The translations under genes were made by a program, and so were the position numbers. A stretch of 64,000 bases of DNA from an uncultured virus (IMG/VR IMGVR_UViG_3300024518_006364). Its lineage: Duplodnaviria; Heunggongvirae; Uroviricota; Caudoviricetes. The stretch lies in IMG/VR virus record IMGVR_UViG_3300024518_006364. The stretch is one strand, 5' to 3'. Below, piece by piece: positions 1-64,000 of this stretch. The stretch's first letter is position 1. The number at the start of each line of letters is the position of its first letter. The notes under the pieces were generated by a model, which did no database searches, was not told the DNA's origin, and worked only from the letters and a program-made list of their open reading frames with translations.

Positions 1-258
1 GTGGTGGGGGTCTCCGCTGAAGAGGAGGCTTGCCCCCTGCGTGACCGCCCCGGGTGCAGCGAGACGTGCGACTTCTACGACCACGGGCAGGACGCGGAAG
101 AAGAGCCCGAGGCAGAAGACGAGGACGAGACCGACACTGAGGACGAGACCGACACTGAGGATGAGATCCTGGAGGAAGAGGAAGACAACGGAGAGAATCT
201 GGCTTCCACTCTTCCGAACACTACTGTAAGTGACAACAACGAGGAGGACGCGGCATGA
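1..258 (+). CDS. Partial CDS (3' end) with Cys cluster and acidic tail; upstream member of the JAB/E1 operon
   Basis: Frame is open from the window edge. Its TGA overlaps the next ATG (ATGA). It contains an 18-bp tandem duplication (GAGGACGAGACCGACACT). Confidence 0.6.
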   Translation: MVGVSAEEEACPLRDRPGCSETCDFYDHGQDAEEEPEAEDEDETDTEDETDTEDEILEEEEDNGENLASTLPNTTVSDNNEEDAA

Positions 259-1940
259 GCACCGCCCCCGAGAAGAAGACCCCCGCCGCGTCCGCCCCTG
301 CCGCAAAGGACAACAAGATCCAGCAGCAGGGGACCGCGGCGCCCCAGACAGCGACTGCGGTTGCTCCGGTGAACGCGGTTGTGCCCTTGGTGCCCCTGAC
401 AACCGCGACGCCCACGACGCCCGCGGCACCTAAGAAGACGACCCCCAAGAACGGGCCCCCCGCCAAGAAGAAGGACAGGAAGAAGGCCCAGAAGCCAACG
501 CGAACGGACGTCAAGCGTTACAAGTCCCCTGTGCCGGAGACCCAACAGATCTTCGGCGACCGCAACAGTCCCGTGAACATCGAGTTCACCGCACGTGCCT
601 GGTTCATGGTGCAGCGTCTTTGCGAGGTCGCCAAGGGCGAGTGCTCGTGCTACTGCACGGTGCACATGTCCACGGTCAAGACGCGGGATCAAGATGTCAC
701 GCGCTTTCTCATCACCGAGGACGACATCTACATCCCAGACCAGACCAACAGTGGAGGCTCGACCGAGTTCGACGATGCCCCTGAGGCGGGCAAAGAGGCA
801 ACGCCGTCCAACTGGTTTGGCATCATGCAGGACATCTACAAGCGCGACAAGGACGGCTGCGAGCGGCTCAAGCTGTGGCTGCACACCCACGGCACCGGGA
901 GAGCCTTCTGGTCAAACATCGACGAGGACAACATCGAACGCCTGGTCGCGGACATGCCCTACCTGCTCTCGATCGTCATCGCCAAGGACGCGTCCATCGA
1001 GGCCCGTCTCGATGTTCGCAACCCGCTCCACCTGTCTCTGTTGCACATCGGTGTCCATGTGCAGAAGGAATGGCACCAGGACCTCGTCGACAAGGTGGAG
1101 GGGATCTACCGTGTCAGATCGTCCGAGCACGCTGGGTGGCAGGGCGGAGGCGTGGGAACCTGGTACGACATCTACGACGATGACCACAACACTCCCTCCC
1201 ACACCAGCACCAAGGCGGGAGATCCACAGATCAAGGTCGAAGACATGTGGAAGGACATGGGCGCCAATCCCCTGGAGGCAATCCGGCACACGGTCAAGGC
1301 GCTCGAGACGGACGTCACCAATGAATACGGGGAGTACTACCATGACGTGCTCCAGAGCGCCTGCCGCGAGCTGTCGCGGCTTCCGCAGCAGGTCAAGAAC
1401 AACAAGATTGACTGGACGGTTCGCGACGTGCGCCTCGACGCACTGTATCAAATTTCCCTGGGAGAGCTCCTCGCCCGGGTTGCCAACATCTGGGCTTCCG
1501 AAAAGGATCCCGATCGGATGTACGGGTCCATGGTCTACGTTCTGCGCTGGAGAATCTTCAACGCCTTGGACGCGGCCGAGGTGGACACAGCCGAGGCGCA
1601 CGCCCAGGGACCCCGGGAAGGCAAAGAGGTCGGAGACAGCGTTGTCTGCGAGTTCCACGGAACCTGCTCGGTCGAAGGCTGCATCGTGTTCGATGTTGCC
1701 GACGAGTTCAAGCAGTGTCCGTTCCGGACCAACGGCTTCATGGACGAGGGCTGGACACAGGAAGATCTTCTGGGAATGTCGACCGAGGCCACTGTCGAAG
1801 GAGACGAGGAAGCCATGTCGTCCATGGAAGACATCTGTTTGCAGTGCCAGGCGTTCATGGGTCCGAATCCCCAGCTCTGTGAAGACTGCCAGTACTCTGA
1901 CAACGGACAGCCCCACTGTGAAATGAATGAGGTGGATTGA
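255..1940 (+). CDS. JAB/MPN+ (JAMM) metalloprotease domain protein with low-complexity N-terminus and Cys-rich C-terminus
   Basis: JAMM motif WLHTH-x6-WSNID (H-x-H-x7-S-x2-D) with upstream Glu (GECS). GGAGG RBS. Coupled to a ThiF gene. Confidence 0.8.
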   Translation: MSTAPEKKTPAASAPAAKDNKIQQQGTAAPQTATAVAPVNAVVPLVPLTTATPTTPAAPKKTTPKNGPPAKKKDRKKAQKPTRTDVKRYKSPVPETQQIFGDRNSPVNIEFTARAWFMVQRLCEVAKGECSCYCTVHMSTVKTRDQDVTRFLITEDDIYIPDQTNSGGSTEFDDAPEAGKEATPSNWFGIMQDIYKRDKDGCERLKLWLHTHGTGRAFWSNIDEDNIERLVADMPYLLSIVIAKDASIEARLDVRNPLHLSLLHIGVHVQKEWHQDLVDKVEGIYRVRSSEHAGWQGGGVGTWYDIYDDDHNTPSHTSTKAGDPQIKVEDMWKDMGANPLEAIRHTVKALETDVTNEYGEYYHDVLQSACRELSRLPQQVKNNKIDWTVRDVRLDALYQISLGELLARVANIWASEKDPDRMYGSMVYVLRWRIFNALDAAEVDTAEAHAQGPREGKEVGDSVVCEFHGTCSVEGCIVFDVADEFKQCPFRTNGFMDEGWTQEDLLGMSTEATVEGDEEAMSSMEDICLQCQAFMGPNPQLCEDCQYSDNGQPHCEMNEVD

Positions 1941-2638
1941 TGGAGGATGCTCGATATATCCGGCAGAAGGACCTGATCGAGAGGGAGGAGCTTCTCCTCC
2001 AACACATCACCATGATCGGCCTGGGAGCCATTGGCTCCTCGACGGCGCTCGCCCTCGGAAAGATGGGGGTGCGCCAGTTCATGCTGTTCGACCCTGACGA
2101 CGTCGGAATCGAGAACCTGGCCATCCAGCTCTTCCGCAACAAGGACTTGGGGGATCCCAAGGTCCAGGCGGTCTGGCGCAGACTCATGGACGAGGGCGAC
2201 GCGCCCGAGGTCAAGGCCATAGCAGAGCTGTTCGAAGGGCAACCGTTGCCCCCGGACGGCCCGATCATCGTCGGTGTCGACTCGCTCGATGCCCGGAAGA
2301 CAATCTGGCGCATGGTGCCCAAGAAGCAGACGCGCCTGTTCATTGACGCACGGATGGGGGCGGAGGTCGCGCAGATCTTTGCCTTCGACGTCACCAACCG
2401 GAGTGAACGGGCACAGTACGCCGAGTCCTTGATGGGAGAGCCCTACCAGGCTCCCTGTACGGCACGCGGCACCGTGTACTGCGCGTTCGGGATCGCGGCG
2501 TTTATCACGTCCTACGTGAAGCGCTGGGTGATGCGTCAACCGTTCCCGTTCTCCTGGGTCTTCGACTTCGTCAACGGTGTTGCCTACGAGACTGATGCGC
2601 AGGGGATCCCCCTCAACCATTCAGCCTTTACGAGGTAA
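1940..2638 (+). CDS. ThiF/MoeB/E1-like adenylyltransferase
   Basis: Motifs IGLGAIGS, DPDDVGIENLAIQ, KV, VGVDS-x3-R and FIDARMG; candidate catalytic Cys in APCTAR. Confidence 0.9.
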   Translation: MEDARYIRQKDLIEREELLLQHITMIGLGAIGSSTALALGKMGVRQFMLFDPDDVGIENLAIQLFRNKDLGDPKVQAVWRRLMDEGDAPEVKAIAELFEGQPLPPDGPIIVGVDSLDARKTIWRMVPKKQTRLFIDARMGAEVAQIFAFDVTNRSERAQYAESLMGEPYQAPCTARGTVYCAFGIAAFITSYVKRWVMRQPFPFSWVFDFVNGVAYETDAQGIPLNHSAFTR

Positions 2639-2641
2639 AGC

Positions 2642-2908
2642 ATGGCGACGAAGAAGACCGACCCACTCTGGCTGCGCCAGGCTTCCGCCCTGGAGCGAGT
2701 GGCGAAGGACAACCTGTTCCTGGCCAAGACCTTGATGGGCTTCTACCGAGCAGACGTGCTGAACGTGAAGGCCCGGGAAGCGATCAAGAACCACTGCGCC
2801 CTGCTGCGTGAACAGGCCTACCATCTCATCACGAAGGCCACCGAGCTGCGCGGGAGCATCCCTGACAACGTGCTCCTGGAGGTCCAGGCACAGCCCGAGG
2901 ACACGTGA
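2642..2908 (+). CDS. Hypothetical protein
   Basis: GAGGT RBS; in operon with E1. Confidence 0.6.
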   Translation: MATKKTDPLWLRQASALERVAKDNLFLAKTLMGFYRADVLNVKAREAIKNHCALLREQAYHLITKATELRGSIPDNVLLEVQAQPEDT

Positions 2909-3111
2909 GCGTCCTCTGCATTCGGTCCAACGCCACCCCCGCGAAAGATGAGTTCCGGGGGCTCACCCGCCAAGAAAAGTGTCCGCTCGGTTACTCGAGG
3001 TACAGCAAAAAGGCCAAGGAGTGCCCGTCGATGTACTTCGACACCGTTCCCTTTGCGGAGACGCTGCCTACACCTGTCCAGGTGCAGGTTTGCCATCATA
3101 GAGAAGACTGA
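2905..3111 (+). CDS. Small Cys-containing hypothetical protein
   Basis: GTGA overlap with the preceding stop; followed by a terminator. Confidence 0.45.
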   Translation: MSVLCIRSNATPAKDEFRGLTRQEKCPLGYSRYSKKAKECPSMYFDTVPFAETLPTPVQVQVCHHRED

Positions 3112-3112
3112 A

Positions 3113-3148
3113 AGAGAGGGGGCGTGCAATGCGCCTCCTTTCTTTTTT
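3113..3148 (+). terminator. Intrinsic terminator
   Basis: GGGGGCGT-GCA-ATGCGCCTCC hairpin followed by a T-rich tract. Confidence 0.6.
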
Positions 3149-3195
3149 GCCTTGCTGGGGGGAGAATCGTAGAATGGGGCGTCAAGGAGGAAGAC

Positions 3196-3405
3196 ATGCT
3201 CAACTTCATGAAGATCGGACAGGGTCCCATCACCAAGAAGACCGCGCCACCCATGGACGTTGCGAAGAACCGCCCGGCCTCCGGCGTGGATCTCGGCGCG
3301 ATGGCCAAGGCGCCCCGCATCGGCATGGGCGACCTCAAGAAGCGCATGGGCGGTGGCGCGGCACCCGCGACCCCTCCCCCGGCAGCGGCCGTAGCAACTC
3401 GGTGA
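3196..3405 (+). CDS. Basic low-complexity protein with N-terminal LNFMKIGQ tag
   Basis: AGGAGG RBS. Upstream TTGCCT-N17-TAGAAT promoter (3147-3175). Confidence 0.65.
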   Translation: MLNFMKIGQGPITKKTAPPMDVAKNRPASGVDLGAMAKAPRIGMGDLKKRMGGGAAPATPPPAAAVATR

Positions 3406-3821
3406 CCCTCCGTTTCCAAAAGATCGGCCAGCTGGTCGATCCCTACCGAAATCCGATCGGGCAGGGACAGACCTTCCGGAATCTGATCAGCATGTGGGAC
3501 AAGGGGATGATCACACGTCCCCTCTACCAGTCCCAGAAGCTGCTCCCGGCAACGGACTGGAAGCGGAAGAACAAAAAGCTCGAAGGAACAGAGGCGTCCG
3601 CGAATCCGTGGGACGACGTCTACGGCATTCCCACACCTGAGATGCGCGCCCAGATGCCTGTCCACGAGGTCAAGATTCCCCCGCTCCCGCTGCGCCGTCA
3701 TGGGCCCGGAGGAGCGCAGTTCGCAGCTCTGGCCCGGGCGTGGGGCGCCTCTCCCGAACTCATCAAATCCATGGCCCCTCCCCCCATCCGATACGACCGA
3801 GAGGGCGCACGTATCCAATAG
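3402..3821 (+). CDS. Hypothetical protein with N-terminal LRFQKIGQ tag
   Basis: GTG start overlapping the upstream TGA; shared N-terminal motif. Confidence 0.65.
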   Translation: MTLRFQKIGQLVDPYRNPIGQGQTFRNLISMWDKGMITRPLYQSQKLLPATDWKRKNKKLEGTEASANPWDDVYGIPTPEMRAQMPVHEVKIPPLPLRRHGPGGAQFAALARAWGASPELIKSMAPPPIRYDREGARIQ

Positions 3822-3862
3822 CCCTTTCTGGTAAAAGTCCCTGTATAACCACCGGAGGCATT

Positions 3863-4891
3863 ATGTCTGATGACGAAGAACGTCGTCCCTCCGAGAGTGT
3901 CTCGGGGGTCGACTGGGGCACGGGAAACTCTGTTTCTCTCCCTCCCCTAGTAGTAGGTGGATCTCCAACCCCCGAACAAATGCGCCATTTTCAAGAAGAA
4001 GCCGAGCGCTACCAGCAAAGCCTGTTCGAGGGTTTTCGCATGCCCGCAGAGATGTTCCAGGCAGATTCCGTGCAAGTGACTGCCATCGATGCCGACGGAA
4101 ATCCGGTGGATGTCGAAATAGCTGAAGAGACGCTAGCAAACAACCCCGAGGTGCGAACTTACGCAGAGCTCGACGCAGCAGTAACTGCTGAACTCGCGCG
4201 ACGACATCGTCCCGACACGATGATCGTCCCCAGGGCGCAGTATGAAGAAGAGATGCGCGTCGCGATGCTGCGCACCATCCAAGAAGACATGGATCGGGAT
4301 TTTCAGGCACACAGCCTTCAACAAGCCCCTTCTGCCGAACACATCAACATGAGCGTCACGTCACACGCAACGGCTGTCCCCTGCTCCTGTAACGCCAACG
4401 GAGATCAGGTACCCGACCTCGATCTGTCCGATATTTACCGAATCCCTTCGCACGTCTCCCATGTGAACAAGGAGTCCGACATGGCTGGCCCCAGTTACAC
4501 CTCCGCCCGCATCCCCCTTCCGCATCTCCCCAACGACGACGACTCCGATGTCGGCTTTGCTGCTGACCTGAACGAGTTTGCCGAGAAGATCCTCGAACAC
4601 GTCCAGCGCCCTTTGACTGCCCCCGCGACGGTGGACGGTATCCTCGACACCCTGGCGTGCAGGATCAACTGCACGGCCGCCGAACTCATCGGACTCAACT
4701 TCGACCTCGAGGAAGACGATACCCTGGGGACGGAGAGCGCAGGCAAGGACGAGCTTCACATCATTCTCCAGGCGACAGTCGCGCTCTGCCGTCTCCTGGG
4801 CTACAATGACGTCCTGTCTCTCGCCCTGGCAACGAGCAACAAGCTGGCCCGGGTGACAGGGCTCGACGAGGAGGAGGAGGAGGAAGACTGA
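3863..4891 (+). CDS. Hypothetical acidic protein
   Basis: GGAGG RBS; long ORF. Confidence 0.65.
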   Translation: MSDDEERRPSESVSGVDWGTGNSVSLPPLVVGGSPTPEQMRHFQEEAERYQQSLFEGFRMPAEMFQADSVQVTAIDADGNPVDVEIAEETLANNPEVRTYAELDAAVTAELARRHRPDTMIVPRAQYEEEMRVAMLRTIQEDMDRDFQAHSLQQAPSAEHINMSVTSHATAVPCSCNANGDQVPDLDLSDIYRIPSHVSHVNKESDMAGPSYTSARIPLPHLPNDDDSDVGFAADLNEFAEKILEHVQRPLTAPATVDGILDTLACRINCTAAELIGLNFDLEEDDTLGTESAGKDELHIILQATVALCRLLGYNDVLSLALATSNKLARVTGLDEEEEEED

Positions 4892-5211
4892 TGGCCGGTG
4901 TTCAGGACACCATCAAGGATGTGATGATCGACAACTACGGGGTTGACCCGACGGACTCGGGCGCCTACCCGGCGCTCAATGCTCTGTGGATTGCCAACCA
5001 CGCCGTCACGCTCTACACCAAATACAAGGACGCGTTCACGCAGGCTCTCGTGGCCCTGGTGACAGACAGGGAAAAAACGCTCATCCCCACCCTCCTCGGT
5101 GGTGATTACGACGAGTCCACGCTACAGGCGATTATCGTGGCCGAGGTTGCACACAACCTGGCCAGCCTTGGTGCCCTCGAACTCCAGATGAAGACCACCT
5201 ACAGCCTCTGA
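4891..5211 (+). CDS. Hypothetical protein
   Basis: TGATG coupling; typical codon usage. Confidence 0.65.
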   Translation: MAGVQDTIKDVMIDNYGVDPTDSGAYPALNALWIANHAVTLYTKYKDAFTQALVALVTDREKTLIPTLLGGDYDESTLQAIIVAEVAHNLASLGALELQMKTTYSL

Positions 5212-5213
5212 CC

Positions 5214-5243
5214 TTGACATTGGCAGCCATTGGCTGCTAACTC
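5214..5243 (+). promoter_or_regulatory. Sigma70-like promoter with palindromic operator in the spacer
   Basis: TTGACA, then the palindrome GCAGCCA-T-TGGCTGC, then TAACT. Confidence 0.65.
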
Positions 5244-5263
5244 TCCTCCTCAGGAGGTTTCTT

Positions 5264-6556
5264 ATGTTCAACACCGTCCCTCTGGGGGCCGAGCCCCCGC
5301 ACAACGTCGACCCCAAGGCCGAGCTGAACGCGCTGAAGGAAATTCCCCTGTACCACGCTTCCGACGAGAGTCTGGAGTGGTTGCCCCTCATGGACAAGGA
5401 GCGCAAGGCGTGGACCCTCACCATCAACGGGGAGTTCGGCAACTTCCCCTTGGGCGATCTCATCGGCCACGAGGGAGTCGGCTTCTTCATGTGCGCATCG
5501 GAAAAGGACGCCCAGTTCTGTCGGCAGGTCCTGATCAACAATGCCGGTTATGTTCCCGACAAGATCGAGATCTACGAGACGACCGTGCACCTGGTCGGAT
5601 CGGCAACCCTCGGTGCGACGCTGTCCCTCATCTGGGGCAACTTCTGCCGCAAATACTGGGGCATCGTAGCCGGAGACGACGCCCAGGCTTACGCCGACAT
5701 CCCGCGGCGTAGCTGGGAAGGGAACATGACCGCCCTGGTGTGGGTGGATCTCGAGAACGAGACCATCGCGCCGATTCCGTTGCCCCTCACGCTGGACATG
5801 CACCACGCCCAGAGCGAGCCGGGCAAGATGCTCGATGGGCTCCTGCCAGCGTGGCACCTGCCAGATGAGATCGAGGGTGGTCCCGAGGGCCAGTTGCAGT
5901 TCATGCTCCAGGGCTTCGGAACACAGCCGCCCCTGTGGGCACTCGCAGGCATTTCGGAGGAGCACAAGGTTCTACACTTCCCGATCGTCCTCAAGGATCC
6001 GGAAGACAACCAGATGCACACTCCCCTCTTCGCTGACAGCTTTGCGGCGCAGGGGGCCATCATCGATCTGGCTCCGGCCCTGGCGCAGCACGGTGTTGCC
6101 GCCTGCGCACTCCCGCTCCTGTCCCCCACACAGCTGCTGGAGATTCTGGGAGTCGTCAAGGTCCACAACGATGTGATGGTGCAGAACGGCGCTCCCGAGA
6201 ACCAGGCGACGATCGTGTGCATGTTCGATGCGGACACGATGTTCCACCTCACGCCCGACTACCTGAAAGATCGCATGGTGCGCACCAACTTGATCAATTC
6301 GGCCGCCCTGGGCTTCCAGCTCGAGGTGTGCACCGCGCGTACCCCGTCCGACGTGGTGCCCCGCGTTCGCCGGGAGGAACTCGACAACCCATTCATGCTG
6401 CCCAGCACGTTCTACATCGGACAGCTCTACGCCGATATGCTGGCAGGGCCCCTGATGTCCGCAGCGCAACAGTCCCTCGCCCAGGTAACCGAGAGCGAGG
6501 GAATCGACCTGGGAGCGGTTTCAGACCGCGAGGATCCCGAGACTCCTCCCGAGTAG
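5264..6556 (+). CDS. Hypothetical protein (430 aa)
   Basis: AGGAGG RBS; long ORF with GC3 bias. Confidence 0.75.
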   Translation: MFNTVPLGAEPPHNVDPKAELNALKEIPLYHASDESLEWLPLMDKERKAWTLTINGEFGNFPLGDLIGHEGVGFFMCASEKDAQFCRQVLINNAGYVPDKIEIYETTVHLVGSATLGATLSLIWGNFCRKYWGIVAGDDAQAYADIPRRSWEGNMTALVWVDLENETIAPIPLPLTLDMHHAQSEPGKMLDGLLPAWHLPDEIEGGPEGQLQFMLQGFGTQPPLWALAGISEEHKVLHFPIVLKDPEDNQMHTPLFADSFAAQGAIIDLAPALAQHGVAACALPLLSPTQLLEILGVVKVHNDVMVQNGAPENQATIVCMFDADTMFHLTPDYLKDRMVRTNLINSAALGFQLEVCTARTPSDVVPRVRREELDNPFMLPSTFYIGQLYADMLAGPLMSAAQQSLAQVTESEGIDLGAVSDREDPETPPE

Positions 6557-6584
6557 AATGGTAGAGTGCTGGCAAGGAGGAAAC

Positions 6585-6773
6585 GTGGCCAGCTTCAAAG
6601 ACGACAAGACCGACTCCAAGATGGCTCCCCGTGGCGGCTTCTTTCTGTTCGTGCCTGTCCCCAGTGACGCGACGACCGAGCAAAGAGCCGCGACGGCGCA
6701 GGACCTCTGGGAATGGATGACCCAAAGTCTGCTGGAAAGGGCTGTCGAGGAGGCCAAGCCTGAAGGGGGTTGA
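6585..6773 (+). CDS. Small hypothetical protein
   Basis: AGGAGG followed by GTG. Confidence 0.5.
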   Translation: MASFKDDKTDSKMAPRGGFFLFVPVPSDATTEQRAATAQDLWEWMTQSLLERAVEEAKPEGG

Positions 6774-6798
6774 CTTGGCAGCCAATGGCTGCTAATGT
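6770..6798 (+). promoter_or_regulatory. Sigma70-like promoter with the same palindromic operator
   Basis: TTGACT-N17-TAATGT; the spacer contains GCAGCCA-A-TGGCTGC. Confidence 0.7.
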
Positions 6799-6884
6799 CC
6801 CCCTTGAGTGCAGCACCACCACCACTCGTAGAGAGCCGGGCGTCGGAAACTTCCGGCGTCCGGTTTTCGCTTTTGGAGGGTTCG

Positions 6885-7411
6885 ATGAAGAATTTCCTCT
6901 GCTACTATGAGCTCCACGTCGGCGCTCGGACGTTCATCCTGCACGTCGTTGTCGAGGCCAACAGCAAGGATGAAGCTCTCGAACAACTGAAAAGCCAGGA
7001 AGGTGCCGCATATCATCTTCAGGTCAAGGGGTGCCTGGGCATTGCCGATGACGACAACGTCTCAAGGTTCATGACCCCCAAGAACTGCGTAGGTGCATGA
7101 TGGCAGACGAGAAAGCCCCGATCGAGAAGATCTACGAGGCCGTGCTGGAGAAGATGGGAGAGGACGATGACGGGCGCCATGTCTGTCGGGTTCTCTTCCA
7201 GGACATCCGGGACTACCTGGACAAGGAGGGCCGTGACCCCGCCAAGGTGCCGGAGAACGAGATCCTACGTCTCGCGCTGACAGGCATGCTGACCCAGAAA
7301 GAGGGGAAGCTCTCGTCCTACGAGGCCATCATCGCCAACGCGGAAGTGCGCACAGGGTTGCCGCAGGCGATCTCGGCATACGTCAAGGAGAGGATGCGGG
7401 TAATCACGTGA
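6885..7411 (+). other. Two coupled hypothetical CDSs (6885-7100, 7097-7411)
   Basis: GGAGG RBS; ATGA overlap. Confidence 0.55.
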
Positions 7412-7559
7412 AGAAGAAACGGCACCCTCCCGGCGCCTACGCGCTCCTGAATCTGTTGGGGTTCTTCCCCCGCGTGCTCGAACGCCCATTCTTCTTCGAG
7501 GGGTCCTTCGTATTGACCCCTGCTGATCCCATGGTGAGCCCGATGCGCAAGGTAAGTGG

Positions 7560-8117
7560 ATGACCGACGACCGGGACATTCAGCACGTACCCATAAACGT
7601 TGAGCGCGAGGCACGCGACGCTCGTGTCAATGCCGCATTCGTCAAGGCCCTCTCCACAGCCTCCAAGGAGGGAGACTTTGATAAGGTGGTGGCCGCGGCA
7701 AGCGCGTTTACTCGCGCAAAGCTGTCCGAGCGTTCCTTCGCCAGCATGATGTTCAACCACAAGGCCGAGCGCATCGCCAGCGGATACCTGATGCACCTCA
7801 TGGCCCAACAAGAGCGGACCGCATGTGGCCAGGAAGTTGGGATCGAGGCCCCTATTTTCGAGTTAGCGTTTCTCAACGCAGACGGACCCTACTGCGACAT
7901 GTGCGAGGCATGCTGGCTCCTGCGTGATCAGTCGCCTGGGGTGAACAGATACGCCCTGACAGCTCTCGATGACGACAACGGCGGCCAGTACATCTTCACT
8001 GAGCCCCAGAGACCGTTCATCAATGCGACAGATAAGCCTGCGAAGAACGGTGTCCCTCCTGTCATTCCTCCGCGTTTGCTCAAGAAGCACACGGAACACA
8101 TGAATGGACCCGGCTGA
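7560..8117 (+). CDS. Putative zinc-finger protein (DMCEACW family)
   Basis: H..TACG..DMCEACW..FTEP; paralogs present in the window. Confidence 0.6.
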   Translation: MTDDRDIQHVPINVEREARDARVNAAFVKALSTASKEGDFDKVVAAASAFTRAKLSERSFASMMFNHKAERIASGYLMHLMAQQERTACGQEVGIEAPIFELAFLNADGPYCDMCEACWLLRDQSPGVNRYALTALDDDNGGQYIFTEPQRPFINATDKPAKNGVPPVIPPRLLKKHTEHMNGPG

Positions 8118-8517
8118 CTACATTCTTCACATCGCAGTGCCCGATAGCGATGGAACCTGCCGTCGCTTCAAGACCTACTGCGGGGAGAAAATCCCTGAGG
8201 ATGCCCTCTGGAAGTGTAATCCGATCATGCTGTCTTCCGAAGGTCCGTTCGAGGATATGTGTGAAGCCTGCTGGCTCACCGCGAGGAATCAGCGCGAGTT
8301 GCACATGACGCACTTCCTGCTGCTATTCCCCAAGAAGGAATACAATCAGGCATTCTTCACTGAGCAGGTAGCAGAGAAAGCGATCGAGATCGACGCACTC
8401 GATACCGCCGAGGAAATCATGCGTCGGGCAGGGAACAAGGGCGTCAGTCTTGAGGACTTGACATACCCCTTCAGAACGGGGCAACCTGGTGATGGAGGTA
8501 CCGATGATGAGACCTGA
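8104..8517 (+). CDS. Putative zinc-finger protein (DMCEACW family)
   Basis: H..TYCG..DMCEACW..FFTEQ. Confidence 0.6.
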   Translation: MDPADYILHIAVPDSDGTCRRFKTYCGEKIPEDALWKCNPIMLSSEGPFEDMCEACWLTARNQRELHMTHFLLLFPKKEYNQAFFTEQVAEKAIEIDALDTAEEIMRRAGNKGVSLEDLTYPFRTGQPGDGGTDDET

Positions 8518-8600
8518 CTCATAGGCACAACGCTCCCGCGCTCCCCCGCCACCGCTCCGCCCGAGAGAACCCAACAACCATTTTCCGCTTGGAGAAGACC
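8494..8600 (+). promoter_or_regulatory. Candidate leader peptide MMRPDS(amber)AQRSRAPPPP
   Basis: GGAGG at 8494, ATG at 8504/8507, TAG at 8522-8524, in-frame RAPP codons at 8537-8548. Confidence 0.55.
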
Positions 8601-8942
8601 ATGATTCACCCGATCACCCAGTACCGACTGGAGCAGAACAGCCTGGCGATCGTCATCCGCGAGACCAAGGAGAACCGGAAGGGCGCCAACCACGAGGCCC
8701 AGTGCAAGGCAGCGCGCCTGGGAAAGCAGTTCCGTCTGCGGCACATCGCCTACTGCGAAGTCCGCGGGCGCACGCGCGAGCAGATCGAGCAGCCCAAGAC
8801 GAGCCTGCTGTCCGTGAAGGACGAGGCCGTGATCACGCTGCACAAGCAGCAGCTCAACCGGCTCATCAAGGACCACGACGAGAAGTGGGAGCACGAGCGC
8901 CAGATCAGGGAGGGCGTCACCGCGTCAGCGGCGGCGTCGTAG
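8601..8942 (+). CDS. Hypothetical phage protein (RHIAYCEVRGRTREQIE motif) upstream of Pth2
   Basis: GGAGA RBS with ATG at 8601; strong codon bias. Confidence 0.75.
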   Translation: MIHPITQYRLEQNSLAIVIRETKENRKGANHEAQCKAARLGKQFRLRHIAYCEVRGRTREQIEQPKTSLLSVKDEAVITLHKQQLNRLIKDHDEKWEHERQIREGVTASAAAS

Positions 8943-8990
8943 GGTCGTGAGCGACGGGACCTATCTGGTTCTGGGGGCAATGAGCGGCTA

Positions 8991-9326
8991 TTGCCTGTGG
9001 TGTCTTGTGGACATCCTGCTGTCGTGGCGCCGCCACAAAAGGCGTATGTCCTCGTACGCCGAGACCTGGGACCGGCATACGGAGCGGTCCAAGGAGGACA
9101 CGCCCTAGCGGAGCTCCTTTTACGTGGTAAAAGGGGTTGCTGGAACAACGACACCCTGGTATATCTCGGCGTCGAAGACAAGGGAGACCTGGAACGACAG
9201 ATGGAACGACTCAACCAGAAGGGCATCCTGTACTCCGTGTTTCGGGAGCCCGACATCGGCGATGAGGTGACTGCCCTGGCCTGCGTAAGCGATGGCCGGG
9301 CGTTCTCCAATCTCTCCCTGTTCTAA
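8991..9326 (+). CDS. Peptidyl-tRNA hydrolase 2 (Pth2)-like protein; start uncertain
   Basis: Motifs YVLVRRDL..AVQGGHA..FREPDIGDEVTALA. No in-frame ATG upstream of the domain. Confidence 0.75.
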   Translation: MPVVSCGHPAVVAPPQKAYVLVRRDLGPAYGAVQGGHALAELLLRGKRGCWNNDTLVYLGVEDKGDLERQMERLNQKGILYSVFREPDIGDEVTALACVSDGRAFSNLSLF

Positions 9327-9343
9327 CCCAGCAGTGCCATAGC

Positions 9344-9418
9344 GGGGACGTAGCTCAACGGTAGAGCGCGCGGCTGTTAACCGCGTGGCTGTAGGTTCGA
9401 ATCCTACCGGCCCCGCCA
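9344..9418 (+). tRNA. tRNA-Asn(GTT)
   Basis: Cloverleaf; anticodon loop CTGTTAA; TTCGAAT T-loop; CCA end. Confidence 0.95.
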
Positions 9419-9429
9419 AAAGGAAACCA

Positions 9430-9834
9430 ATGGAAAACTCCAAAACAGTGGGAGAAAGATCGGAAGCACAAGTATTGGCCATGTTTTTGCGACTGGGTAA
9501 AACTGTACTCCTCCCTTTTGGAGATAACCAGAGATACGACCTTGTGGTGGAGGAAGACGGAGAATTTACCAGAGTGCAATGTAAGACGGGGCGAATTAAA
9601 AACAGGGCGATCCACTTCGACACCTGTTCGTCCCAGAGTCACCGAGGAAAAGGCAAATTAGACTACAGGGGACAAGCCGATCAGTTCGGGGTTTACGTTC
9701 CAGATCTCGACAAAGTTTACCTGGTCCCCGTCAAGGACGTTGGGCACACGGCGGCGACCTTGCGCCTGACTCCTCCCAAAAATAACCAAGGGACGGGCGT
9801 CCGGTGGGCACACGACTATGAACTCAGTAGTTAA
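9430..9834 (+). CDS. PD-(D/E)XK endonuclease, free-standing homing type
   Basis: Motifs GERSE..PFGDNQRYDLVV..RVQCKTG. AT-richer than neighbours; directly follows a tRNA. Confidence 0.85.
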   Translation: MENSKTVGERSEAQVLAMFLRLGKTVLLPFGDNQRYDLVVEEDGEFTRVQCKTGRIKNRAIHFDTCSSQSHRGKGKLDYRGQADQFGVYVPDLDKVYLVPVKDVGHTAATLRLTPPKNNQGTGVRWAHDYELSS

Positions 9835-9843
9835 AGGAGAAAG

Positions 9844-10485
9844 ATGGAATCCACGACGATCATTTGCAATCGCTGTAATCAACTCCTGTCCCACGTCTGT
9901 AACAAGGACTTTGCCAAGGCCTGGGCACGCCTACAGGAACTCACTACCGAGGGCCTGGACAACGGAATAATCCGGGCGATGAGGTCGAGCCCCTACTACG
10001 CAGCCGGTGACGAGAACGCCCCAATCTTCTCGGAGAAATTCTTGTACTCACTGATGGGCAAGGAAGAGGCCCGCACAATCCTTGCCGTGCTGGACAACCT
10101 GGTCCGCGCCGCAGGCATCGAGCCCAGCCGTATGCTGCGCGAGCTGGCCAAGGACAAGCGCCGGGCGCATTTCCCCCACGACTGCTGGGCGTGCCAGTTC
10201 CAGGGGAGCTTCACGATGGATAGCGGGGAGGTCTATGACCTGTATCGCTGTGACTCCACTGACCGGAAGCTGCGCCCCGACGGCCCTTCCTACGTGGCCC
10301 GCAACGGACAGGAGCCACACGAATACTGGTCGATTCCTTACCGAGAGCTGCTCTCTTTGGAAGAGGGCAAGCGTGTCCTCGGTGCACTGTCGATCGAGGT
10401 TCTCAAGAGGGCCAGGAAAATCGAGGAACACTATGAGAGTGCGCGTCGTCGCCGTGAGAATTCACGACAGACAGAACCAGGGTAA
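9844..10485 (+). CDS. Hypothetical protein with C-terminal HDCxxC..YDLYRC domain
   Basis: AAGGAG RBS; domain shared with 33321-33815. Confidence 0.65.
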   Translation: MESTTIICNRCNQLLSHVCNKDFAKAWARLQELTTEGLDNGIIRAMRSSPYYAAGDENAPIFSEKFLYSLMGKEEARTILAVLDNLVRAAGIEPSRMLRELAKDKRRAHFPHDCWACQFQGSFTMDSGEVYDLYRCDSTDRKLRPDGPSYVARNGQEPHEYWSIPYRELLSLEEGKRVLGALSIEVLKRARKIEEHYESARRRRENSRQTEPG

Positions 10486-11083
10486 GGCACGCCCAATCCT
10501 GATTGGTTCCCACGACTTGGAAGGCCCCATCAGCCACGTGCTCTGGGGAATCTGGGGGCCAACCTACGCAGTCTACGAAGAAGACGTCGTAGAGGTCGTT
10601 GAAGAGTACGGCATCGTCGAGACCGGGGACTACGATGCTGTAGAGGTCTTCGAGAAAGAGCTCGTGGTGAAGTACAACGAGAAGTACCCAATCAAGCCTG
10701 CCAACCCAGCGAACAAGAAGATTGCCGAGGAGGCCACAGGCTTCTGTGCGCCCGACGGCAGGTACTTCGACTGCCGATACGAGGAACACCGCGGGTTGGC
10801 CAGCGCACTGATCGAAATGCTCTACCTTGAAGAGAAGAAGGGCAAGGGCTTCACCTACATGGACAACCTGGTCTTCCTCGACAAGATGGGTTGGGCACGC
10901 CTGCAACGCGGCGGCGTGCATGTTGAGGGGTATGACTTTGAGAAGATCACTGCTGCCCAGAAGCGCACGTTGCTCAAGCTGATGGGCGCTTGTTCCGACA
11001 AGAAGAGAGCGACGCGTCTTGCCCGGGACCTCCGACGCGCGGAGGGAGCGGATCTGGACTGGGAGGACAGCCTGGACGGTTAG
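10433..11083 (+). CDS. Hypothetical protein
   Basis: GAGG RBS with ATG at 10433; GC3 bias. Confidence 0.6.
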   Translation: MRVRVVAVRIHDRQNQGKARPILIGSHDLEGPISHVLWGIWGPTYAVYEEDVVEVVEEYGIVETGDYDAVEVFEKELVVKYNEKYPIKPANPANKKIAEEATGFCAPDGRYFDCRYEEHRGLASALIEMLYLEEKKGKGFTYMDNLVFLDKMGWARLQRGGVHVEGYDFEKITAAQKRTLLKLMGACSDKKRATRLARDLRRAEGADLDWEDSLDG

Positions 11084-11088
11084 TCCCG

Positions 11089-11164
11089 GCGCGTATAGCT
11101 CAATGGTAGAGCGAGGAGACTCTAAATTTCCCGGTTGCCGGTTCGAGTCCGGCTGCGCGCACCA
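11089..11164 (+). tRNA. Amber suppressor tRNA (anticodon CTA)
   Basis: Acceptor GCGCGTA/TGCGCGC; D-arm GCTC/GAGC; anticodon arm GGAGA-CTCTAAA-TTTCC; T-arm GCCGG-TTCGAGT-CCGGC; ACCA end. Confidence 0.85.
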
Positions 11165-11186
11165 AAAACGTGAACAGGAGGTAGTT

Positions 11187-11526
11187 GTGATTTACCATAT
11201 CGAGAAGGAAGTCCTCGTTGCCTTCTGTGATCTGTGACGAGAAGATTCCACCTGGAACCCCGTGCAGGACCTACTTCGTCCACAACAGCGGGCCCTCTGG
11301 CAATCTGTGCGAACAGTGCTGGCTGCACATCATCGCGATGCCGGTGGAAGAGCGCCCCTGGTCTGTTGTCGTAGCTGGTGTACCCGGAGAGCCCATGTAC
11401 TGTTTCTCCAATCCGAGTGACTTCTTCGTCCCCCCTGTGCTTGGGAAGGTCAAGACCCAGCCCCAACTGGAGCCCAAGCTCGACATAGAAGACTGGAGGC
11501 AACGTGTCCTATCCCAACACGGCTGA
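11187..11526 (+). pseudogene. Frameshifted member of the DMCEACW zinc-finger family
   Basis: AGGAGG and GTG at 11187 open a frame that stops at TGA 11235-11237. The homologous body (CDEKIP..LCEQCW..YCFSNP) continues in the +1 frame. Confidence 0.5.
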
Positions 11527-11770
11527 ACACTGGAAAACCGACGGCACCAAGACCGACGTGATGCCCGCAAACGGAAAGACGTGGACCCTCGCCGAGATCC
11601 AGGCCCTCGTGGGAGGGCTCGTCCAAATCGTGCTCATCGAAGGGGGGCAAATGCTCGTCAATGAGGAGGGGCATCTCAAGAACCTTCCCTTCAACGATGC
11701 GGCGACGGACTACACCGACGAGATGCTCGTAGGAGATGTCGTGTTGTCGCCAGAGGGGATGCTGACATGA
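11504..11770 (+). CDS. DUF3846-like phage protein
   Basis: TLAEIQALVGG..MLVNEEG..LPFN..AT..LVGDVV pattern. Confidence 0.65.
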   Translation: MSYPNTAEHWKTDGTKTDVMPANGKTWTLAEIQALVGGLVQIVLIEGGQMLVNEEGHLKNLPFNDAATDYTDEMLVGDVVLSPEGMLT

Positions 11771-14239
11771 ACGTCTCGTTTGAATCCAAAGAAGGCTACG
11801 TCGTCATCGCGGGGGCGCGCTGCCAAAGCAACCACGGCGCGCTCCTCTGGAGCCTCGTGCTCTCCCTCCCGTGTTGCAAGCGCCGGGAGAACATGTCCCT
11901 TGAGCCCAGAGCAGCGCCTGCCCAGATCCGAGCGCAGGAGCTGCAATTCGACGCAGCCTGCGCCAAGTTCCTGAAGGAGCTGGGGGACTGTGAGCTAGAC
12001 CGAGTCGACTACAACCGGGGAGACTCCGTGAGCCTGCGCAACGGTGAGACCGTGGTGGTGGAGGACTAATGAAACTCACATTCAGACACAAGTTCGGACG
12101 CGACGAAACAGTGGACATCGAAGCCGATGCCTACTGTGAGCTCATGGAGACGTCGGGACTCTTGTGGACCATCAAGGCCGAGTTCAGTGAGTACGAAGAG
12201 AAGTCTGGCCAGATGCTTCCGCGCCTCCGGGGATACGCGACGCCAACTCGGATGAAGATCGAGATTCACCACGCCGACCTCAATGCCGCATGCGTCCTGT
12301 TCCTGCTGGCGATCAAGGGGCATCGCTTCTGTAGCAACGGTAATTGCGTGGTGGTGGAGGATTGACAATGACTGTACGCCCCTACATCCAGAAGATCCTG
12401 ATCGTGTTCGATGCCGCAGATGACGTCGTCGCTCGTGAGTGTGGCCAGATGAATCTGGCCGACATCAAGAAGTCCATCCCGCACGGCGAAGTCACTGCCT
12501 GTACCTTGCATGCTCTCCGCACCAAGGAAAGCAAGAAGAAGGGACCCAACCGGAATCTGTTCAAGGAGCTGTAATGATCAAGGTCTACTACGAGGACAGA
12601 GGTGAGCATGTCCGCACGCGCTGGTTCGACGGTCCGGACGAAGAGCACCTCGCTTGCGTGGGGACTTTGTGTTTCAGCAGCGCGGGCTGGGCTGAGTTCA
12701 CGATGGGAATGATCGAGAACCAGACAGGCGGCCTTTCCAACATTGTGGTGGAGGGGACGACGCAAGTAGGCGTCGTTGCCCCCCGTGATCCGGAGTTTCC
12801 ACGCTATGAGCGTTGAATTCGACACCCTGTTCCGCCTGGGCAACCAGAAGATCGAGCCCGAGACACTCGAGGTCCTGTTCGACAAGAAATGGTACACCGT
12901 GATCTCGGTGTACGCCTCTGCTGCCGGGGGACGGATATGGATTCGAGCCGGGGAAGAGCTGGCTTCGTTCTCCTTCAAGGAAGAGGAGATGATCGCCGAT
13001 GACCCCAGCGGACGCCTCTACAACATCGGGGTCAAGGACAACAAGATCCTGGGATTCAGGGGGCCCAAGGGCCTCGTTTTGGCCACCGACGAGGAGATGG
13101 AAGAGTGGGGAATCCACAGGGGCACAGATTTCCGCGCGGATCTGTTCCCGCCTTGTGCGGAATCCCGAGTAGTTACGGCATCATCGCCGGAGGCTGCGGC
13201 TGTGGATAAGCCTGTTGGTAAGTCCTCTCGCGCGAACGCGCGCGAAGACGCCGAGGAAAACGTCGAAGACGAGGACGCCGAGGAAAACGTCGAAGACGAG
13301 GACATCGAAGAGGACGAGGGCGACAGCATAGCGTTCTCCCTCGGTGGCGACGACGACGAGGTGGAGGACGATGGCTGAAAACGCTGACGACTATATCCGT
13401 CAGGCCAAGGAGTTCCTCTCGGCCCACGAGCTGGACCTGATCATCAAGCCCGTCGAGCGCAAGGCACCCCCTTGGGCTGACCCCCCTGATGCCTACGGAA
13501 ACAGGTATCGCATTGATCTCCGTAGGCGCGATGGAGACCGGCCAAAGGGAGAGGGTTTCCCCTGGCGCCTGTCATTCTTCTACTGGAACAGCATTCGGGA
13601 CAGAGAGTGGAATGTTGATCCCAACGAGTACGACATCATGTCAATCCTCTCTTCCGACATGTCTTCCCCGACGGACCCCGACGAGGTCTACCGGGAGTAC
13701 GGAGAGATGTTGCCGTCGCAGGCAACGCGTATCGCCAACTTCGCCAAACGCATTCAGCGTTTCTTCACGGAGACAGAGCTAGAAGAATTACAGGAGATCC
13801 AGTGATGGCTGACTACCACGAAAGGTTCAGTGAGGCGATCAGGTCGCTGACCAAGAATGAGATAACCTGGATCAGGCGCACCCTCGGCGCCGATTCGGAA
13901 GAGATGATGGCCCTGGAGCACGAGGTTGCCAAGGAGTTCGGCCTCGAAGAGTGCAACCAGTGGCCACCGTGCGGATGGGAGATTCAACTGCAAGGACGAC
14001 AGAAGCTCCTGTGGTTGCATGATGGGGACGCCTACGACGACGACCTCTTCATCACCTGGGTCCAGCACTTCCTGGAGAAGTTCCGCCCCGACAAGGCGTT
14101 CCGAGTCAGCATGGCCTGCACTGTCTCCCGGCCGCTGCTGGGAGAGTTCGGGGGACGCTGGGTCTACATCGCCGCTGACAACTACGAGAGCGGCAGCACC
14201 TGGGACCAGCTGGAGCGCCTGGAACGCGAGGGGGGTTGA
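11767..14239 (+). other. Run of coupled hypothetical CDSs (11767-12069, 12069-12365, 12368-12574, 12574-12816, 12806-13378, 13371-13805, 13802-14239)
   Basis: Overlapping start/stop codons with GGAGG-type RBSs. Confidence 0.6.
13247..13300 (+). repeat. 27-bp tandem duplication in an acidic protein tail
   Basis: GACGCCGAGGAAAACGTCGAAGACGAG x2. Confidence 0.85.
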
Positions 14240-14402
14240 CAACTCCCCGAGAAGAGCGTAGTGGTGGTCCCATGAACAGAGACCTACCAGTCGAACTTGA
14301 AGACGAAGGCGAGGAGCCTGTGGCGAAAGCCCCGTTGCTCCCTCGTCTTCTGGTCTTTGGCAACTGAATACTCCAATAAATTCATCGCACATCTGTTCCT
14401 TT

Positions 14403-14478
14403 GACCCTGTGGTTTAGTTGGTAGGACGCCAGCCTTTCACGCTGGAGATCGCGGGTTCGAGTCCCGTCGGGGTCACCA
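14403..14478 (+). tRNA. tRNA-Glu(TTC)
   Basis: CCAGC-CTTTCAC-GCTGG; CCA end. Confidence 0.95.
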
Positions 14479-14485
14479 AATATAT

Positions 14486-14560
14486 GGGGTAGTAGTTCAG
14501 CGGGAGAACGCTGGCCTTGCAAGCCGGATGTCGCAGGTTCGATTCCTGTCTACTCCACCA
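14486..14560 (+). tRNA. tRNA-Ala(TGC)
   Basis: Loop CTTGCAA; G3:U70 pair; CCA end. Confidence 0.95.
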
Positions 14561-14566
14561 CGAACG

Positions 14567-14684
14567 AAAGTGCAGCAGGGCTGTTGGGGCTTGACTCCGT
14601 CCCCTTCAGCGCCCACCTCCCCTAACGGGTCACACCAGGGGCCAGCTGTGCGGCCGATAAATTGTGCAGCAATGGGGGCACTTT
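14567..14684 (+). ncRNA. Unidentified multi-branched structured RNA between tRNA genes
   Basis: Closing stem AAAGTGC/GCACTTT enclosing three hairpins. Confidence 0.5.
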
Positions 14685-14689
14685 TTCAT

Positions 14690-14778
14690 GCCAGAGTGGC
14701 GAAGTTGGTAGACGCGCTGGATTCAGGATCCAGTGGGGCGTAAGCTCCGGGCAGGTTCGACCCCTGTCTCTGGCACCA
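14690..14778 (+). tRNA. tRNA-Leu(CAG)
   Basis: CTGGA-TTCAGGA-TCCAG; long variable arm; CCA end. Confidence 0.95.
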
Positions 14779-14791
14779 AAAGGAGGAAAGG

Positions 14792-15166
14792 ATGGGAATG
14801 CACCGCATGTTCTCGTCCGGAAAGACGGAGCGCTGCGGCTCTACGGTCGTAGTCGAGAATGAGCGCATAGTCGAGAAGCCTGTGTATGTCCTGCCCAATC
14901 CGAATCCGAAGAACTTCATTGTGCGAATGGAAAAGAAGGTGGGGAGCTTTCTCATCCTGTTGGTCTCGTATCCCGAATGCACCAACTACGAGGGGAACAA
15001 GATCCTGGTGTTTCGGGATGTCACCCTCGACCAGCTGAAAGCCCAGGGCGTGATCGATCCTCACTTCAGTCAGAACGATGTGGTCCACTCTCCTGTTGCA
15101 CGCTTCGAACCGACACAGAGAGGGTGGGACTTCGCACTAGCGTTCACGAGCGCAGTGCCCAAGTAA
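14792..15166 (+). CDS. Hypothetical phage protein (YPECTNYEGNKILV..IDPHF..ARFEPT..GW motifs)
   Basis: AGGAGG RBS; lies between tRNA genes. Confidence 0.7.
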   Translation: MGMHRMFSSGKTERCGSTVVVENERIVEKPVYVLPNPNPKNFIVRMEKKVGSFLILLVSYPECTNYEGNKILVFRDVTLDQLKAQGVIDPHFSQNDVVHSPVARFEPTQRGWDFALAFTSAVPK

Positions 15167-15171
15167 CCCGT

Positions 15172-15258
15172 GGGGGTGTGGCGGAGTTGGTAGACGCGCA
15201 GCGTTGAGGGCGCTGTGGACGAGAGTCCGGGCTGGTTCGATCCCAGTCATCCCCACCA
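15172..15258 (+). tRNA. tRNA-Leu(GAG)
   Basis: CAGCG-TTGAGGG-CGCTG; long variable arm; CCA end. Confidence 0.95.
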
Positions 15259-15277
15259 AAAATGAACAGGAGGAAGC

Positions 15278-15634
15278 ATGTTTGTCTGTGTGTATTGTGG
15301 TGGAGGGGTCACCTCCGACACGATCAAGTGGGATCCGGACGATCCCCAGCGGAAGCACCGCTGCCCCCACTGCAATAAGTTCTCTTTGGTCCGCGGCAAG
15401 ACGAAGCTGGGGAGCACGGTCTACTTTCAGCAGATGGTCGGCGGCATTTGCGATACCTCGATCGATGCCGGAAGCTGGACCCCGCAGGAACTCGAAGCCA
15501 TCGCCTCTGACCTTCGACAACAGCAGCGAGAAGGGAAGTTGCTATACGAGGACGGTAGTGGATCAAGGCTGGCCGGGCGAATGGAGGACCCATGCGACGA
15601 AGAGACTGGTGGCACCGATTCCTCTGCCGACTAG
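15278..15634 (+). CDS. Zinc-ribbon hypothetical protein
   Basis: CVYC..CPHC; AGGAGG RBS. Confidence 0.6.
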   Translation: MFVCVYCGGGVTSDTIKWDPDDPQRKHRCPHCNKFSLVRGKTKLGSTVYFQQMVGGICDTSIDAGSWTPQELEAIASDLRQQQREGKLLYEDGSGSRLAGRMEDPCDEETGGTDSSAD

Positions 15635-15778
15635 GCAACCACGAGTGGGGCCAGACGTACCGGTACAACTTCAAGGATGGGGATGGAGGGCGCTTGCTGT
15701 TTCAGTACATCAAGATCCGCTTCTGCAAGCGCAGACGTTGCAAGGGCTACGCCCTCGTGGGCCTTCGTTTCAGATAGT

Positions 15779-15855
15779 CGGAATGTGGCGCAGTTTGGTA
15801 GCGCGCTTGACTGGGGGTCAAGAGGTCGCTGGTTCGAATCCAGTCGTTCCGACCA
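15779..15855 (+). tRNA. tRNA-Pro(GGG)
   Basis: C1-G72 pair; CTTGA-CTGGGGG-TCAAG; CCA end. Confidence 0.95.
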
Positions 15856-15862
15856 ACAACAT

Positions 15863-15938
15863 GGGCGGTTAGTTCAGTTGGGAGAATAGCGCCCTTACAA
15901 GGCGAAGGCCGGGGGTTCGAGTCCCTCACCGCCTACCA
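15863..15938 (+). tRNA. tRNA-Val(TAC)
   Basis: Loop CTTACAA; CCA end. Confidence 0.93.
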
Positions 15939-15957
15939 AATGTGAAAGGAGTGCGAC

Positions 15958-16734
15958 GTGCGTTTGAAACTTGTGACAATCACAGGCGTCGACGAGCGGA
16001 CCAATCCGTTGTTCGCAAGACGCCTGTCCGAAAGGTTTCCATTCATCGAGTTCGCGATGCTCGTCAGCGAGAGCAGCGGGGGCAAGAAGCCGCGCTACAT
16101 GACTGTCCCGGACGTGATCCGGATGCTCGGCATGCTGCGTGCGCACCAGGGACCGAAGCTGGCGGTCCACATCTGCGGGAAATGGTCCCGCCTGCTTTTG
16201 GAGGGCCGCGCGGACGAGCTCGGTGCCACACAGTTCCAACATCTCCTTCGCCAAGGGGCGCTCCTCATGGACCACGGGCGCGTCCAGTGGAACATCAATC
16301 CCGCGAACGTGAAGCGCGACAAGTGGAACATCCCCAGCGTGATCAATATTCTCCATGAGTGCTTCTACAACGGGAATCTGATCCTCCAGCGCCACAACCT
16401 GGAAAGTGCCGACCTCTCAAACGCGTTGCGTGCGACGCTCGCGCGCGAGGAGTATCTGCACCACCGCTTGCACATAGACGTGCTGCACGACCTGTCCGGC
16501 GGACACGGTGTTGTTCCCGAGGGAATCCCACCTCCCATCGGGATGTACTGTGGCTACGCCGGGGGCTTTTCCCCCGAGAATGTTGGTGTACGCCTTCGAC
16601 AGCTGGCCGCAAAGCCGCCCGAGAACGGTGGGTTCTGGATCGACATGGAGAGCGGTGTCAGGACCGACGACTGGCTGGACCTGAAGAAGGTTGAGCACGT
16701 CCTTGAAGTGGCAGCGCCCTACGTGGAGGCATGA
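15958..16734 (+). CDS. TrpF (phosphoribosylanthranilate isomerase)-like TIM-barrel protein
   Basis: Motifs ITGVD, DLSGGHG, GYAGG..PENV and WIDMESGVR. Confidence 0.7.
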   Translation: MRLKLVTITGVDERTNPLFARRLSERFPFIEFAMLVSESSGGKKPRYMTVPDVIRMLGMLRAHQGPKLAVHICGKWSRLLLEGRADELGATQFQHLLRQGALLMDHGRVQWNINPANVKRDKWNIPSVINILHECFYNGNLILQRHNLESADLSNALRATLAREEYLHHRLHIDVLHDLSGGHGVVPEGIPPPIGMYCGYAGGFSPENVGVRLRQLAAKPPENGGFWIDMESGVRTDDWLDLKKVEHVLEVAAPYVEA

Positions 16735-17006
16735 TGGCTACGGCCAAGAAGAAGAAACCTGCCAAGAAGAAAGAGAAACTCATCCCGCCCGACCTGAAAC
16801 GTTGCCAAGCCGAAAGCCGTCCCGAGTGGAGCTTCATGTCCTTCGGACCCAAGCCCCCGCTGGTGCGGTGCAAGAGGAAGCCGACGCACATCGTCATCGA
16901 GAAGAAGGAAAAAGGGAAGCAGCAAGGCTCGATGTCCCTGTGCCCGAAGTGCCTGGAAGTCTGTCTGGGACAGATGCCAGGCCTCACGGTCAAGGCCATC
17001 GACTGA
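16731..17006 (+). CDS. Small basic Cys-rich protein
   Basis: ATGA coupling; RCQA..RC..CPKC. Confidence 0.55.
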   Translation: MMATAKKKKPAKKKEKLIPPDLKRCQAESRPEWSFMSFGPKPPLVRCKRKPTHIVIEKKEKGKQQGSMSLCPKCLEVCLGQMPGLTVKAID

Positions 17007-17011
17007 TCAGT

Positions 17012-17154
17012 GGTTGCGGGAGGTTGGCTTAGAAGCAGCCATCCTATAATGAGTGGGACAAGTACTTCGGTCGCCGCAACGCAGGGGGGGTTCCATTAAT
17101 CACACTGTGGCTCCTTGCACCGCGGTCCCTTTGGCGTGACAGCACACCGCAGCC
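17012..17154 (+). ncRNA. Stand-alone RNA mimicking the 23S rRNA L11-binding domain (H43-H44), with an inserted subdomain
   Basis: GGAGGTTGGCTTAGAAGCAGCCATCCT and GCGTGACAGCACAC within a closing stem GGTTGCGG/CCGCAGCC. Confidence 0.8.
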
Positions 17155-17157
17155 TAT

Positions 17158-17232
17158 GACCCCATCGTTTAGTGGTTAGGACGTCAGACTCTCAATCTGG
17201 AAACCGGGGTTCAACTCCCCGTGGGGTCACCA
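17158..17232 (+). tRNA. tRNA-Glu(CTC)
   Basis: TCAGA-CTCTCAA-TCTGG; CCA end. Confidence 0.93.
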
Positions 17233-17239
17233 GTCACAT

Positions 17240-17315
17240 GGATCGGTAGCACAACGGCTAGTGCAGCTGGCTCTTAACCAGAAGGCTGAAGGTTCGAATC
17301 CTTCTCGGTCCACCA
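17240..17315 (+). tRNA. tRNA-Lys(CTT)
   Basis: Loop CTCTTAA; CCA end. Confidence 0.92.
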
Positions 17316-17364
17316 CTGGAGAAACACCCTTGTCTTAATCCTTTCTCTGTGCTACGTTGCTCGC

Positions 17365-17766
17365 ATGAGAAAAGACAAAGACGAGTACAATGCTTACATG
17401 CGCGCATACATGAAGAAGCGCTACAGACAGCGTAGACGGAAGGCTCTTCAAAAATTGGGGGGCCGCTGCCAGAATTGCGAAAGCAAAAAGGACCTCCAGA
17501 TTGACCACGTGGATCCTACAAAAAAGTCCTTTTCTGTCAGCAAACTCTGGAGCATCGCGGAAGAGAAATTCTGGAAGGAGTTGGAAAAGTGTCAACTTCT
17601 CTGCCAGAAGTGTCACTCGAAAAAGAGCATCATCGAACGCGGGATGAAGATCGCAAAGGGCACACATGGGACGCTCTCCTCCTACCGCTACTGTCACTGT
17701 AAGTTGTGTAAAGCAGCCCGCCGAAAGTGGGCAACCTCCTATCGTGCGCGGAAAAAGGGGGTATAG
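17365..17766 (+). CDS. HNH endonuclease
   Basis: CQNC..LQIDHVDP..KCQLLCQKCH. Own promoter TTGTCT-N17-TACGTT ends 6 nt before the ATG, so probably leaderless. Confidence 0.9.
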   Translation: MRKDKDEYNAYMRAYMKKRYRQRRRKALQKLGGRCQNCESKKDLQIDHVDPTKKSFSVSKLWSIAEEKFWKELEKCQLLCQKCHSKKSIIERGMKIAKGTHGTLSSYRYCHCKLCKAARRKWATSYRARKKGV

Positions 17767-17830
17767 CTGAATGGTGCAGCACTTGGCCTTTAACCTCGCG
17801 ACTCGGGTTCGATTCCCGGTGCCCCCACCA
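17757..17830 (+). tRNA. Degenerate tRNA, probably Lys(TTT)
   Basis: Intact acceptor, D and T arms with CCA. Anticodon stem CTTGG/CCTCG has two mismatches and the loop has C33. Confidence 0.6.
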
Positions 17831-18032
17831 CCAACGAGGAGAATATGGACGAACCGTGCCCCATGTGCGACGCCCCCGTCAGCCCGAAACGAGAACGGTT
17901 CTTCATCAAGCCGAAGGCCAAGGAAAGAGAAGGACCCTACTGCTCCCGCCTCTGTGCCAAACAGGATTCCTGGGGCCCTGCATTCAGGAACGCGCGGGTG
18001 TACAAGGTCCCGCCGAAGAAACGGAGGACTCA

Positions 18033-18587
18033 ATGATCCGATTCATGGTCGAGGCCAGGTGCTCGTGCTGCGGACTGAAGTGCATGGCCTGGCACGACGA
18101 GAAAGAGCCCATGTGCTTCGTGTGCTGGGGTAAACGCTACCTGCACGTCGATGGCTTCCTCGCAACGTTCAACCCAGCCGACAATGAAGCCATGAAGATC
18201 GTGGAAAAGATAGGACGTGCCGAGGTGGCGGAATTGGTAGACGCGCCGGACTCAAAACCCGGTGACCCAGGTCGTGAGGGTTCGAGCCCCTCTCTCGGTA
18301 CCAACATCCTTGTGCTCCTCCTGAAGAAGGAGAGCGTCTATACCTTGGCAGCGATTGCCCAGTTGCTGGGGCTCAAGACTATCAACGTGTACCCCGGCTA
18401 CTGTGCCGTCCACGCTGGAAAGCACACCGTCTTCCTGATGACAATGGACTACGTCATGCTGCCCGACATCGCCCACGGTGTCTCCATGGACGCAGCCATC
18501 GTCGTGGGGAAAATGCACCCGGACGCCGACAAGTTCGTTGACGCGTGCTTAGTCAACACGAGGACACCGATCATTCTGAAACTGTGA
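18033..18587 (+). CDS. Hypothetical protein whose frame spans tRNA-Leu(CAA)
   Basis: GGAGG with ATG at 18033; CSCC..CFVC; no stop codon through the tRNA. Confidence 0.5.
   Translation: MIRFMVEARCSCCGLKCMAWHDEKEPMCFVCWGKRYLHVDGFLATFNPADNEAMKIVEKIGRAEVAELVDAPDSKPGDPGREGSSPSLGTNILVLLLKKESVYTLAAIAQLLGLKTINVYPGYCAVHAGKHTVFLMTMDYVMLPDIAHGVSMDAAIVVGKMHPDADKFVDACLVNTRTPIILKL
18219..18303 (+). tRNA. tRNA-Leu(CAA)
   Basis: Loop CTCAAAA; long variable arm; CCA end. Confidence 0.88.
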
Positions 18588-18591
18588 GCAC

Positions 18592-18665
18592 GGGCGCGTA
18601 GCTCAAATGGATAGAGCACCGGACTTCTAATCCGGCGGTTGAGAGTTCGAGTCTCTCCGCGCCCA
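18592..18665 (+). tRNA. tRNA-Arg(TCT), CCA not encoded
   Basis: CCGGA-CTTCTAA-TCCGG. Confidence 0.92.
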
Positions 18666-18693
18666 CGCACAGCACTAACCCCGAAGGGAGTGT

Positions 18694-18770
18694 GGGCGCT
18701 TAGGCCACTTGGTAGAGCCGGGGGACTTAAAATCCCCGTGTGCCGGGTTCGACTCCCGGAGCGCCTACCA
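18694..18770 (+). tRNA. tRNA with Leu(TAA) anticodon but short variable loop
   Basis: GGGGA-CTTAAAA-TCCCC; 5-nt variable loop; CCA end. Confidence 0.85.
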
Positions 18771-18808
18771 CCATTCCCCGAACCAATCCCCGAACTGGAG
18801 TATTTGCA

Positions 18809-19939
18809 GTGACACAAAGAAAGATCACCGTCATCACGCACGGCGACATGGACGGCCGTGCCTGCGCCGTCATCGCCGAAGAGTTCTTCACCGACGCGAA
18901 GGTCACCGTCTCCTACGTCGGTTACACGGGTCTCTCCGAGGCCATTACCAACGCGCTCGCTGCCTCCGGGTGGGACGAGCTCTGGATCACGGACCTGGGC
19001 CCCGATGCCAACACCCTGATCAAGATCGACTCGGCTAGCGCCGAAGGCAGACAGGTCTACGTGTGCGATCACCACAAGACCTCGCGCGAACGTGAGCGCT
19101 TGTACCCGTGGTTCTTCTTCGATGAGAACCTGTGTGGCGCCCAGGTCTTCGCCAAGGCGCTGAAGATGGACCACGAGACTCCGTTCCTCAAGGCAGTACA
19201 GGCCTGGGACTGCTGGCTCACACACAACCCTGACGGAACGCCCCACGAGTGGCGTTACACGGGCGAGATGCTGAATCGCTACTGCCTGTGGCTCGGGAGC
19301 CACAAGTTCGTCAGCTTCGCCAAGCGCTTTCACCTCAACAGCCTGGACCTTGACGGCTACTCGCCGGACAAGTTTCTCGAGGCCTGCGGCGTGGAAGCCC
19401 TCCAAACGATGACGATGCTGGTGGACAAGGAGGAGCAGAACGTCAGGCGACTGGCGTCGCGTTGCACCAAGCGCACGGGCCCTGATGGGCTTGATTTCGC
19501 CTTCGTCGTCGCCACCAAGAACATCGGCCAGCTCGGCGAGTACCTGCACCAAGGACTGACCGAGCGCGTCGTGGTCAAGGAGACGGTGGTCGCCGGGGTC
19601 GAAGAGGGGGCGGTGGTAGGCACAACACCTCCCATTCCCTCCTACGACCATGTCCCGCGTCCCGCGGAGGAGATCGACCAGCACCTCAAGCACCTGGAGG
19701 GGTGTCAGTATCTCTTGGCCCTCAACCTCGAGTACGGGCAGTGTGCGTTGCGCCGTATCGGTACCTTCGACGTGTCCGACATCGCACGGAAGCATGGTGG
19801 TGGAGGCCATGCGGGGGCCGCGGGCTTTCAGTTGCGGGGCAACTGGCAGATGTGGCTGGGTGACTGGCTCTGGACGATGATCCAGGCCAACGAGAAGCAG
19901 CCGGGGTACCAGGAGTATGCGAGGTACCTCGATGAATGA
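18809..19939 (+). CDS. DHH/DHHA1 phosphoesterase (NrnB/oligoribonuclease-like)
   Basis: Motifs THGDMDG, ITDL, CDHH and GGGGHAGAAG. Confidence 0.88.
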   Translation: MTQRKITVITHGDMDGRACAVIAEEFFTDAKVTVSYVGYTGLSEAITNALAASGWDELWITDLGPDANTLIKIDSASAEGRQVYVCDHHKTSRERERLYPWFFFDENLCGAQVFAKALKMDHETPFLKAVQAWDCWLTHNPDGTPHEWRYTGEMLNRYCLWLGSHKFVSFAKRFHLNSLDLDGYSPDKFLEACGVEALQTMTMLVDKEEQNVRRLASRCTKRTGPDGLDFAFVVATKNIGQLGEYLHQGLTERVVVKETVVAGVEEGAVVGTTPPIPSYDHVPRPAEEIDQHLKHLEGCQYLLALNLEYGQCALRRIGTFDVSDIARKHGGGGHAGAAGFQLRGNWQMWLGDWLWTMIQANEKQPGYQEYARYLDE

Positions 19940-20366
19940 TCACAGCAGACTCGAAGCCGTTCTCCTGGCCTGCCTGGAGGATGGAAAGAGCTCGGTGAAG
20001 GAGCTTCTTTCCAACAACGGGGGATTGCGGAAGCACGAGGACACCTACGTTGAGCGCACTCTGCACGACATGGTGGACAAGCACTGGCTCACCTCCCACG
20101 GGCAGCGCCCATTCAAGTTCGCCATCACTGCCAAGGGGAAGAAACAGCTCCAGAGGTATGCCAAGGCAGAAATGGACCGCATCTTGGCGCCTGTGGCCAC
20201 TCTGCACATCACCATCACTTCCAACAGGCGCAACATGAGCCACGAGGAAGTGTCAGCATGGGCGGCGCACTACAAGCCGATGTTGATGGCTGCGCGCCAG
20301 GACGGAGACATGCAGGAATGGCGCATCTCCAATGAGGTGCCGCTGGGCGGAGGGAGTTTCGGATGA
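19932..20366 (+). CDS. Winged-helix DNA-binding protein
   Basis: YVERTL..W..RPFKFAITAKG pattern; paralog at 35349. Confidence 0.6.
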   Translation: MNDHSRLEAVLLACLEDGKSSVKELLSNNGGLRKHEDTYVERTLHDMVDKHWLTSHGQRPFKFAITAKGKKQLQRYAKAEMDRILAPVATLHITITSNRRNMSHEEVSAWAAHYKPMLMAARQDGDMQEWRISNEVPLGGGSFG

Positions 20367-23026
20367 TCGATCACGTCTACATCCTCGAATACGACACCAA
20401 GCATGGAACCGACATCAGCGCCTACATCACAGAAAAGGCCCTACGAGAGGGGATGAACGAAATCATCGAAGAGTGGGCCGCTGACTTCGAGATCCCGTGC
20501 TGTTACACATTCGAATACATGGCCCAAAACTGGACCGAGTTCTCTGGGGAGACCGAGTACTTCCGCACTGACAAGATCGTTGTGCACAAGGAGAATCCGT
20601 TCCCCCTCGCTGACGACGTGCAGGAGATCATCGACAGGTTCGAGACCTGCGGCCTCGTCACCGCGCTCTCGCGGATGGTGTGTGACACCATGGCCGACGA
20701 AGCCGAGAACATCAACGAGAGTGGCCTGGCCGAACAACTGGAGCATCTGCGTGCGTGTGGCAGGAGTTTCCCGTTGCTCAAGAGGTCACTGGAAGAGGTG
20801 TGGGAGATCGAGCTCAAGGAGGAGAAAGACGATGCCTGAATACGACGACGGTTCCTGGCTCGTCCTGACCAAACAGAAGGGCGCTAGCCGCATTCACCAC
20901 GAAACCCACGTCGCTGAGCACACAGCACGACAGCAGTTGGCGTTCCTCAAGGAGGAGTTCCCTGGCGCCAAGACGGCCATCTTCAACACCTCACGCCTTC
21001 TGCGCCTCTTCAATGGCGACACCGAGGTGTGGCGCGAGATGCACCCACCCTTCGAGCCGGAGATGATCAAGGAGATCGGAGCCAACATTGGCAGCTACGG
21101 TTTGGCACTCGAAGGAATTTCCGGTGCGGACATCGCCCAGCTTGCCAATACCGCCCTGACGCTGCTGGAGCAGCGGGAGCAGCGGGAGGACGAGGATGAA
21201 ACAACTGGTTAGCGTCGATGCGAGCATCCTCTCCATCCCCCACCTCTGCCAACAACAGAACTGCATCCACCAGGAGCGCTGTCCCTTCGGCAGCTTTTCG
21301 CCCACCCAGCGTGAGTGGGAGCCCTCCTACCGCCTGGTGGCGGAGACCGTGGGCCCCGAGACAAGCCTGGTGGTCAAGTGCCGTACTTGCCAGGCAGTGT
21401 CCAATCTCCAGGAATATCGTGAGCACTGGAACACGGTACGTGCGTGGGCGCATGACGCCCTCAAGATACTCCAGGTCTTTCAGATCGACGACCCGGTGCT
21501 GACCATCAAGGCGCTCCAGGAACACCCCAACATCCTCTCGGCCCAAAGAGCCGCTGACCTGTTGACCATCGTGGACAACGAGGGGCACATGTACAGCATG
21601 TCGATCTTCGAGATCATGAGTGAGGAACATGTGAACCGATCGTGGAGGGATCATGGTTGACGACTGGTGGACAGCTCACAAATTCCCCATCCTCCTCGAC
21701 ATCGCCATGGCCGCATTCTTCATCGGCAGCAGCATGCTCGCTACCATCTGGGGAGGCATCGCCATCTATCGCCGCAGGAAACGGAAAATGGAAGATTTCG
21801 CCTTGGGGCCCTGCTGGGATCCACCGAGAAAGGAGGACATGGTGCGCGAGTGCTCCGATTGCTTGTTTACAGACGAGTGTCCGTTGAATAGGAGGTGACA
21901 TGAGCAAAAAGATCGAGATCGCCGTCATCGCCGCAATTCTGATCCTCTGCACCTGTCTCTTCTTCGCCCTGAGATCGGCGTGTTCGGCCTTCAACGAGAT
22001 CCAGAAGAGCGACGTGAGCATCGTCGACGACGCGGCCAAGGGCATCGGCGAGTTCATCGGCAACGTCGAAAAAGCCGCTGAAGGTGTGAAGGGGGAAAAA
22101 CCAGATGGCTAACAAGGAATACCCGGTTTGTGCCAACTTCAATTCGGAATCGTGCCCGAGGACGGACGATACTTCCTGCGACAATGCGATCGAGGCCATG
22201 CCAGAGGGTTGTGACCAGTTCGAGATCAACGTCCAGGCGTCTCTCGATCGGATGGCTGCACAGAGCAGCGATGAAATGCCGTGTCTGCGTCTCATCCTCG
22301 ATGTCGAGTACGAGCTCAACGGCGAGTCCCTCGACAACTTGAAGCGCAACCTGGAACAGATGGTGGTGTATGCCATGAATGCAGGGAACATCACCAGAGA
22401 TGGTCCCGCGACTGTGGAGAAACATTCCATCCTGGTAATCGCGGGGCCGCCATGACCAGCTATGAAAAACGGCTCGCCGCCCAACTGCTGAACAAAGCCG
22501 CCGACGAGTTTGCCAACCACGGGTGCAACGACTTTCCGCTGGACAACAACGAGGTCACGCGCGCTCTCTACATCGCCCATCTGCATGGTGACTGCGAAAC
22601 CCCCGAGACGGAGGGAACGTCTCTCTGCTTCGAGGACTGGCTGCTGATGCGACACCTGGCCGACAAACTGATGACCGAGGTACTGACGGAGGAGGGAGAA
22701 TGAACGTCGTCTGTCCCAAGTGCAATGCTCTCTTCAGCATCAAGAACGTCTGTGGTGTCTGCAACGAGCCACTGGCACTCGTGGAGACATTCGCTGCTAC
22801 GAATCCGATCACCGAGGAGGCCGTGGACTGCTTTCGCTCCTTCAATTCCATCTTGGCAGGGGAGCTGCGTGCTGCCAGGGAACTCTTCGAAGAGCTGCAC
22901 AAGAAGTGGTACCACCGCGTCTTCCACACCTACCCGCACGAGCGCGCCTGGGACAGAGTCATCTGGCTCGAACGCATGGCCATCCATGTCCACGATGTGT
23001 TGAAGAGCAGAGGAGTAGACCCATAA
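20363..23026 (+). other. Run of coupled short hypothetical CDSs (e.g. 20363-20839, 20832-21212, 21196-21660, 21653-21898, 21900-22112, 22105-22455, 22452-22703, 22700-23026)
   Basis: Overlapping starts and stops with RBSs; two have N-terminal hydrophobic helices. Confidence 0.6.
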
Positions 23027-23661
23027 TGGATGCCACAGCCAAACGCGTCTATTTCGAGTTCCAGATCCAAGCGGGAGAGTCGACGTGTGTCTCCCTCATC
23101 GCGTCCAACTTGCCCGACCTATCCGAGTATCGTATTCGCTGTGCCATCAAACGCCTCGTGCGTGACAAACATTTGCGGGAGGTGGAAAAGCATCCCACGA
23201 TTAAGGGTCAGTCCAAGGAACCCTTCTACTACGACGCACATGCTTGTCTCCAGTGTGGTGCTTGTTGCAAGGCATCCGTCATCGTTCGGTTAGAACCGTT
23301 CGATCAGACGCCTTCGGCGTATACCAAGCCACGGCGTCTCCTTATAAAGGGGACATATCATGTCATGCGCTCGAAGAACGGCTGCTGCATCCTCCACGAT
23401 CCCAAGACGCACAAGTGTGCGTTCTTCAATGAACCCGAGATGCCCTGGCACTGCCGCAACTTCGTGGCAGGAGATCGGAACCCACAGTGCACCCACTTCC
23501 GCCGCCTGCTCCGGATTCCTGGTGGCTACAAGACCTACTACGCGGCCTCGGAAAAGCGGAAAGCACGTCTTCGCAAGAAGTGGGGCAACAAAAAGCTAAC
23601 CATCGGCCCGGCCAATCTTGTAGAGGACACAGGAATGGGATTGGCCAAGAAGGAGGACTGA
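23026..23661 (+). CDS. YkgJ-like CxxCxxCC zinc/iron-chelating domain protein
   Basis: CLQCGACC..CCILHD..C..P..CRNF. Confidence 0.7.
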   Translation: MDATAKRVYFEFQIQAGESTCVSLIASNLPDLSEYRIRCAIKRLVRDKHLREVEKHPTIKGQSKEPFYYDAHACLQCGACCKASVIVRLEPFDQTPSAYTKPRRLLIKGTYHVMRSKNGCCILHDPKTHKCAFFNEPEMPWHCRNFVAGDRNPQCTHFRRLLRIPGGYKTYYAASEKRKARLRKKWGNKKLTIGPANLVEDTGMGLAKKED

Positions 23662-23663
23662 CC

Positions 23664-23909
23664 ATGATGAACCGAAACGAAGAGTGCGACGAACTGATGG
23701 GCTTCTTCGAGTACGCGCACCTGTCCCCCGAGCTACAAACGATCAGCAAGCCGTTCGGGGAGCTGGCGACGCGGCTCTACGACACTCTGCCCAGATCGAT
23801 GCAGCTTCAGCAGGGCCTCCAGCATCTGCTCGCGGCCAAGGACTGCTGCGTGCGGGCACGGCTGCGCGCCAAGCAGGTCGCCGACGAGCTGGCCGAGAAG
23901 GTGGAGTAG
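23664..23909 (+). CDS. Small helical-hairpin phage protein, possibly Acb2/Tad1-like
   Basis: FFEYAHL..LQ..SKPF..LA..LP..GL..LL.AKDCCVRA pattern. Confidence 0.45.
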   Translation: MMNRNEECDELMGFFEYAHLSPELQTISKPFGELATRLYDTLPRSMQLQQGLQHLLAAKDCCVRARLRAKQVADELAEKVE

Positions 23910-24360
23910 ACGATGCCCAAGATGATCGTGACAGGAGAATTCCAGGTCCTCGTGTCCTCAACGATGACGCCCGAGGAGATCGACCACGAGGCAGCCAAGT
24001 GTCTCCATCAAGCTGTGTCCTTCCTCCGTGGCCGCAGGAAGCTCCGTGTGCTCAAGGCGGGCGAGCGGATCTACTCTGGCCATGTGGTGAAGCCATGACC
24101 ATGGAACCAATCGTCCTGAATCCCACGACGGGCGAGAAGCTGGTCGAATACCCCAACACCAACACCAAAGAGGACAACGTGCTTGGGAGAAATGCCATCG
24201 GTCTCCACGACGTGTGCACGGGGTGGATCGACTACATGGAAGTCTCGGATACCCACGCTGTCATAAAGTGCCGCCACTGTGGCCTGCGCATCTATATCGA
24301 GTGTTGCATCACGACCTTCGGGGAGCTGCGAGGGTACCTGGCGGCACGGTACAAATAGAG

Positions 24361-24389
24361 TTGACTGCCAATGGCAGCCACTATAGGTT
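24361..24389 (+). promoter_or_regulatory. Sigma70-like promoter with related GCCAATGGC operator
   Basis: TTGACT-N17-TAGGTT; palindrome CTGCCA-A-TGGCAG. Confidence 0.6.
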
Positions 24390-24404
24390 GAGGCAGGAGG
24401 TACA

Positions 24405-24985
24405 ATGAAAATAACAGATGACATGCCCTTCGTAGTCGTGCACCCACACAACGGCGAGACCTTGATGGGGTGGGTGGCCGAGGACTTCCACCATGAGAAC
24501 GAGGTGGTGGTGGGCGTGCCGATTACCATGTTCAACGTGCGCACGCTCAAGATCTCACTGGAGATTGATCCTGCCACCCAGCAGGTGATGCGCGGCGCAA
24601 TGGTGGGCCACATCGACATGCTCACAGGGCCAGCAGAGGTCCTTGACGTCATTCCCACCGCGTTCTACGAGCCCAAGGGGGATGATGCCAAGAGGCTTCT
24701 CGCCATGATCGAGATCGTCAAGGAAACCGAAGAGACATCGTCGGCTCGAGAGGCCGGTATCTGGACTCCAACCCGTAACCTGGGAAGCTGATGGAACCAT
24801 TCGTCACATTCGAATTCGAAAACCCCAACGACGACGACGAAGCTGTCGAGACTGACAAAGCCCGGTTGCTCCTCATCCATGATGACGAGTACTGGGTCCC
24901 CTTGTCCGTCATCGAAGAAATCGACAACGACGCCCTGACGGTGGACATCCACACGTGGTGGGCGGCCGACAAGGGGCTCACCTAA
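24405..24985 (+). other. Two hypothetical CDSs (24405-24791, 24791-24985)
   Basis: AGGAGG RBS; TGATG coupling. Confidence 0.6.
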
Positions 24986-25001
24986 ACGCCGAGAGGCTAC
25001 C

Positions 25002-25595
25002 ATGCAAAAAAGGAAGATAGGGGAACAGGACCTGGGTCGCCTGTTCTTCACCGCTGACCTGCATCTGGGACACGCCAACATCTTGAAGCCCGACTACGCT
25101 GACCGCCCCTGGGACGATGTCGAGGCCATGGACAAGGGCCTGATCGAGGCCTGGAATGCAAAGGTTCCCGAAGAGGGAATCGTGGTCGTCGCTGGCGACC
25201 TGTTCTGGGACGGGCGCCGTGCCCAAGAGTATCTGAAGCAGCTCAACGGACGAATCATCTACGTACTCGGAGACCACGGGGACAAAGTGAACGAAGCGCT
25301 CTTCGAGAGTGTTTACCATCTGTTGTGGCTGAAGATGCCTGGAGACAGGCCCGGCATCTTTGTGAATCACTGGGCCCAGCGACGCTGGCCCAAGGCCCAC
25401 TACGGTTCGTGGCATCTGTTCGGCCATTCACATGGAGAGCTCCCGCCTTGGGGGCGCTCATTCGACTGTGGTGTCGACGACATGAAGGGCGACTACGCTC
25501 CGTTGACCTACTACGAGGTAGCAATGCGGATTGCTGGCATCGAGCAGTCGCCCATGTTCGAGGAAACCACGCATCACGGGAAACGGGGAACGTGA
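25002..25595 (+). CDS. Calcineurin-like metallophosphoesterase
   Basis: Motifs ADLHLGH, AGD, LGDH, NH and GHSH. Confidence 0.88.
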   Translation: MQKRKIGEQDLGRLFFTADLHLGHANILKPDYADRPWDDVEAMDKGLIEAWNAKVPEEGIVVVAGDLFWDGRRAQEYLKQLNGRIIYVLGDHGDKVNEALFESVYHLLWLKMPGDRPGIFVNHWAQRRWPKAHYGSWHLFGHSHGELPPWGRSFDCGVDDMKGDYAPLTYYEVAMRIAGIEQSPMFEETTHHGKRGT

Positions 25596-25821
25596 GAGGA
25601 CTGACACTGTCCGCAGCACACGAGCTGCTGCGAGGAGGAAGAATGGGTCTGCACCGTATCGTTCGCAGTGACGAGGAAATCAATGACCTCCTGAACGAAG
25701 CCGCCCTCAACGTTGACGCCGGAACGCCCAAGTTCCCAGGCATGTCCTACGAGGAGGGCGTCCAGGCGGCCATCAACTGGCTGACAGGCGCCGACGACAG
25801 CAATCCGATGAGCAACGACTG

Positions 25822-26019
25822 ATGGCCTACATCGTACGCAAGCAGGGCAACGCCAACCGAGAACTCGCCCTCTGGGAAGTGAGCAGAGTGTGTACCCTGT
25901 ACAGCCGCGGCCTCTCCATCGAGAGCGTGGCCAGGAAGACCGGAATATCTCGCACCCTCGTCGCGCGCATCCTCAAGGAGGAGGGCGAGGGGACGAGGAA
26001 GAAGGGAGAGGCAGCGTGA
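25822..26019 (+). CDS. Small HTH protein
   Basis: LYSRGLSIESVARKTGISRTLVARIL. Confidence 0.65.
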   Translation: MAYIVRKQGNANRELALWEVSRVCTLYSRGLSIESVARKTGISRTLVARILKEEGEGTRKKGEAA

Positions 26020-27300
26020 GCGTCATCGGTAAGGACGTCATTGCAATGGGTGAGTCCTTCATCCGCACAGAGAAGTGGTATTCCCTCGAAGAACTGATGA
26101 AGGAGCACTTCCCCACCGAAGATCCCAAGAAGATCCTCCCCATGCTCCAGAAGCTCATGGCCAGTGGCAACGAAAAACACGCCGTGCGCCTTTGGCACGT
26201 GTACGACAACTACGACCCGATCAGGATAATGGCGGAGGGGGTGGGCAACCTGTTCATCAAGGCGGCCATTGCGCTCGGCGTCATCGGGGGCATCGTGTTT
26301 CTGGGGTGGCTCATCTTCGCGTAGGAAGGGATAACATGGACGACATACGCTCTGTCCGCTGTCCGCGCTGTGGTGCCAGTGCGCACGGGGAATGCGTCAT
26401 GGACGGCACCGAACAGCAGTGCTTTTCCCCCACAGCCAACCTGGTGGGCGCATTCAAGGTGGAGTTCCCCACGGGAACTGTGCACCTGGAGCGCGTGGGT
26501 GCCTATCTCGAGTCCGATCCACACCACTTGGGACAGAGGACCCAGGAGTTGCTCGACCTAATGGGCAAAGTGACGGGAGGATAAATGGTCAGCATCAGCC
26601 GAAAGGAACATACCGAGGCATTCTTCAAGGACCTCGACAAGTACATCACGCGTGCCAAGGACCGTTATCGTGGGTCGCCCTACGACTACGTCTTTGCCAA
26701 TGACGTGCTCGGGCACATCCGGAGCATCGCGACTGACGTTGTGATCGCAGCGCGGCACGGGGCAACGGAGACAGCCATGCGGCGCCTCCGCAAGCAAGGG
26801 CTCCGCGCGTGCACGGCGATCTACTACGTCGTCTTCTTCGCAGAACAATTCACGCCGCGGAGGGGGGCATGAAAGCCCGTCTCGCCCGCATCAGTGCCCG
26901 CGTCCAAGCCCTCGTCCAAGGCCACCTCAATGACTCCATGGCCGACATCCACAGGAGCCTCAGGATGGCCAAGAAGGAAGTCGGCGCCGCTCGCGTGTTC
27001 GTGGAAGACCCGGAGCTCGGGGTGGAGGACATTGTAGATGGCGTGGTCCCGTGCCTCGACGCCATCGAGGGCTACCTGGACAGCGTCATCGACGCAAAAT
27101 AGAGGAGGCCAGATGACCCAGAAGGAAAAACGTCTGGTGAGTATGGCGCTCACCCAGGTCAGGAAGATCTCCAAGCAGGTGGAGAAGCTCGTTGAGGACG
27201 AGGACCCGTATCTGATGGAGATCCTGCTCCCGATCGACCAGGCCCAGGCTGCGGCAAGAGAGGCGCTGGAAGCACTACCATCAATATGAAAGGCAGGAGA

Positions 27301-27807
27301 ATGGAAGATACCCCGGAGACCCTTTCGGACGCCCAGACCCGCGTCGACGCGGGCAAGTACAACCGTGGAGGCATCTCGTGCCCGTGCTGTGGACAGCTCT
27401 GCAAGGTCTACCGGCGCAAACTCAACTCTGCCATGGCAAGATTCTTGATCTGGCTCGCACGCTACACGATGGACCGTGGATACGATCCGAAGGTGGGTGG
27501 GCCGTGGGTCGAGATGGACAAGTTCCCGCGCATTCAGCGTCGGCCTGGTGGTGGTGACTTTGCCAAGCTCAGGTACTGGGGCCTCATCGAGGAGATGGAC
27601 AACAACGACTCCGCGAAGAGGAGCAGCGGGATCTGGCGCATCACACCCGACGGCATGATGTTCGTCCGAGGCCACGGGAGAGTGAAGGAAGCTGCGCTCA
27701 TCTACAACAACGCGTGCATCGGCTTCTCCGTGGAAGAGGTCACCATCCGAGGCGCCCTCGGCACCAAGTTCAACTACGAGTCCCTGTGGAAGAGGGCAGC
27801 AGTGTGA
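27301..27807 (+). CDS. Zinc-ribbon plus winged-helix protein
   Basis: CPCCGQ..KLRYWGLIE..GIWRITPDG. Confidence 0.65.
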   Translation: MEDTPETLSDAQTRVDAGKYNRGGISCPCCGQLCKVYRRKLNSAMARFLIWLARYTMDRGYDPKVGGPWVEMDKFPRIQRRPGGGDFAKLRYWGLIEEMDNNDSAKRSSGIWRITPDGMMFVRGHGRVKEAALIYNNACIGFSVEEVTIRGALGTKFNYESLWKRAAV

Positions 27808-28643
27808 CGCGGAAGCGTCGTCACGCACGCCAGGAGCAACGCCGTGAGGACCAAGCCTGGATGCGCGTCCTGCGCAAGATCTCACGGCTAGAGTTCGATC
27901 CTCGCACCCTCCCCGCAGATATCCGTAGCTTTCCCAAGGCCCTCGAGAAAATGTCGAGCTTGATCGCGGACCCTGCAATGCGCATGCAGTATCGGTCCTA
28001 CATGACCACCGCTGTTGAAGAGGAAGGAGGTGAGGAATTGAGCCGACGCAAACAGCGACGTCGCAAGAAAATGGGAGCGTTCGGTTTCAGAGTCTACAGC
28101 ACTTCGCGCGAGCCTCACCCGGGCCCCAAGACATCAATGCGCCGATCCGTCGTTTACAGTGGCTTCGACCCACAGGCATTCATCAATCTCAGTCAGGCGT
28201 GGGCCAAGGAGGGCGAGGGTGCTTTCCACGTTCGCTATCGCTTCCACGCAGGCCTGACGACCAAGCGGTGCAAGACGATCTGTGGTCTCAAGATCAAGAA
28301 GCCTGTGTTCCGGTTAAGGACTGATTCAGGGCTGGCTATCCCCACGAACAGTATCGCTGTCGACATGTGTGAAGCGTGCTGGATGCAGATGACGCATCAG
28401 CGCCGGACACCTGGGCACGTGCGCGAGGGACACCTCTACTACGAACAGGTCGAGGATAGCCTGGTGGTGGAGGACTTCGATGGGTTGAATGTGTTCTTTT
28501 TCACGCAGCCTGCCACACACCTGTCTCTGCACTCACTCCTGCGTGGTGGTCTAACCGAGCTGTTGCAACAGGTGCCCACGGACCATCTGACCCACCTGAA
28601 CGATCCCTTCCCTTATTCGAGAGGCGTCAAGGGGAAGATTTAG
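27804..28643 (+). CDS. Hypothetical protein with DMCEACW zinc-finger domain
   Basis: FH..TICG..DMCEACW..FFTQP. Confidence 0.55.
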   Translation: MTRKRRHARQEQRREDQAWMRVLRKISRLEFDPRTLPADIRSFPKALEKMSSLIADPAMRMQYRSYMTTAVEEEGGEELSRRKQRRRKKMGAFGFRVYSTSREPHPGPKTSMRRSVVYSGFDPQAFINLSQAWAKEGEGAFHVRYRFHAGLTTKRCKTICGLKIKKPVFRLRTDSGLAIPTNSIAVDMCEACWMQMTHQRRTPGHVREGHLYYEQVEDSLVVEDFDGLNVFFFTQPATHLSLHSLLRGGLTELLQQVPTDHLTHLNDPFPYSRGVKGKI

Positions 28644-28684
28644 TCCGTTTCAGGTAAAAGAACCAGTATTGAAAGGAGGCTTTT

Positions 28685-29619
28685 GTGAAGGTAGACCGTG
28701 ACGAACTGCGCATTAACCTGCGCCAAATCATTGTGCTCGCTCTCCTGGAGAGCAACATCCACATGGAGTCGTGGCAGATGAACGATCTGCTCGTCCGCAA
28801 CTTCCCCCACCTCTACACGGATAGCCGTCCGGCTGCCCACTGCTCTTTGAGAGCCCTGAAGAACCGGGGCTACGTGTATCAGGATCTCCGCGAGAACTGG
28901 CGCTGTCGCCCCCTGGGCAAAGCGTTTCTCGCCGAGGTTCGTGGATGGTTGGAGGAGGAAGAGGAGAGTGCTCCCGCTGCTGCCGCGGCAGGAGGCACGA
29001 ACGTCGTCCCACTCAGGCCCAACAAGTAGTCGCTGACAAGGACGCCTCGGACCCAGGGAAACTTGGGTTCGGGGCTGTCCTGCCAAAAGGAAGGTGAACA
29101 GTGTCGAAGATTGTTTTTTTGATGAATGAACTCCAGTTCTACATCCTGACCATTCTCTCGCAGACCAAGGGCGTGTACCTCGTAGCACAGGAGATCGAGA
29201 AGAAGCTGCCCAAGAAGTTCGTGCGTCCCGAGAACGGGCGCTTGTGTGGCGCGTCGCTGATGCACATGCGCAAGAAGGGCTGGGTCCGCCAGAACAAGCT
29301 GAAGGAGTGGTACATCACCTCGGGCGCCAAGGGCAAGGGAACGAAGGCGCTGGGAAATGCCAAGCGCAATCCTGACAAGGTTGAGCCCTACGACAAGGCG
29401 AAGCGTCGCAGGCGAGGCCTCAAGGATGCGCGCCAGACACCTCCCAACCTTCCCCCGAACCAAATGGGTGTGCATGCCAGCTCGAAGCTCCGCGAACAGA
29501 CCCAGGAGATCGGTGCCCTCAAGGAGGCCTTGGGCCTCGCCACCAGGAAGCGCCCGGGGGGCAGACACGAGGTGACCCTCAAGTTCGAGGGTTTCGAGAT
29601 CATCGTCAGGCCCGTCTGA
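28685..29619 (+). other. Two winged-helix-like CDSs (28685-29029, ~29122-29619) separated by a GAAA-capped hairpin
   Basis: L..L..RGYV..W..RPLG and MRKKGWV..WYIT patterns; phage promoter motif at 28653. Confidence 0.5.
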
Positions 29620-29647
29620 TTACGGGGTAAATCGAGAAGGAGAGAGC

Positions 29648-32600
29648 ATGAGCACGATGTCGTGGGAATACAGAAGTGTGAACCATGTCATGCGGGAGCG
29701 CCTCGATGTGTTTCTGACACGCATGTCCGAGCAAGGATGGGACTTCCATTCCCACCTACAGGGAGAGTACATATTCCGCAGAGCCAAGATATTCGAGAAG
29801 GCGACGGAGAGGCATGCCCCCTCCAACGAGAAGGTCGCAGACGCCCTCGATACCCTCGCGGACAGAGTGGGCGCACCTGCGGCCCTCCACGCCCTGACGC
29901 GCGAGAACCTGGGCATGGGCCCGGGGCGCGAGGTAACCCGCGAGACTACCCATGTGACGGACCGCAAAGGGGAGCGCCACCTCGTTCCTGGCATGGTGGT
30001 GGAGAGCGATTCTGCCCAGGTCGGCTCCGACCCATTCGACGCCGTCTTCGTTCTCCTTGCCGAGTTGCAGGGCTACACGGGCCTCACGGCGACCTCGTTC
30101 GAACGCAGCCAGGTGATGGACTCCATCCAGCGGATACGTGAAAAGCTCATCCAGGCCTTGGGGTTTGGTGGAAAGCCGTCCCTGTTCCCAAGTGACCGAA
30201 AGTTCGTGCTGGGCTGGATCGCCAAGGTGAGCGAAGCACTGGACACCGAGGAGGCCGCGGCTTGTGAAAGGGACTCGGCATTCTTCGTCATGGAAGGCGC
30301 CTTCGAGCAAATCCGTCTCAAGATGTTGGCCGTTCCTCCGGGTCCGCGACGTGATCCTCGGTGTGAGGACGAGGCCGTCGACCTCATCGACAAGTACCTC
30401 GACGAGTATGGGGAAGAGCTGCATGGCTGGCGTCCTGGTGTATGCAAGAACCTGGAGGCCATCCGCGCCAAGATCCTCGAGACCAGTGCCGTTGGCAACG
30501 AGAACGACGTCGCCTACGCGTTCCTGCGTACGATCACTGACCAGAAGTGCTCATGTGCAGCAGGCACGTGTCCCACGGAACTGGGAGACGAGGACAGGGA
30601 CAGCTGGTGCGAGCCCTGCAACATCAAGGCAAGATGGGAGGCCTACAGTGGCAACCGGGTGCCACTCAACTCTGACACCTGAAGAACGTGTCCGGAAGCG
30701 CATCCGTGTGCGACGACAACTCGGTGAGGTGCTCGCCGAAGGCTACGTCACGTGTGGATGCGACACCTGTCTGGATTTCGCGCACGCGTACAAGTGCTTG
30801 TACTGTGGTGAATGGTATTGTCAAAGCTGCGCAGAGGCCCACTTCGGCCAGACTCGCGTGGACTATAACGATGGAAAGGAGTAACTCATGCCTATCATTC
30901 GGATGAGCTGGGAGATGGATGAGGTCGGCTGTGACCAGAATGCGTGCACGTACTACAAGGACTGTGTGCTCTCCGAGATCTTCAAGAACGGCGTGGACGG
31001 ACACGATTCAGTCAAGGCCACCTGGCATAGCGTGTCGAATCATCGCCCAACCCTCGGCGTCAAGGTCACAGGGCCACAGACGTTCGAGTGCGTGTGCGCA
31101 GATGAAGATGTCCCCATCGACCGTGAGGACCTTGTCGAAGCCGTAGGCGAGCTCGTCGACGCAGCCCTCGAGTCGCGTGAACAATACGAGCCCAGGGAGG
31201 AGGAAGACGGTGGCCAAGCGTAATAGTGCCAACGCCCTCTCGCCTCGCGACGAGAACCTGTGGCGTGCCCAGGACAGTGTGCGTGGAGAGAACGGACGCA
31301 TCTGGGCGACACTGGATGGGTGTCGCGATGACCTCGACGATGCGCAGACATTGGCCAGGCAGCCTAACGAGAAGCTCGTGCGTGTCCTCGCCATCCTGAA
31401 GGAACTCACAACAGGGAAGTGGGCAGACGATATCCTCGTGGATGCCAACCACTGGGCGCGCAATCATGGGCTGCCTTCGGGGCTTGCTCCGGTACTGTGC
31501 TTCTTCCCTGGCCTGCTCAAGAACGTGCGCAGGGCGCTCGAGGTGTTGGAGAGCGAGAGCATCTTCGAGAACGAGGGCGACATACAGGTCGCCGTGGCCA
31601 CTGACCTCGCCAACACCTATTGCCGTGAGCACAGCCTCGTCGAGATAGGGAAGCGCATTCCTCTCCTCAATGGCATTGAGCAACTCGCGTGGGCGTTGAC
31701 CAAGAGCAAGGGGCTCTATGCGTCCTTGCAGCACACCTATGCGAAGCTGAAGGAAGAGAACACGCAGGCCATCGCCGATCGCAATGAGTATCGAGGACTG
31801 GTGCTGAAAGAGCAGGCACGTGCTGTGCGCGCCGAGGAGCAGGTAAAGCGCCTGCGCGAGATGGAAGCCGCGCTGGAGAGAACGCTCAACGGTTCGATGC
31901 CCGAGGGCAGTGAGCCTCTGTCCATCGTGGACAGTGCGGCAATGTGTGTGCAGCTTTCACGCGAGAACCACAACATACGGACGATCATCCAGCAGTGCGT
32001 CGAGGATCATCCGTGCATGGACCCCGGCGACGGTTCAGGTGACTGTGGCCTGTGCATCGTGTGCACGCTGAAAGCGTGGCTGAAGAAGAGTCCTGCCGAG
32101 CTGGCTGTCTCCCCCTACCAAAATTGTGGAGATCTGCTCGCTGTCATCCACAGGGATGGGGGCCACTACATCAAGGAGCACGGGTTCGAGAAGGCCATCG
32201 CTGACGCCGAAAACGTCGTGCACACCTTGCGCAAGGACCTCGATGAGGCCCGCACGTTCGGTGAAGAGGTAAGCGACATCCTCACCGGGAGCAAAGAGAT
32301 CACCTGTGTCTACTGTGGCTACAAGTACCTCGATCCCGACAACAACCCGAGTGAGCTGACAGAGCACATCGAGACGTGTGAAAAGCACCCACTCTACCAA
32401 GCACGCAGAGATGCTTCCTCCGCACAGGGGGACCTCGAGAAGCATGTAGGCGAGGCTGTGATACTCAAGCAGGACATTCGCTGGCTCATCCAGGTGGTGA
32501 AATCCAAAAGCGGCCTGGGTACTGGGGGCAAGCAGATGTTCGAGGACGTCTGTGATCGATCGGGTGTCCCTGCGAAATAAATGTGAACAGGAGAAAGACC

Positions 32601-35600
32601 ATGCCCGTAGCAACGCTAGAAGACAGAGTCGCGTGGCTCGAGGAGAGGGTGCGTGAACTGATGAACAAGGTCCCCAGTCCTGCGAGTCCCCGCTACCCAA
32701 TGCGTGTGCTCTTCACCTTGGTGACCGTGCCTGGCCCCAACGTAGGCAGCTCCTCCCTCGGGAACAAAGAGTTCACCCTCGTGAGCTCGCTCACGCGCAA
32801 GCAGTGCGAGAAGCTCGGCCTGGGCAACCACACCGTGACACGCACCTGGCGCTATCGCTTCGACGATGGTTGGTCTGTCTGCATCAAGGGACGCACCATG
32901 CAGAAAGGCGAGCGCACGCCCAAGAGCGAGGGGTTCCTCGGGTACGAGTGGATGGTGACGAGCATCGTGGACCAAAACGAAATCAAGACGGAGACCTGAT
33001 GAACCTCAAGGCCAAGCTGCAAGAGATACTGGTGAACGGTCCGGCCCGTGTGGTCATTGACGACTCGGGTGAAGCGTGGCCCCCCGGGCGTGCGCTTCGT
33101 GATAGGAACATCGACTGGCGCAAGGGCGGTGTCGTCTTCATCCGCAAGGATGGGTGGTCACTGGCTGCATCGCCTGCCCTGATGGAGCTTGCTGAAAGCC
33201 TCTGGGCTGACGAGTGGGTCGGGGTGGTCGTCAACGACGGAAAGGCCTTTTGCTCCGTCCTCACCTACGAACAGCATTGCGAGTGCGTGCGGAGAGCCAA
33301 GGAAAAGGGAGGAGACAGCGATGGCTAAAGAGCCCAAACCCATCTATGTGCACGATTGCACAACGTGCGAGTTCCTTGAAACCTTCGTGCTTGACGGCAA
33401 GTCCTACGACCTCTACCGCTGTGAAGCCGAGGACCCTGCGAAGAGAAGCTCACTGGGCCCAACCTACATCGCGCGATACAGCAGTCAGGGGGCCGAATAC
33501 TGGTCAATGTCGTGGGAGGGCTTTCGCAGCCTTGGCATGGAGAATCCTGCCACCCCCCTGCTGCGTGAAGTACAGCGCAGGTCCAACGAGTTCGAAGCTG
33601 TGCGTCAGGCCAACGAGGTGTGGGCGGAGATCGATGACCGGCGCACCAAGATGGCCAAAGCCGATGAGTACCTCGGTGACATCCAAAGTGATGTTGAGCA
33701 TGCGCTGGACTGCCTGAAGAACGGTGCCAGCCTCACGGACGTCACCGAGGGCCTGACCTCAACGCTCTCGTGGACCAAGATGACGAGGCAATTCTTGAAA
33801 GGAGAGATCGCCTGATGGCAATGAAGGTCTACAAGTATGTGATGGTCAAGCAGGACATCGTGTTCGAGCTGCCCTACGTGGCACGCGTGCTGAGCGTCCA
33901 CAACCAGCCCCAAGAGCCGGGTGTTGAGTATCCATGCCTCTGGGTACTGGTCAACACCGAGTACGAGGAGAAGCAGCCCTTGCAGAAGCGCCGCTTCATT
34001 GCCGTGGGCACAGGAGACCCCATTCCACCCAAGGCGGTCCCCGATCCCGCGGCCCAGTTCGTGGGCACCTCTCTCAGTCACCAGGGCAGGCAGGTGCACC
34101 ATGTCTTCGAGGCGATTCTGGAGGAGAGTGATGGCTGACCTCAAGAGCGATCACGTCGCCAATGTAGGAGACACCGTTGAGTTCACCCCGCGCACCGAAG
34201 ACCGTATATTTGGACGAGGCGTCGTGCTGAGTCGCGGTCCGGATGTGTGCGGGGATCTCACTTACATCGTGTTGGACGAGGACCACCAGGTCTACGGCGT
34301 CCCCCACGCGGAAGTGACAACCATTGAGAGGGAGAGCCCGACATGAGCGACATGAAGTGGGTAGCCGTGCTCTTCGTAGGAATGGCAATGGCTGGTGCGG
34401 CCATAGCTTGGGCACTCGTGTGGGGGGAAGTCGAGATGGCCAAGCTCGAGGCCAAGTGCCCCGCGGCGCAGGTAGAACAAAGCAGCGAGGAGGACTAGAT
34501 GACTGACCACCGCGCCATCCGTATTGGAGGGATACGGTCTGACCGACCTGAGCCCTTGCGACTGGCCTGCAAGCTGTGCAAAGGGAAACCGATGCCGAAG
34601 GATCCGTCGCTTGTTCGCGTTCACAACGAGTGCCTGGACAAGCTGACACAAAGGGCAGGTGACATGCTCGATCTGCACGTAGAGAACGCTGCCCCCGAAC
34701 ATGATACGATTGCCATTGACGTGTGCGAGAGCGAAAAGGGAGAAGGTGCGAAGTCCTTCACCATCACCGTGTCACGCGATGAGGAACAGCGCGTCCACGT
34801 GTGCGTGACTGACCACGTCGAGCACGAGGACAACCACTATGTGCTCGGTGAAGAGGGCTACGCCAGTAGTCCAAGCCGATGAGCGTCGCACCCGAGGACA
34901 TTACGCCTGGCACCGGCATCCCTGATATGCCTGGGCGCTGGGTCTACAACTTCGTCAATGGTGAGTACGTCGTCAACGTGGACATGCACGAGGATGGGTC
35001 GCTGTGGTGGTGGTACGACGAGGTTGTGCCTATCCCTATCCACGAGCGGGATGGACGTTGGATGGGAAGGTATGAGGGAGGTGGAGGATAACGATGGCTG
35101 AGAACTGCAACGAGTGCGTGTGTAAGCCGGTGTGCGTCTTCTTCCGCAAGGCGCAATCAAAAGCGCAGGGCGATTCTGTGACACCTGGAGGCTTTGACTG
35201 TGGAGAGGGCCTGCCGAACTATCATCCTGATCCAATCGAAGAAGTCTGCGAGTGTTCAGTGTGCAAGAAGTCAATCAAGCGTGGCGACGCGCTGACCCGC
35301 ACGGTTGATGAAGTGTGGTGCGTGGAACACGGGCAGTAGGAGGAGATCATGAGCCACACCATCATCGAGATACGACTGCTGAAGGTGTTGGAGGAGTACG
35401 AGAGAGCCGTAACGGTGAAGCACATCCTCCCGCAGTTCGGTGGGCAGGACCCCATTTACATCGAGCGCACGCTCATGGATTTGGGCAAGAAGGGCCAGGT
35501 GTTGGTGAGCGGGTTGGCGAGGCCATTCAAGTTCAGGCTGGGCCTCAAGGGAGGCACCCGGCTGAAGAGACATGTCGCAAAGCACCGGAAAGAACTACTG

Positions 35601-37312
35601 GAAGAGCGAGGGAGGAAAGAAGTGGCGAAGAGCCGTACTACCACGGACCTGAAGAACATCCGGCGCCTGGCGAAGGACGTCCTCGCTGGTGAGTACGACA
35701 GCACGGACACCCACGAGCTGGCAGAGCTCATCATGGGCCTCGACAAGAAGCTGGTGGCTGGTGCCAAGCTGCCCATCGACTGGAGGCGGTGAGGATATGA
35801 CCGTCCAAGAACTCTACGACATACTGAGCAAGCTAGGGCACGACATCCCCGGCTTCGTCAATGCCCCTGTTGTTCTCGACGCTGGTCCTTTCAACGGTGA
35901 GGACTGGTACGGCACGCGCAACGCGGTGGTGGGCGACGACGGCGAGGGCAACGACGTCTTGATCCTGATGTCCTCGGGGAACGTCACGGTGGGAACCGTC
36001 ACTGACGTGGAAGCCGCGAAGTTCGAGAAGACCACGTGTGAGCTGTGCCCGGAGTACAAGAAGCCAGCGACACCGGGGCAGGTCATGGCCAAGATGGACG
36101 CGGTTATCGAGCACATGGAATTCTACCTCAAGCTCAAACACAGCAAGGACGCCTACGAAGCCGCGCAGGTGCTCGGCGAGCTTCTTGAACGACGCATGCG
36201 CATGAACAAGGTCTCGCTTGATGCGATGAGGATGGGGTGAAGGAGGATGGACATGGAACACATCGCCCCACCCAAAACAAAGAAGATAAAGCCCAAGGAC
36301 TTCGAGAAGACGATGTTCACCATCATCGTGTGCACCGATGGTCCCCAACCAACTGAGGAAGAGACGGCCAAGAACCTGTTCAAGAGCTTCGGCAAGGAGA
36401 CGTATCAGTCGCGGCGCCCGCTCACTGTGTTCGAGGTCACGCTGCGCGGTGAGTTGCTGCGTATGTGGTACATGCGTGGCTCGACGGACAGGGAAGGATG
36501 CGATCTACATACGCTGGAGCACGACTGCAAGATGGGGAGGAAACTCTTCAAGCTGAACAAGGAGCAGGTGGACGCAGCCGTGCGTGTGGCTCTCGACGCC
36601 ATGGCGGGTACGAGCGATACCGTTCACTAGGAGGAGAGATGCCCAAGATTCACGGACACATTGACCCTGATGTTGAAGCCTACTGGCGCGACGCCCTCGC
36701 AGAGAGAGCCAAGGGCCACGGCAGCTATTCCGACGACATCCGCCACATCACCTACGCCACTGTGCAACGCTTGTTCAACGAGCTCGACGATTTCCGCGAG
36801 GACAAGCGCATGCGTGAGCAGGCCCACGGTGAGACGCCGATGGGGGAGTGGTGATGAGGCCTCGTGATGTGGTTGACGACGTGCTCGGATACGCCATTGT
36901 GTTCATTGCTTTCGCTGTCTACGATGTCCTCGGGGTTGTCCCCGCGTTCAGGAAGAAGACGCTGCGATGGGCGCATGCCTATCTGAAAAGCCAGGAAGCC
37001 CGTTGAACCGTGTCACCCTGTTCCCCCCGCCTGGACATGGTGAGGGGAACGGGGTGGTGGAGAGCACATCGTAACCAGCCTCTTCTTTTGGGTAGAAGAA
37101 TGTGGAGGTGAAGAATGAGAACTCGCATCGAAATCGAAGAGGAGATTGGGGCGTTGAGCAAGGAGCGCCAGCAGATCGACAGTGGCGTGCAGGCGCACGT
37201 GAACTGTGGTGGTGGCCACCTCATCATGCAGGGGCACGTCAACAGGTCCGAGGAACTTCGCCAGCAAATCGAGGGGCTCAAGCGCGAGCGCCAGCAGCTC
37301 GATGCTGGCTAG
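29648..37312 (+). other. Dense array of ~20 hypothetical CDSs (incl. 29648-30682, 31210-32580, 33321-33815, 33815-34138, 35349-35792 wHTH)
   Basis: Coupled ORFs with RBSs; many CxxC motifs. Confidence 0.6.
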
Positions 37313-37354
37313 GAACCAAAAGAGAGGACACGCACGAGGCGCGCTCTCTTTTTC

Positions 37355-38461
37355 CTATTTGAAGCGAGGATCCTGTCCGAGCATGTCAGCTGCTTCAGCA
37401 TCGTCTAGCTCGAAATCAGGGGCGACGTTGGGTGTGGTCGAGAACGATGGAGGGGCTGCCTCCGGCGTATCTTCTTCTTTTGGTTCGGGCTGCGTTGTGG
37501 ATGATTGTGGGCTATCCAACAGACGCCCCTCCGCGCGCAATTGCTCAATCAGTTCTTCTCGTGCGTGTCGCTTGAGCTGTTCGACATCCCCGGGCGTCAT
37601 GTAGCGTGCGCCTTTCACATACCCCACTTTGCGTCCTTCATCACGTGCACGGAGGAAGTCTCGGTACAGACTCTCCCTGAACAAGGCCAGGTTCTGGGTG
37701 AGGCGCGTGCGCACGCTGATGTCGACGCCTTTGATGGGGTCGAGGTCGGGCATGAGCAGGTCTTTTGGTACTCCACTGTAGTCGATAGAACCGGGTTTTT
37801 CCTTGGCACCGTGATGGTCAGTACGCAGTACGAAGTCAGCCAGCGTTGTGTGCGCCACAACAAGATCCGCCAGCGGCCTGCGATACAGGGTACCGAGGCC
37901 CATCACATAGCCTGGATGTCGGTATCCGTGTTGTCCCGACTCGAGCAGTGTGATCGCTGATCTCATCGTGTTCGGGGTGGTGGAGGACTTGTCGCGAGGC
38001 AGCTGTTGTTCAACGATCGGCATGTCGACGTAGGCCTGTGCCACCTCGGTCAGGGAGCGCTTCAATGTTTTCCTCCACAGGCGCAGCCTGGAGCCAATAT
38101 GTTCCCGCGGCACAAGGATGCCTGGCAGCCATGTCGGGTGACCGTGTCCTGGTTCCCGTTCTTCGTGGAGATAGCATGGTGGATGTGGACTGTGCCGTCG
38201 GCAGACATCACACGTCCGCGGCTGCACGCGGTTGCAGCGCTCGATGGAGAACATCGAGGCCTCCCACGATGCGTAGTCGGGGTATGGGCTGGCCTCAACG
38301 ATGGCATCGTAGAATTCGCTCAAGGTGGTGGGGGACAGGAGATGGGCGCCGCCGTCGCGTCGAGGAATGAGGATGAAATCACCAGGGCGAAGCCAAGGCG
38401 CTGACTTGGCCAGCGGGGCGGACAGTGGGTGCAAGAGAAGAGGTTGTAATGATTTATTCAT
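37355..38461 (-). CDS. XRE-type HTH-containing protein
   Basis: IGSRLRLWRKTLKRSLTEVA..ITLLESG; GGAGG RBS; one of only two likely minus-strand genes. Confidence 0.65.
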   Translation of the reverse strand: MNKSLQPLLLHPLSAPLAKSAPWLRPGDFILIPRRDGGAHLLSPTTLSEFYDAIVEASPYPDYASWEASMFSIERCNRVQPRTCDVCRRHSPHPPCYLHEEREPGHGHPTWLPGILVPREHIGSRLRLWRKTLKRSLTEVAQAYVDMPIVEQQLPRDKSSTTPNTMRSAITLLESGQHGYRHPGYVMGLGTLYRRPLADLVVAHTTLADFVLRTDHHGAKEKPGSIDYSGVPKDLLMPDLDPIKGVDISVRTRLTQNLALFRESLYRDFLRARDEGRKVGYVKGARYMTPGDVEQLKRHAREELIEQLRAEGRLLDSPQSSTTQPEPKEEDTPEAAPPSFSTTPNVAPDFELDDAEAADMLGQDPRFK

Positions 38462-38469
38462 GAGTAAGT

Positions 38470-40070
38470 GTCCTCCACCACAAGGGAACGTGAATGAGTT
38501 TGTGGCTTGGTTGGAGAGGTTACAGTGATAGTGATGTGTTGTCAAGGGAGAATGCGTGCATAATCTCGTTGAAAACAAGAGAGGGAAAGGGAATGATTAT
38601 TGTTGGGGAAAGAGGGAGGGGTGATTGGTTGTATCAAGGTGAATCCGTATTGATGTGCACGTGAACATTAGGGTTTAATCGGGGGTGGAGGGTATTCAAC
38701 GCGTTCGTGCGGGGAGGACATGTATATACACGTAATCCGGTGCGTGACGGGTTGCCATACATATAGGGCAAGGTTGAGGGGAACTGGATACTCTCTATAT
38801 ACTACTACTACTTTCTTAAACCAGTACAATGTAGTAGTAGTAGTAGTATAGGGACGTGGTTTCAAGGGGTTAGGGCTGGACTTTTGCGAGCACTCAAGGA
38901 TAGGCCAGGAGGGAAAGGTGAATAAGGCCAGCAAGGTTGCCCGGAGCAAAGAGTGCATGCCATTGAACGGTTTGGTCCGGCCGTAAGGGCACCAATTACA
39001 CGTTTCTCGCTTGGAGGCCCCGGTGGTGGAGAACAAGGAAACGATGACATCTTGGTGGGTTGTGCCCTGATAAGAGTTATTGGGACATTTCGTCCGCATG
39101 GATAAGGAGGCCAGCCGGGAGGCGCTGTGAGGGACGAACGTGAGCCCACAAGGCCAATGTGGTGTAAGGGGTGGTGGAGAGCACGATCGCGCCCGGGCGG
39201 CCCTGTGAGTGACCCGATTGGCCTAAATTCAACAGACCCACAAACCCACCCGACCGGCGACCGGCCGCGGACCCCGACTCGAGCAGCGTGGTGGTGGCGT
39301 GGTTGTCCTACATCCTCCTACCACAAAGAGGGCCTCCGCTCTCTGGAGACGGATGGAAGAAACTGAACTGACCCCCCAGCCCTCCACCACCGAATTCTCA
39401 CTTGCTCCTGGAAACACAGCCTCCGGCGTGCTCTCCACCACATCGTTCTCCTGGTGTCGGAGAGCGCATCGCCGCAGGCATTATATTGTTGTCCTGGTGG
39501 GGGAGAACGAGGCTTCCTCCCCTCCACCTTGTTGCCCTTGTTGTCCCCAAAACCAAACCGCTCCCCAACACGGGGTCAGCCATGTGGTGGGGAAGACTTC
39601 GTCGACTTCTTCCACCAGGCAGCGTGGTGGTGGTGTGAACAACGTGGAGGAGAGCACGGCGACGTCGAAGACTGGCTGACGAGGAGGACAAGGTGGTGGA
39701 TGGTCCAGGCTCAACTATGAGGAGCGGCAGCGGGTCCCATCTACCTTTAGGACCGCAGAGCGGTGGTCGTCAAAGCCACGGGGGGAGGGTTGCTCTCAAA
39801 AAAATCCCCAAATTTTTACCCAGAATTTTAGGGGCTCTTTTTGACCCCCCTGCTCTCCACCACCCAGAAATTTTGCTGCCCCCGACCCGTTGGGGTCCCC
39901 CACCACATCGAAACGCCGTCAACGACGTTTTCAGCGAAGCTCGGAGGGTTTTCAGGTAGAAGAGAATGCTCTCCACCACCACACTAGTCCGGCGGCAGGG
40001 TTCCGGTGGTGGACAGCGGGATTCTGGTGGCTGACGCGAGGTGTCTCGGTGGTGGAGAGCACTTCATTAC
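38470..40070. other. Non-coding, compositionally distinct region with a repeated 13-mer; candidate origin or packaging/terminus region
   Basis: AT-rich core; inverted (TAC)n/(GTA)n repeat; GTGGTGGAGAGCA copies in both orientations; A/T tracts. Confidence 0.5.
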
Positions 40071-40123
40071 GTACAACGCCGGATCGCGACCGACCGGCTT
40101 CAAAAGGTGAACGGAGAACAAGG

Positions 40124-42294
40124 ATGGAAAAGGAGAAGGAGAAATGCGCGGACTGTGGGTGTGACTTGCCCGCGGGCCACGAGAAATACTGCAACGGCTG
40201 TTTCATGTCGCGGTGGGCGAAGGGACTCTGGGATGTGCGACCGACCGGCAGCAAAAGTGAACAGGGAGGACAAGGATGAGCGATCGATTCAAGTGGGTGC
40301 CGCCGAGCGGAAACGTGACCGGCATCTTCCTGATACTGGTGCTGATCGTGGTCATTGTGGCCGTTCTGGTTTGCACAGCGATGGCGGTCAGCGGACAACG
40401 GTTCACTTGCTCGTGTGAAGAAGGCTGCTTCAAAAACACGTCGCAGACTGAATTGCCCTTTGGGGCTGGAGGGAGTGAATGAGGTTCGTAAAGCTGCCCA
40501 CGGACCTGCAACATGACTTTCACGTGCTCATCCACGACCTGGGTGAGGAAATACAGGTTCTCTTTGATACGATGGGGATGACGGACTCAACGGACACGGC
40601 CAAGAAGAACGTCGCAGAACTCAACCAATTTGTTGCAGACCACGGCGGCGTGAGTTTGGCGCCACGGACACGAGAATGGCTCCGTGCCGTCGAAGAAGAG
40701 GAGAAGCATGCCCGACAAGGCGACTGACGAAAAAAAATCGAAAGAACGTTCCTTCCCCCAACCCCGACTCCCACCTCTTGAACTGGTAATGAAAGGTGAC
40801 GCGTCCCAGACGGTGGTTGCGTATGCCTGCTCGAAGTGCGGGAACGTCAGCACCAAGGACCTGGCCGAGCGGTGCTGCGCGGGCACAGTGTGTACGTCTT
40901 GCGGCGTAGCCCTGACTGGACATCGTCTCACGTGCACTGACTGCTGGAACGCAAAGCAGGCCGCCATCCAGGCGAGGCGCGTGGACAAGGCCGCGAGGAT
41001 TGCTTCCAGCGAGTACCACGGCGCCCTCTACTGTGATTCTCTCGGCCACAATGACGGATTCTTTCGGGACGTCGATGAACTCGCCGAATACTGCAACGAT
41101 GAGGGAATTCGCGAGATCGGCCCTGTCTTCGCGTGCCACGAGACCCGGCCTTACATCGACGCAGTCGGGGCCGTCGAGCAGGCACTTGAGGAGCATCACG
41201 AGGATGCCGAGATGGTCGACATCAGGGGCCTCGAGGATTTCCTGAAGACGTGGAACGCGAAACAGACGGACAAGACGTGGACGCCGGACTGGAGAATCGT
41301 GATTACGGGTCTGGATGTCGTCTACGTCCCCGAGGAAGGAGAAGAGACCGATGAGTGACGGCGATACGAACCTGAAAGGCAAGCTGCGCATCTTCTTCGA
41401 TCGCGACGGCAAGCTGGTGAATGCTGTGGTCATCCAGATCAACGGGGTCGAGTTGGATGATGACAACATTCCGGCCGCGGTGATGGAGATCGACCTGACC
41501 AAGGCTGTGTCGCACGAAGACGGGACGTGCTGGTTCTATCGGCAGGACGAGTTCGCGCGGATGCGGCCCGCATTCGCCTCGGAACGGGCTCTCAAGCCTC
41601 TCCAACCGTCCATGCCCTGCTGCATCCAGTTGACCGACGGCGTTGAGCACTTGACGGAGCATTTGCACACGTTTTTCAACGTGCTCAACAGGGGGCTCAT
41701 CGAGACGCTACAGCAGGGCCACGCGGTACTGCGAAGAGAGGCTGGACACGAGGACAACCTGCCGCCTCTCACCGAGGAGGACATGGCCGCGATTCAGACG
41801 CCGGATCCGATGAACATCACCGTGGTCATGGGCGAGCACGAGTACATCGCCGAGATCTGCGGCACGCGCTCTGATTCACATGAACTCGTTCAGTTCGGAA
41901 CTGGGCGCAGTGTAGATGAAGCTGTAGGCAATCTTCTCCAGGCCAACAAGGCTGCCTTCGACGTCAAGGACGTGTTCCTCGACGATGGGTTGTGCACATG
42001 CGACAAGTGCCATGCTCGTAGAAAAAAGACGACAAGGCCACCCTCCACCACCTAGAATCCGAGATAGGCAGGAGGTTGAAGATGTCCAAGAGTCGTGCTG
42101 CACAGAAGGCGTATCAGGCGCTGCTGAAAAAGTCGCCCCGGCTTGCGAAGAGCGAGGCGTCGCTCCAACGCACGATAAGCAAGGCAGAGAAGGAGCACGC
42201 GGCATTTCTGGAGGACTACAAGAAGAAGTTCGGCAAGCTGCCGCGGACCAAGAAGGGCTCTTTGGACATCACGCGCATTGGTGCACCTCGTTAG
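40124..42294 (+). other. Run of hypothetical CDSs (incl. 40276-40482, 40479-40727, 40708-41358, 41351-42055)
   Basis: Coupled ORFs downstream of the promoter motif at 39955. Confidence 0.55.
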
Positions 42295-42537
42295 CCGAAA
42301 AAATTCGTTAAAGAAGCCCTGACAGCGACCGACTCCCGTCTAATCCGCCCCCACAATCCCCTGCCACCAGAAATGCCCCCTGCGTGGCTTTGTAACGCAG
42401 AACGTCTCCCGCATGGCCGTGGTGGGAGGGGTCTTTACCTGCGGCGGGAGGCGGGGACAAGGGGAGCATCATACCCCGATCGTATCCCCGCCTCTTTTTT
42501 GGGTAGAAGAACATGGACAATAAACATGGAGGTCACG

Positions 42538-43413
42538 ATGAAACGCAATCTCTATCTGACCATCCTGGCGCTGTTCTTCTTCGCGTGCGGCAGCGAGACG
42601 CTCGGCGTTCAGGGTGACGAGGGTGAACCAGGCACAACGGGGCCGACAGGACCCCAAGGCGAACCTGGCTCACAGGGAGCGAAAGGCGCGAAAGGAGATC
42701 CCGGGGCGCCTGGCGAGCAGGGCGCCGAAGGCTTGCAGGGAGCACAAGGCCCGCGCGGGGAACAGGGGCCGCAGGGACTCCCAGGAGCGGATGGACTACC
42801 AGGGCCGACCGGCCCAACGGGTCCGCGCGGTACGAAGGGGGCCTCAGGTTCTGATGGCAGCCCGGGCGCGCAGGGAGAAAAGGGCGACACAGGAGAGAAC
42901 GGTGCCGCGGGCGCCGAAGGCCCGCAAGGTGCGCCGGGATTGCCCGGATTGGACGGATCGACTGTGAAGTGGGTCGATCAGAACGACAAGTACGTCGGGA
43001 CGACCGGGACGCCCACGTCCTCGCACGTTCTCTACTACAATCCCCTCAACGGATACTGGTATCAGTTCAGCGTTCACACCGGGCGAATGGACCTTCCACA
43101 ACTCGACGCATTCCACACCGAGTACGACTGCGGCGGCGCGACATTCTTAGGCAAGTCTGTGCCAGAGGACACGGTGCCACCGAGAGTCGTCTTCCAACGG
43201 TCCTGGTACGCAGACAGTTACCACGTGCGCGAGGACGACGGTCAGATGCGGGAGCAGGGAGGCAACAATGTCTCTCGACGAACCAAGGATGGTTGCATCA
43301 ACGGCAACCATGGCCCGATTGTTCTCGGTCTTCCCGAGAGCGCCGTCACCTCGATCAGCGTTCCCGCGCCTCCCATCGGCATCATCGGTCCGCTCGTTCC
43401 CACCTTTCAGTAA
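42538..43413 (+). CDS. Collagen-like (Gly-X-Y) putative lipoprotein
   Basis: Signal peptide MKRNLYLTILALFFFA-C; about 38 G-X-Y triplets; globular C-terminus. Confidence 0.8.
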   Translation: MKRNLYLTILALFFFACGSETLGVQGDEGEPGTTGPTGPQGEPGSQGAKGAKGDPGAPGEQGAEGLQGAQGPRGEQGPQGLPGADGLPGPTGPTGPRGTKGASGSDGSPGAQGEKGDTGENGAAGAEGPQGAPGLPGLDGSTVKWVDQNDKYVGTTGTPTSSHVLYYNPLNGYWYQFSVHTGRMDLPQLDAFHTEYDCGGATFLGKSVPEDTVPPRVVFQRSWYADSYHVREDDGQMREQGGNNVSRRTKDGCINGNHGPIVLGLPESAVTSISVPAPPIGIIGPLVPTFQ

Positions 43414-43458
43414 TTCATAGAGAGAGCGCGTTGACCGCGTTCTCTTTTGTTTTGGGGC

Positions 43459-43839
43459 TTAGAAGTCGGGGCCGTAGCCCATGGTGCGGTGCTGTCGGAT
43501 GCGTTCCAGAATGGTCGAGTCGGCGGGGAGGCGTCCGGTGCCCGCGGCACGGAGGTCTGCGAGCATGTAGTCCGGCACGGTTTCTTCGAGGCCGCGTCGG
43601 GATGACGTGAAGCTCGGCTTGGATACGCCGTAGTCCTCAAGGGATTCTCGGATGACGCGTTCGGGAGTGTTGGCGCCCGTGCGCCGCATCACTTCCGGCC
43701 GCATGCCGTAGGAAATTTCGGTTCGCAGCTTCGGTGTGATGCGTAGATCCCTGAGCCAGGCAGCGGGACCATGCTTTTTGATCAGGGCGTCGACTACCCT
43801 GTCGGAAAGACGCCCGATCTTCGTGAAGTCAAGGTTCAT
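43459..43839 (-). CDS. Hypothetical protein with N-terminal LDFTKIG tag
   Basis: AGGAGG RBS; TGGACG-N17-TAGGAT promoter; convergent terminator at ~43420-43450. Confidence 0.65.
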   Translation of the reverse strand: MNLDFTKIGRLSDRVVDALIKKHGPAAWLRDLRITPKLRTEISYGMRPEVMRRTGANTPERVIRESLEDYGVSKPSFTSSRRGLEETVPDYMLADLRAAGTGRLPADSTILERIRQHRTMGYGPDF

Positions 43840-43959
43840 GGTGCCTCCTGGAAACAATCCTACATAGCCCCCGTGGGCGCGTCCACTTTCCTCCGTAAAT
43901 CGCCCCTCTCTTTCGGGTAGAAGAATATGAAACCTTTTCCCGAACAAGAGGAGAAAGAA

Positions 43960-44850
43960 ATGAGAGAACTCGGAGCCATTCACACCCTGGTGATTCACCC
44001 CGGCGCGATGCACCGGGACGACTTCCTGTGCATGGTGGTGCTCATGGCGCTGTGCCCCGGCCTGCGCACGGTCTTCCGGCGCGACCCGACGCCCGAGGAA
44101 CTGGCCGATGTCCGTGTCGTCGTGTGCGACGTCGGCGGAGATCTCAACGACAAGCTGCACAACTACGACCACCACCACCTTCCTGCGGAGAACGTGATGT
44201 GCGCCTTCGACCTGCTGCTGGCGGGCATCCACCTGCGGGCGTTCAACGCCGAGCTCCAGCCGTGGGTGGCGACGACATCCTTGATCGACACGCAGGGGCC
44301 GTTCGAGACGTCGAAGCGCCTCGGCATCGACCCCGAGCTGTTCTTCACGCTCTCGTCCCCGGTCGAGGCGGCGCTCTACGCCGTCATCGAGGGCAGCGAG
44401 CGTATCGACAGCGCCGACGGCCTTTGGCGTGTCCTCCGTGCCATCGGCGACAACATGGTGATGTTCTCCACCACCCTGATCGAGAAGCTGTCCGTCGCCC
44501 AGGACCTCCTGGTGAAGGCGCGCGTCCTCGATGCCGAGCAGAACGTGATGGCTGTGGTCGTCGACACCACGCTCGATGCGCCGTTCACCAAGGCCCTCGC
44601 GGTGGCGCGCAAGGGCGACCCCAACGTCGCGGTCTCGATCTCGAGGGACGACCGCGGGCCGGGCTGGTCGCTCTACCGCTACGACGATGACTCCCGCGTC
44701 GACTTCTCCATGCTCGCGGGTCACAACGAGATCGAGTTCGCCCACCCGGGCGGCTTCATCGCCAAGACCAAGGCCATGCACATCGAGGACGCGCTCACGC
44801 TGGCCTCGCGCGCCGTGGTCCCTCTCCTGGCGAAGAAGGCCTCGCCGTGA
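43960..44850 (+). CDS. MYG1-like (DHH superfamily) exonuclease
   Basis: Motifs HPGAMHRDD, RRDP, DVGG..YDHH and FAHPGGFIA. Confidence 0.8.
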   Translation: MRELGAIHTLVIHPGAMHRDDFLCMVVLMALCPGLRTVFRRDPTPEELADVRVVVCDVGGDLNDKLHNYDHHHLPAENVMCAFDLLLAGIHLRAFNAELQPWVATTSLIDTQGPFETSKRLGIDPELFFTLSSPVEAALYAVIEGSERIDSADGLWRVLRAIGDNMVMFSTTLIEKLSVAQDLLVKARVLDAEQNVMAVVVDTTLDAPFTKALAVARKGDPNVAVSISRDDRGPGWSLYRYDDDSRVDFSMLAGHNEIEFAHPGGFIAKTKAMHIEDALTLASRAVVPLLAKKASP

Positions 44851-46724
44851 GTGCCCAGGACGACGACACCAAAGCTCTCCTGTTCTGTCACCCCGAAAAG
44901 GGGTATCTGGTCTCTGCCACGTTGTCCCCGACTTCGATCACGGATTCCTACGCCATCATCAAGGAGATGCGCAAGCGTGGGGGCGTTCGGGACTTCGTGT
45001 TGCTCGTGCGTGGGGTCATATCAGCGCGAGCCGGGCTCGAGGTCTATCGGCGTCTGACGCGGGCGACGGACGCGTTCCTCGACGTGACGTTGACGTACGA
45101 GGGGCACGTGCTCTTCCCAAACAAGCTCGAGGATTCCTACAAGCTGGACGGCTTCGTTCAGGTGGACCTAGACGAGAAGCGCGGCGAGTGGGACAAACAC
45201 CCAGATCATTCCCCGCTGTAAGCCCGTCCGGGCTAACACGTATCCCCAAGAGAGTCCCCGAAACGGGCTCTCTTTTTGGGTAGAAGAATATGTAACCCCA
45301 AATTCAATTTGTCTTCCGAACAAGAGGAGGAATCATGCGTTACCTGATCATCATGATCGTCAGCCTTTCGGCGAGTATCCCCGTCCCCGTGGCCACGGAG
45401 TTGGCGACGCGTCCTCTCCAGCCGTGGCAGCTCGAGGACGTCCACAACCTGTTCTACGCGTAGGAAGGAGGTGCGATGATGCCAACCCTAGCCCGTGACC
45501 CCTACGACAATCTCCGGCACCTGGTCGAGCAGTTGGAGTGCTCTTCCTACGCCAAGCACCTGGACTACCTGCGCTCGCTCGTGCGCGAGGGACAGCTCTT
45601 GATCGACATCCTGGAGGCCCTTCCCGAGGGCGAGCACCTGTCCACCGTCGCAAACGAGTGCCAGCGCTTCGCCGATGCCAAGCGTCAGGTCGAGGCGCAC
45701 AAGCATGGCCCGATGATCAAGAAGAACTTCGGCGACGACCTCAACATCACCATGTGCGTCGTCTGCGGCGAGGACCTGGGATGGTTCTGTCCCAAGTCCG
45801 AGACGAAGCTGTGCGAGTACAACGACGACGAAGACCCGGCCCACGACCACTGTCTGCATTGCGGACATCCCGAAGAAAGGAAGTGACCCATGGCCGAGGG
45901 CGATCCGAGGAAGATTGCGGAAGACTACCTGGAGAACCCGGGTGTGATGCGCCACGAGGACGTTGCGCGCAACGCAACGCTCTTGGCCTGCGCCGACACG
46001 ATCGCCGCGGCGCTCTTGAAGGCAGCGGACAAGATTGCCGAGGGCATGCGGCTCTATATTCACTAGTCCCCCGAACGAAGAAAGGAAGTGACCATGAGTG
46101 AGAAGGACACACGGCTCCTCCGTGTTACGTTGGACGACAAGACCCTGTTCTATGCCGAGGGTCCGTTCGATCATCCCCCCTCGGAGCTGATAGAGGGGCT
46201 GAACGACTTCGGTGAGCTGTTCGAGGGGGAGGTGGCCAATGCCCCGCGTTAGGCCAGCCGACATGGACGACGTCGAGGCCTTCGTCTACTTCGAGCACCT
46301 CGAAGCGGATCCGGTGGAAGTGCGCCTCGCCGTCGAGGCGGGCGCCTCACTGGATGTCGAGGAGACACTTGCCAACGACGAGGGGGCGGACTACTCGAAG
46401 CTCATGCTCGACGGAAAGCAGATTGGCTTCTGGCCCGGCTACTGACCCTGAAGGGAGACCGACATGATTCGAGCCCGCAATGACGACGCCGTACTCACCG
46501 TCAGTGTTCCCAACCGTCTCCAGGAGCGCAACCCAGGCATCCTGGCAGAGGTCGCGCACGCGGCGGCCCCGTTCGTCGAGCCGGACGTCCGCGTTGCGGC
46601 GCACTTCGACGACTCCCAGGGGCCGTCCGTGATGCTCCACGGTGCCGAAGGCGGGCTCGGCCCCGTCTTGGACCGGGTCTGCATCCTCCTGGGAATGCCT
46701 CGCCACGGAAACCACACCTGGTAA
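44847..46724 (+). other. Short hypothetical CDSs (incl. 44847-45221, 45476-45886, 46464-46724)
   Basis: RBSs and coupling; terminator plus promoter at ~45250-45290. Confidence 0.5.
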
Positions 46725-46828
46725 CCTCCCCCTCGGCGTTCGCCGACAAAATCAAGGAGAAGAGTGGCCGTCGCTCTTCTTTTGCCACGAAACTTGTCTG
46801 GCTGCGAGAGCGGGGGTATCCTGGCGCC

Positions 46829-47092
46829 ATGACCCTCGACTTCACCAAGGTCGGCCAGAACTTCTCGATGGACCTGGACTCGTGGCCGGGGGAGTATCCA
46901 ATCCGAGAAGACTTCAACCGCCCCATCGAGCGGGGACTGAACTGGGCCCCAGCTATCGGCGGTGCCGTTGGGGGCGGTTTACTCGGTAATGAACTGTCCA
47001 AATTTCTGAAGTTGAAGGGTCTCTTGCGCCATGCAGGTCCTCTCGGCCTGGCCTACCTCGGAGCGATGAAGGCACAGGACCTGTTCCGGTAG
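46829..47092 (+). CDS. Small protein with N-terminal LDFTKVGQ tag and glycine-zipper segment
   Basis: TTGTCT-N17-TATCCT ends 6 nt before the ATG (leaderless); IGGAVGGGLLG segment. Confidence 0.65.
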   Translation: MTLDFTKVGQNFSMDLDSWPGEYPIREDFNRPIERGLNWAPAIGGAVGGGLLGNELSKFLKLKGLLRHAGPLGLAYLGAMKAQDLFR

Positions 47093-47225
47093 TCACCTCG
47101 TAAATCGTCCCCCCTTTTCCGGTAGAAGACATCGTGCAGTGATAGTTCTTTCCTTTTTTTCAGGTAAAAGGATGGGCTTTCTATTTACGGAGTAAACCCG
47201 AATTCATTGATAGAGAGGTGAACAG

Positions 47226-48947
47226 ATGTCAGAGGAAAAGAAAGAGACCGTGACGGTCTGCGAACAACAGACCATCGGGGGACAGCAGTTCGCGTTCATC
47301 GGTGAGGTCCCGGCCGATTCGCCGAAGGCCAAGGCGGCGGAGGCAGTAAGAGAGGGGTTCCACGCCAAGCTGCGCCACGACGCTGCCAAGGGCGACAAGA
47401 CCGCCAAGGGAGCGCTCAAGTTTCTCAAGGCAGTGAAGCGCATCGGCGAGCCCCCGCGCTGGTGGGAACTGCGGCTCCGTTACCGTGCCTGGAGGCGAAA
47501 GTGTGCAGAGCGCGTCAAGGAGGAAAAGCGCGTCGACGCGTGCCTGACGCTGGGGCTGCACCCGAAGGCAGGGGAGATGCTGAGCGGACTCAGCCAGGTG
47601 ATCTACCAGACCACCATGTTCAACCACTCCTCCGATGCCGAGGAGCGCGCGCAGGCGTTCTACGATGGGCTCAAGCTCGCGCAAAAGCTCATCAGCAAGA
47701 TCAAGCATCCCAAGGACGAGGACTGGGACGCTTACTGGAAGGAGACGCATGATGGCTGAAGCGGTATTCAAGATGCGCCGCACTGACGGCGGCGAGCCCT
47801 TTCTTGAGAAGGAGGACGGGGAGTATCCCGTCGCTTGTCGCACCTGTGCCTGCAACGTGCCCACCACCCCGTTCGACGGGAACCACGGCTTCGACGAACG
47901 CCCGGGGGCACTGAAACATTCCACGATCTACATGTGCCAAGTTTGCTACTCCACGTTGCTCGGAAGCGCGCTGCGCTATCCCGATGGTGGCGTGGGCATC
48001 TTTGACATGGCGCGAGGTCTCGTTGAGTGCACCAACCTCATCCTGGAACAGTTGCGGCATCCGATGCACGTCATCCATGCGCCCGGTGTTGCCAAGCTCC
48101 CGGATGGGGTTGCGGAGAGGATCTTAGCGGAACACAAGAAGGTGGACCCCTGCGCTCGGGGCGCCTGGTTCAACGCGCGGATCTACGTCCGGTTCGGAGC
48201 GCCACCTACCGGATACAAAAACCACATGGACAAGCACAGGGTTGAGGAGACTCTGACCGGTGTCGAGTTCAAGGTGGCCATGGCCAAGGTCGGGTGCCGT
48301 CTGAACAGTATCATCGTTACGCAAGAAGAGGACGACGACATCGTCGGCAACTGGCGGCGCACCTACGACCAGCCCTTGGAGTGGTTCACGTGGGAGCATC
48401 TGACGGCATCGTGGAGGATCACGCTTCCTCGTTACGGGGACGAGCCGCGGGCGCACCTCTTTCGCGATGGGAGCGGGGAGGCGACTTTCGATGTGCCCTC
48501 CCGTGGCACGCGTTCGGAGGAAGATGACGTCGAGGTCGAGAAGCTCGTGCTGAAGTGGGCTGATGGCTACATCGAAAAGGATGGAGAGGAGGAATCGTCA
48601 TGAGTGACATGCACCAGCTCTTCAATGCGCCCGTGACTTGCATCAAGACCGAGTGCGAGAAACACGCTTCCTGCTACTACGGTGGGGGACACATCAAGCC
48701 CAAGAAGTTGGCGGCCATTGCGGGAATCCGCGCCGGGCATTTGGAGGTTTTCTGTGAAGATGTGAAGCTGCCTCCGCCTCCTCCACCCCCAAGCCCTCCG
48801 TCGATCTCTGAGTTCAACGAGTGGGCCAAGAACGCCCAGTGCCTGCACTATGCACCGGACAACTCGTGCTCCAACAGCGAGGGCACCATCTGGTGCGGGC
48901 ACTGCGTCGTTTGTCGAGCGGCAGGGCGCAAGCGGAGGGCGGACTGA
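47226..48947 (+). other. Hypothetical CDSs (47226-47759, 47749-48603, 48600-48947)
   Basis: Coupled ORFs. Confidence 0.55.
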
Positions 48948-49423
48948 TGGGAGATAAGTACGCATTCACAGGAACCCGCAAGGGAATGACCCACCGACAG
49001 ATGCGGGCGCTGATGCTGGAGCTCCTGCACTATTCCCTGGACGGAGGGAATCCGGAACTCCACCACGGCGGATGTGACGAGGGAGGGGATCGCGAAGCAC
49101 ACATCATCGCGCTGGCACTCGGCTTCAGGGTTTACGTGCACCCGTCCACCAACAACGCGCCGCCGGACAAGGCCTACTACAAGTACACCTGTGTCTTTGC
49201 CGAGAACCCGCTGCCTCCGTTGGAACGCAACCACAACGCCGTTGACGGTTCGCACATGCTGTTCGCCACGCCTGCACAGAAAGAAGAGCAGATGCGTTCG
49301 GGGACGTGGGCGACGATTCGCTACGCGCTCGGACGCAACAAGAAGCAACCCGTCTGCGGTCCCCACACGGTCGTCATCATTCATTTCGATGGGACGATCG
49401 AGCGGATGCAGTGCGTTGACTAG
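48947..49423 (+). CDS. SLOG-superfamily (DprA/YpsA-like) nucleotide-binding protein
   Basis: Motifs FTGTR.GMT, HHGG...GGD, RNH..VD and RSGTWATIRYA. Confidence 0.7.
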   Translation: MGDKYAFTGTRKGMTHRQMRALMLELLHYSLDGGNPELHHGGCDEGGDREAHIIALALGFRVYVHPSTNNAPPDKAYYKYTCVFAENPLPPLERNHNAVDGSHMLFATPAQKEEQMRSGTWATIRYALGRNKKQPVCGPHTVVIIHFDGTIERMQCVD

Positions 49424-49436
49424 GGAAGGAGGCAAC

Positions 49437-50884
49437 ATGCCAGTGCCCCAGGAGACGCGGGACAGAGTTTTCGACTTTGCCCTGGCGTGGCGCAAGGCAG
49501 AACTCCGCCTTGCGATCATCATTTACAGGCAAACCACGGGAGAGGTGCCGCACGATCCGGTGACGCGTCAGGCTGCGCAGGAAACCCTGGATGACTGCGA
49601 AAGAGCCCTCCGCATTGTCTTGGACGAGGCGAGGGAGGAAGAGGAGAAGGACGATGGCTAGACCGTACAAGAAGAAGCCCCTCGTGTGCTACCTGATCCT
49701 GGAGAAGACGGCGCGCACCACCAAGGTTAGCGCGGTCCGGAAGACATTCCCCGTCCTCGCGCCCAACCAGATCGCGGTCAAGGTCAGCCTCCAGCTCCCT
49801 GACGGCCTCTTCAAGAAGCCCGCCGCGTCCTTGGTGCTCAATGTCCCGAAGAGCGCGTGCATCGTGCCCGAGATCGAAGGGAAGGTGGAGAAGCCATGAA
49901 GCACATCCGTCTGAACTTGCGGGCTCCCACGGACAACGCGCTTCCCGCCCTAGCAGTAGATGGATACGGTGCGATGGACGTCTATGATGATCTCCACCAC
50001 ACCGTCAGCCTCATCCTCCCCGAGAGCGACGTCGTCCTCGACCTGGATGTATGGGAGGACAAGGAGAGTGGTGGTGTTGGCGTGCAGTTGACGCTTCGGG
50101 GAGGCGAGGCTCTGGAGATCGAGAAGACGCAGGTGGGACACGAACGGCGCCTCAAGTTCGTCGTTCCCCGAAAGGAGGTATTGTGACCGAACTCAAGACC
50201 TACAAGATGGGCACCGCGCTCCCGTTGGAGGGCGAGGTCCTCAACGGCGGGAACGGCATCGACGGTTTCTACTACATCCGCCTCTCCCAGCGCGTCCACC
50301 ACAAGGACCACCAGTGGCGCAGAGGGGTCGTCCTCAAGATTCGCCGCGACGTCCTCAGTGACATCCCGTTCTACGGAGCCGAGTTCGTGCACCACGTCGT
50401 CAACCCGCCGCCCGAGGATAGTCCGGTGTGCAGGGTAATCGCGGATGACCCTCCCCTTCCGGGACTCCGTACCGACACGGACAACATCAAGAAGGGAGAC
50501 ACCCTTGTCTATCGAGGCGAGGACGGACAGGTACTCATCGGAGAGGTCACCCGAATCGTACGTGAGGGACGAGAGGGGCCGCTCAGCATGCTTCATGTCG
50601 AGAGGGAAGGGCGCAGGGATAACATGATCCTGCCCGACCAGTTCCTTGGACATATTCCGTGGTCTACGCAGATCGACAAGGACCTCGTGCACAGGAAGTG
50701 CATCGAGGCCCTCACCGATCGCATCGACACGCTGGAAACGTGGCGCTGGGATACTGCCAAGATGCTCAAGCTCCTCGCGGATGCACTCAAGAAGAGGAAG
50801 ATTCCGATCCCCCTCTTTCCCGGTTGGTACACGTACCTGACAAAGCTCGTCAAGAATCACCCGGGGAACGCCCCCAAGAACTGA
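49437..50884 (+). other. Hypothetical CDSs (49437-49661, 49654-49899, 49896-50186, 50183-50884)
   Basis: Coupled ORFs. Confidence 0.55.
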
Positions 50885-50966
50885 CCCGTTTCCGGTAAAA
50901 GAAACTGTTTCCATGTACCCCCTCTGGGTAGCAAGCAAGAAGTGCGAAAATGAAAAGGAGTGTGTG

Positions 50967-51725
50967 ATGTCCCCGACCAAGAAGAAGGTAACGAAGAAGC
51001 CCGTCAAGCCGGGCTCGCGGGTGAAAATCCCGCAGATGACCGCCGCCGAGAAGAAGGCAGCGGCCAAGAAGACCAAGAAGGCGGCCAAGGACGACAAGGG
51101 CGAGCACATCGCGATCCCGCCGCCCAACATCCTGACGGCCCAGTTCAAGATCCGCTTCAACGCGCCGTACGTGCAGAACGCGTTCAGCAAGAAGGCGCTG
51201 GAGCAGATGGTCTCGACGCAGGAGCAGGGCAGCACGGCGAAGAAGGGCCGCAAGCGCACGGCCAAGAACTTCAAGGAGCTGTACGAGCAGTCGCAGCACG
51301 TCAGCGAGAAGGGCTGGAACGGCATCCCGGCGGCAGCGTTCCGCAACGCGTGCGTCTCGGCCTGCAAGATCTGCGGCTTCGCGATGACGCGGGCCAAGCT
51401 GTCCGTGTTCTGCGTCGCCGACGGCTTCGACAAGCACAGCATGGACCCGCTGGTCAAGATCACCAAGGGCAAGCCCCGCATGATCAAGAGCATGGTCCGC
51501 AACTCCGGCCCCGCTCGCCCGACGGACGTCCGCGCCCGCGCGATGTTCAACCCGGGCTGCGAGGCGACGGTCACGCTCCAGTTCGACGCCGACCAGTTCA
51601 CGCTGGACGACGTCACCAACCTGCTCGCCCGCGCGGGGATGCAGGTTGGCATCGGAGAGGGACGTCCCGATTCCCCCATGTCCTGCGGCATGGGTTGGGG
51701 CACGTTCGACCTTCTCAACAAGTAG
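50967..51725 (+). CDS. Cas7/RAMP-like protein 1 (putative RNA-binding backbone)
   Basis: GIPAAAFRNAC helix motif and C-terminal G-rich loop AGMQVGIGEGRP..GMGWGTF; AAGGAG RBS; strong codon bias. Confidence 0.75.
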   Translation: MSPTKKKVTKKPVKPGSRVKIPQMTAAEKKAAAKKTKKAAKDDKGEHIAIPPPNILTAQFKIRFNAPYVQNAFSKKALEQMVSTQEQGSTAKKGRKRTAKNFKELYEQSQHVSEKGWNGIPAAAFRNACVSACKICGFAMTRAKLSVFCVADGFDKHSMDPLVKITKGKPRMIKSMVRNSGPARPTDVRARAMFNPGCEATVTLQFDADQFTLDDVTNLLARAGMQVGIGEGRPDSPMSCGMGWGTFDLLNK

Positions 51726-51740
51726 CCCAACCACGATGAT

Positions 51741-51778
51741 GCGAAGACCCCCTTGCTGCGAGGCAGGGGGGTCTTCGC
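51741..51778 (+). promoter_or_regulatory. Strong intergenic hairpin without a U-tract
   Basis: GCGAAGACCCCCTTGC-TGCGAG-GCAGGGGGGTCTTCGC. Confidence 0.7.
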
Positions 51779-51794
51779 GTCTGGGGAGGAAACA

Positions 51795-52391
51795 ATGAGT
51801 ACTGCCGCCGTGCAGGAACTAAGCATTCCGCGCCTCAACATCCGGAATACGGAGTTCGATATCCGCCTTCGGGAGCCGGGGACGAAGATTCTTTTTCCGA
51901 AGAAAGGGGGATCAGGCGAATTTGATAAGAATTACGAACTCCGCCGTTTTTCACGCACGAGGATCTTTCGTGGGATCCCCTCCCTTTATTTTCACCATGC
52001 ACTTTATCTGGCGGCAAGATTGTGTGGATACATAGGATTTCCTCGGGGAGCGTCCTGGTACTCCCTGCGGGGCATCGTGGGTATCGACACTTGCATCCAC
52101 AAGTATTGCTCAGTTGCGCGAATGACCATGGTGCGCTTGTCTGAGGGAGAGCCGCAGAAGAGAATTTACCCCTGTCGCATCACGCGAGGGGATCGCGTTG
52201 TAGAGGAGAGGAAGATACCGAAGTGGTTTCTTGGTCCTGACTGCAAGGTGAATCTCCATGTTTATTTCGATGCAGATCAGTTCACGTTGGGTGAAGTTCG
52301 CACCCTCATGGAGGTGGCAGGAGCTGAGATTGGCATTGGAGATTTACGTCCGCAGGGTGGCGGGGACAACGGACGCTTCAAGATCGTCTGA
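51795..52391 (+). CDS. Cas7/RAMP-like protein 2 (divergent paralog)
   Basis: Shares GIP...F, FDADQFTL and AG..IGIGD.RP..GG..GRF with 50967-51725. Confidence 0.7.
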   Translation: MSTAAVQELSIPRLNIRNTEFDIRLREPGTKILFPKKGGSGEFDKNYELRRFSRTRIFRGIPSLYFHHALYLAARLCGYIGFPRGASWYSLRGIVGIDTCIHKYCSVARMTMVRLSEGEPQKRIYPCRITRGDRVVEERKIPKWFLGPDCKVNLHVYFDADQFTLGEVRTLMEVAGAEIGIGDLRPQGGGDNGRFKIV

Positions 52392-52402
52392 GAGGAGAGG
52401 GA

Positions 52403-52846
52403 ATGACAGCAGCAGAGAAAGCGAAGGAACGAGATCTGGTTCTCGAGGAGCTCGAGCTCATTCGCAAGAACCATCGTGGTCTCTTGCAGCCCCGACACGT
52501 CGTCGAGTTCGCCAAGGATCCGAATACTGCGCTGCACCACCGCTTCGAGTGGGACAACACGCACGCAGCGGATCTGTACCGCCTGGAGCAGGCTCGCCAC
52601 ATCGTCCGGGTGTATGTCGAAATGATACCCGGCACGTCCCAGCCCGTCCGTGCGTTCGTGTCACTGAAACGTGATCGCGCCGCAGGCAGGGGCTACCGGG
52701 CGATGGTCAATGTGCTCGCCAGCGATGCCCTGCGGGAGCAACTCCTCGAAGAGGCCCGCGACGACATGGAAGTGTTTGTTGCCAAGTACGAGGTTCTGAA
52801 GGAAGTCGCCGGAGTCGTGAGGGCGATGAAGAAGCACAAGAAGTAG
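52403..52846 (+). CDS. Accessory protein of the RAMP/array locus
   Basis: LELI..G.L.P..VVEFA.DP..ALH..FEWD..AA..YRL.QAR pattern; its stop lies 4 nt before the array. Confidence 0.7.
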   Translation: MTAAEKAKERDLVLEELELIRKNHRGLLQPRHVVEFAKDPNTALHHRFEWDNTHAADLYRLEQARHIVRVYVEMIPGTSQPVRAFVSLKRDRAAGRGYRAMVNVLASDALREQLLEEARDDMEVFVAKYEVLKEVAGVVRAMKKHKK

Positions 52847-52850
52847 ACGC

Positions 52851-55800
52851 GGCAGGCCCGACTTGGAATGGCCTGGGCTGGCGAGGAAACGTCAGGCTAG
52901 ACTGGTCGAGGAGCGGCAGGCTCGGCTAGGCATGGACCGTCGAGACCCGTTGTTGCAAGACGCGGCGAGGCATGGCTGGCCTTGGTTCGGCAGGCATGGC
53001 ACTCCACGCCCTGCCGCGGTGCGGACGTGCGCGACTAGGCAAGGAAAGGCAGGCCACGCACTGCCCGGTTTGGGCAGGCACAGCTTGGCGTGGTCGGGCA
53101 GGCAAGACGCCGCATGGTGGGGTACCGCATTCCTCGGTGTCCCAAGGCGGCGCGACGCGAGGCAGGAGAGGCTGTGCATGGCGCGGTTTGCCGTGGTGCG
53201 ACAGACCCGGCTTGGCGGGACAAGGCGTGGATAGGCAGGCGACGCACGTATTCGCGAGGCTAGCTTTGGGAAGACATGGTCAGGCAGGCAAGGAATCGCA
53301 AGGCTCGTCAGCGTTAGGATTGTCCGGGAATGGTCCGGCAGGCGTGGCAAGTTAAGGCATCGAGGTGTGGGACACGGCAAGGCAGGCACGGCGAGGACTC
53401 GTGCGTCATTGTGAGGCTGCTCCGCGAGAGGCGAGGCAGGCATGGTAACGATGGTGCGGTGGCGAGAGGTCGCGACCGCGAGGCGAGGCAGGCTCCGTTA
53501 GTCTCGGGCGGAAAGGTGCGCCTCGGCACGGCATGGCAGGATCGGTGAGGCTAGTCCGCGAGATGCGGGACAGCGCTTCGCCGGGCGTGGCAGGCGACGC
53601 CAGTCTGCTCAAGTAACGGCGGCGAAAGATTGGGCAAGGCAGGCGACGATACGCGGGGCAAGCGGCGGAAAGGCGTGGTTTGGTGCGGCAGGCGTTGCTA
53701 GTCCCGTCACGGCACGGAGTGGAAAGTCCCGGTTAGTCGGGGCAGGCGAGGTAGCTCATGTGGACGCAAGCCCACGAGGGGCGCGGCAGGCAAGGCATCG
53801 TGAGGTACGGTGGCGACGGCCCAGGAAGCACATGCTCTGGTGTCGCCAGGTACGGCAGGCAAGGCACGGCGCGGTGCGTCGGCGATCGGCGCGTCCTCGA
53901 TCGGCCAGGCACGGCAGGCAACGCAAGTCCGCGCATCACTAGGCGCGGAGGGGCGACGTTAGGCAGGCGGCGCATGGCGAGCCTACGCCTGACACGGTTC
54001 TGCAAGACATGGTGGGGCAGGCGAGCGTTCGCTTGGTTCGGTGCGGCGTGGCGTGATTCGTACCGGCTCGGCCGGAGAGGCACGGCTGCGATGGACATCG
54101 TGGGGTAAGCCCCGGATGGGCAGGCGACGCTGTGCGAGGCGAGGCTTTGATCGTGATGGCGTGGCGCGACGTGGCTCGCGGCGGTCTGGCAGGCAAGTCG
54201 GCGCAAGTCACGGCACGAAGTGGCGCGGTTAGGCAGGCACGGCAAGTTCACGCAAGATCCGGAATGCCATCCCACGGCGAGGTCAGGCAGGCGTCTCTAG
54301 TCGACGCGTGGAAGGCCAAGGCAACTTCGGGCGAGACGCGGCAGGTCCGGCGGTACTAGGAATGCCATTGCTGGGCGCGACACGCATTGCCAAGGTGTTG
54401 CAGGCCCCGAGTGGATAGGAATGGCAAGTCTGGGCTTCGTGAGGTTAGGCGTGGATCGGCAGACTAGGCAACACGCTGTGAGGTCGCGACAGGCACGGCT
54501 GGGCTCGGCAGGCAACGCCTCTCTCGGCTATGCTTGACGGGTCCAGACAAGATTTGGCGTGGCAGGCTACGCTTCGAGTTGCTCGACAAGCCGGGTCCGG
54601 GATCGGCCGGATCTGGTAAGGCGGGGCAGGAAAGGCCCGGCAACTCAACGCCCGAAAAGGCGGGGCACGGGTGACGCACGTTGTGGCAGGCAAGGACCAG
54701 CACGGCAAGTCCAGGAAGCGTCCGGATAGGCAAGGCAGGCATGGACTGCTCTGGCGAGGCACGGCGTTGCGTCGTGTGTTCGGGCAAGGCATGGAATGCC
54801 CAGGAGGGGCAGGCGCGGACCGAATAGGTAGTGCGAGGCGTGCCGTCGGCCGGTAGCAAAAGGCACGGCAGGCGTGGCGAGTCCCGGAACGGAACCAAAG
54901 GCAAGGCAGGGCGGGGTCTGGCAGGCGAGGCTGCGTTTGGAGGGGTGAGACACGGTGTCTCCAGGTGGGGCATGGCATGGTGTGGCAGGCACGTCAACGC
55001 GAGGCTTCGAATGCCGAGGCGTAGCGAGACTAGACGTGGCACGGCAGGCGGAGCGGGTCCACGCGTGGCGCGGAGCGGTTGCGACCGATCTGGCAGGATC
55101 GGCAAGACGCGTCTAGGAATGGTTCTCCCAGGCATGGAGAGGAGCGGCAGGCAAGGCTGCGACTGCAACTGCAAGGCTAGGCGAGGCGTGGATGGGCAGG
55201 CTAGTAGTCGCGGGGCGAGGCTGGGTCACGAACAGTCAGCCCCGGCTTGGCAGGTTCGGCGTGGATCGACAAGGACTGGCAGGCAAGCCTCCGTAAGGAG
55301 TGACAAGGCAACCCGTTGGCACGGTACGGCAGGCTCGGCGGAAGGCGTCGAGAGGCTGGTCTCGGATACGATAGGCATGGAAAGCCGCGGTGGGACAAGG
55401 CAGGCAAGGATCGCTTTGCTGGCAATGGCAAGGGCTGGTCAGGCAGGCATTGAGAGCCTTGTCTCGGCTCGGCTTGGACGGGTGACGCATGGCAGGCTAC
55501 GTTACTCAACGTATGCCAGGACACCGCGAGACACGGTTAGGCAGGAAAGGCTCTGAGAGGCCGGGCGTGGAGTGGACGGTCCAGGCTGGGCATGGCACGT
55601 CGAGGCAGGACTCGCATGACGAGTCTTGGCGCTACGGAGCCAGGTGCGGAATCGAGAGGCACGGCAGGCGGCGCAAGAGAGCGCAAGGCTGGACCGCGAC
55701 AGGAATGGCGAGGCAGGCCCCGAAACGGTGGGGCAGGCGAGGATTGTTGAGGACGGCCATGGGTTGTCCCGGAGCGTCCACGCGAGACACGGCAGGCATG

Positions 55801-55947
55801 GCATTGCCAGGACGGGCGAGTCTACGCTACGTGGGTCCAGGCAGGCAAGGCACGGACGTGCATGTACAGGCAAGTCCTCGAGAGACGAGGTCTCGCAGGT
55901 TGCGCGAGACGAGGAGCGACTTGCATTGGCACGGCGTCGAAAGACAC
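52851..55947 (+). repeat. Non-coding array of ~55 units, each GGCA + n x (GGN-NN pentamer); candidate guide-RNA array (not CRISPR)
   Basis: GGCAGG delimiters at 52851, 52915, 52989, 53048, 53097, 53161 and onward. Spacings of 64, 74, 59, 49, 64 fit 5n+4. Confidence 0.9.
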
Positions 55948-55948
55948 G

Positions 55949-55976
55949 GGGCCCCTCTTCGGAGGGGCTCTTTTTT
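55949..55976 (+). terminator. Intrinsic terminator closing the array
   Basis: GGGCCCCTC-TTCG-GAGGGGCTC-TTTTTT. Confidence 0.85.
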
Positions 55977-55985
55977 GGAGGATAG

Positions 55986-56315
55986 ATGCCCTGGGCAATG
56001 TTCACAAAGAGAACGAACCCACCGAAATTAACCTGGCTACGTCGACACCTTGACATGGCCGGAATCCCCAACCGACTCAGCGGAGAGAGCTTTCACGCTC
56101 CGATCCTCCAAGTGCCCGAGGAGGACCTGGATGCAGCGTGGAAGATTCTCACCCCCGTGGACGACATCCCCGATGACGATGAGCAGTTCAATGAGGGCCT
56201 CCGGCGTGTCCCGGGTTGCCCCCAACGCTGTTGGACCAAGGGCGCGCTGCACGTGTGCAAACTCGGACAACCCGGATATTTCTGTCCCCGTTGCTGGAGA
56301 AGACTAGAGACATAG
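55986..56315 (+). CDS. Hypothetical protein
   Basis: GGAGG RBS. Confidence 0.6.
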   Translation: MPWAMFTKRTNPPKLTWLRRHLDMAGIPNRLSGESFHAPILQVPEEDLDAAWKILTPVDDIPDDDEQFNEGLRRVPGCPQRCWTKGALHVCKLGQPGYFCPRCWRRLET

Positions 56316-56327
56316 AAGAGGTGAACA

Positions 56328-57110
56328 GTGGTAGGAATCCCCCATTTTCTGAAATCGAAAAGTCAGCTCAAGCGTGAGCGCGAATACGAGAAGCGCAAGG
56401 CCGAGGAGATGCTCGGGAAGGCCATCCCGTTCGACCCCAAGTTCAAGTGGCAGAAGGAAGTCTGTTTCGACGCCAATTCCTACAACGCGTGGCTGAAGAA
56501 GTTCTTCCTCTTCCCAGATCTCGAGGCAGTCACGCCGAAGACGATGGACCCGTTGGACGGTCCGCACATCGCCAGTCCGAGCGGAGATCTGGTCTACGTT
56601 CACCGAACATTTCCCAAGGCAACGCGCCTGGGGACCGTGTACGGAAAGCACACAGGGTCGGTGTGGTTTACGGGTCCGGTGACGTTTCCGGTGCTTCTTC
56701 GCAGGCGCCAGGGACACATGGAACTTCGCGATGAGAACGTCTGGATGTCACTCACTCCGTTCGAGGTCTTCTCTCTGCGCGGAGGAACCAGATACGCCAA
56801 AGGCCACACTGTCATCGCAGGCCTCGGACTGGGCTACCAGCTGATCCAGGTCTGCAAGCGGAAGAAGGTCAAGCGTGTGACGTTGGTCGAGATCGAGAAG
56901 GAGCTCGTTGACTGGTTGCTTCCAGTGATTCGTCCTCACTTGAACGGCATGAATGTGAAGGTCGTCATCGGCGATGCCAGGAAGCTCGTTCCGAAGATGA
57001 CAGCCGACTCGGCTCTGATCGATATCGACGCAGGATACGGAGGCAACTACATCGCGGAGTGCCCCAAGATCGGACACGTTTGGGTCTGGGGTTCGACTTA
57101 CGCAGACTGA
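56328..57110 (+). CDS. Class I SAM-dependent methyltransferase-fold protein (spermidine synthase-like)
   Basis: Motifs VIAGLGLGY, VTLVEIE and VVIGDA. Confidence 0.75.
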   Translation: MVGIPHFLKSKSQLKREREYEKRKAEEMLGKAIPFDPKFKWQKEVCFDANSYNAWLKKFFLFPDLEAVTPKTMDPLDGPHIASPSGDLVYVHRTFPKATRLGTVYGKHTGSVWFTGPVTFPVLLRRRQGHMELRDENVWMSLTPFEVFSLRGGTRYAKGHTVIAGLGLGYQLIQVCKRKKVKRVTLVEIEKELVDWLLPVIRPHLNGMNVKVVIGDARKLVPKMTADSALIDIDAGYGGNYIAECPKIGHVWVWGSTYAD

Positions 57111-57122
57111 CAAGGAGGGAAC

Positions 57123-57806
57123 ATGTCTCAGTTGATCGTGTCCCTGCGTGAGATCGCGGGGGCCTACACTGACTGTCGCCGCCACTATCACAACCTGCTG
57201 CACATCCAGCAGATGTTCCAAGATGCCAAGAGATTCGGAATTCACCTGATCGACGTACAAGTCGCCGCCATCTGGGGACACGACATTGTCTACGTTCCCG
57301 GCGCCCCCGACAACGAAGAACAGAGCGCAGATCTCACGTGCTCCCTCCTTGCCGAGGAGGGTGCGTGTCGCATCGTGACCGATGCCGTCCGCGAGATCAT
57401 TCTCTGCACCAAGAACCACGTGCCCACCTGTGACGCTGCGAAGGACGTCATCGATCTCGACCTGGCTCCGCTTGGCTATGACAACGAGGCTTACTGTGCA
57501 GGTTCTTTGAACGTGTACAAGGAAGCCAAGGCGTTCATTCCCGATCTGGACGATGGGGAGTACGTCGGAAAACGCATTCAGTTTCTCGCTGCGTACCTGG
57601 CCAAGCTCCCGCTGTACACCACTGTTTGGGGCAGCGAGGCGTTCGATCGTCAGGCCCGGGTCAACATGAAGATCGAGCTCAGGACCCTCCAGGAATGGTT
57701 CAAAGGAGGCGGAGGGATCCTGGACGACATCGAGGACTACGAAAGTCTTTTCACGGTTTTCAGGGACCTCGCAAGGATCGAGAGAGGTAAGGAGGAAGAG
57801 GCATGA
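57123..57806 (+). CDS. HD-superfamily phosphohydrolase
   Basis: Motifs RHYHNLLH, GHDIVY..NEEQSA and IDLDL. Confidence 0.8.
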   Translation: MSQLIVSLREIAGAYTDCRRHYHNLLHIQQMFQDAKRFGIHLIDVQVAAIWGHDIVYVPGAPDNEEQSADLTCSLLAEEGACRIVTDAVREIILCTKNHVPTCDAAKDVIDLDLAPLGYDNEAYCAGSLNVYKEAKAFIPDLDDGEYVGKRIQFLAAYLAKLPLYTTVWGSEAFDRQARVNMKIELRTLQEWFKGGGGILDDIEDYESLFTVFRDLARIERGKEEEA

Positions 57807-59351
57807 CCGAGTCCGCCGACGATCAACGTTTCCGGATGCTCCAAGAGCGTCTGGAAGAGGCGACGCGTGCCCTCGAGACGGCCAATCTCAACCGAACTGC
57901 CCTACGAGGAAAACTGACCTTAGCCAAGAGCGACAAGGAAGAAGCTGAGAAACAGCTCGCACAGATAAAGGAAAACATCGGGCGCGGCAACAAGGAGCAG
58001 ACGCGCATCCGAGGTGAGTTTCAGGAGCGCGCTGAGACCGCGGAAGACCTCATCCACGAGGGTCTCGTCTTTCCCTGGGACCACCCGGTCTTTGAGGGGT
58101 GGGAGGTTATCGAGTTCACACGCCACCAGGACTACGACGGTGACCTCTGTGTCATCGTTACGCTCTACAACGAGTTCGACAACAACGCCTTCCGCGAGGT
58201 CGGCGTGAGCGACGAGAGCGTTTGGATGGAGCTCATGCAGCGCGTCTTCAAGTGGGGAAAGGGGCTGGCGCAATGAACGAGCTGCTCGTGTACGGATTGC
58301 TCATATTCTGCGTGGTCTCCGTTGCGTGCCACGTCGCCACGTTCCTCTACTGGAATCGGAGCATCGCCAAGGTGGGCAGGCTTCGAATGAGGTGCTGGGC
58401 CCTTGCTCGACGTCTGGCGCCACACGACCCCGGCTACGTACAGGAGTACTGGGGTGAGATGATGATTCGAAGCCCTGATGGGGGATGGGAGAAATACGAT
58501 GCCTGATCACGAGTACGATGTCGAAATGTGCCGGACCTACTACGGGCATGCCACGCTCAGGGTCACCGCGCCCAACATGAAGAAGGCCAAGGTGAAAGCG
58601 CTCGACACACCGAACGTTGAGTACAGCGGACTCGATGGGGACGCTCCCGACGTGGTCATCAGCATGCGCCGCCTGCCTGATAAGCCGAAAGCCAAGAAGC
58701 CGCCGAAGATGGTCGAGGGCTCGGACGAGTGGGAAAAGGCGGCCAACAAGGTCGCCCGTTGTGGGGTTGTACTCATTTCTTGCAGGCACTGCGGCTATCC
58801 AGTGCATGAGGGCTATACCTGCTCCGGGTGTGGCTCGAGCTCGCCCCGCTGATTGCTTCCACGTGTTCTGTCGCGTATCCTGTCCCCGGAGGCTGAAATG
58901 GGATGGGTACTACTTGCTGTTCTCGTCGGGATGTTCGGCTGGGCCGGATACCTGATGTTCTGGAAGGACGGATGAAAAACTGCCTTTGGCGTTTTCTTGC
59001 TCCTCCGATAGCGGTCGGCGCGTTTCTCATCGCCGGGGCGCTGCTGTCCCCGCTGTTCGTGTACCACGTTCTCTGGGGCAGCGATGAGGAAGGCACTTCA
59101 CCGTGAACTGGAAGAAAGGGCCCATGATCGACGAGTTCCCCACGTTCATTTGCAACACGCGCTTTTGCGTCATGCCTGTCCCCCGAAAGGGGGGCTGGTT
59201 CGTAGTCGATCTGGACGACGAGCATGAGGACCTGGGCCCGTTCGAGTCTGCCGGGGATGCGATGGAGGCATTCGAGTTTCCTGAGGACTTGAAGGATCTG
59301 ACTGAAGATGAGGATGATATTCTGGTTGTTGTCGATACGCCCGATTCTTGA
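57803..59351 (+). other. Hypothetical CDSs (57803-58276, 58273-58506, 58499-58852, 59103-59351)
   Basis: Coupled ORFs. Confidence 0.55.
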
Positions 59352-59374
59352 TACCCTCGGGACCGGAGGATGCG

Positions 59375-59713
59375 ATGTTGACTTTCACGAAGGTCGGACA
59401 GCTGCGGACGCCGCCCCCCGGCTCCAAGATTGGCCCGTTGAACCAGCCGTCCAAGGCGACTTTTTCCCAGAGGGGGCTGGAAGGAAAGCCGATGTCCGTG
59501 CTCAAGCCGGGGGCAGGTTCGGCCAGGCCCTCGAAGCGGGTATCGCCCAACCAGGCGCGCGCTCAAGCTGCGCACGCGGCCCCGGCTGCCTCGGCCCCAC
59601 CGAAGAAGAGGACTCCTCCGACGGAGACGCAGAAGGCGAACAGGCAGGCGCAACGAAAAGCCAAGCCCGACATCCGCCGCGCACAACAAGGCCAGAGCTA
59701 CGCAACAAGATAG
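59375..59713 (+). CDS. Basic low-complexity protein with N-terminal LTFTKVGQ tag
   Basis: GGAGG RBS; TTGTCG-N17-TACCCT promoter; downstream terminator. Confidence 0.65.
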   Translation: MLTFTKVGQLRTPPPGSKIGPLNQPSKATFSQRGLEGKPMSVLKPGAGSARPSKRVSPNQARAQAAHAAPAASAPPKKRTPPTETQKANRQAQRKAKPDIRRAQQGQSYATR

Positions 59714-59765
59714 TTAGAGAAGCAGTCGGACTGCTTTTCTTTTGCCACCAAAGAGGGAGGTCGTG

Positions 59766-60188
59766 ATGGCTTTGGACATGGAGTGCACTGTGATGGCGAA
59801 GCTGACATTCGACAAGGAGCAGATCGAGGCGGACTACGATATTGCCAAGACACGGGGCGATGAGATCATCAAGGCGCTCGGGCTAGAAGATCTCGGAATC
59901 GGTGAGCCTGTCACCAAGGACGACCCACTGACGTTCAACCTGAAGTGCTACCTTTGCACCACGAGCGTGCAGGTAGCAATCTCTGCCGCCGTAGGCGTCG
60001 CCTTCGCGCCCCTCGCCGCCGGAGGTGAGATCGCAGCGGCAGCAGCCGAAACGCTCGGCGCGGCGATCTGCGTCGTCATCGGCATCACCGCGAACGCCGT
60101 GGCCAACTTCGTCCTGGGCATCATGCAGGACTGTTCCGGACCGGGGGAGCTCTGCCAGGAGCTGGCGAACAAGGCGTGCAACTGCTAA
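59766..60188 (+). CDS. Cys-rich hydrophobic protein (saposin-like or bacteriocin-like)
   Basis: CYLC..C..C..P.ELC..L...CNC bracketing Ala/Gly-rich helices. Confidence 0.5.
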   Translation: MALDMECTVMAKLTFDKEQIEADYDIAKTRGDEIIKALGLEDLGIGEPVTKDDPLTFNLKCYLCTTSVQVAISAAVGVAFAPLAAGGEIAAAAAETLGAAICVVIGITANAVANFVLGIMQDCSGPGELCQELANKACNC

Positions 60189-60295
60189 ACAACAGAAAAG
60201 ATTGCCGACAAGTAACTCTATGTGCCGCTCCTCCACCTAAAAATTGTGTCCCGGGGGCTCTCCCCGTATAATCCCCCCAACAAGGAGGACTTCTC

Positions 60296-62812
60296 ATGGG
60301 TACACTGCGTGTCACGGCCACCAAGGATCAGACACAGATCCTTCTCAACTTTTCGAGCGGTTCTGCGGTCACACTCAGTCTGATCGGGGACTACCACGAT
60401 TTTGACTTCAACGACTTGCTCACCCTGGACGACGGTGATGATGTCATGACGTCCATGCTCACGGCCAGGGATGAGGGGGACGTCACGATCAAGGACGGGG
60501 CTGTCACCCTTGTCGAGTCCGGAGCCGGAGCAGGGGAGATCGACGTTGCCGACCTGGCCGCGCTGAAGGCCTACCTGGAATCAGCGACGGTTGCAGAGGC
60601 AACGGTTGACTCCCCGATCCTGTACGTCGACGGGACGAACGGTGACGATGCCTTTGACGGCAAGGAGGGCACTCCCCTCAAGACCATCACGGCTGCCCTC
60701 GCGGCTGCGCTGGCCCTGGAGACCGCCGACCCGACGCTCACCGTCACGCTCATGCTCGAGCCGGGGGACTACACGGGAGAGGATTTGGACTTCTCAGTCG
60801 GCGCCGCACTTCAGCGGATCGCCGTCGAGGCACGTGTTCCCCGAACCGCACTCGTCGGCAGCATCCTCGCCATCGACGACGATGCCGACGGTCTCAAGCT
60901 GGTTGTGTTGCGTGGGCTGACACAACCCACGGGGGCCTACGAGACCACGTTCAGCACCACCAATGACGTGGACGTGTACACCGAGGGCCTGCACATCGAG
61001 AACTGTTCCCTCAACCCGACGAACAATGCCTGGTTCGGTCAGGCGGGCATCCTGCGCATTTCCAACACGGACATGGGCAACTACCGCATCATCAACTGCG
61101 GCAATGGGCGATTGGAAAATGTGTACTGCGCAGGCACGGCACAGACCAATACCTATGAGTGGAACGAGACCAGTGAAGGCAAGCCTCCGGCGATCACCGC
61201 GTCTGTGATCCGGCTCGTGGATGTGCAATCTCCGAGCCGGATTCAAGGCGAGCATTCCAATGGTGGCACCGTCACGATGGACGTGTACTTGGAGGGCAGT
61301 ACGTCGCTTCACACGAACAAGACGGGAGCGGCCTCGTTCACGTCGGACATCGCGAACGGCTGTCACTTCCACGTCGGAGTGGGATGCAGCATCCTGTCAC
61401 CGTCCGGCGCAACCCTCGGAGCCAACTGTGAACTGGAGCTGGCCGAGAGCGCGGAGGTCCCTGCCCTGGTCGATTGGACCCTCGACGCGGCAGCGATTCT
61501 TACGCTGCCGGACCCTGGCCTCACCCACGTCTACGTCAGCCAGCAGCACGGGCACGACAGCTTCAACGGGCACAAGAACTACCCCGTTGCCGACATGATC
61601 CGCGCCTTTGAGCTGGTCGACGCGCTGAACGCCGCAGACAGCACGATCCCGGTCCATATCGAGGTCGGACCCAACGACAACGACACCGACTACGAGTACG
61701 TCGACATGGACGGCGAGGGCTTCGCCGACCTTGCCAACTTTGTCGTCAACGCGGTGCGTGGCTCCGTGCGCTGGGAGGGCGGCGAGAAGTACAGCGATCT
61801 GGACGGCTCGGTGCGATTCGAGTTCAACGGGCTGATCGTCACCAGCGCCGGGTTCCTCGGGTTTGGTGGAGACACTGCTGGCACCGCGCTCTCGGACGGC
61901 CTGTACTTCAACGATTGCATTCTCGAAGCCTCGTCCGAGGCATGGGCCATCCAGGGCATCAGCGAATGGCGCAATTGCGAATTCGAGGGTGACGCGACTC
62001 CTTATGCCGAGTACGACAACGACGTGCGTTATATCGGCTGCTCGAACAACGACAACATGCAGCACTGGTGGGAGTGGAACGCGGCCAGTTCGGCGACCGG
62101 TATCACTGATCAGACAGTGCGGATTGAGAACTGCGCATTCTACGGCGAGTACCAGGCGCACAAGAATGGGGCCGACGCTGGTGCGCTGGACGTCGAAGTC
62201 CGCAACAGTCTGCTCGATTCCGATGATGGCGGTCTCGGTCTCTTCCTGTCGCGCGGCGGCGGGGCCAGTGGCTCGTGCAACGTGACCCTGTTCCCCGGCA
62301 GTGGAGTCAAGCTGTCGCAACGGGTCCACGTCAACGCGAACCAGGTCAACGCGGGGTGCACGCGGACGGCCCTGAAGGGAGCGGTCCTCGACGATGCCGG
62401 GGTCACGCCGGTCACGAACGCGGGCACGCTGATCGACGACAACGCCAAGAAGGTCGTGGTCGCCTCCGTGGACCTCAAGGACGGCGCGTCCGATTTCAGT
62501 GCTCCCGTTCCCCACAGTGTCGATTTCAACTTCGTCCCGACGCGGGCCGTGGTCCGATGCCGCACCGCGACCGCTCTGGCGGGAGATACCTCGATCAGCA
62601 TCGGCACGTCGGCGGGCGGCACGCAGATCCTCGCATCCACACCGCTCACTGGCCTGGATGCGGCGGACGAGACGTTCCTGCTCGACTCACTCGTCGCGGC
62701 CATCTCCAAGATCGCGGGACAGGCCACGATCTACGTCAAGGTCACCTCGGTCGACACCGGCACGAGCGGTACCGCAGACGTCGAACTGCACGGCGATCAG
62801 GTCGCGGCCTAA
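60296..62812 (+). CDS. Large acidic beta-helix (pectin-lyase-like) protein, probably virion-associated
   Basis: Two YV...G.D...G....P repeats; recurring I.NC motifs; TTGTGT-N17-TATAAT promoter. Confidence 0.65.
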   Translation: MGTLRVTATKDQTQILLNFSSGSAVTLSLIGDYHDFDFNDLLTLDDGDDVMTSMLTARDEGDVTIKDGAVTLVESGAGAGEIDVADLAALKAYLESATVAEATVDSPILYVDGTNGDDAFDGKEGTPLKTITAALAAALALETADPTLTVTLMLEPGDYTGEDLDFSVGAALQRIAVEARVPRTALVGSILAIDDDADGLKLVVLRGLTQPTGAYETTFSTTNDVDVYTEGLHIENCSLNPTNNAWFGQAGILRISNTDMGNYRIINCGNGRLENVYCAGTAQTNTYEWNETSEGKPPAITASVIRLVDVQSPSRIQGEHSNGGTVTMDVYLEGSTSLHTNKTGAASFTSDIANGCHFHVGVGCSILSPSGATLGANCELELAESAEVPALVDWTLDAAAILTLPDPGLTHVYVSQQHGHDSFNGHKNYPVADMIRAFELVDALNAADSTIPVHIEVGPNDNDTDYEYVDMDGEGFADLANFVVNAVRGSVRWEGGEKYSDLDGSVRFEFNGLIVTSAGFLGFGGDTAGTALSDGLYFNDCILEASSEAWAIQGISEWRNCEFEGDATPYAEYDNDVRYIGCSNNDNMQHWWEWNAASSATGITDQTVRIENCAFYGEYQAHKNGADAGALDVEVRNSLLDSDDGGLGLFLSRGGGASGSCNVTLFPGSGVKLSQRVHVNANQVNAGCTRTALKGAVLDDAGVTPVTNAGTLIDDNAKKVVVASVDLKDGASDFSAPVPHSVDFNFVPTRAVVRCRTATALAGDTSISIGTSAGGTQILASTPLTGLDAADETFLLDSLVAAISKIAGQATIYVKVTSVDTGTSGTADVELHGDQVAA

Positions 62813-62833
62813 CGGCCAGGAAGGAACAGAACA

Positions 62834-63025
62834 ATGGACGGATACAACGACTGGGCCGACAAGGGCACAGCCCGCGCATATGCCAAGGCCAATGGCAAGG
62901 GGATGTGGCGGACGGAAAAGGACAACGGAGACCGCGAGGTATTCGTCGGTGCTGCCAAGCCGACCCAGAACTCGGATGGCACCGACGTCGACAAGGTCGT
63001 GACGATGCTGCCGCCTCCGGCGTAG
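62834..63025 (+). CDS. Small hypothetical protein
   Basis: AGGA RBS; codon bias. Confidence 0.5.
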   Translation: MDGYNDWADKGTARAYAKANGKGMWRTEKDNGDREVFVGAAKPTQNSDGTDVDKVVTMLPPPA

Positions 63026-63035
63026 CCGCGAGTAG

Positions 63036-63575
63036 ATGACCGAGGACGGCACCAAGGTCAACGGAGAGAAGCTCCGGCTCGAGCAGCGCAACACGAAGCT
63101 GAAAAACATCGCTCTCGTCATCGGTGCCACAGCCACCTTGGTCGCCGCGGGCACAAGCCTGTTCAGTTCCCTCGGGCTCGACAGTCTCATTGCTTCCAAG
63201 CACACTGCCCAGACCGAGACATCGAAGAATGCCTACGATGCGATGAAGACGTCCAACACCAAGTTGCGCGAAGCCCTGCGGCACGCGTTCGAGCGTATCC
63301 GTGCTCTGGAGAGCCAGGTCAGAGATCTCAAGCAGGACCACAAGATTACGTGGATGATGCGCATGGCGGCGGCGACGCACACCCCCGTGCCCCTGCCACC
63401 CCCCGAGCCAGAGGTTGCGCCTCCAGTGACGAGCGATGTCGAGGCTCTCCTGGGGGACGTGAAACCGGGGTGGACACTTTCGTCTCTTCTTGGTAAGCCC
63501 AAGGACGAAGGGCTCGAAATGCTGGAGGACGCCAAGCCTCTGGCCTGGGATCAGGTGCAACACCCGCAAGAGTAG
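63036..63575 (+). CDS. Membrane-anchored coiled-coil protein
   Basis: Hydrophobic IALVIGATATLVAAG segment followed by heptads. Confidence 0.6.
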   Translation: MTEDGTKVNGEKLRLEQRNTKLKNIALVIGATATLVAAGTSLFSSLGLDSLIASKHTAQTETSKNAYDAMKTSNTKLREALRHAFERIRALESQVRDLKQDHKITWMMRMAAATHTPVPLPPPEPEVAPPVTSDVEALLGDVKPGWTLSSLLGKPKDEGLEMLEDAKPLAWDQVQHPQE

Positions 63576-64000
63576 TCTCCGTAAATCAGCTATCCTTTTC
63601 AGGTAGAAGATAGAGTAGTGCAGTGAAGACTCTGTCTTCGCCTTCATTTTTCCGAGAAAGGAGCGTCCAATGTTCTTGTTCACAGATGAAGCCCTGACCA
63701 TCGGCGGTCAGGTTGTCATTGCCGCTTTCTTGGCAGCATTTGTCCTGCTACTTTGGAACTTCATGGTCGGGCAGTACCACGGGTGGCGTTTTGGTGTTGC
63801 TCTCCACCACCACGATGTCCGTTCTGCCGCGCATCATTTGCGGTGGTTCAACTTCGAGGCCCGTTGTGCCTACGCGGCAAAGCTCATCCAGAGACGCCCA
63901 GAGTTCGAGGCCACAATGTTCCGGGTGAGCTGCATGATCCACCTGATGGACGGAGGAAGCCGGGAGGCGTGGTTGCTAAGCATGCGCCCACACGTCCCCC

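Follow-up and report, generated by a model that had tools for sequence, protein, structure and literature searches.

Among the closest described counterparts of the locus presented here are the arrest peptides ApdA, ApdP, ApcA and SecM (RAGP), encoded in upstream open reading frames (uORFs) that share the strand of the gene they regulate. They carry an R-A/G-P-P core and place a stalled ribosome on the 5′ arm of a structure masking the downstream ribosome-binding site (RBS). RAPP and RGPP are reported as the strongest cores and the least dependent on context (accessible parts of PMC12992588, PMC10951233 and PMC7897499); in PMC12992588 they also rank as the most versatile, RDPP and RSPP show partial permissivity, and arrest is not relieved by EF-P. 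All four act as monitoring substrates: they bear export or membrane signals, are released by pulling force and control Sec or YidC genes. In leader-peptide sensors of charged tRNA (trpL, hisL) and in TnaC/Rho control of the tna operon, the leader is very short and enriched in the sensed codon, and what happens to the downstream genes depends on where the ribosome stands. In prfB (RF2), an early in-frame UGA gauges termination capacity and is resolved by +1 frameshifting within the regulated gene. A synthetic switch (Liu, Qi, Yanofsky and Arkin, 2011) uses an amber codon in a leader peptide to make downstream expression dependent on a suppressor tRNA (reviewed in PMC6412442, accessible in part). 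In recoded phages, a suppressor tRNA, an aminoacyl-tRNA synthetase (aaRS) and a release factor form a code change module thought to drive the stop-to-sense switch (bioRxiv 10.1101/2021.08.26.457843, in the part available); the words ‘hydrolase’ and ‘leader’ do not occur in the accessible text of that preprint.

The locus lies at 8494–8600 of a 64,000-nt stretch from an uncultured Caudoviricetes virus (IMG/VR IMGVR_UViG_3300024518_006364), the whole of which is called the window. It is probably the translated leader of a conserved phage module made of the leader, a gene of unnamed family (gpX), a Pth2-like gene and a tRNA(CUA), and would report UAG suppression. It looks like a suppression sensor because its frame can be completed only with UAG readthrough, contains a stalling motif and precedes two genes found beside a suppressor tRNA. 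All features described are on the plus strand. The Shine–Dalgarno sequence (SD) of the leader, GGAGG at 8494–8498, lies within the 3′ end of a gene at 8104–8517 (C-terminus ...GDGGTDDET, then TGA 8515–8517), and this SD and both possible ATGs are found inside the final 24 nt of that gene, in a different frame, an overlap that the preliminary description does not mention. The first part of the leader ORF (8504–8521; ATG ATG AGA CCT GAC TCA) ends at the gating amber TAG (8522–8524), followed by G. The second part (8525–8554; GCA CAA CGC TCC CGC GCT CCC CCG CCA CCG, giving AQRSRAPPPP) is reached solely via UAG readthrough and includes the candidate arrest core RAPP (8537–8548). It overlaps a C-rich tract (8531–8558) with three copies of CGCTCC, at 8531–8536, 8539–8544 and 8553–8558, the last of which contains the anti-SD CUCC (8555–8558). 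The gpX SD, GGAGAAG, occupies 8591–8597, with GGAG (8591–8594) 6 nt before ATG 8601. The elements cited in a preliminary description of this DNA, namely GGAGG, MMRPDS*AQRSRAPPPP and TTTTCC-GCTT-GGAGAA at 8581–8596, are all present, letter for letter and in place. The leader frame has no stop past the motif and stays open until TGA 8948–8950; ribosomes escaping the stall would cross gpX out of frame up to 8950. The 83-nt spacer contains 37 C and 16 G, and such C-rich, G-poor RNA would presumably also suit a Rho loading site masked by the stalled ribosome, as at tnaC.

Similarities to the described systems are partial. As in the available accounts of ApdA, ApdP, ApcA and SecM, the uORF precedes the regulated gene on the same strand, the core (RAPP) is of R-(A/G)-P-P type and the stall is predicted to fall on the 5′ arm of a structure masking the downstream RBS, where it would unmask this site, with a weak effect in the window. 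Unlike these peptides, the window leader has no export or membrane signal, and leaders of this kind comprise 8–25 residues up to the motif, with no hydrophobic segment; the leader is therefore no monitoring substrate of the Sec/YidC type and would resemble one solely at the ribosome. A stop codon gates access to its candidate arrest core, and the genes under its proposed control travel with a suppressor tRNA. With trpL, hisL and TnaC it shares a very short leader enriched in the sensed codon and, as proposed, a dependence of the downstream genes on ribosome position. In contrast to them, the window leader would sense a stop codon and contains no hairpin resembling a terminator with its U-run (the 3′ arm consists of the SD, after which comes the start codon), and the read-out is apparently translational. 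A stop codon early in frame serves as gauge in prfB as well, but here it would act in a separate leader with a dedicated suppressor tRNA. The synthetic UAG switch, according to its partly accessible review, is engineered from trp and tna leaders and transcriptional, whereas the window leader is natural, linked to a suppressor locus and provided with an arrest core. Like the code change module, the locus gathers a small group of genes closely around a phage-encoded suppressor tRNA; in the available text that module contains neither gpX, nor a Pth2-like gene, nor a leader, and the window module in turn has neither aaRS nor release factor.

The preliminary description placed a Pth2 operon under control of the leader. 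A Pth2-like gene does belong to the module, but as its second gene, the first regulated gene being gpX. This gene (8601–8942) encodes a 113-amino-acid helical protein with the motif YRHxHIAYCELRGRxREQIExP; it ends with TAG followed by G and has a GC3 of 0.94. Its family comprises 758 clusters and carries no Pfam or PHROG name. The structure model of gpX is confident (pLDDT 94.3), and structural searches with it returned at most generic helical hairpins (Foldseek E ≥ 0.74, VIA Z ≤ 6.9). The Pth2-like gene occupies 9024–9326; its start is uncertain, GTG 9024 matching the N-termini of homologs but being devoid of an SD. The window protein scores 16.7–17.1 bits against PTH2 (PF01981), below the family cut-off of 23. 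Among its relatives, 20 of 35 align with PF01981 at E ≤ 0.01 (best 3.8e-6), and a profile from the 35 sequences matches the solved Pth2 chains 24bt_A (9.4e-5) and 2zv3_A (2.9e-4). The product of 9024–9326 is, on these similarities, probably a divergent Pth2 relative and a putative hydrolase. The downstream amber suppressor tRNA is indeed predicted, by ARAGORN and Rfam, at 11089–11164 (anticodon CUA, loop CUCUAAA). It reaches 61.5 bits with the Rfam tRNA model (gathering score 29) and displays the features of an amber suppressor: a cloverleaf and a 7-nt anticodon loop with CUA, U33 and a purine at position 37. Global TAG recoding in the window phage was considered and rejected: most TAG-ending genes have a non-coding in-frame extension with another frame coding, and the following gene shares the frame in only four cases. 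The window phage uses TAG as a true stop.

Judged from the window alone, the parts of the leader are not above chance. On the plus strand, GGAGG-N4-7-ATG occurs at 53 sites, 50 of which open ORFs of at least 40 codons; the other three are at 8504, 28480 and 58898. The minus strand has six such sites, four of them short. By this count a chance site is credible. In six frames, RAPP is found six times (9.0 ± 2.9 in Markov simulations) and RAGP five times (7.8 ± 2.4). The leader has no match in Rfam, and a promoter and terminator scan yielded nothing on the plus strand and no terminator-like site in 8000–9500. A 10-mer recurring in four copies, TAGGCACAAC, was dropped, since its flanks are unrelated and the other three copies (19617, 35032 and 63872) lie outside the spacer. 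Tandem Repeats Finder reported no tandem repeats in 52.3–56.4 kb.

This initial reading as chance, to which the ordinary fold of the leader and the location of its SD and ATGs within the upstream gene also contributed, was overturned by comparative data. Relatives of gpX on 44 viral contigs, together with L001, define 45 loci; L002 and L003 are excluded from all counts as false matches, L002 being a transposase. Conserved synteny ties these loci to an amber suppressor tRNA: a same-strand tRNA-CTA is present in 44/45 loci, and in 26 it starts between −38 and +50 nt from the module end. The Pth2-like gene is found in 41/45 loci. In the canonical module the tRNA directly follows the Pth2-like gene; in the window it is 1.76 kb further on. 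Four gpX relatives in CPR metagenome-assembled genomes (MAGs) have neither a tRNA-CTA nor a leader of this kind, and within 1.5 kb of the Pth2-like genes of XacN1, phiAS5 and RAS14, both gpX and a tRNA-CTA are missing.

The layout of uORF, stop and RAPP-type motif, whose conservation the preliminary description had named as its own check, recurs in frame at the homologous loci. A strict pattern, M-x(0-8)-TAG-x(≤25)-[R/K]x?PP at −200 to −40 of the gpX homolog, occurs in 34/45 loci and three times elsewhere in 849,652 nt; a relaxed pattern reaches 41/45 loci with seven matches elsewhere in the same 849,652 nt, and four of the 45 loci fail even this one. The parsed leaders of homologs consist of ATG, one to seven codons and TAG, and 42/45 have an SD-like motif before the start. 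Pro-Pro and TAG share a frame for 46/48 CCNCCN pairs, against 1 in 3 expected. The peptides are distinct in 43/44 cases and use 12 different pairs of Pro codons. RAPP, singled out in the preliminary description, is the motif of the window, but RGPP and KPP-stop predominate as cores among relatives (KPP 12, RGPP 11, RSPP 4, RPP 3, RSP 3, RAPP 2 with the window included, RDPP 1); 12 leaders ending in KPP-stop and seven ending in RSP, RGP or similar fall outside the proven arrest cores, as does RPP. A stop directly follows the motif in 32/45 rows. The base after the leader TAG is a purine in 61/63 cases, and a G in 34/63 (background 15.5%); a purine after TAG is a context that favours suppression. 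In five loci (L001, L013, L059, L060 and L061) the Pth2-like ORF itself begins with M-x(1-3)-TAG in frame, which would be a direct form of gating. Internal TAGs occur in the Pth2-like genes of L015, L028 and L038; where relatives have recoded TAG, it may be no more than a sense codon. In Lak-B5 and Lak-A1, an ochre tRNA(TTA) accompanies a TAA at the gating place (MELQHW-TAA-VTCDRGP-TAA and MKLQHW-TAA-VTLSRGSP), a match between gating codon and anticodon based on two related genomes. Pairing with an SD is not expected in Lak hosts; therefore, the read-out there must differ. Once homologous loci are compared, the whole arrangement is far above chance.

The RBS of gpX was originally placed in a small hairpin, UUUUCC-GCUU-GGAGAA (8581–8596). 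This hairpin is present (−4.0 kcal/mol, in the centroid fold) and remains once 8531–8560 is occupied, but it is the weaker fallback; the structure shared with homologs is a longer one at 8555–8594 (12 pairs, about −8.9 kcal/mol), which sequesters the gpX SD. In the minimum-energy fold, CUCC 8555–8558, located 7–10 nt past RAPP, pairs with GGAG 8591–8594. The 5′ arm starts 7 nt after RAPP, within the footprint of a ribosome stalled there. Across loci, the distance of the SD partner from the end of the motif falls between −5 and +20 nt in 41/45 rows, and the motif ends at −53 from the gpX start in the window and at −50 to −96 in relatives. Folding is specific to gpX leaders: their median z is −3.38 and 22/40 are strongly folded with a paired SD, against 10/183 other leaders of the same loci (Fisher p = 2e-12). 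The modelled median probability that the SD is unpaired (n = 42) is 0.17 in free RNA, 0.17 with a ribosome at the first TAG and 0.52 with a ribosome at the motif; masking leaves the SD at 0.6 or less in 21 of the 36 loci where the free value is below 0.3. In the window this probability is 0.01 free and 0.09 when the footprint is masked, the SD being still 91% paired, in the local hairpin, and the modelled relief is from −8.9 to about −4.0 to −4.7 kcal/mol. The 103-nt window leader folds like shuffled sequences (z −0.71, and +0.17 in a second computation).

With corrections as to regulated gene, hairpin, core and tRNA position, comparative and in silico evidence supports the readthrough sensor originally proposed. 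Ribosomes would initiate at ATG 8504 or 8507 and reach UAG 8522 within a few codons. If release factor 1 (RF1) wins, they would leave; the 8555–8594 hairpin would persist, with CUCC on the gpX SD, and gpX would be poorly translated. If the charged phage suppressor tRNA decodes UAG, reading would continue in frame to R-A-P-P-P-P, where peptide-bond formation would stall with a nascent chain of about 13–15 residues, a short peptide on which arrest is assumed. The stalled ribosome would cover about 8531–8560, including all three CGCTCC copies, and thereby block the strong hairpin. The SD would then be at most in the weak local hairpin, so that gpX could be translated, followed by the Pth2-like gene, by coupling in relatives. 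With stalling so gated and the SD so masked, the leader would report the efficiency of UAG suppression and set the output of both tRNA-linked proteins, suppression raising expression in the direction of control favoured here. Several points speak against this reading: in the window the fold is not significant, the modelled relief is small and the motif lacks a following stop; the nascent chain would be short; masking fails to free the SD at many loci; numerous cores are outside the proven set and four loci fail the relaxed pattern; TAG may be sense in recoded relatives; and the Lak phages need another read-out and supply the codon–anticodon match from two related genomes.

Three other explanations need consideration. 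A purely RNA-based element is unlikely: an anti-SD hairpin would mask the gpX RBS, for instance to time expression from an internal promoter, in the manner of T4 late genes. M-x-TAG would then be a minigene with no relation to it or the tail of the upstream gene, and Pro-Pro would be nothing else than translated CCUCC. CCTCC can indeed act both as Pro-Pro codons and as anti-SD, CCT CCN is used in 22/37 leaders ending in PP, the hairpins are strong and leader-specific with AT-rich loops, and at several loci (e.g. L005 and L008) the leader TAG doubles as the stop of a longer upstream ORF. Such an element explains neither why 46 of 48 CCNCCN pairs keep the TAG frame, nor the R or K ahead of the Pro-Pro pair, nor the motif directly before a stop in 32/45 rows. 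Furthermore, 15/37 leaders use pairs that are not anti-SD (CCA CCA, CCG CCA or CCC CCA), with the SD partner 4–20 nt further on, and the Lak phages retain the peptide pattern without SD logic. It is likewise improbable that the leader senses RF1 activity, i.e. failure of termination at UAG (e.g. after a phage or host event lowering RF1), the tRNA being only the means of reading on. This idea was offered as an alternative in the preliminary description; RF1 competes with the suppressor for a single codon, so that sequence alone does not separate the two, and PP-TAG units within seven leaders (L004, L005, L006, L017, L023, L030 and L047) provide a slowly terminating context before UAG. The constant companion of the leader, however, is the tRNA gene (44/45 loci) and not a release-factor gene, and the purine after TAG is a context that favours suppression.

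Coincidence in the window itself is very unlikely. In this reading, RAPPPP is an accident of a C- and GC-rich 83-nt spacer behind a fortuitous SD-ATG-TAG in the end of the upstream gene, and the window copy is a relative, decayed or without function, of the leaders at other loci. The frequency of RAPP in the window is that expected by chance, three further matches to the strict pattern arise by chance in this GC-rich stretch, the fold of the window leader is not significant and the module is rearranged, with the Pth2-like gene set off by an 81-nt gap and the tRNA 1.76 kb away. Yet the spacing between the pattern and the gpX start matches that of the relatives, the leader has a proper SD, G follows TAG, the core is the canonical RAPP and the anti-SD is 7–10 nt past it.

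For the two proteins, our best guess is that gpX and the Pth2-like protein adjust how termination and suppression are balanced at UAG, or remove by-products such as peptidyl-tRNA. A broader and tentative proposal, to which we give rather low credence, is that the module controls stop-codon reassignment as a self-contained unit. Its leader would gauge the ongoing competition between release factor and suppressor at the codon which the tRNA decodes, the gating stop would follow the anticodon (UAG with CUA; UAA with UUA in Lak), and gpX and the Pth2-like protein would feed back; this could be done by blocking RF1 or by hydrolysing suppressor aminoacyl- or peptidyl-tRNA. If this reading is true, the module would give a sharp switch to a recoded late programme, or set a level of readthrough.

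Phages with suppressor tRNAs are common, some of them re-reading a stop as an amino acid late in infection. The trigger of the recoding switch ‘is poorly understood’, in the words of the accessible part of PMC10879173, and, in the portion of PMC5852040 available, the authors of the XacN1 study report no target for the two CUA tRNAs of that phage. A literature search, covering sources other than subscription journals and supplements, found no paper describing an amber-containing leader, gpX or a module of Pth2 and suppressor tRNA. The leader would be a compact cis-element that turns stop-codon suppression itself into a regulatory signal, and two unstudied proteins, gpX and the Pth2-like protein, are tied to a suppressor tRNA in 41–44 of 45 loci. 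If the reading is true, arrest peptides would extend from the sensing of secretion and small molecules to stop-codon decoding, and the engineered amber-leader switch would have a natural counterpart. A ready-made reporter of suppression efficiency in genetic-code expansion is a possible use.

A search for close relatives of the window gave no DNA or protein match among 50,697 GenBank phage records, which also yielded no cultivable phage with the module, and viral and genome contigs scanned with single proteins gave none; the search did return one protein 99% identical (P0001). Nine metagenome runs from seawater or sediment contain the stretch, in whole or in part, and none of the sequencing runs listed as containing it is an RNA run. 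Contigs of four runs match it in every letter and thus offer no natural variants. Finally, the Pth2-like gene is in frame with gpX over the 81-nt stop-free spacer, which has no SD, and the two genes are naturally fused in L044. Within the broader, tentative proposal, the window Pth2-like protein might additionally arise solely when UAG readthrough extends gpX.

The leader upstream of gpX reads in the window letter for letter as the preliminary description had given it. On the + strand, its SD (GGAGG, 8494–8498) is followed by ATG ATG AGA CCT GAC TCA (8504–8521), the gating TAG (8522–8524) and GCA CAA CGC TCC CGC GCT CCC CCG CCA CCG, encoding AQRSRAPPPP with RAPP at 8537–8548; the SD of gpX (GGAG, 8591–8594, +) precedes ATG 8601. 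This ATG is the gpX start, because the first residues, MIHP, line up with the N-termini of homologs and GC3 of the frame is 0.9–1.0. Leader SD and both ATGs are part of the 3′ end of gene 8104–8517, which is read in a different frame and ended by TGA 8515–8517. The true spacer is therefore 8518–8600, 83 nt with 37 C, 19 A, 16 G and 11 T. Its C-rich tract reading SRAPPPP, which also contains three copies of CGCTCC, could moreover serve for Rho loading, which a stalled ribosome would mask by analogy with tnaC. Several of the window's most C-rich, G-poor 60-nt windows occur at 38600–40200, a region of ∼1.6 kb without convincing ORF.

Judged within the window, the leader was initially read as a product of chance. 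In the six frames, RAPP occurs six times against 9.0±2.9 simulated and RAGP five times against 7.8±2.4; the predicted leader fold does not stand out from those of shuffled sequences (z −0.71) and a pattern scan reveals neither promoter nor terminator on the + strand. The arrangement GGAGG-N4-7-ATG is a good gene-start mark here, with 50 of 53 + strand sites opening ORFs of at least 40 codons. Chance yields six such sites on the − strand, four of them short, so that the three short + strand ORFs, including that at 8504, need no explanation. TAG itself is a real stop in most genes of this phage. The comparison of related loci told otherwise.

Forty-five related loci were retained, 44 viral ones from an alignment-based scan and one (L001) from a metagenome scan, whose false matches L002 and L003 are left out of all counts. 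The conserved arrangement of short upstream ORF, stop and RAPP-like motif, proposed in the preliminary description as a check, is found in most of these loci. The 120 nt 5′ of gpX starts hold an SD, ATG, one to seven codons, TAG, a few codons and an [R/K]-x-P-P core, often with a stop directly after; Pro-Pro before a stop slows termination. At −200 to −40 of gpX the pattern is present in 34/45 loci in strict form and 41/45 in looser form (absent from L001, L012, which has a TTG start, L018 and L040), against three and seven occurrences at other positions when both strands are counted (849,652 nt). Examples are MT-TAG-IQIPP-TAG-IRGPP-stop (L005), MK-TAG-INNYLNQQFRGPPW... (L016), MT-TAG-GFDKQRAPPY... 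(L033) and ML-TAG-VSKPP-stop (L044). Exactly two codons precede the TAG in 29/45 leaders; up to the motif end, 27 leaders have one TAG and 18 have two. The base after a leader TAG is a purine in 61 of 63 cases (G 34, A 27; background G 15.5%).

Leader peptides are distinct in 43/44 cases, and what is conserved might be RNA pairing rather than a peptide. The key control against this explanation is the frame: the stretches from first TAG to SD contain 48 CCNCCN pairs, of which 46 share the TAG frame, none lies in frame +1 and two lie in frame +2, with 12 different Pro-codon pairs in use. Conservation of the RNA alone is thus improbable, and a translated leader peptide is preferred. Its motifs include RGPP (11 leaders), RSPP (4), RAPP (2) and RDPP (1). 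A mutational study reports RAPP and RGPP as the most versatile arrest cores and RDPP and RSPP as partly permissive, with no relief of these arrests by EF-P (PMC12992588). The leader spectrum matches these cores, and a class of 15 leaders ending in KPP/RPP-stop falls outside the motifs covered in that study. In eight leaders (L021, L025, L028, L029, L035, L038, L040 and L043) S/I-G-F-(T/V/I/P) stands directly before the gating TAG, as in MTKSGFV-TAG and ISGFT-TAG; this recurrence points to selection on the nascent-chain context of the gating stop.

Predicted RNA folds from first TAG to start codon place the pairing partner of the gpX SD close to the peptide motif. In minimum-energy folds it lies −5 to +20 nt from the motif end in 41/45 rows (40 loci plus the window); the exceptions are L013 and L036, unpaired, and L017 and L039, without an SD call. 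The gpX leaders have a median z of −3.38, and 22/40 combine strong folding (z < −2.5) with a paired SD; the corresponding values for 183 SD-led leaders elsewhere in these loci are −0.33 and 10 (Fisher p = 2e-12). Strong SD-pairing hairpins are, as modelled, specific to the gpX leader. A ribosome stalled at the motif would sit on the anti-SD and free the gpX SD: with a footprint at the motif, the modelled median free-SD probability rises from 0.17 to 0.52, while with a footprint at the first TAG it is still 0.17 (n = 42 in both cases). In the window, the hairpin that joins CUCC 8555–8558 to GGAG 8591–8594 has 12 pairs and about −8.9 kcal/mol. It is stronger than the small hairpin described earlier at the gpX SD, which alone persists, with 6 bp (−4.0 to −4.7), when 8531–8560 are occupied. 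The modelled relief is only partial here (0.01 to 0.09).

The leader belongs to a module. A profile built from gpX (8601–8942) and three relatives retrieves 758 representative clusters at E ≤ 1e-3, sharing the motif YRHxHIAYCELRGRxREQIExP; 54 family members have no match of note in Pfam or PHROG. According to ARAGORN, a tRNA with anticodon CTA lies on the same strand as gpX in 43/44 viral loci and in L001, starting −38 to +50 nt from the module end in 26/45. A Pth2-like gene, labelled by profile and not on the basis of a curated cut-off, is found in 41/45. Where it follows gpX and its start can be called, this start overlaps the gpX end in 36/36 loci, by 8–194 nt; both genes form a single ORF in L044, and their order is reversed in L001, L013 and L020. 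The window is the only locus with a gap (+81 nt). Among its 14 tRNA genes, the amber suppressor announced downstream does exist as a tRNA with anticodon CTA (11089–11164), 1,762 nt beyond the module end. The intervening 9344–11083, with a tRNA-Asn, a PD-(D/E)XK endonuclease (PF11645, E 4.4e-36) and two ORFs, looks like an insertion splitting the module, relatives having tRNA-CTA directly after the Pth2-like gene. Two further copies on MAG contigs have leaders MR-TAG-INRSRGPP (L052) and ML-TAG-DKRLDMG-TAG-VAKLRPP-stop (L054); four gpX relatives in CPR MAGs without tRNA-CTA have no such leader either.

Gating stop and anticodon may also vary together. In Lak-B5 (L050, 841–1800) and Lak-A1 (L058, 1736–2900), an ochre tRNA (anticodon TTA) precedes a leader with in-frame TAA (MELQHW-TAA-VTCDRGP-TAA and MKLQHW-TAA-VTLSRGSP..., respectively), a gpX-like gene and a Pth2-like gene. 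To judge from these two related genomes, Prevotella megaphages carry a putative TAA-gated version whose stop matches the anticodon. Moreover, an in-frame M-x(1-3)-TAG opens Pth2-like ORFs of a second subfamily (VQASHACIEA type) in L001 (2276–2608), L013 (4505–4837) and L059, L060 and L061 (near 2480–2510), apparently a second route tying the Pth2-like protein to UAG decoding; in L001 a strong SD serves the TAG-bearing ATG, and none stands before the alternative GTG. Internal TAGs in the Pth2-like genes of L015, L028 and L038 make it probable that TAG is a sense codon in some relatives; there the leader would act as a classical codon-enriched leader.

Collectively, we consider it likely that the leader is a UAG-gated arrest peptide: the suppressor would read UAG, the ribosome would stall at the motif and block the anti-SD hairpin, and gpX would be translated. 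At the ribosome it would work like RAPP-type arrest peptides, and its logic is that of leader-peptide sensors. Lacking an export signal, it stands outside the Sec/YidC monitoring substrates and, lacking a terminator, outside the terminator-type attenuators. A review mentions an engineered analogue, amber codons put into trp/tna leaders (PMC6412442), and the ‘code change module’ of recoded phages has other parts and no leader. Full-text literature searches found no description of such an element.

The gpX model, which is confident, shows a helical hairpin and a long helix, for which structure comparisons give no informative neighbours. Joint action of gpX and the Pth2-like protein is indicated by the L044 fusion and by the overlap of their genes. 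Where ribosomes wait at UAG or stall once they have read through it, a peptidyl-tRNA hydrolase would have a plausible role; equally, there could be feedback on RF1 or on the suppressor. At 8940–9326 of the window, gpX ends in TAG-G and shares its frame with the Pth2-like ORF, the 81-nt spacer between them being free of stops, and no SD precedes the candidate Pth2 starts (TTG 8991, GTG 8997, 9000 and 9024); with the overlap in 36 relatives and the L044 fusion, this makes a UAG-readthrough gpX–Pth2 fusion possible. Against it, spacer codon usage favours another frame (−0.51 versus +0.51). A 53-codon ORF (8947–9108, frame 1; GC3 0.80–0.87), with coding-like codon usage and encoding a hydrophobic then basic peptide, overlaps the Pth2-like gene start by ∼85 nt.

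The element looks like a large, uncultured phage of roughly 60% GC. It is present in seawater metagenome runs and matches no GenBank phage, and Pfam gives no family for nearly all of 45 further window proteins scanned. Three small paralogous proteins with a C-x2-C-W motif (MCEACWL/LCEQCWL; 7560–8117, 8104–8517 and 11218–11526), none with a family match, flank the module. At 52900–55900 (∼3 kb; GC 0.63–0.65, GC skew +0.19 to +0.24), no clean ORF is seen and at least 17 same-strand copies of GG-N3-GGCAGGCA(A/C)GGC recur at irregular spacing (44–404 nt), not as a tandem array according to Tandem Repeats Finder; the region may be a protein-binding array, origin or packaging site. At 255–2638, a 561-aa protein whose match to the JAB domain is weak (E 0.0055, below cut-off) adjoins a ThiF-family E1-like protein (E 6.6e-17), and the two may form a phage ubiquitin-like conjugation or deconjugation pair. 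Finally, 42400–43413 encodes a collagen-like Gly-X-Y repeat protein with a hydrophobic segment at its N-terminus.

Follow-up and report, generated by a model that had tools for sequence, protein, structure and literature searches.

The DNA analyzed here (the window) is a stretch of 64,000 nucleotides from an uncultured virus, IMG/VR record IMGVR_UViG_3300024518_006364, and it occurs in eight seawater metagenome runs, none of them listed as an RNA run. Inside the tRNA gene cluster of this marine phage, at 17012-17154 on the + strand, lies a 143-nt RNA element that copies the top of H42, together with H43 and H44, of 23S rRNA (E. coli positions 1051–1108). A structured insert of 75 nt splits this copy of the GTPase-associated center (GAC), the docking site of uL11 and the translation GTPases, between U1090 and G1091. 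By ARAGORN, the window has 14 tRNA genes, and every one of them is on the + strand. The features of the locus are listed below.

16731-17006, + strand: 91-aa ORF, no match to any family; stop codon 5 nt before P1
17012-17019, + strand: closing helix P1, 5' strand, GGTTGCGG; 8 bp with 17147-17154
17021-17045, + strand: H43 equivalent, every letter as in the Rfam LSU consensus
17023-17043, + strand: H43 part, GTTGGCTTAGAAGCAGCCATC, by direct sequence check
17044-17054, + strand: CTATAATGAGT, by direct sequence check
17046-17054, + strand: junction AUAAU-GAGU, equivalent to 1082–1090, from the sequence and the family alignment
17055-17129, + strand: insert of 75 nt, closed by GGGAC (17055-17059) and GTCCC (17125-17129)
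17130-17133, + strand: UUUG linker from insert to H44, a family signature absent from rRNA
17134-17146, + strand: H44 equivalent, GCGTGACAGC (1091–1100), then ACA (1101–1103)
17134-17147, + strand: H44 part, GCGTGACAGCACAC, by direct sequence check
17147-17154, + strand: closing helix P1, 3' strand, CCGCAGCC; pairs with 17012-17019
17158-17232, + strand: tRNA-Glu(CUC), ARAGORN; Rfam tRNA, 63.3 bits; 3 nt past P1
17240-17315, + strand: tRNA-Lys(CUU), ARAGORN; Rfam tRNA, 64.1 bits

All strings and coordinates that a first-pass annotation had given for the element are present in the sequence, exact to the base. The same annotation had described the closing helix as a non-rRNA stem of 8 bp. The 8 bp are there, but the two inner G-C pairs are the near-invariant rRNA pairs 1054-1105 and 1055-1104: 17018-17019 correspond to G1054 and G1055 at the top of H42, and 17147-17148 to C1104 and C1105. 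The lower stem of H43 is formed by AGG (17021-17023) and CCT (17043-17045), then UU, with U1060 at 17024; the upper stem (GGC, 17026-17028, with GCC, 17038-17040) carries the loop TTAGAAGCA (17029-17037), which is of the type UUAGAAGCA and places A1067 at 17031. At the junction, the 1082-1086 pair is A17046-T17050, A1084 and A1085 fall at 17048-17049, and G1087, A1088, G1089, and U1090 occupy 17051-17054. The H44 letters of the window are GCGUGACAGC, then ACA (17134-17146), with a G at 17138, where rRNA and most members of the family described below have A1095.

On neither strand is the element spanned by an ORF of at least 40 aa. When positions 16900-17260 were scanned against Rfam 15, the bacterial LSU rRNA model (LSU_rRNA_bacteria, RF02541) aligned 17020-17069 to its positions 1097–1144 of 2925 with 22.0 bits (E 6.6e-5); this was the one relevant match, and no other family matched the element. 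The likeness to rRNA, which the first-pass annotation had noted, is thus measurable, though it lies below the gathering score of 50. The match is not listed in Rfam scans of the whole 64 kb, and no further rRNA-like pieces were found in the window at E <= 1. We rejected an assignment of the element to bacterial LSU rRNA, given 22.0 bits against a threshold of 50, an alignment restricted to model positions 1097–1144, and flanks that consist of a phage ORF and tRNA-Glu. A group I intron at LSU position 1090 was also considered, because an invariant U precedes the insert and its last nucleotide is an invariant G. Group I introns take up roughly 200 nt or more; the insert, at 75 nt in the window and 41 nt at the family minimum, is too small, and it has no Rfam intron match (no intron family at E <= 10 in 16900-17260 or in Pseudomonas phage pf16, and none at E <= 1 in ten other family members). 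The stretch has an unremarkable minimum free energy (-53.6 kcal/mol, z -0.70, with 44 of 200 shuffles folding at least as well), and imposing the family structure on the window costs 15.8 kcal/mol relative to the minimum (-36.6 versus -52.4). Such a cost is expected for a fold held by tertiary contacts, yet it lends the element no support. Statistically, the weight of the case lies with the relatives of the element.

A blastn search with the 150-nt element matched, via its 5' half, 48 of 50,697 phage records. Eleven of these were inspected, and 10 proved to be complete genomes of cultured phages that carry the same architecture in an intergenic gap: Pseudomonas phages pf16, Milchi, and UNO-G1W1, Aeromonas phage 4_4572, Serratia phage BF, Erwinia phage Kaldavass, Xanthomonas phages XacN1 and XbC2, Cronobacter phage GAP32, and Pectobacterium phage CBB. 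The shared architecture comprises the closing helix, H43, UAAxGAGU, the insert, and UUUGGCGUARNAGCRCAC. The eleventh record, Paenibacillus phage Pd_22F, is not a member: it has genuine 23S (83076-84912; L249) near the end of a record labeled "complete," and this stretch is either host DNA or an assembly artifact. A second blastn search also matched Xanthomonas phage XaC1, Yersinia phages fHe-Yen9-03 and fHe-Yen9-04, and a Vibrio jumbo phage (blastn matches only).

Because the 3' half (UUUGG..., with GCACAC in place of GCUCAC) differs from rRNA, it was used as a search pattern. The motif was found in at least 119 viral contigs, and among the matches listed an H43-like motif lies 70–461 nt upstream on the same strand in 103 of 119. 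A covariance model (R1), trained on the window plus 50 distinct members, then matched 78 of the first 80 viral loci listed (E <= 1e-6). Members outside the training set scored 62–133 bits and two genuine 23S rRNAs 59.0 and 44.4 bits; the window itself scored 108.5 bits, but as a training sequence. An nhmmer profile made from 98 family matches, with the window left out, recovered 17014-17151 (66.9 bits, E 1.2e-20) as the sole significant match in 64 kb. Like the other members, the window has G-C inner pairs in P1, H43 with U1060, and a paired 1082-1086 followed by GAGU; from 17055 to 17148 it continues with a helix-closed insert, UUUG, an H44 of the form GCGURNNAGC, and ACACC. With more than 90 distinct members, the element is not confined to the phage of the window.

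The 3' pattern also occurs at 120 or more loci in 185,579 bacterial and archaeal genomes. Thirteen family members were identified among the matches listed, mostly on MAG contigs rich in tRNAs or tRNA arrays; by our estimate, the remaining loci are what a 17-base pattern should match by chance in 596 Gb. Given these 13 among at least 120 loci listed, the GAC-mimic family is essentially viral. A single copy of the RNA is present in each of five cultured genomes. Two nearby copies were seen at locus L200 (1171-1532 and 2379-2574), and likewise on the minus strand of L066 (688-892 and 900-1226), where the second scores much lower (48.5 bits). Rfam 15 holds no family for a phage GAC mimic, and full-text literature searches, whose coverage excludes most subscription journals, returned no description of one. 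Hence the family is undescribed so far as we could find, its absence from print being unproven.

Covariation was analyzed in an alignment of 51 sequences with 27 pairs. Pairing was found in 84.3% of cells, compared with 63.9% in shuffles, and the covariation score was 0.519, compared with 0.144 +/- 0.011 in shuffles; none of 500 shuffles reached 0.519, and sliding the partners by 1–3 columns gave 0.09–0.17. At 20 of the 27 pairs, changes had occurred on both sides. In P1, 75% of cells are paired over 12 aligned pairs, 10 of which changed on both sides; the inner G-C pairs 1054-1105 and 1055-1104 were kept in 50 and 51 of the 51 sequences, respectively. The closing helix, whose sequences are unrelated across phages, is unbroken and 5–17 bp long in 71 of 93 unique members. 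The lower part of H43 is 98.7% paired, with two of its three pairs covarying. The 1082-1086 pair covaries as well (CG in 21, UA in 19, and AU in 8 of 51 sequences; AU in the window), and the helix that closes the insert is 77.6% paired, all five of its pairs having changed on both sides. The first-pass annotation had argued from the compensated closing stem and structured insert for an evolved non-coding RNA rather than a scrap of rRNA, and the covariation and the more than 90 distinct relatives now bear this out. Comparative analysis shows that the two ends of the RNA meet in a four-way junction, of which the variable insert is the fourth arm; the other three arms are a near-exact copy of the autonomous uL11- and thiostrepton-binding domain of 23S rRNA.

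Nucleotide conservation was counted over 91 unique members, the 5' half being unconstrained by the search pattern. G1059, U1060, G1063, C1079, A1084, A1085, G1087, A1088, and U1090 are kept in all 91; G1055, U1066, G1071, C1072, and A1077 in 90; and G1054, U1083, and G1089 in 89. A1069 is kept in 85 and A1067 in 84 members, and position 1095 is A in 83, G in 7, and C in 1, the search pattern having admitted only A or G there. As the 3' half served as the search pattern, its conservation is partly by construction. It is nonetheless present in all 10 of the cultured-phage members found via the 5' half alone, with small variants such as a compensated A-U in GAP32 and CBB.

The conserved positions can be read against structural work on the ribosomal domain. 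Passages of PMC2175356 describe hydrogen bonds of the U1060-A1088 pair with Gly130-Thr131 of uL11, and a thiostrepton cleft lined by A1067 and A1095. In passages of PMC1919483, G1055=C1104/A1085 is described as an A-minor triple of the junction; it and its neighbor are the base triples where H42 meets H43/H44. Judged by this comparison, the phage family fixes exactly the positions of the fold and of uL11 contact, which are invariant or nearly so. The exposed nucleotides A1067 and A1095 are less fixed than the fold core: the window has G1095, and 7 of 91 members lack A1067. This greater freedom fits binding of the uL11 C-terminal domain and argues against a role that needs contacts with translation factors or thiopeptides.

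The insert is far more variable. Its length in the family ranges from 41 to 365 nt (median 124), so that the 75 nt of the window are among the shortest. Inserts are lineage specific; no module is shared across the whole family, and the insert of the window resembles that of no other family locus compared. A module consisting of CACCCC, a hairpin of 3 bp with a tetraloop, and GGUAAGG recurs in 20 of 93 unique members (among them L001, L002, L245, and L246), where it precedes the UUUG linker by 10–12 nt; it is absent from the window and matches no known motif. The linker itself, which is part of the search pattern, is invariant in the family alignment and present in 10 of the 10 cultured-phage members found by their 5' half. 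Six members (L009, L054, L081, L099, L116, and L123) have an extra hairpin of 21–47 nt in the 3' strand of H43, between A1077 and U1078, which is a second permitted insertion site. The insert enters beside H44 and could in principle hinder protein binding. We searched the inserts for a second rRNA mimic, such as the sarcin-ricin loop, by running blastn-short with 108 members against a Dickeya rRNA operon, and rejected the idea: outside the GAC, only scattered matches of 10–19 nt appeared. There were no Rfam matches within the inserts of pf16 and ten other members.

The first-pass annotation had also pointed out that the position of the element permits release by tRNA processing, and the wider family agrees with this. 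In the window the element ends 3 nt before tRNA-Glu, and 22 of 94 unique members have a same-strand tRNA that starts within 30 nt downstream of the conserved CC; in 21 of 94, a tRNA ends within 60 nt upstream. Overall, same-strand tRNAs flank 44 of 94 members and opposite-strand tRNAs none (flanks of up to 700 nt for most loci, less for some). In the jumbo phages BF, GAP32, CBB, XbC2, and Kaldavass (350–380 kb), no tRNA is annotated within 900–1500 nt of the element, and the closing helix runs into a U-tract. The tRNA-adjacent members and the tRNA-free loci of jumbo phages, taken together, therefore indicate an independent RNA gene that is usually, not always, in a tRNA array. A scan for sigma-70 promoters and terminators around the element of the window revealed nothing adjoining it. 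There is likewise no conserved neighbor protein, as six-frame ORFs around 99 matches cluster only among close relatives (largest cluster, 6 loci).

A ribosomal-protein autoregulatory leader was rejected, since two tRNAs and an HNH endonuclease gene lie downstream. Neither uL11 (PF00298) nor bL12 (PF00542) is encoded in any of five cultured phage genomes, and no ribosomal-protein family was found in the window (20 ORFs against Pfam, 46 against PHROGs). The HNH gene (17365-17766, + strand; PHROG 4234, E 1.1e-29) lies in the tRNA array after the mimic and two tRNAs, and in Pseudomonas phage Milchi an HNH gene (L245 1153-1509) directly follows the tRNA next to the mimic; these genes may reflect homing-endonuclease traffic in tRNA regions. 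The phage of the window is otherwise unrecognized: 8 of 46 ORFs match any PHROG family, and the named matches are the HNH endonuclease, a tail fiber protein, a DHH-family phosphoesterase directly after the tRNA array (18740-19939, + strand; PHROG 4771), a phosphoesterase (25002-25595, + strand; PHROG 547), and a phosphohydrolase (57123-57806, + strand; PHROG 19425). One tRNA of the window, at 11089-11164 (+ strand; Rfam tRNA, 61.5 bits), has the anticodon CUA of an amber suppressor and is labeled tRNA-Pyl by ARAGORN. By a crude count, reading TAG as sense raises the number of frames of at least 150 aa from 79 to 101, and TAG ends 20 of the 79 long frames; there is no clear sign of TAG recoding in the window.

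Small hypothetical CDSs are annotated over the mimic at L245 (929-1060), L246 (972-1079), and L247 (932-1024). In Milchi and UNO-G1W1 they run opposite to the RNA, whereas the one in Kaldavass has the same orientation. All are probably spurious gene calls. With the family missing from Rfam, phage annotation overlooks the mimic or covers it with spurious small ORFs of this kind.

One could suppose that the element is a functionless scrap of captured host rRNA, or a chimeric assembly that includes rRNA reads. Indeed, its H43 stretch matches abundant rRNA letter for letter over 37 nt, contigs from the metagenomes break at this 37-mer, where depth jumps to thousands (17007-17080), there is no depth over 17081-17154 in the four runs mapped, and one "phage" record, that of Pd_22F, does carry genuine 23S. 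Contigs mapped on the window bridge only the upstream ORF and the 5' half of the element, and contigs from three other runs join that ORF to the H43 part (16600-17055, 16720-17048, and 16600-17025). With no depth over 17081-17154 and a graph break at the 37-mer, the reads neither prove nor disprove contiguity across the whole element. However, the flanks of the element are not rRNA, and neither of the two genuine 23S rRNAs compared has the signatures of the family, namely the closing stem, the UUUG linker, and GCACACC. Moreover, the covarying architecture is common to more than 90 distinct members, which come from unrelated contigs, and to 10 complete genomes of cultured phages. We conclude that this family evidence excludes a scrap or a chimera, to which we assign a negligible probability.

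What the RNA does is a matter of graded likelihood. The first-pass annotation had put forward a hypothetical decoy for uL11, RelA, translational GTPases, or rRNA-targeting defense toxins. From the invariance of the fold nucleotides we infer that the RNA would take up the uL11-binding fold off the ribosome and bind host uL11. The reading we favor, which in our estimate stands about an even chance, is that of a stable phage non-coding RNA, released from a tRNA transcript, that would act as an off-ribosome mimic and bind host uL11 or another ligand of the site. The element would be transcribed together with the tRNA array, and the 3' end of the mimic, just past its closing helix, would result from the RNase P cut that generates the 5' terminus of the following tRNA. 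The RNA would then adopt the tertiary fold recognized by uL11, bind host uL11 and possibly other ligands of the site, and draw them away from ribosomes. Ribosomes short of uL11 would fail to activate RelA, and the stringent response would be blunted during infection. Mutants in rplK/relC are relaxed, as uL11-deficient ribosomes cannot activate RelA; the outcome for the stringent response, speculative as it is, is the most concrete consequence predicted. Most cellular uL11 sits on ribosomes, so a uL11 sponge would have to depend on exchange or on freshly synthesized protein.

A free RNA of this kind might instead serve counter-defense, as a decoy or pseudo-substrate that soaks up or inhibits a toxin, from the host or a competitor, attacking the GAC of 23S rRNA; we hold this to be unlikely. 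A toxin aimed at the GAC exists: passages of PMC8661411 describe Tre23, an Rhs ADP-ribosyltransferase of the type VI secretion system, which modifies H44 within a minimal fragment 1043–1123, upon which the GTPase activity of EF-G falls. The location of the mimic in tRNA arrays is in keeping with a decoy, given the proposal (PMC10264068) that phage tRNAs evade tRNA-targeting defenses. The loops of both H43 and H44 are conserved, not the uL11 surface alone, which also speaks for a decoy. Literature searches, however, found no anti-phage system aimed at the GAC, and we know of none. Unless it bound very tightly, a stoichiometric decoy would also be inefficient, faced with an enzyme that acts catalytically and with ribosomes in the tens of thousands. 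A similarly improbable proposal, which we rate lower, is that the RNA binds another partner of the site (a translational GTPase, RelA, or the tRNA elbow) and tunes translation or tRNA handling, or that its core is a protein-recruiting handle for the insert. On the ribosome, the tRNA elbow touches the A1067 region. The 1067 loop is largely kept (U1066 in 90, A1067 in 84, and A1069 in 85 of 91 members), the mimic is consistently co-located with tRNAs, and the CACCCC-hairpin-GGUAAGG module recurs. Against this, no signature nucleotides vary more than the exposed A1067 and A1095, the window having G1095; no insert module is common to the family, and the insert of the window has no match among the loci compared; and isolated GAC RNA binds factors only weakly.

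Returning to the off-ribosome mimic of the uL11 site, a broader interpretation is that phages bring their own copy of the stalk base into a conflict over this site. The copy would serve as a counter-measure, acting either as a decoy or replacement part when hypothetical bacterial immune effectors target the GAC, or as a uL11 trap that silences the RelA alarm. We consider this possible, albeit doubtful. If it were true, the ribosomal stalk base would be a battleground between phages and bacteria, and the mimic would point to host factors not yet known. Its strict conservation implies a strong general benefit tied to uL11, the stringent response, translation GTPases, or GAC toxins. Since the RNA is small, should fold autonomously by analogy with the 58-60-nt rRNA fragment, and has cultured carriers with tractable hosts, the proposal can be put to the bench directly.

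The closest relative of the mimic is the GAC of 23S rRNA itself, the 58-60-nt domain that binds uL11 and thiostrepton. Both have the same H43 sequence, junction (UAAxGAGU), and H44 loop, as well as the same secondary structure and patterns of covariation (1057-1081, 1058-1080, and 1082-1086), and all tertiary-contact nucleotides that could be mapped are invariant or nearly so in the mimic. Unlike the ribosomal domain, the mimic is free-standing and phage encoded, and it has its own closing helix, an insert of 41–365 nt after U1090, the UUUG linker, and A in place of U at position 1101 (GCACAC versus GCUCAC). Its core does not follow the rRNA variant of the host. Members from phages of Enterobacterales read GAGU...UUUGGCGUAAYAGCACAC, whereas a Dickeya 23S rRNA reads GAAAGCGUAAUAGCUCAC, so that GAGU and GCACAC stand against GAAA and GCUCAC. 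This independence speaks for a single phage lineage of the element, passed from phage to phage, rather than for recurrent acquisition from hosts.

Phage tRNA arrays offer a second comparison. The T4 tRNA cluster encodes small stable RNAs, and the mimic is likewise a small RNA among same-strand phage tRNAs, probably released by tRNA-processing enzymes. In contrast to phage tRNAs, it is not tRNA-like and imitates rRNA.

The nearest literature concerns ribosomal proteins encoded by phages (PMC6375957) and the mRNA leaders of ribosomal proteins. The leaders of L20, S15, and S4, as described in passages of PMC7247131, are also off-ribosome copies of the rRNA site of a ribosomal protein; they are cellular, cis-acting 5' UTRs of their own operons and copy few contact nucleotides. 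PMC7247131 mentions no uL11 leader, and "L11" does not occur in it. The mimic, in contrast, has a gene of its own within a phage tRNA array, copies the whole domain near letter for letter, and has no ribosomal-protein gene nearby. RNA mimicry of ribosomal-protein sites is so far known only from cis-acting mRNA leaders of cellular genes. Here, an entire functional center of the ribosome is copied near letter for letter as a separate phage gene, with many unrelated carriers that range from 98-kb Pseudomonas phages to 385-kb jumbo phages and include many uncultured phages of marine, soil, and gut habitats.

What the first reader, a model, noticed from the sequence alone, without database searches (positions are those of the whole stretch)
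52851..55947. Internal grammar of the array: a 4-nt GGCA register shift punctuates strict 5-nt periodicity
Unit 1 parses as GGCA ggccc gactt ggaat ggcct gggct ggcga ggaaa cgtca ggcta gactg gtcga ggagc (64 nt). Unit 3 parses as GGCA ggcat ggcac tccac gccct gccgc ggtgc ggacg tgcgc gacta ggcaa ggaaa (59 nt). Most delimiter spacings I counted are 44, 49, 54, 59, 64, 69 or 74 nt, i.e. 5n+4, with a few exceptions. Positions 1-3 of each pentamer stay near GGC (variants GAC, CGC, GTC, TGC, GGT, GGA), while positions 4-5 vary freely. Variant delimiters also occur (GACA 53200, GGCC 54070, TGCA 54399). Register is conserved while sequence is not, which a decaying satellite would not readily produce. Inference: the 4-mer is the processing or boundary signal.
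Basis: seen in the sequence. Interest (0 to 1): 0.85.

Follow-up and report, generated by a model that had tools for sequence, protein, structure and literature searches.

The report
Phage VIPR guide-RNA array, staggered type
This 3.1-kb stretch is a very long array of guide RNAs of a VIPR system, a phage RNA-guided DNA-silencing system first described in 2026, so the pattern is real and functional but its kind is already known.

Summary
Window 52851-55947 (+) has strict 5-nt periodicity. A 4-nt step, GGCA in 53 of 63 cases, shifts the phase by -1 about every 55 nt. Positions 1-3 of the pentamers are constrained and positions 4-5 are near maximal entropy. The NN strings of the units are no more alike than shuffles.

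It is not a satellite. It matches the vrRNA array of a VIPR system (Viral Interference Programmable Repeat; bioRxiv 10.64898/2026.04.26.720920, April-June 2026). Directly upstream on the same strand lie:
- a Vipr-type minimal RAMP (50967-51725), whose family profile hits PDB 36pp 'SUSP1 Vipr protein' at E 5.3e-13 and whose model matches Cas7-family folds;
- a divergent second vipr copy (51795-52391);
- a conserved 147-aa accessory protein (52403-52846).

The 4-nt step corresponds to the paper's 'staggered arrays' of vrRNAs that overlap by 1 nt. The paper does not list these among the architectures confirmed by RNA sequencing.

The same grammar and gene pair recur in IMG/VR loci and in three cultured phages.

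Features particular to this locus: the longest array I measured (about 60 guides), weak GGY conservation (42%), and two vipr copies.

Verdict: a new member of a known kind. No targets and no RNA evidence were obtained.

The parts
50967..51725 (+). vipr (B1): Vipr-type minimal RAMP, 252 aa in the database form (an upstream ATG at 50913 would give 270 aa), with a Lys-rich N-terminal tail. Its stop codon is TAG.
   Evidence: The profile of alignment A1 hits PDB 36pp_D 'SUSP1 Vipr protein' at E 5.3e-13, over profile positions 18-209 and chain residues 2-187 of 202. The AlphaFold model has pLDDT 81.5. It matches Cas7-family RAMPs (Csm3, Cmr4, type VII Cas7): 55 chains at E<=1e-3, TM only 0.27-0.51. 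The family has 3905 members at E<=1e-3 among 4405 candidates, all unnamed.
51795..52391 (+). vipr' (B2): divergent second Vipr copy, 198 aa, with a shortened G-loop (GIGDLRPQGGGDNGRF) and its own GGAGG Shine-Dalgarno and ATG.
   Evidence: 24% identical to B1 over 200 aa, E 6e-18. It has no relative closer than 34% identity among 1.84 billion representative proteins; the other hits are ordinary Viprs at E>=4e-8. The junction sequence was read.
52403..52846 (+). Accessory gene (family A, phrog_15946, 147 aa): candidate vap. Conserved LHxxFxWDDxxAAxxxRLxQAR motif. Its stop codon is TAG.
   Evidence: phrog_15946 at E 3.2e-20, function unknown. Present in 23 of the 28 array loci that have >=2.5 kb on both flanks, always on the array's G-rich strand. 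The model has pLDDT 91. No fold match: Foldseek found none at E<=1e-3 and the best VIA Z is 5.6. No Pfam hit.
52851..55947 (+). Staggered vrRNA array: about 60 units, each a run of GGYNN-type pentamers, separated by 4-nt GGCA steps. 50 of 63 units have 8-14 pentamers.
   Evidence: No Rfam family at E<=1, so no hammerhead ribozyme and no known structured tail. No tandem-repeat call of note from TRF.
55948..55977 (+). Intrinsic terminator closing the array: 10-bp stem, 7 of them G-C, then a T run.
   Evidence: No other + strand terminator-like site was found between 50000 and 55947, and no sigma-70-like promoter in 50000-56600. The array begins 5 nt after the stop of gene A.

Best explanation
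The stretch is the guide-RNA (vrRNA) array of a phage VIPR system, of the 'staggered' architecture.

Proposed mechanism:
1. Transcription (inferred). The array is probably transcribed with or just after the vipr-vipr'-accessory genes on the + strand and ends at the terminator at 55948-55977.
2. Filament assembly (shown for the E. coli phage SUSP1 system, inferred here). One Vipr protomer binds each pentamer and sequesters the GGY triplet. A filament forms that presents the two variable NN bases of every pentamer.
3. Target reading (shown for SUSP1, inferred here). The NN bases pair with double-stranded DNA, skipping every third target base, so each unit specifies a target of roughly 8-14 dinucleotides. 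Binding silences transcription of competing mobile elements.
4. Role of the 4-nt GGCA step (my inference). In the published structure G1 and G2 are held by one protomer and Y3 by the next. A filament that runs past a 4-nt step would meet GCN instead of GGY. Cooperative assembly is therefore favourable only within one unit, which cuts the transcript into about 60 independent guides that abut or overlap by one base.

Whether a nuclease then cleaves at GGCA is not shown.
For: - Protein. The B1 family profile matches the solved SUSP1 Vipr over nearly its full length (E 5.3e-13). The G-loop GIGEGRP aligns to SUSP1 GVGDWRP. The arginines that align with the published contacts R138 and R179 are kept.
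- Fold. The predicted fold matches Cas7-type RAMPs.
- RNA grammar. GGY/NN pentamers with low entropy at positions 1-3 and about 1.95 bits at positions 4-5. Most units have 8-14 repeats, against 9-16 in the paper.
- Guide-like diversity. NN strings are at shuffle level.
- Staggering. 63 four-nt steps in the window. In 59 arrays there are 668 four-nt steps against 5709 five-nt and 104 other steps, and at least 510 of the four-nt steps are GGCA. This fits the paper's 1-nt-overlap arrays.
- Gene context. Of the 28 array loci with full flanks, 24 carry vipr, 23 carry family A and 23 carry both, all co-oriented with the array.
- Cultured phages. Cyanophage Cy-LDV1, Mycobacterium phage Quico and Gordonia phage ODay have the same vipr + A pair and a GGCNN array with GGCAGGC junctions.
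- No self-target. 0 of 47 guides exceed their shuffles in the window outside the array, and the best NN match is 0.78. The paper likewise reports no self-targeting.
- Codon-like NN usage. NN frequencies correlate with codon positions 1-2 of the window's genes in sense orientation (r 0.62) and with none of the five other phasings (r -0.53 to 0.05). The other arrays give the same result. This fits the published rule that the skipped base falls on the wobble position.
- No intra-unit structure. Folding energy is no lower than in pentamer-permuted controls (mean z -0.18), as expected for RNA held single-stranded in a filament.
Against: - No RNA data exist for this locus. All 8 listed runs are DNA. 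Transcription, processing and Vipr binding are therefore all inferred.
- No natural target was found. The only target searches I ran were local and gave nothing above shuffles.
- Only 42% of pentamers are strict GGY, and only 15% at the third pentamer of a unit. Related arrays have a median of 75%. Some units may therefore bind Vipr poorly or be decaying.
- In B1 a Gly stands where SUSP1 Vipr has W178, which stacks on G2.
- Foldseek TM-scores to Cas7 proteins are modest, 0.27-0.51.
- Family A could not be matched to any published vap, because I had no published vap sequences. It is not related to the protein that follows vipr in phage wV8 (E 0.11).
- The codon-like NN signal is weak in likelihood terms: -2.758 against -2.773 per NN for a uniform model.
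Confidence: 0.85

Rival explanations
1. The array works as one long unprocessed RNA that carries many Vipr filaments in successive registers, or as a store or sponge for Vipr, rather than being cut into about 60 separate guides.
For: There is no spacer, tail or ribozyme between units. With a 1-nt overlap, two neighbouring full-length guides cannot both come from one transcript. Staggered arrays are not among the architectures the paper says were confirmed by sRNA-seq. There is a single terminator at the 3' end and no promoter-like site inside.
Against: The fig. S18 legend speaks of 'individual processed vrRNAs'. In the system that has been studied, vrRNAs are discrete molecules of about 100 nt. 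The near-invariant A of GGCA (53 of 63 steps) is not needed for a mere register shift, which suggests a specific site.
Confidence: 0.08
2. The array is a decoy: vrRNAs that redirect or titrate a competitor's Vipr, as described for satellite-borne and orphan vrRNAs, rather than guides for the phage's own Vipr.
For: The abstract of bioRxiv 10.64898/2026.10.15.759431 reports standalone vrRNAs that redirect VIPR machinery, and hundreds of orphan vrRNAs in phages. The unusual size and the weak GGY conservation of this array are compatible with a non-standard role.
Against: The array lies 5 nt downstream of a complete vipr-vipr'-accessory operon on the same strand, so it is not an orphan. The same arrangement is the rule in 23-24 of 28 loci.
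Confidence: 0.04
3. It is a neutral, decaying nested repeat: a pentanucleotide microsatellite inside a minisatellite of about 55 nt, with no function.
For: The unit lengths differ by multiples of 5, which pentamer slippage would also produce. GGY conservation is low.
Against: NN strings of neighbouring and distant units are at shuffle level, while GGCAGGC is exact 46 times. Only 3 off-register steps occur in 3.1 kb. TRF finds no array. The grammar recurs with the same genes in phages of cyanobacteria, actinobacteria and marine hosts. Contigs of four metagenome runs are identical.
Confidence: 0.02
4. It is an RNA sponge or scaffold for a ring-shaped protein that reads triplets at 5-nt spacing, as TRAP does. 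This was my first working idea.
For: A conserved triplet plus a 2-nt spacer, and 11-12 triplets per unit, resemble the 11 (G/U)AG repeats of TRAP sites (recalled, not from a call).
Against: No TRAP-like gene was found. The adjacent conserved protein is a RAMP homologous to a solved Vipr. Unit length varies from 8 to 14 repeats, which does not fit a ring of fixed size.
Confidence: 0.01

Closest known systems
VIPR 'staggered vrRNA arrays' (bioRxiv 10.64898/2026.04.26.720920 = PMC13142463, fig. S18)
   Same: GGY/NN pentamer repeats. Neighbouring guides overlap by 1 nt, which equals a 4-nt step. The array lies beside a vipr gene and one accessory gene, and the system is phage-borne.
   Different: I could read only the legend, not the figure or data S4. 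I therefore cannot say which of the seven types this is, or whether the paper's example uses GGCA. This array is the longest of the 59 I measured: 3,090 nt against 1,652 for the next. It has weaker GGY conservation, and the locus has two vipr copies, the only one of the 24 vipr-bearing full-flank loci to do so.
Type II VIPR of Escherichia phage SUSP1 and Felixounavirus relatives (PDB 36pp)
   Same: Homologous Vipr (E 5.3e-13). wV8 gp95 scores E 2.2e-17 against the B profile in a search of four proteins. Both have pentamer vrRNAs with variable NN and a two-gene operon with flanking non-coding RNA.
   Different: In wV8 the triplet is mostly GGT. Each vrRNA ends in a conserved structured tail, and the vrRNAs are few and separate (sequence read; paper text). 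Here the triplet is GGC, there is no tail, and about 60 units abut. The accessory proteins are unrelated: wV8 gp94 against family A gives E 0.11. The G-loop is GIGEGRP plus an insertion, instead of GVGDWRP.
Class 1 CRISPR backbone (Cas7/Csm3/Cmr4 on crRNA)
   Same: RAMP fold with a G-loop. One protomer binds per fixed RNA step in a helical filament, and an array of guides lies beside the gene (paper text).
   Different: The step is 5 nt, not 6. The target is read through 2 of every 5 guide bases. There are no repeat-spacer units, no Cas6-type hairpin repeat, and no cas1/cas2 or other cas genes in the family scans, which covered 38 ORFs of the window, not every ORF.
TRAP-binding (G/U)AG repeats of Bacillus trp leaders
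   Same: A conserved triplet with a 2-3-nt spacer, about 11 repeats (recalled, not from a call).
   Different: The protein family, the triplet and the scale all differ. No TRAP-like gene was seen.

Membership tests
VIPR system | Vipr protein: a small single-RRM RAMP with a G-loop and a thumb, homologous to characterised Viprs | tested here: met
   Profile A1 against PDB 36pp_D 'SUSP1 Vipr protein': E 5.3e-13, nearly full length. The model matches Cas7-type RAMPs, 55 chains at E<=1e-3. The G-loop GIGEGRP and the thumb Arg are conserved; W178 of SUSP1 is Gly here.
VIPR system | vrRNA made of tandem YNNGG (GGY/NN) pentamers with conserved GGY and hypervariable NN, 9-16 per guide | tested here: met
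   Entropy 1.01/1.26/1.43 against 1.95/1.95 bits. 50 of 63 units have 8-14 pentamers. NN strings are at shuffle level. Weak point: strict GGY in only 42% of pentamers. The paper itself notes 'frequently observed internal degeneracy'.
VIPR system | An adjacent vipr-accessory (vap) gene | tested here: inconclusive
   A conserved 147-aa gene (family A) accompanies vipr and the array in 23 of 28 loci and in three cultured phages. I had no sequences of the published vap1-6 to compare. Family A is not related to the gene that follows vipr in wV8.
VIPR system | vrRNAs are expressed and bound by Vipr | not testable with these tools
   No RNA run holds the stretch. Only DNA contigs could be laid.
VIPR system | NN dinucleotides match natural DNA targets under the 1-nt-skip (xNN) rule, with no self-targets | tested here: inconclusive
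   No self-target in the window: 0 of 47 guides above their shuffles. No enrichment for 399 guides against 675 kb of fetched loci: >=0.85 NN match in 23 observed against 22 shuffled. NN usage resembles codon positions 1-2 (r 0.62). No public collection was searched with the rule.
VIPR staggered array architecture | Consecutive vrRNAs overlap by 1 nt, so the end of one marks the start of the next, with no tail or ribozyme between them | tested here: met
   63 four-nt steps, 53 of them GGCA, against 3 steps that are neither 4 nor 5 nt. No conserved bases flank the step beyond the GGY register. No Rfam match.
VIPR type II (SUSP1-like) | An invariable structured 3' tail (pseudoknot) after each repeat tract; vap1 | tested here: not met
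   Units abut without any non-repeat segment. There is no excess folding. The accessory protein is unrelated to wV8 gp94.
CRISPR array | Direct repeats of 25-40 nt alternating with unique spacers, plus cas1/cas2 or an effector operon | tested here: not met
   The only conserved element is 7 nt long. TRF and Rfam find nothing. No cas families appear in the PHROG or Pfam scans of the 38 window ORFs tested.

The most novel reading that the evidence does not exclude
In staggered VIPR arrays the GGCA junction may be a host-independent punctuation mark read by a protein of the system itself, rather than by host RNases. Candidates are the conserved accessory family A or, in this phage, the orphan second Vipr copy acting as a specialised end or cap subunit.

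This locus, with two diverged RAMPs, one accessory gene and about 60 abutting guides, would then show an early division of labour among RAMPs. That is the step the VIPR authors postulate between a single-RAMP viral system and multi-RAMP CRISPR effectors.

What does not exclude it:
- GGCA is kept in phages of cyanobacteria, actinobacteria and a marine host.
- The A of GGCA is not needed for a mere frame shift.
- Family A accompanies these arrays in 23 of 28 loci, whereas the tailed type II system carries an unrelated accessory gene.
- B2 has no close relative anywhere.
Probability: 0.12. Interest if true: 0.7.

Novelty: new member of a known kind. Interest (0 to 1): 0.4.

Why it matters
That validates the scan, but the kind is no longer new.

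What this locus adds:
- It is a natural example of the least characterised VIPR architecture, the staggered array. The paper does not list this architecture among those confirmed by RNA sequencing.
- It has by far the largest guide repertoire I measured, about 60 guides.
- It sits on a contig of about 200 kb found in seawater metagenomes, so probably a marine jumbo phage.
- It carries a duplicated, fast-diverging vipr.

It would be a good test bed for three questions: how guide boundaries are set without a tail or ribozyme, whether degenerate GGY triplets are tolerated, and what a phage does with 60 guides.

The census also links one accessory family (phrog_15946) to this architecture. It shows the module in cultured, tractable phages (Mycobacterium phage Quico and relatives, Gordonia phage ODay, Cyanophage Cy-LDV1), where the boundary question can be tested at the bench.

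Tried and rejected
- Rfam at E<=1 on 52000-56500: no family.
- Megablast of 48000-60000 against phage records: no match.
- TRF: only two short 15-nt repeats.
- Own genome: none is held.
- TRAP-like ring-binding and hairpin-array ideas: dropped. Folding of units against pentamer-permuted controls gave mean z -0.18, with 4 of 48 units below -2. For 80 units drawn at random from the other arrays the mean z was 0.05, with 5 below -2.
- Coding reading: the many ORFs listed across the array are what a high-GC stretch gives. A 5-nt period is incompatible with coding.
- Target hunting: local scans only, both at shuffle level. I did not search the public collections with xNN patterns.
- RNA evidence: no RNA holder is listed.
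- Unit gain or loss between samples: none seen. Contigs of runs X1, X3, X4 and X5 are identical where they cover the array. One low-depth joint in a single X4 contig, with only 22 nt on its shorter side, and several loose ends come from other GGCNN arrays in the same metagenomes.
- Family A fold: Foldseek found nothing at E<=1e-3. VIA wide gave a best Z of 5.6 to a designed protein, plus scattered winged-helix/HTH-type rows at Z 3.3-4.5 for residues 1-72, below the level the tool calls meaningful. The ESM Atlas returned only unnamed viral clusters.
- B1-B2 complex prediction: no verdict (score 0.24, mark 0.32).
- P0141, a 2180-aa hit of B2 with six matched stretches, is a glycine-rich calcium-binding-repeat protein and not a multi-Vipr fusion.
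- TAG read-through across the window is uninformative in this GC-rich sequence.
- VIPR type number: not assignable. Figs 5A, S16-S18 and data S4 were not visible to me. The supplement PDF text does not name the type with staggered arrays.
Full report
**What is there.** Window 52847-55947 lies between the stop codon of a 147-aa ORF (52403-52846) and a strong + strand intrinsic terminator (55948-55971 plus a T run). It is G-rich on the + strand: GC skew about +0.22-0.24, GC 65-67%, against a skew mostly within about ±0.1 in the rest of the window (one other 1-kb bin, 38001-39000, reaches +0.27).

Identity autocorrelation is 0.40 at lag 5 against 0.22-0.25 at lags 1-3. The peak drifts to 5n-1 near lag 54 and to 5n-2 near lag 110. 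That means one -1 phase shift per roughly 55 nt.

GGCAGGC occurs 46 times in the array on the + strand. The window holds 57 on both strands, against 14.75 +/- 3.45 in shuffles. Of the 54 spacings between GGCAGG sites, 41 are 5n+4.

A dynamic-programming parse gives 568 five-nt steps, 63 four-nt steps and 3 others. 53 of the four-nt steps are GGCA.

Entropy at pentamer positions 1-5 is 1.01, 1.26, 1.43, 1.95 and 1.95 bits. The same parse on shuffled sequence gives about 1.7, 1.7, 1.9, 1.9 and 1.9 bits and many off-register steps.

The NN strings of 47 clean units are no more alike than dealt-out NN (0.419 against 0.417), and neighbours are no exception at 0.410.

**It is a family, with constant neighbours.** Of these, 58 carry a G-skewed array with 5-nt periodicity and at least three GGCAGG. 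With the window that makes 59 arrays. The rest are chance or other repeats.

Across the 59 arrays the parse gives 5709 five-nt, 668 four-nt and 104 other steps. At least 510 of the four-nt steps are GGCA.

BLAST clustering of the flanking ORFs gave two families:
- A: about 150 aa, which includes the window's 52403-52846.
- B: about 210-230 aa.

With profiles of both, 24 of the 28 loci that have >=2.5 kb on both flanks carry B, 23 carry A and 23 carry both. All are on the strand on which the array is G-rich. The order is B-A-array, B-array-A or array-B-A.

The window has B1 (50967-51725), a second divergent copy B2 (51795-52391), A, and then the array. It is the only locus of the 24 with two B genes.

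**Identification.** Pfam has nothing for A or B. PHROGs gives only families of unknown function, phrog_4652 and phrog_15946.

B ends in a glycine-rich loop (GIGEGRPDS..GMGWGTF) of the RAMP kind. The B profile hits one solved protein, PDB 36pp 'SUSP1 Vipr protein', at E 5.3e-13 over nearly its whole length. The AlphaFold model of B1 (pLDDT 81.5) matches Csm3, Cmr4 and type VII Cas7 chains. Foldseek gives 55 chains at E<=1e-3 and probability 0.98-1.00 for the chains listed, but TM-scores of only 0.27-0.51.

A literature search led to three 2026 preprints:
- bioRxiv 10.64898/2026.04.26.720920 (also PMC13142463). I read the Results, the Discussion, Methods sections 18, 20 and 26, passages found by term search, and text passages of the supplement PDF. 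I saw no figures.
- 10.64898/2026.04.26.720927. I read the abstract, section 5 and passages.
- 10.64898/2026.10.15.759431. I read the abstract and outline only.

These papers describe VIPR systems. A phage-borne minimal RAMP, Vipr, oligomerises one protomer per repeat on vrRNAs made of 9-16 YNNGG repeats. Only the NN dinucleotides pair with double-stranded DNA, skipping every third target base, and binding silences competing phages and satellites.

The papers define seven types and several array architectures. [quoted passage not shown] Two 5-nt registers that overlap by one base are exactly a 4-nt step. Searches for 'vrRNA' with 'staggered', and for 'pentanucleotide' with 'RAMP', 'guide RNA' and 'phage', found no other source.

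**How it most likely works.** The following is shown for SUSP1 and inferred here. G1 and G2 of each GGY are held by one protomer and Y3 by the next. The residues named in the paper are H17, D177, R138, W178 and R179. In B1 the aligned residues are Asn, Glu, Arg, Gly and Arg.

My inference is that a filament which continues past a 4-nt step would meet GCN instead of GGY. Each register is therefore favourable only within its own unit, and the step sets the guide boundary without any tail or ribozyme.

Several observations fit this reading:
- There is no conserved context beyond the GGY register on either side of GGCA|GGC.
- No Rfam family matches.
- Units fold no better than pentamer-permuted controls.

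The near-invariant A is not explained by a frame shift alone. It may mark a recognition or cleavage site, but that is open.

The array starts 5 nt after the stop of gene A. It has no promoter-like site of its own and a single terminator at its end. Co-transcription with the operon is therefore likely, but inferred.

**Evidence on guide function.** No self-target exists in the 61 kb of the window outside the array: 0 of 47 guides exceed their 40 shuffles. The paper reports the same for its systems.

399 guides from all arrays, scanned against 675 kb of fetched loci, give no excess. NN matches of >=0.85 number 23 observed against 22 shuffled. This is uninformative, because the loci come from unrelated samples.

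Indirect support comes from NN usage. NN frequencies correlate with codon positions 1-2 in sense orientation (r 0.62) and with no other phasing, both in the window and in the other arrays. The likelihood gain over a uniform model is small.

No RNA run holds the stretch. Contigs of four seawater metagenome runs carry the array without a single difference where they cover it. One of the four may be the source sample.

**How this locus differs.**
1. Size. The array is 3,090 nt with about 60 units. The next longest of the 59 arrays is 1,652 nt.
2. Degeneracy. Strict GGY makes up 42% of pentamers, against a median of 75% (range 33-100%) in the other 58 arrays. It is 79% at the first pentamer of a unit, 15% at the third, and about 60% at the tenth and eleventh. 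The register is nevertheless kept.
3. Two vipr copies. B2 is 24% identical to B1, has a shortened G-loop, and has no close relative among 1.84 billion representative proteins.
4. It is not type II. In the Felixounavirus wV8 the Vipr homologue (E 2.2e-17) is followed by an unrelated 146-aa protein. Its few vrRNAs use GGT and end in a conserved tail.

Family A remains of unknown fold and function. The paper says that vaps are predicted DNA-binding proteins or enzymes. I could not compare sequences.

**Cultured carriers of the same module.** Three cultured phages carry vipr, A and a GGCNN array with GGCAGGC junctions:
- Cyanophage Cy-LDV1: g34, g33, and a 225-nt array between them.
- Mycobacterium phage Quico: genes 57 and 58, with the array upstream.
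- Gordonia phage ODay: genes 19 and 20, with the array between them.

A tblastn search with family A found 32 phage records, 27 from Mycobacterium phages and 5 from Gordonia phages.

**Verdict.** The pattern is real and is under selection. It is explained by a system published in 2026, so this is a new member of a known kind. Three things remain open: whether staggered arrays are physically processed and by what, what the 60 guides target, and what the second Vipr copy and family A do.

Noticed in passing
window 9344-18770: A cluster of 14 tRNA genes, all on the + strand, which fits a large (jumbo) phage. One, at 11089-11164, has the anticodon CTA (ARAGORN labels it tRNA-Pyl). It is a potential amber suppressor.
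   Followed up: partly
window 51723-51797: The stop codon of vipr (B1) is TAG, and vipr' (B2) lies in the same reading frame 27 nt further on with no other stop between. Amber suppression by the phage's own tRNA(CTA) would therefore give a two-RAMP fusion of about 490 aa. However, B2 has its own GGAGG Shine-Dalgarno and ATG at 51795. An inverted repeat (51743-51752 / 51767-51776, seen in sequence only) lies between the genes. Gene A also ends in TAG. A window-wide TAG read-through test was uninformative.
   Followed up: partly
window 38500-38900: An intergenic, AT-richer and G-skewed stretch (GC 0.535, GC skew +0.27 in the 38001-39000 bin) with an imperfect palindrome built of TACTAC / GTAGTA runs. 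It is possibly a divergent promoter region or an origin.
   Followed up: no
L056:3811-5462 (- strand of the locus): In this 1.65-kb array a roughly 35-nt segment that repeats the 3' end of the upstream gene A, plus the start of the array, recurs several times inside the array. This suggests array growth by duplications that include the gene-array junction.
   Followed up: no
window 42373-43413: A collagen-repeat protein (Pfam Collagen, E 8.7e-21) that matches PHROG tail-fibre families. Together with ThiF-like (1937-2638), phosphoesterase (25002-25595) and phosphohydrolase (57123-57806) genes, these are the only ORFs given a functional label among the 38 ORFs scanned in this window.
   Followed up: no
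Read laying loose ends at window 53375-53813 (runs X1, X4): Contigs in the same seawater metagenomes carry other GGCNN arrays that align only for 20-35 nt. Other VIPR-bearing elements therefore co-occur with this phage.
   Followed up: no
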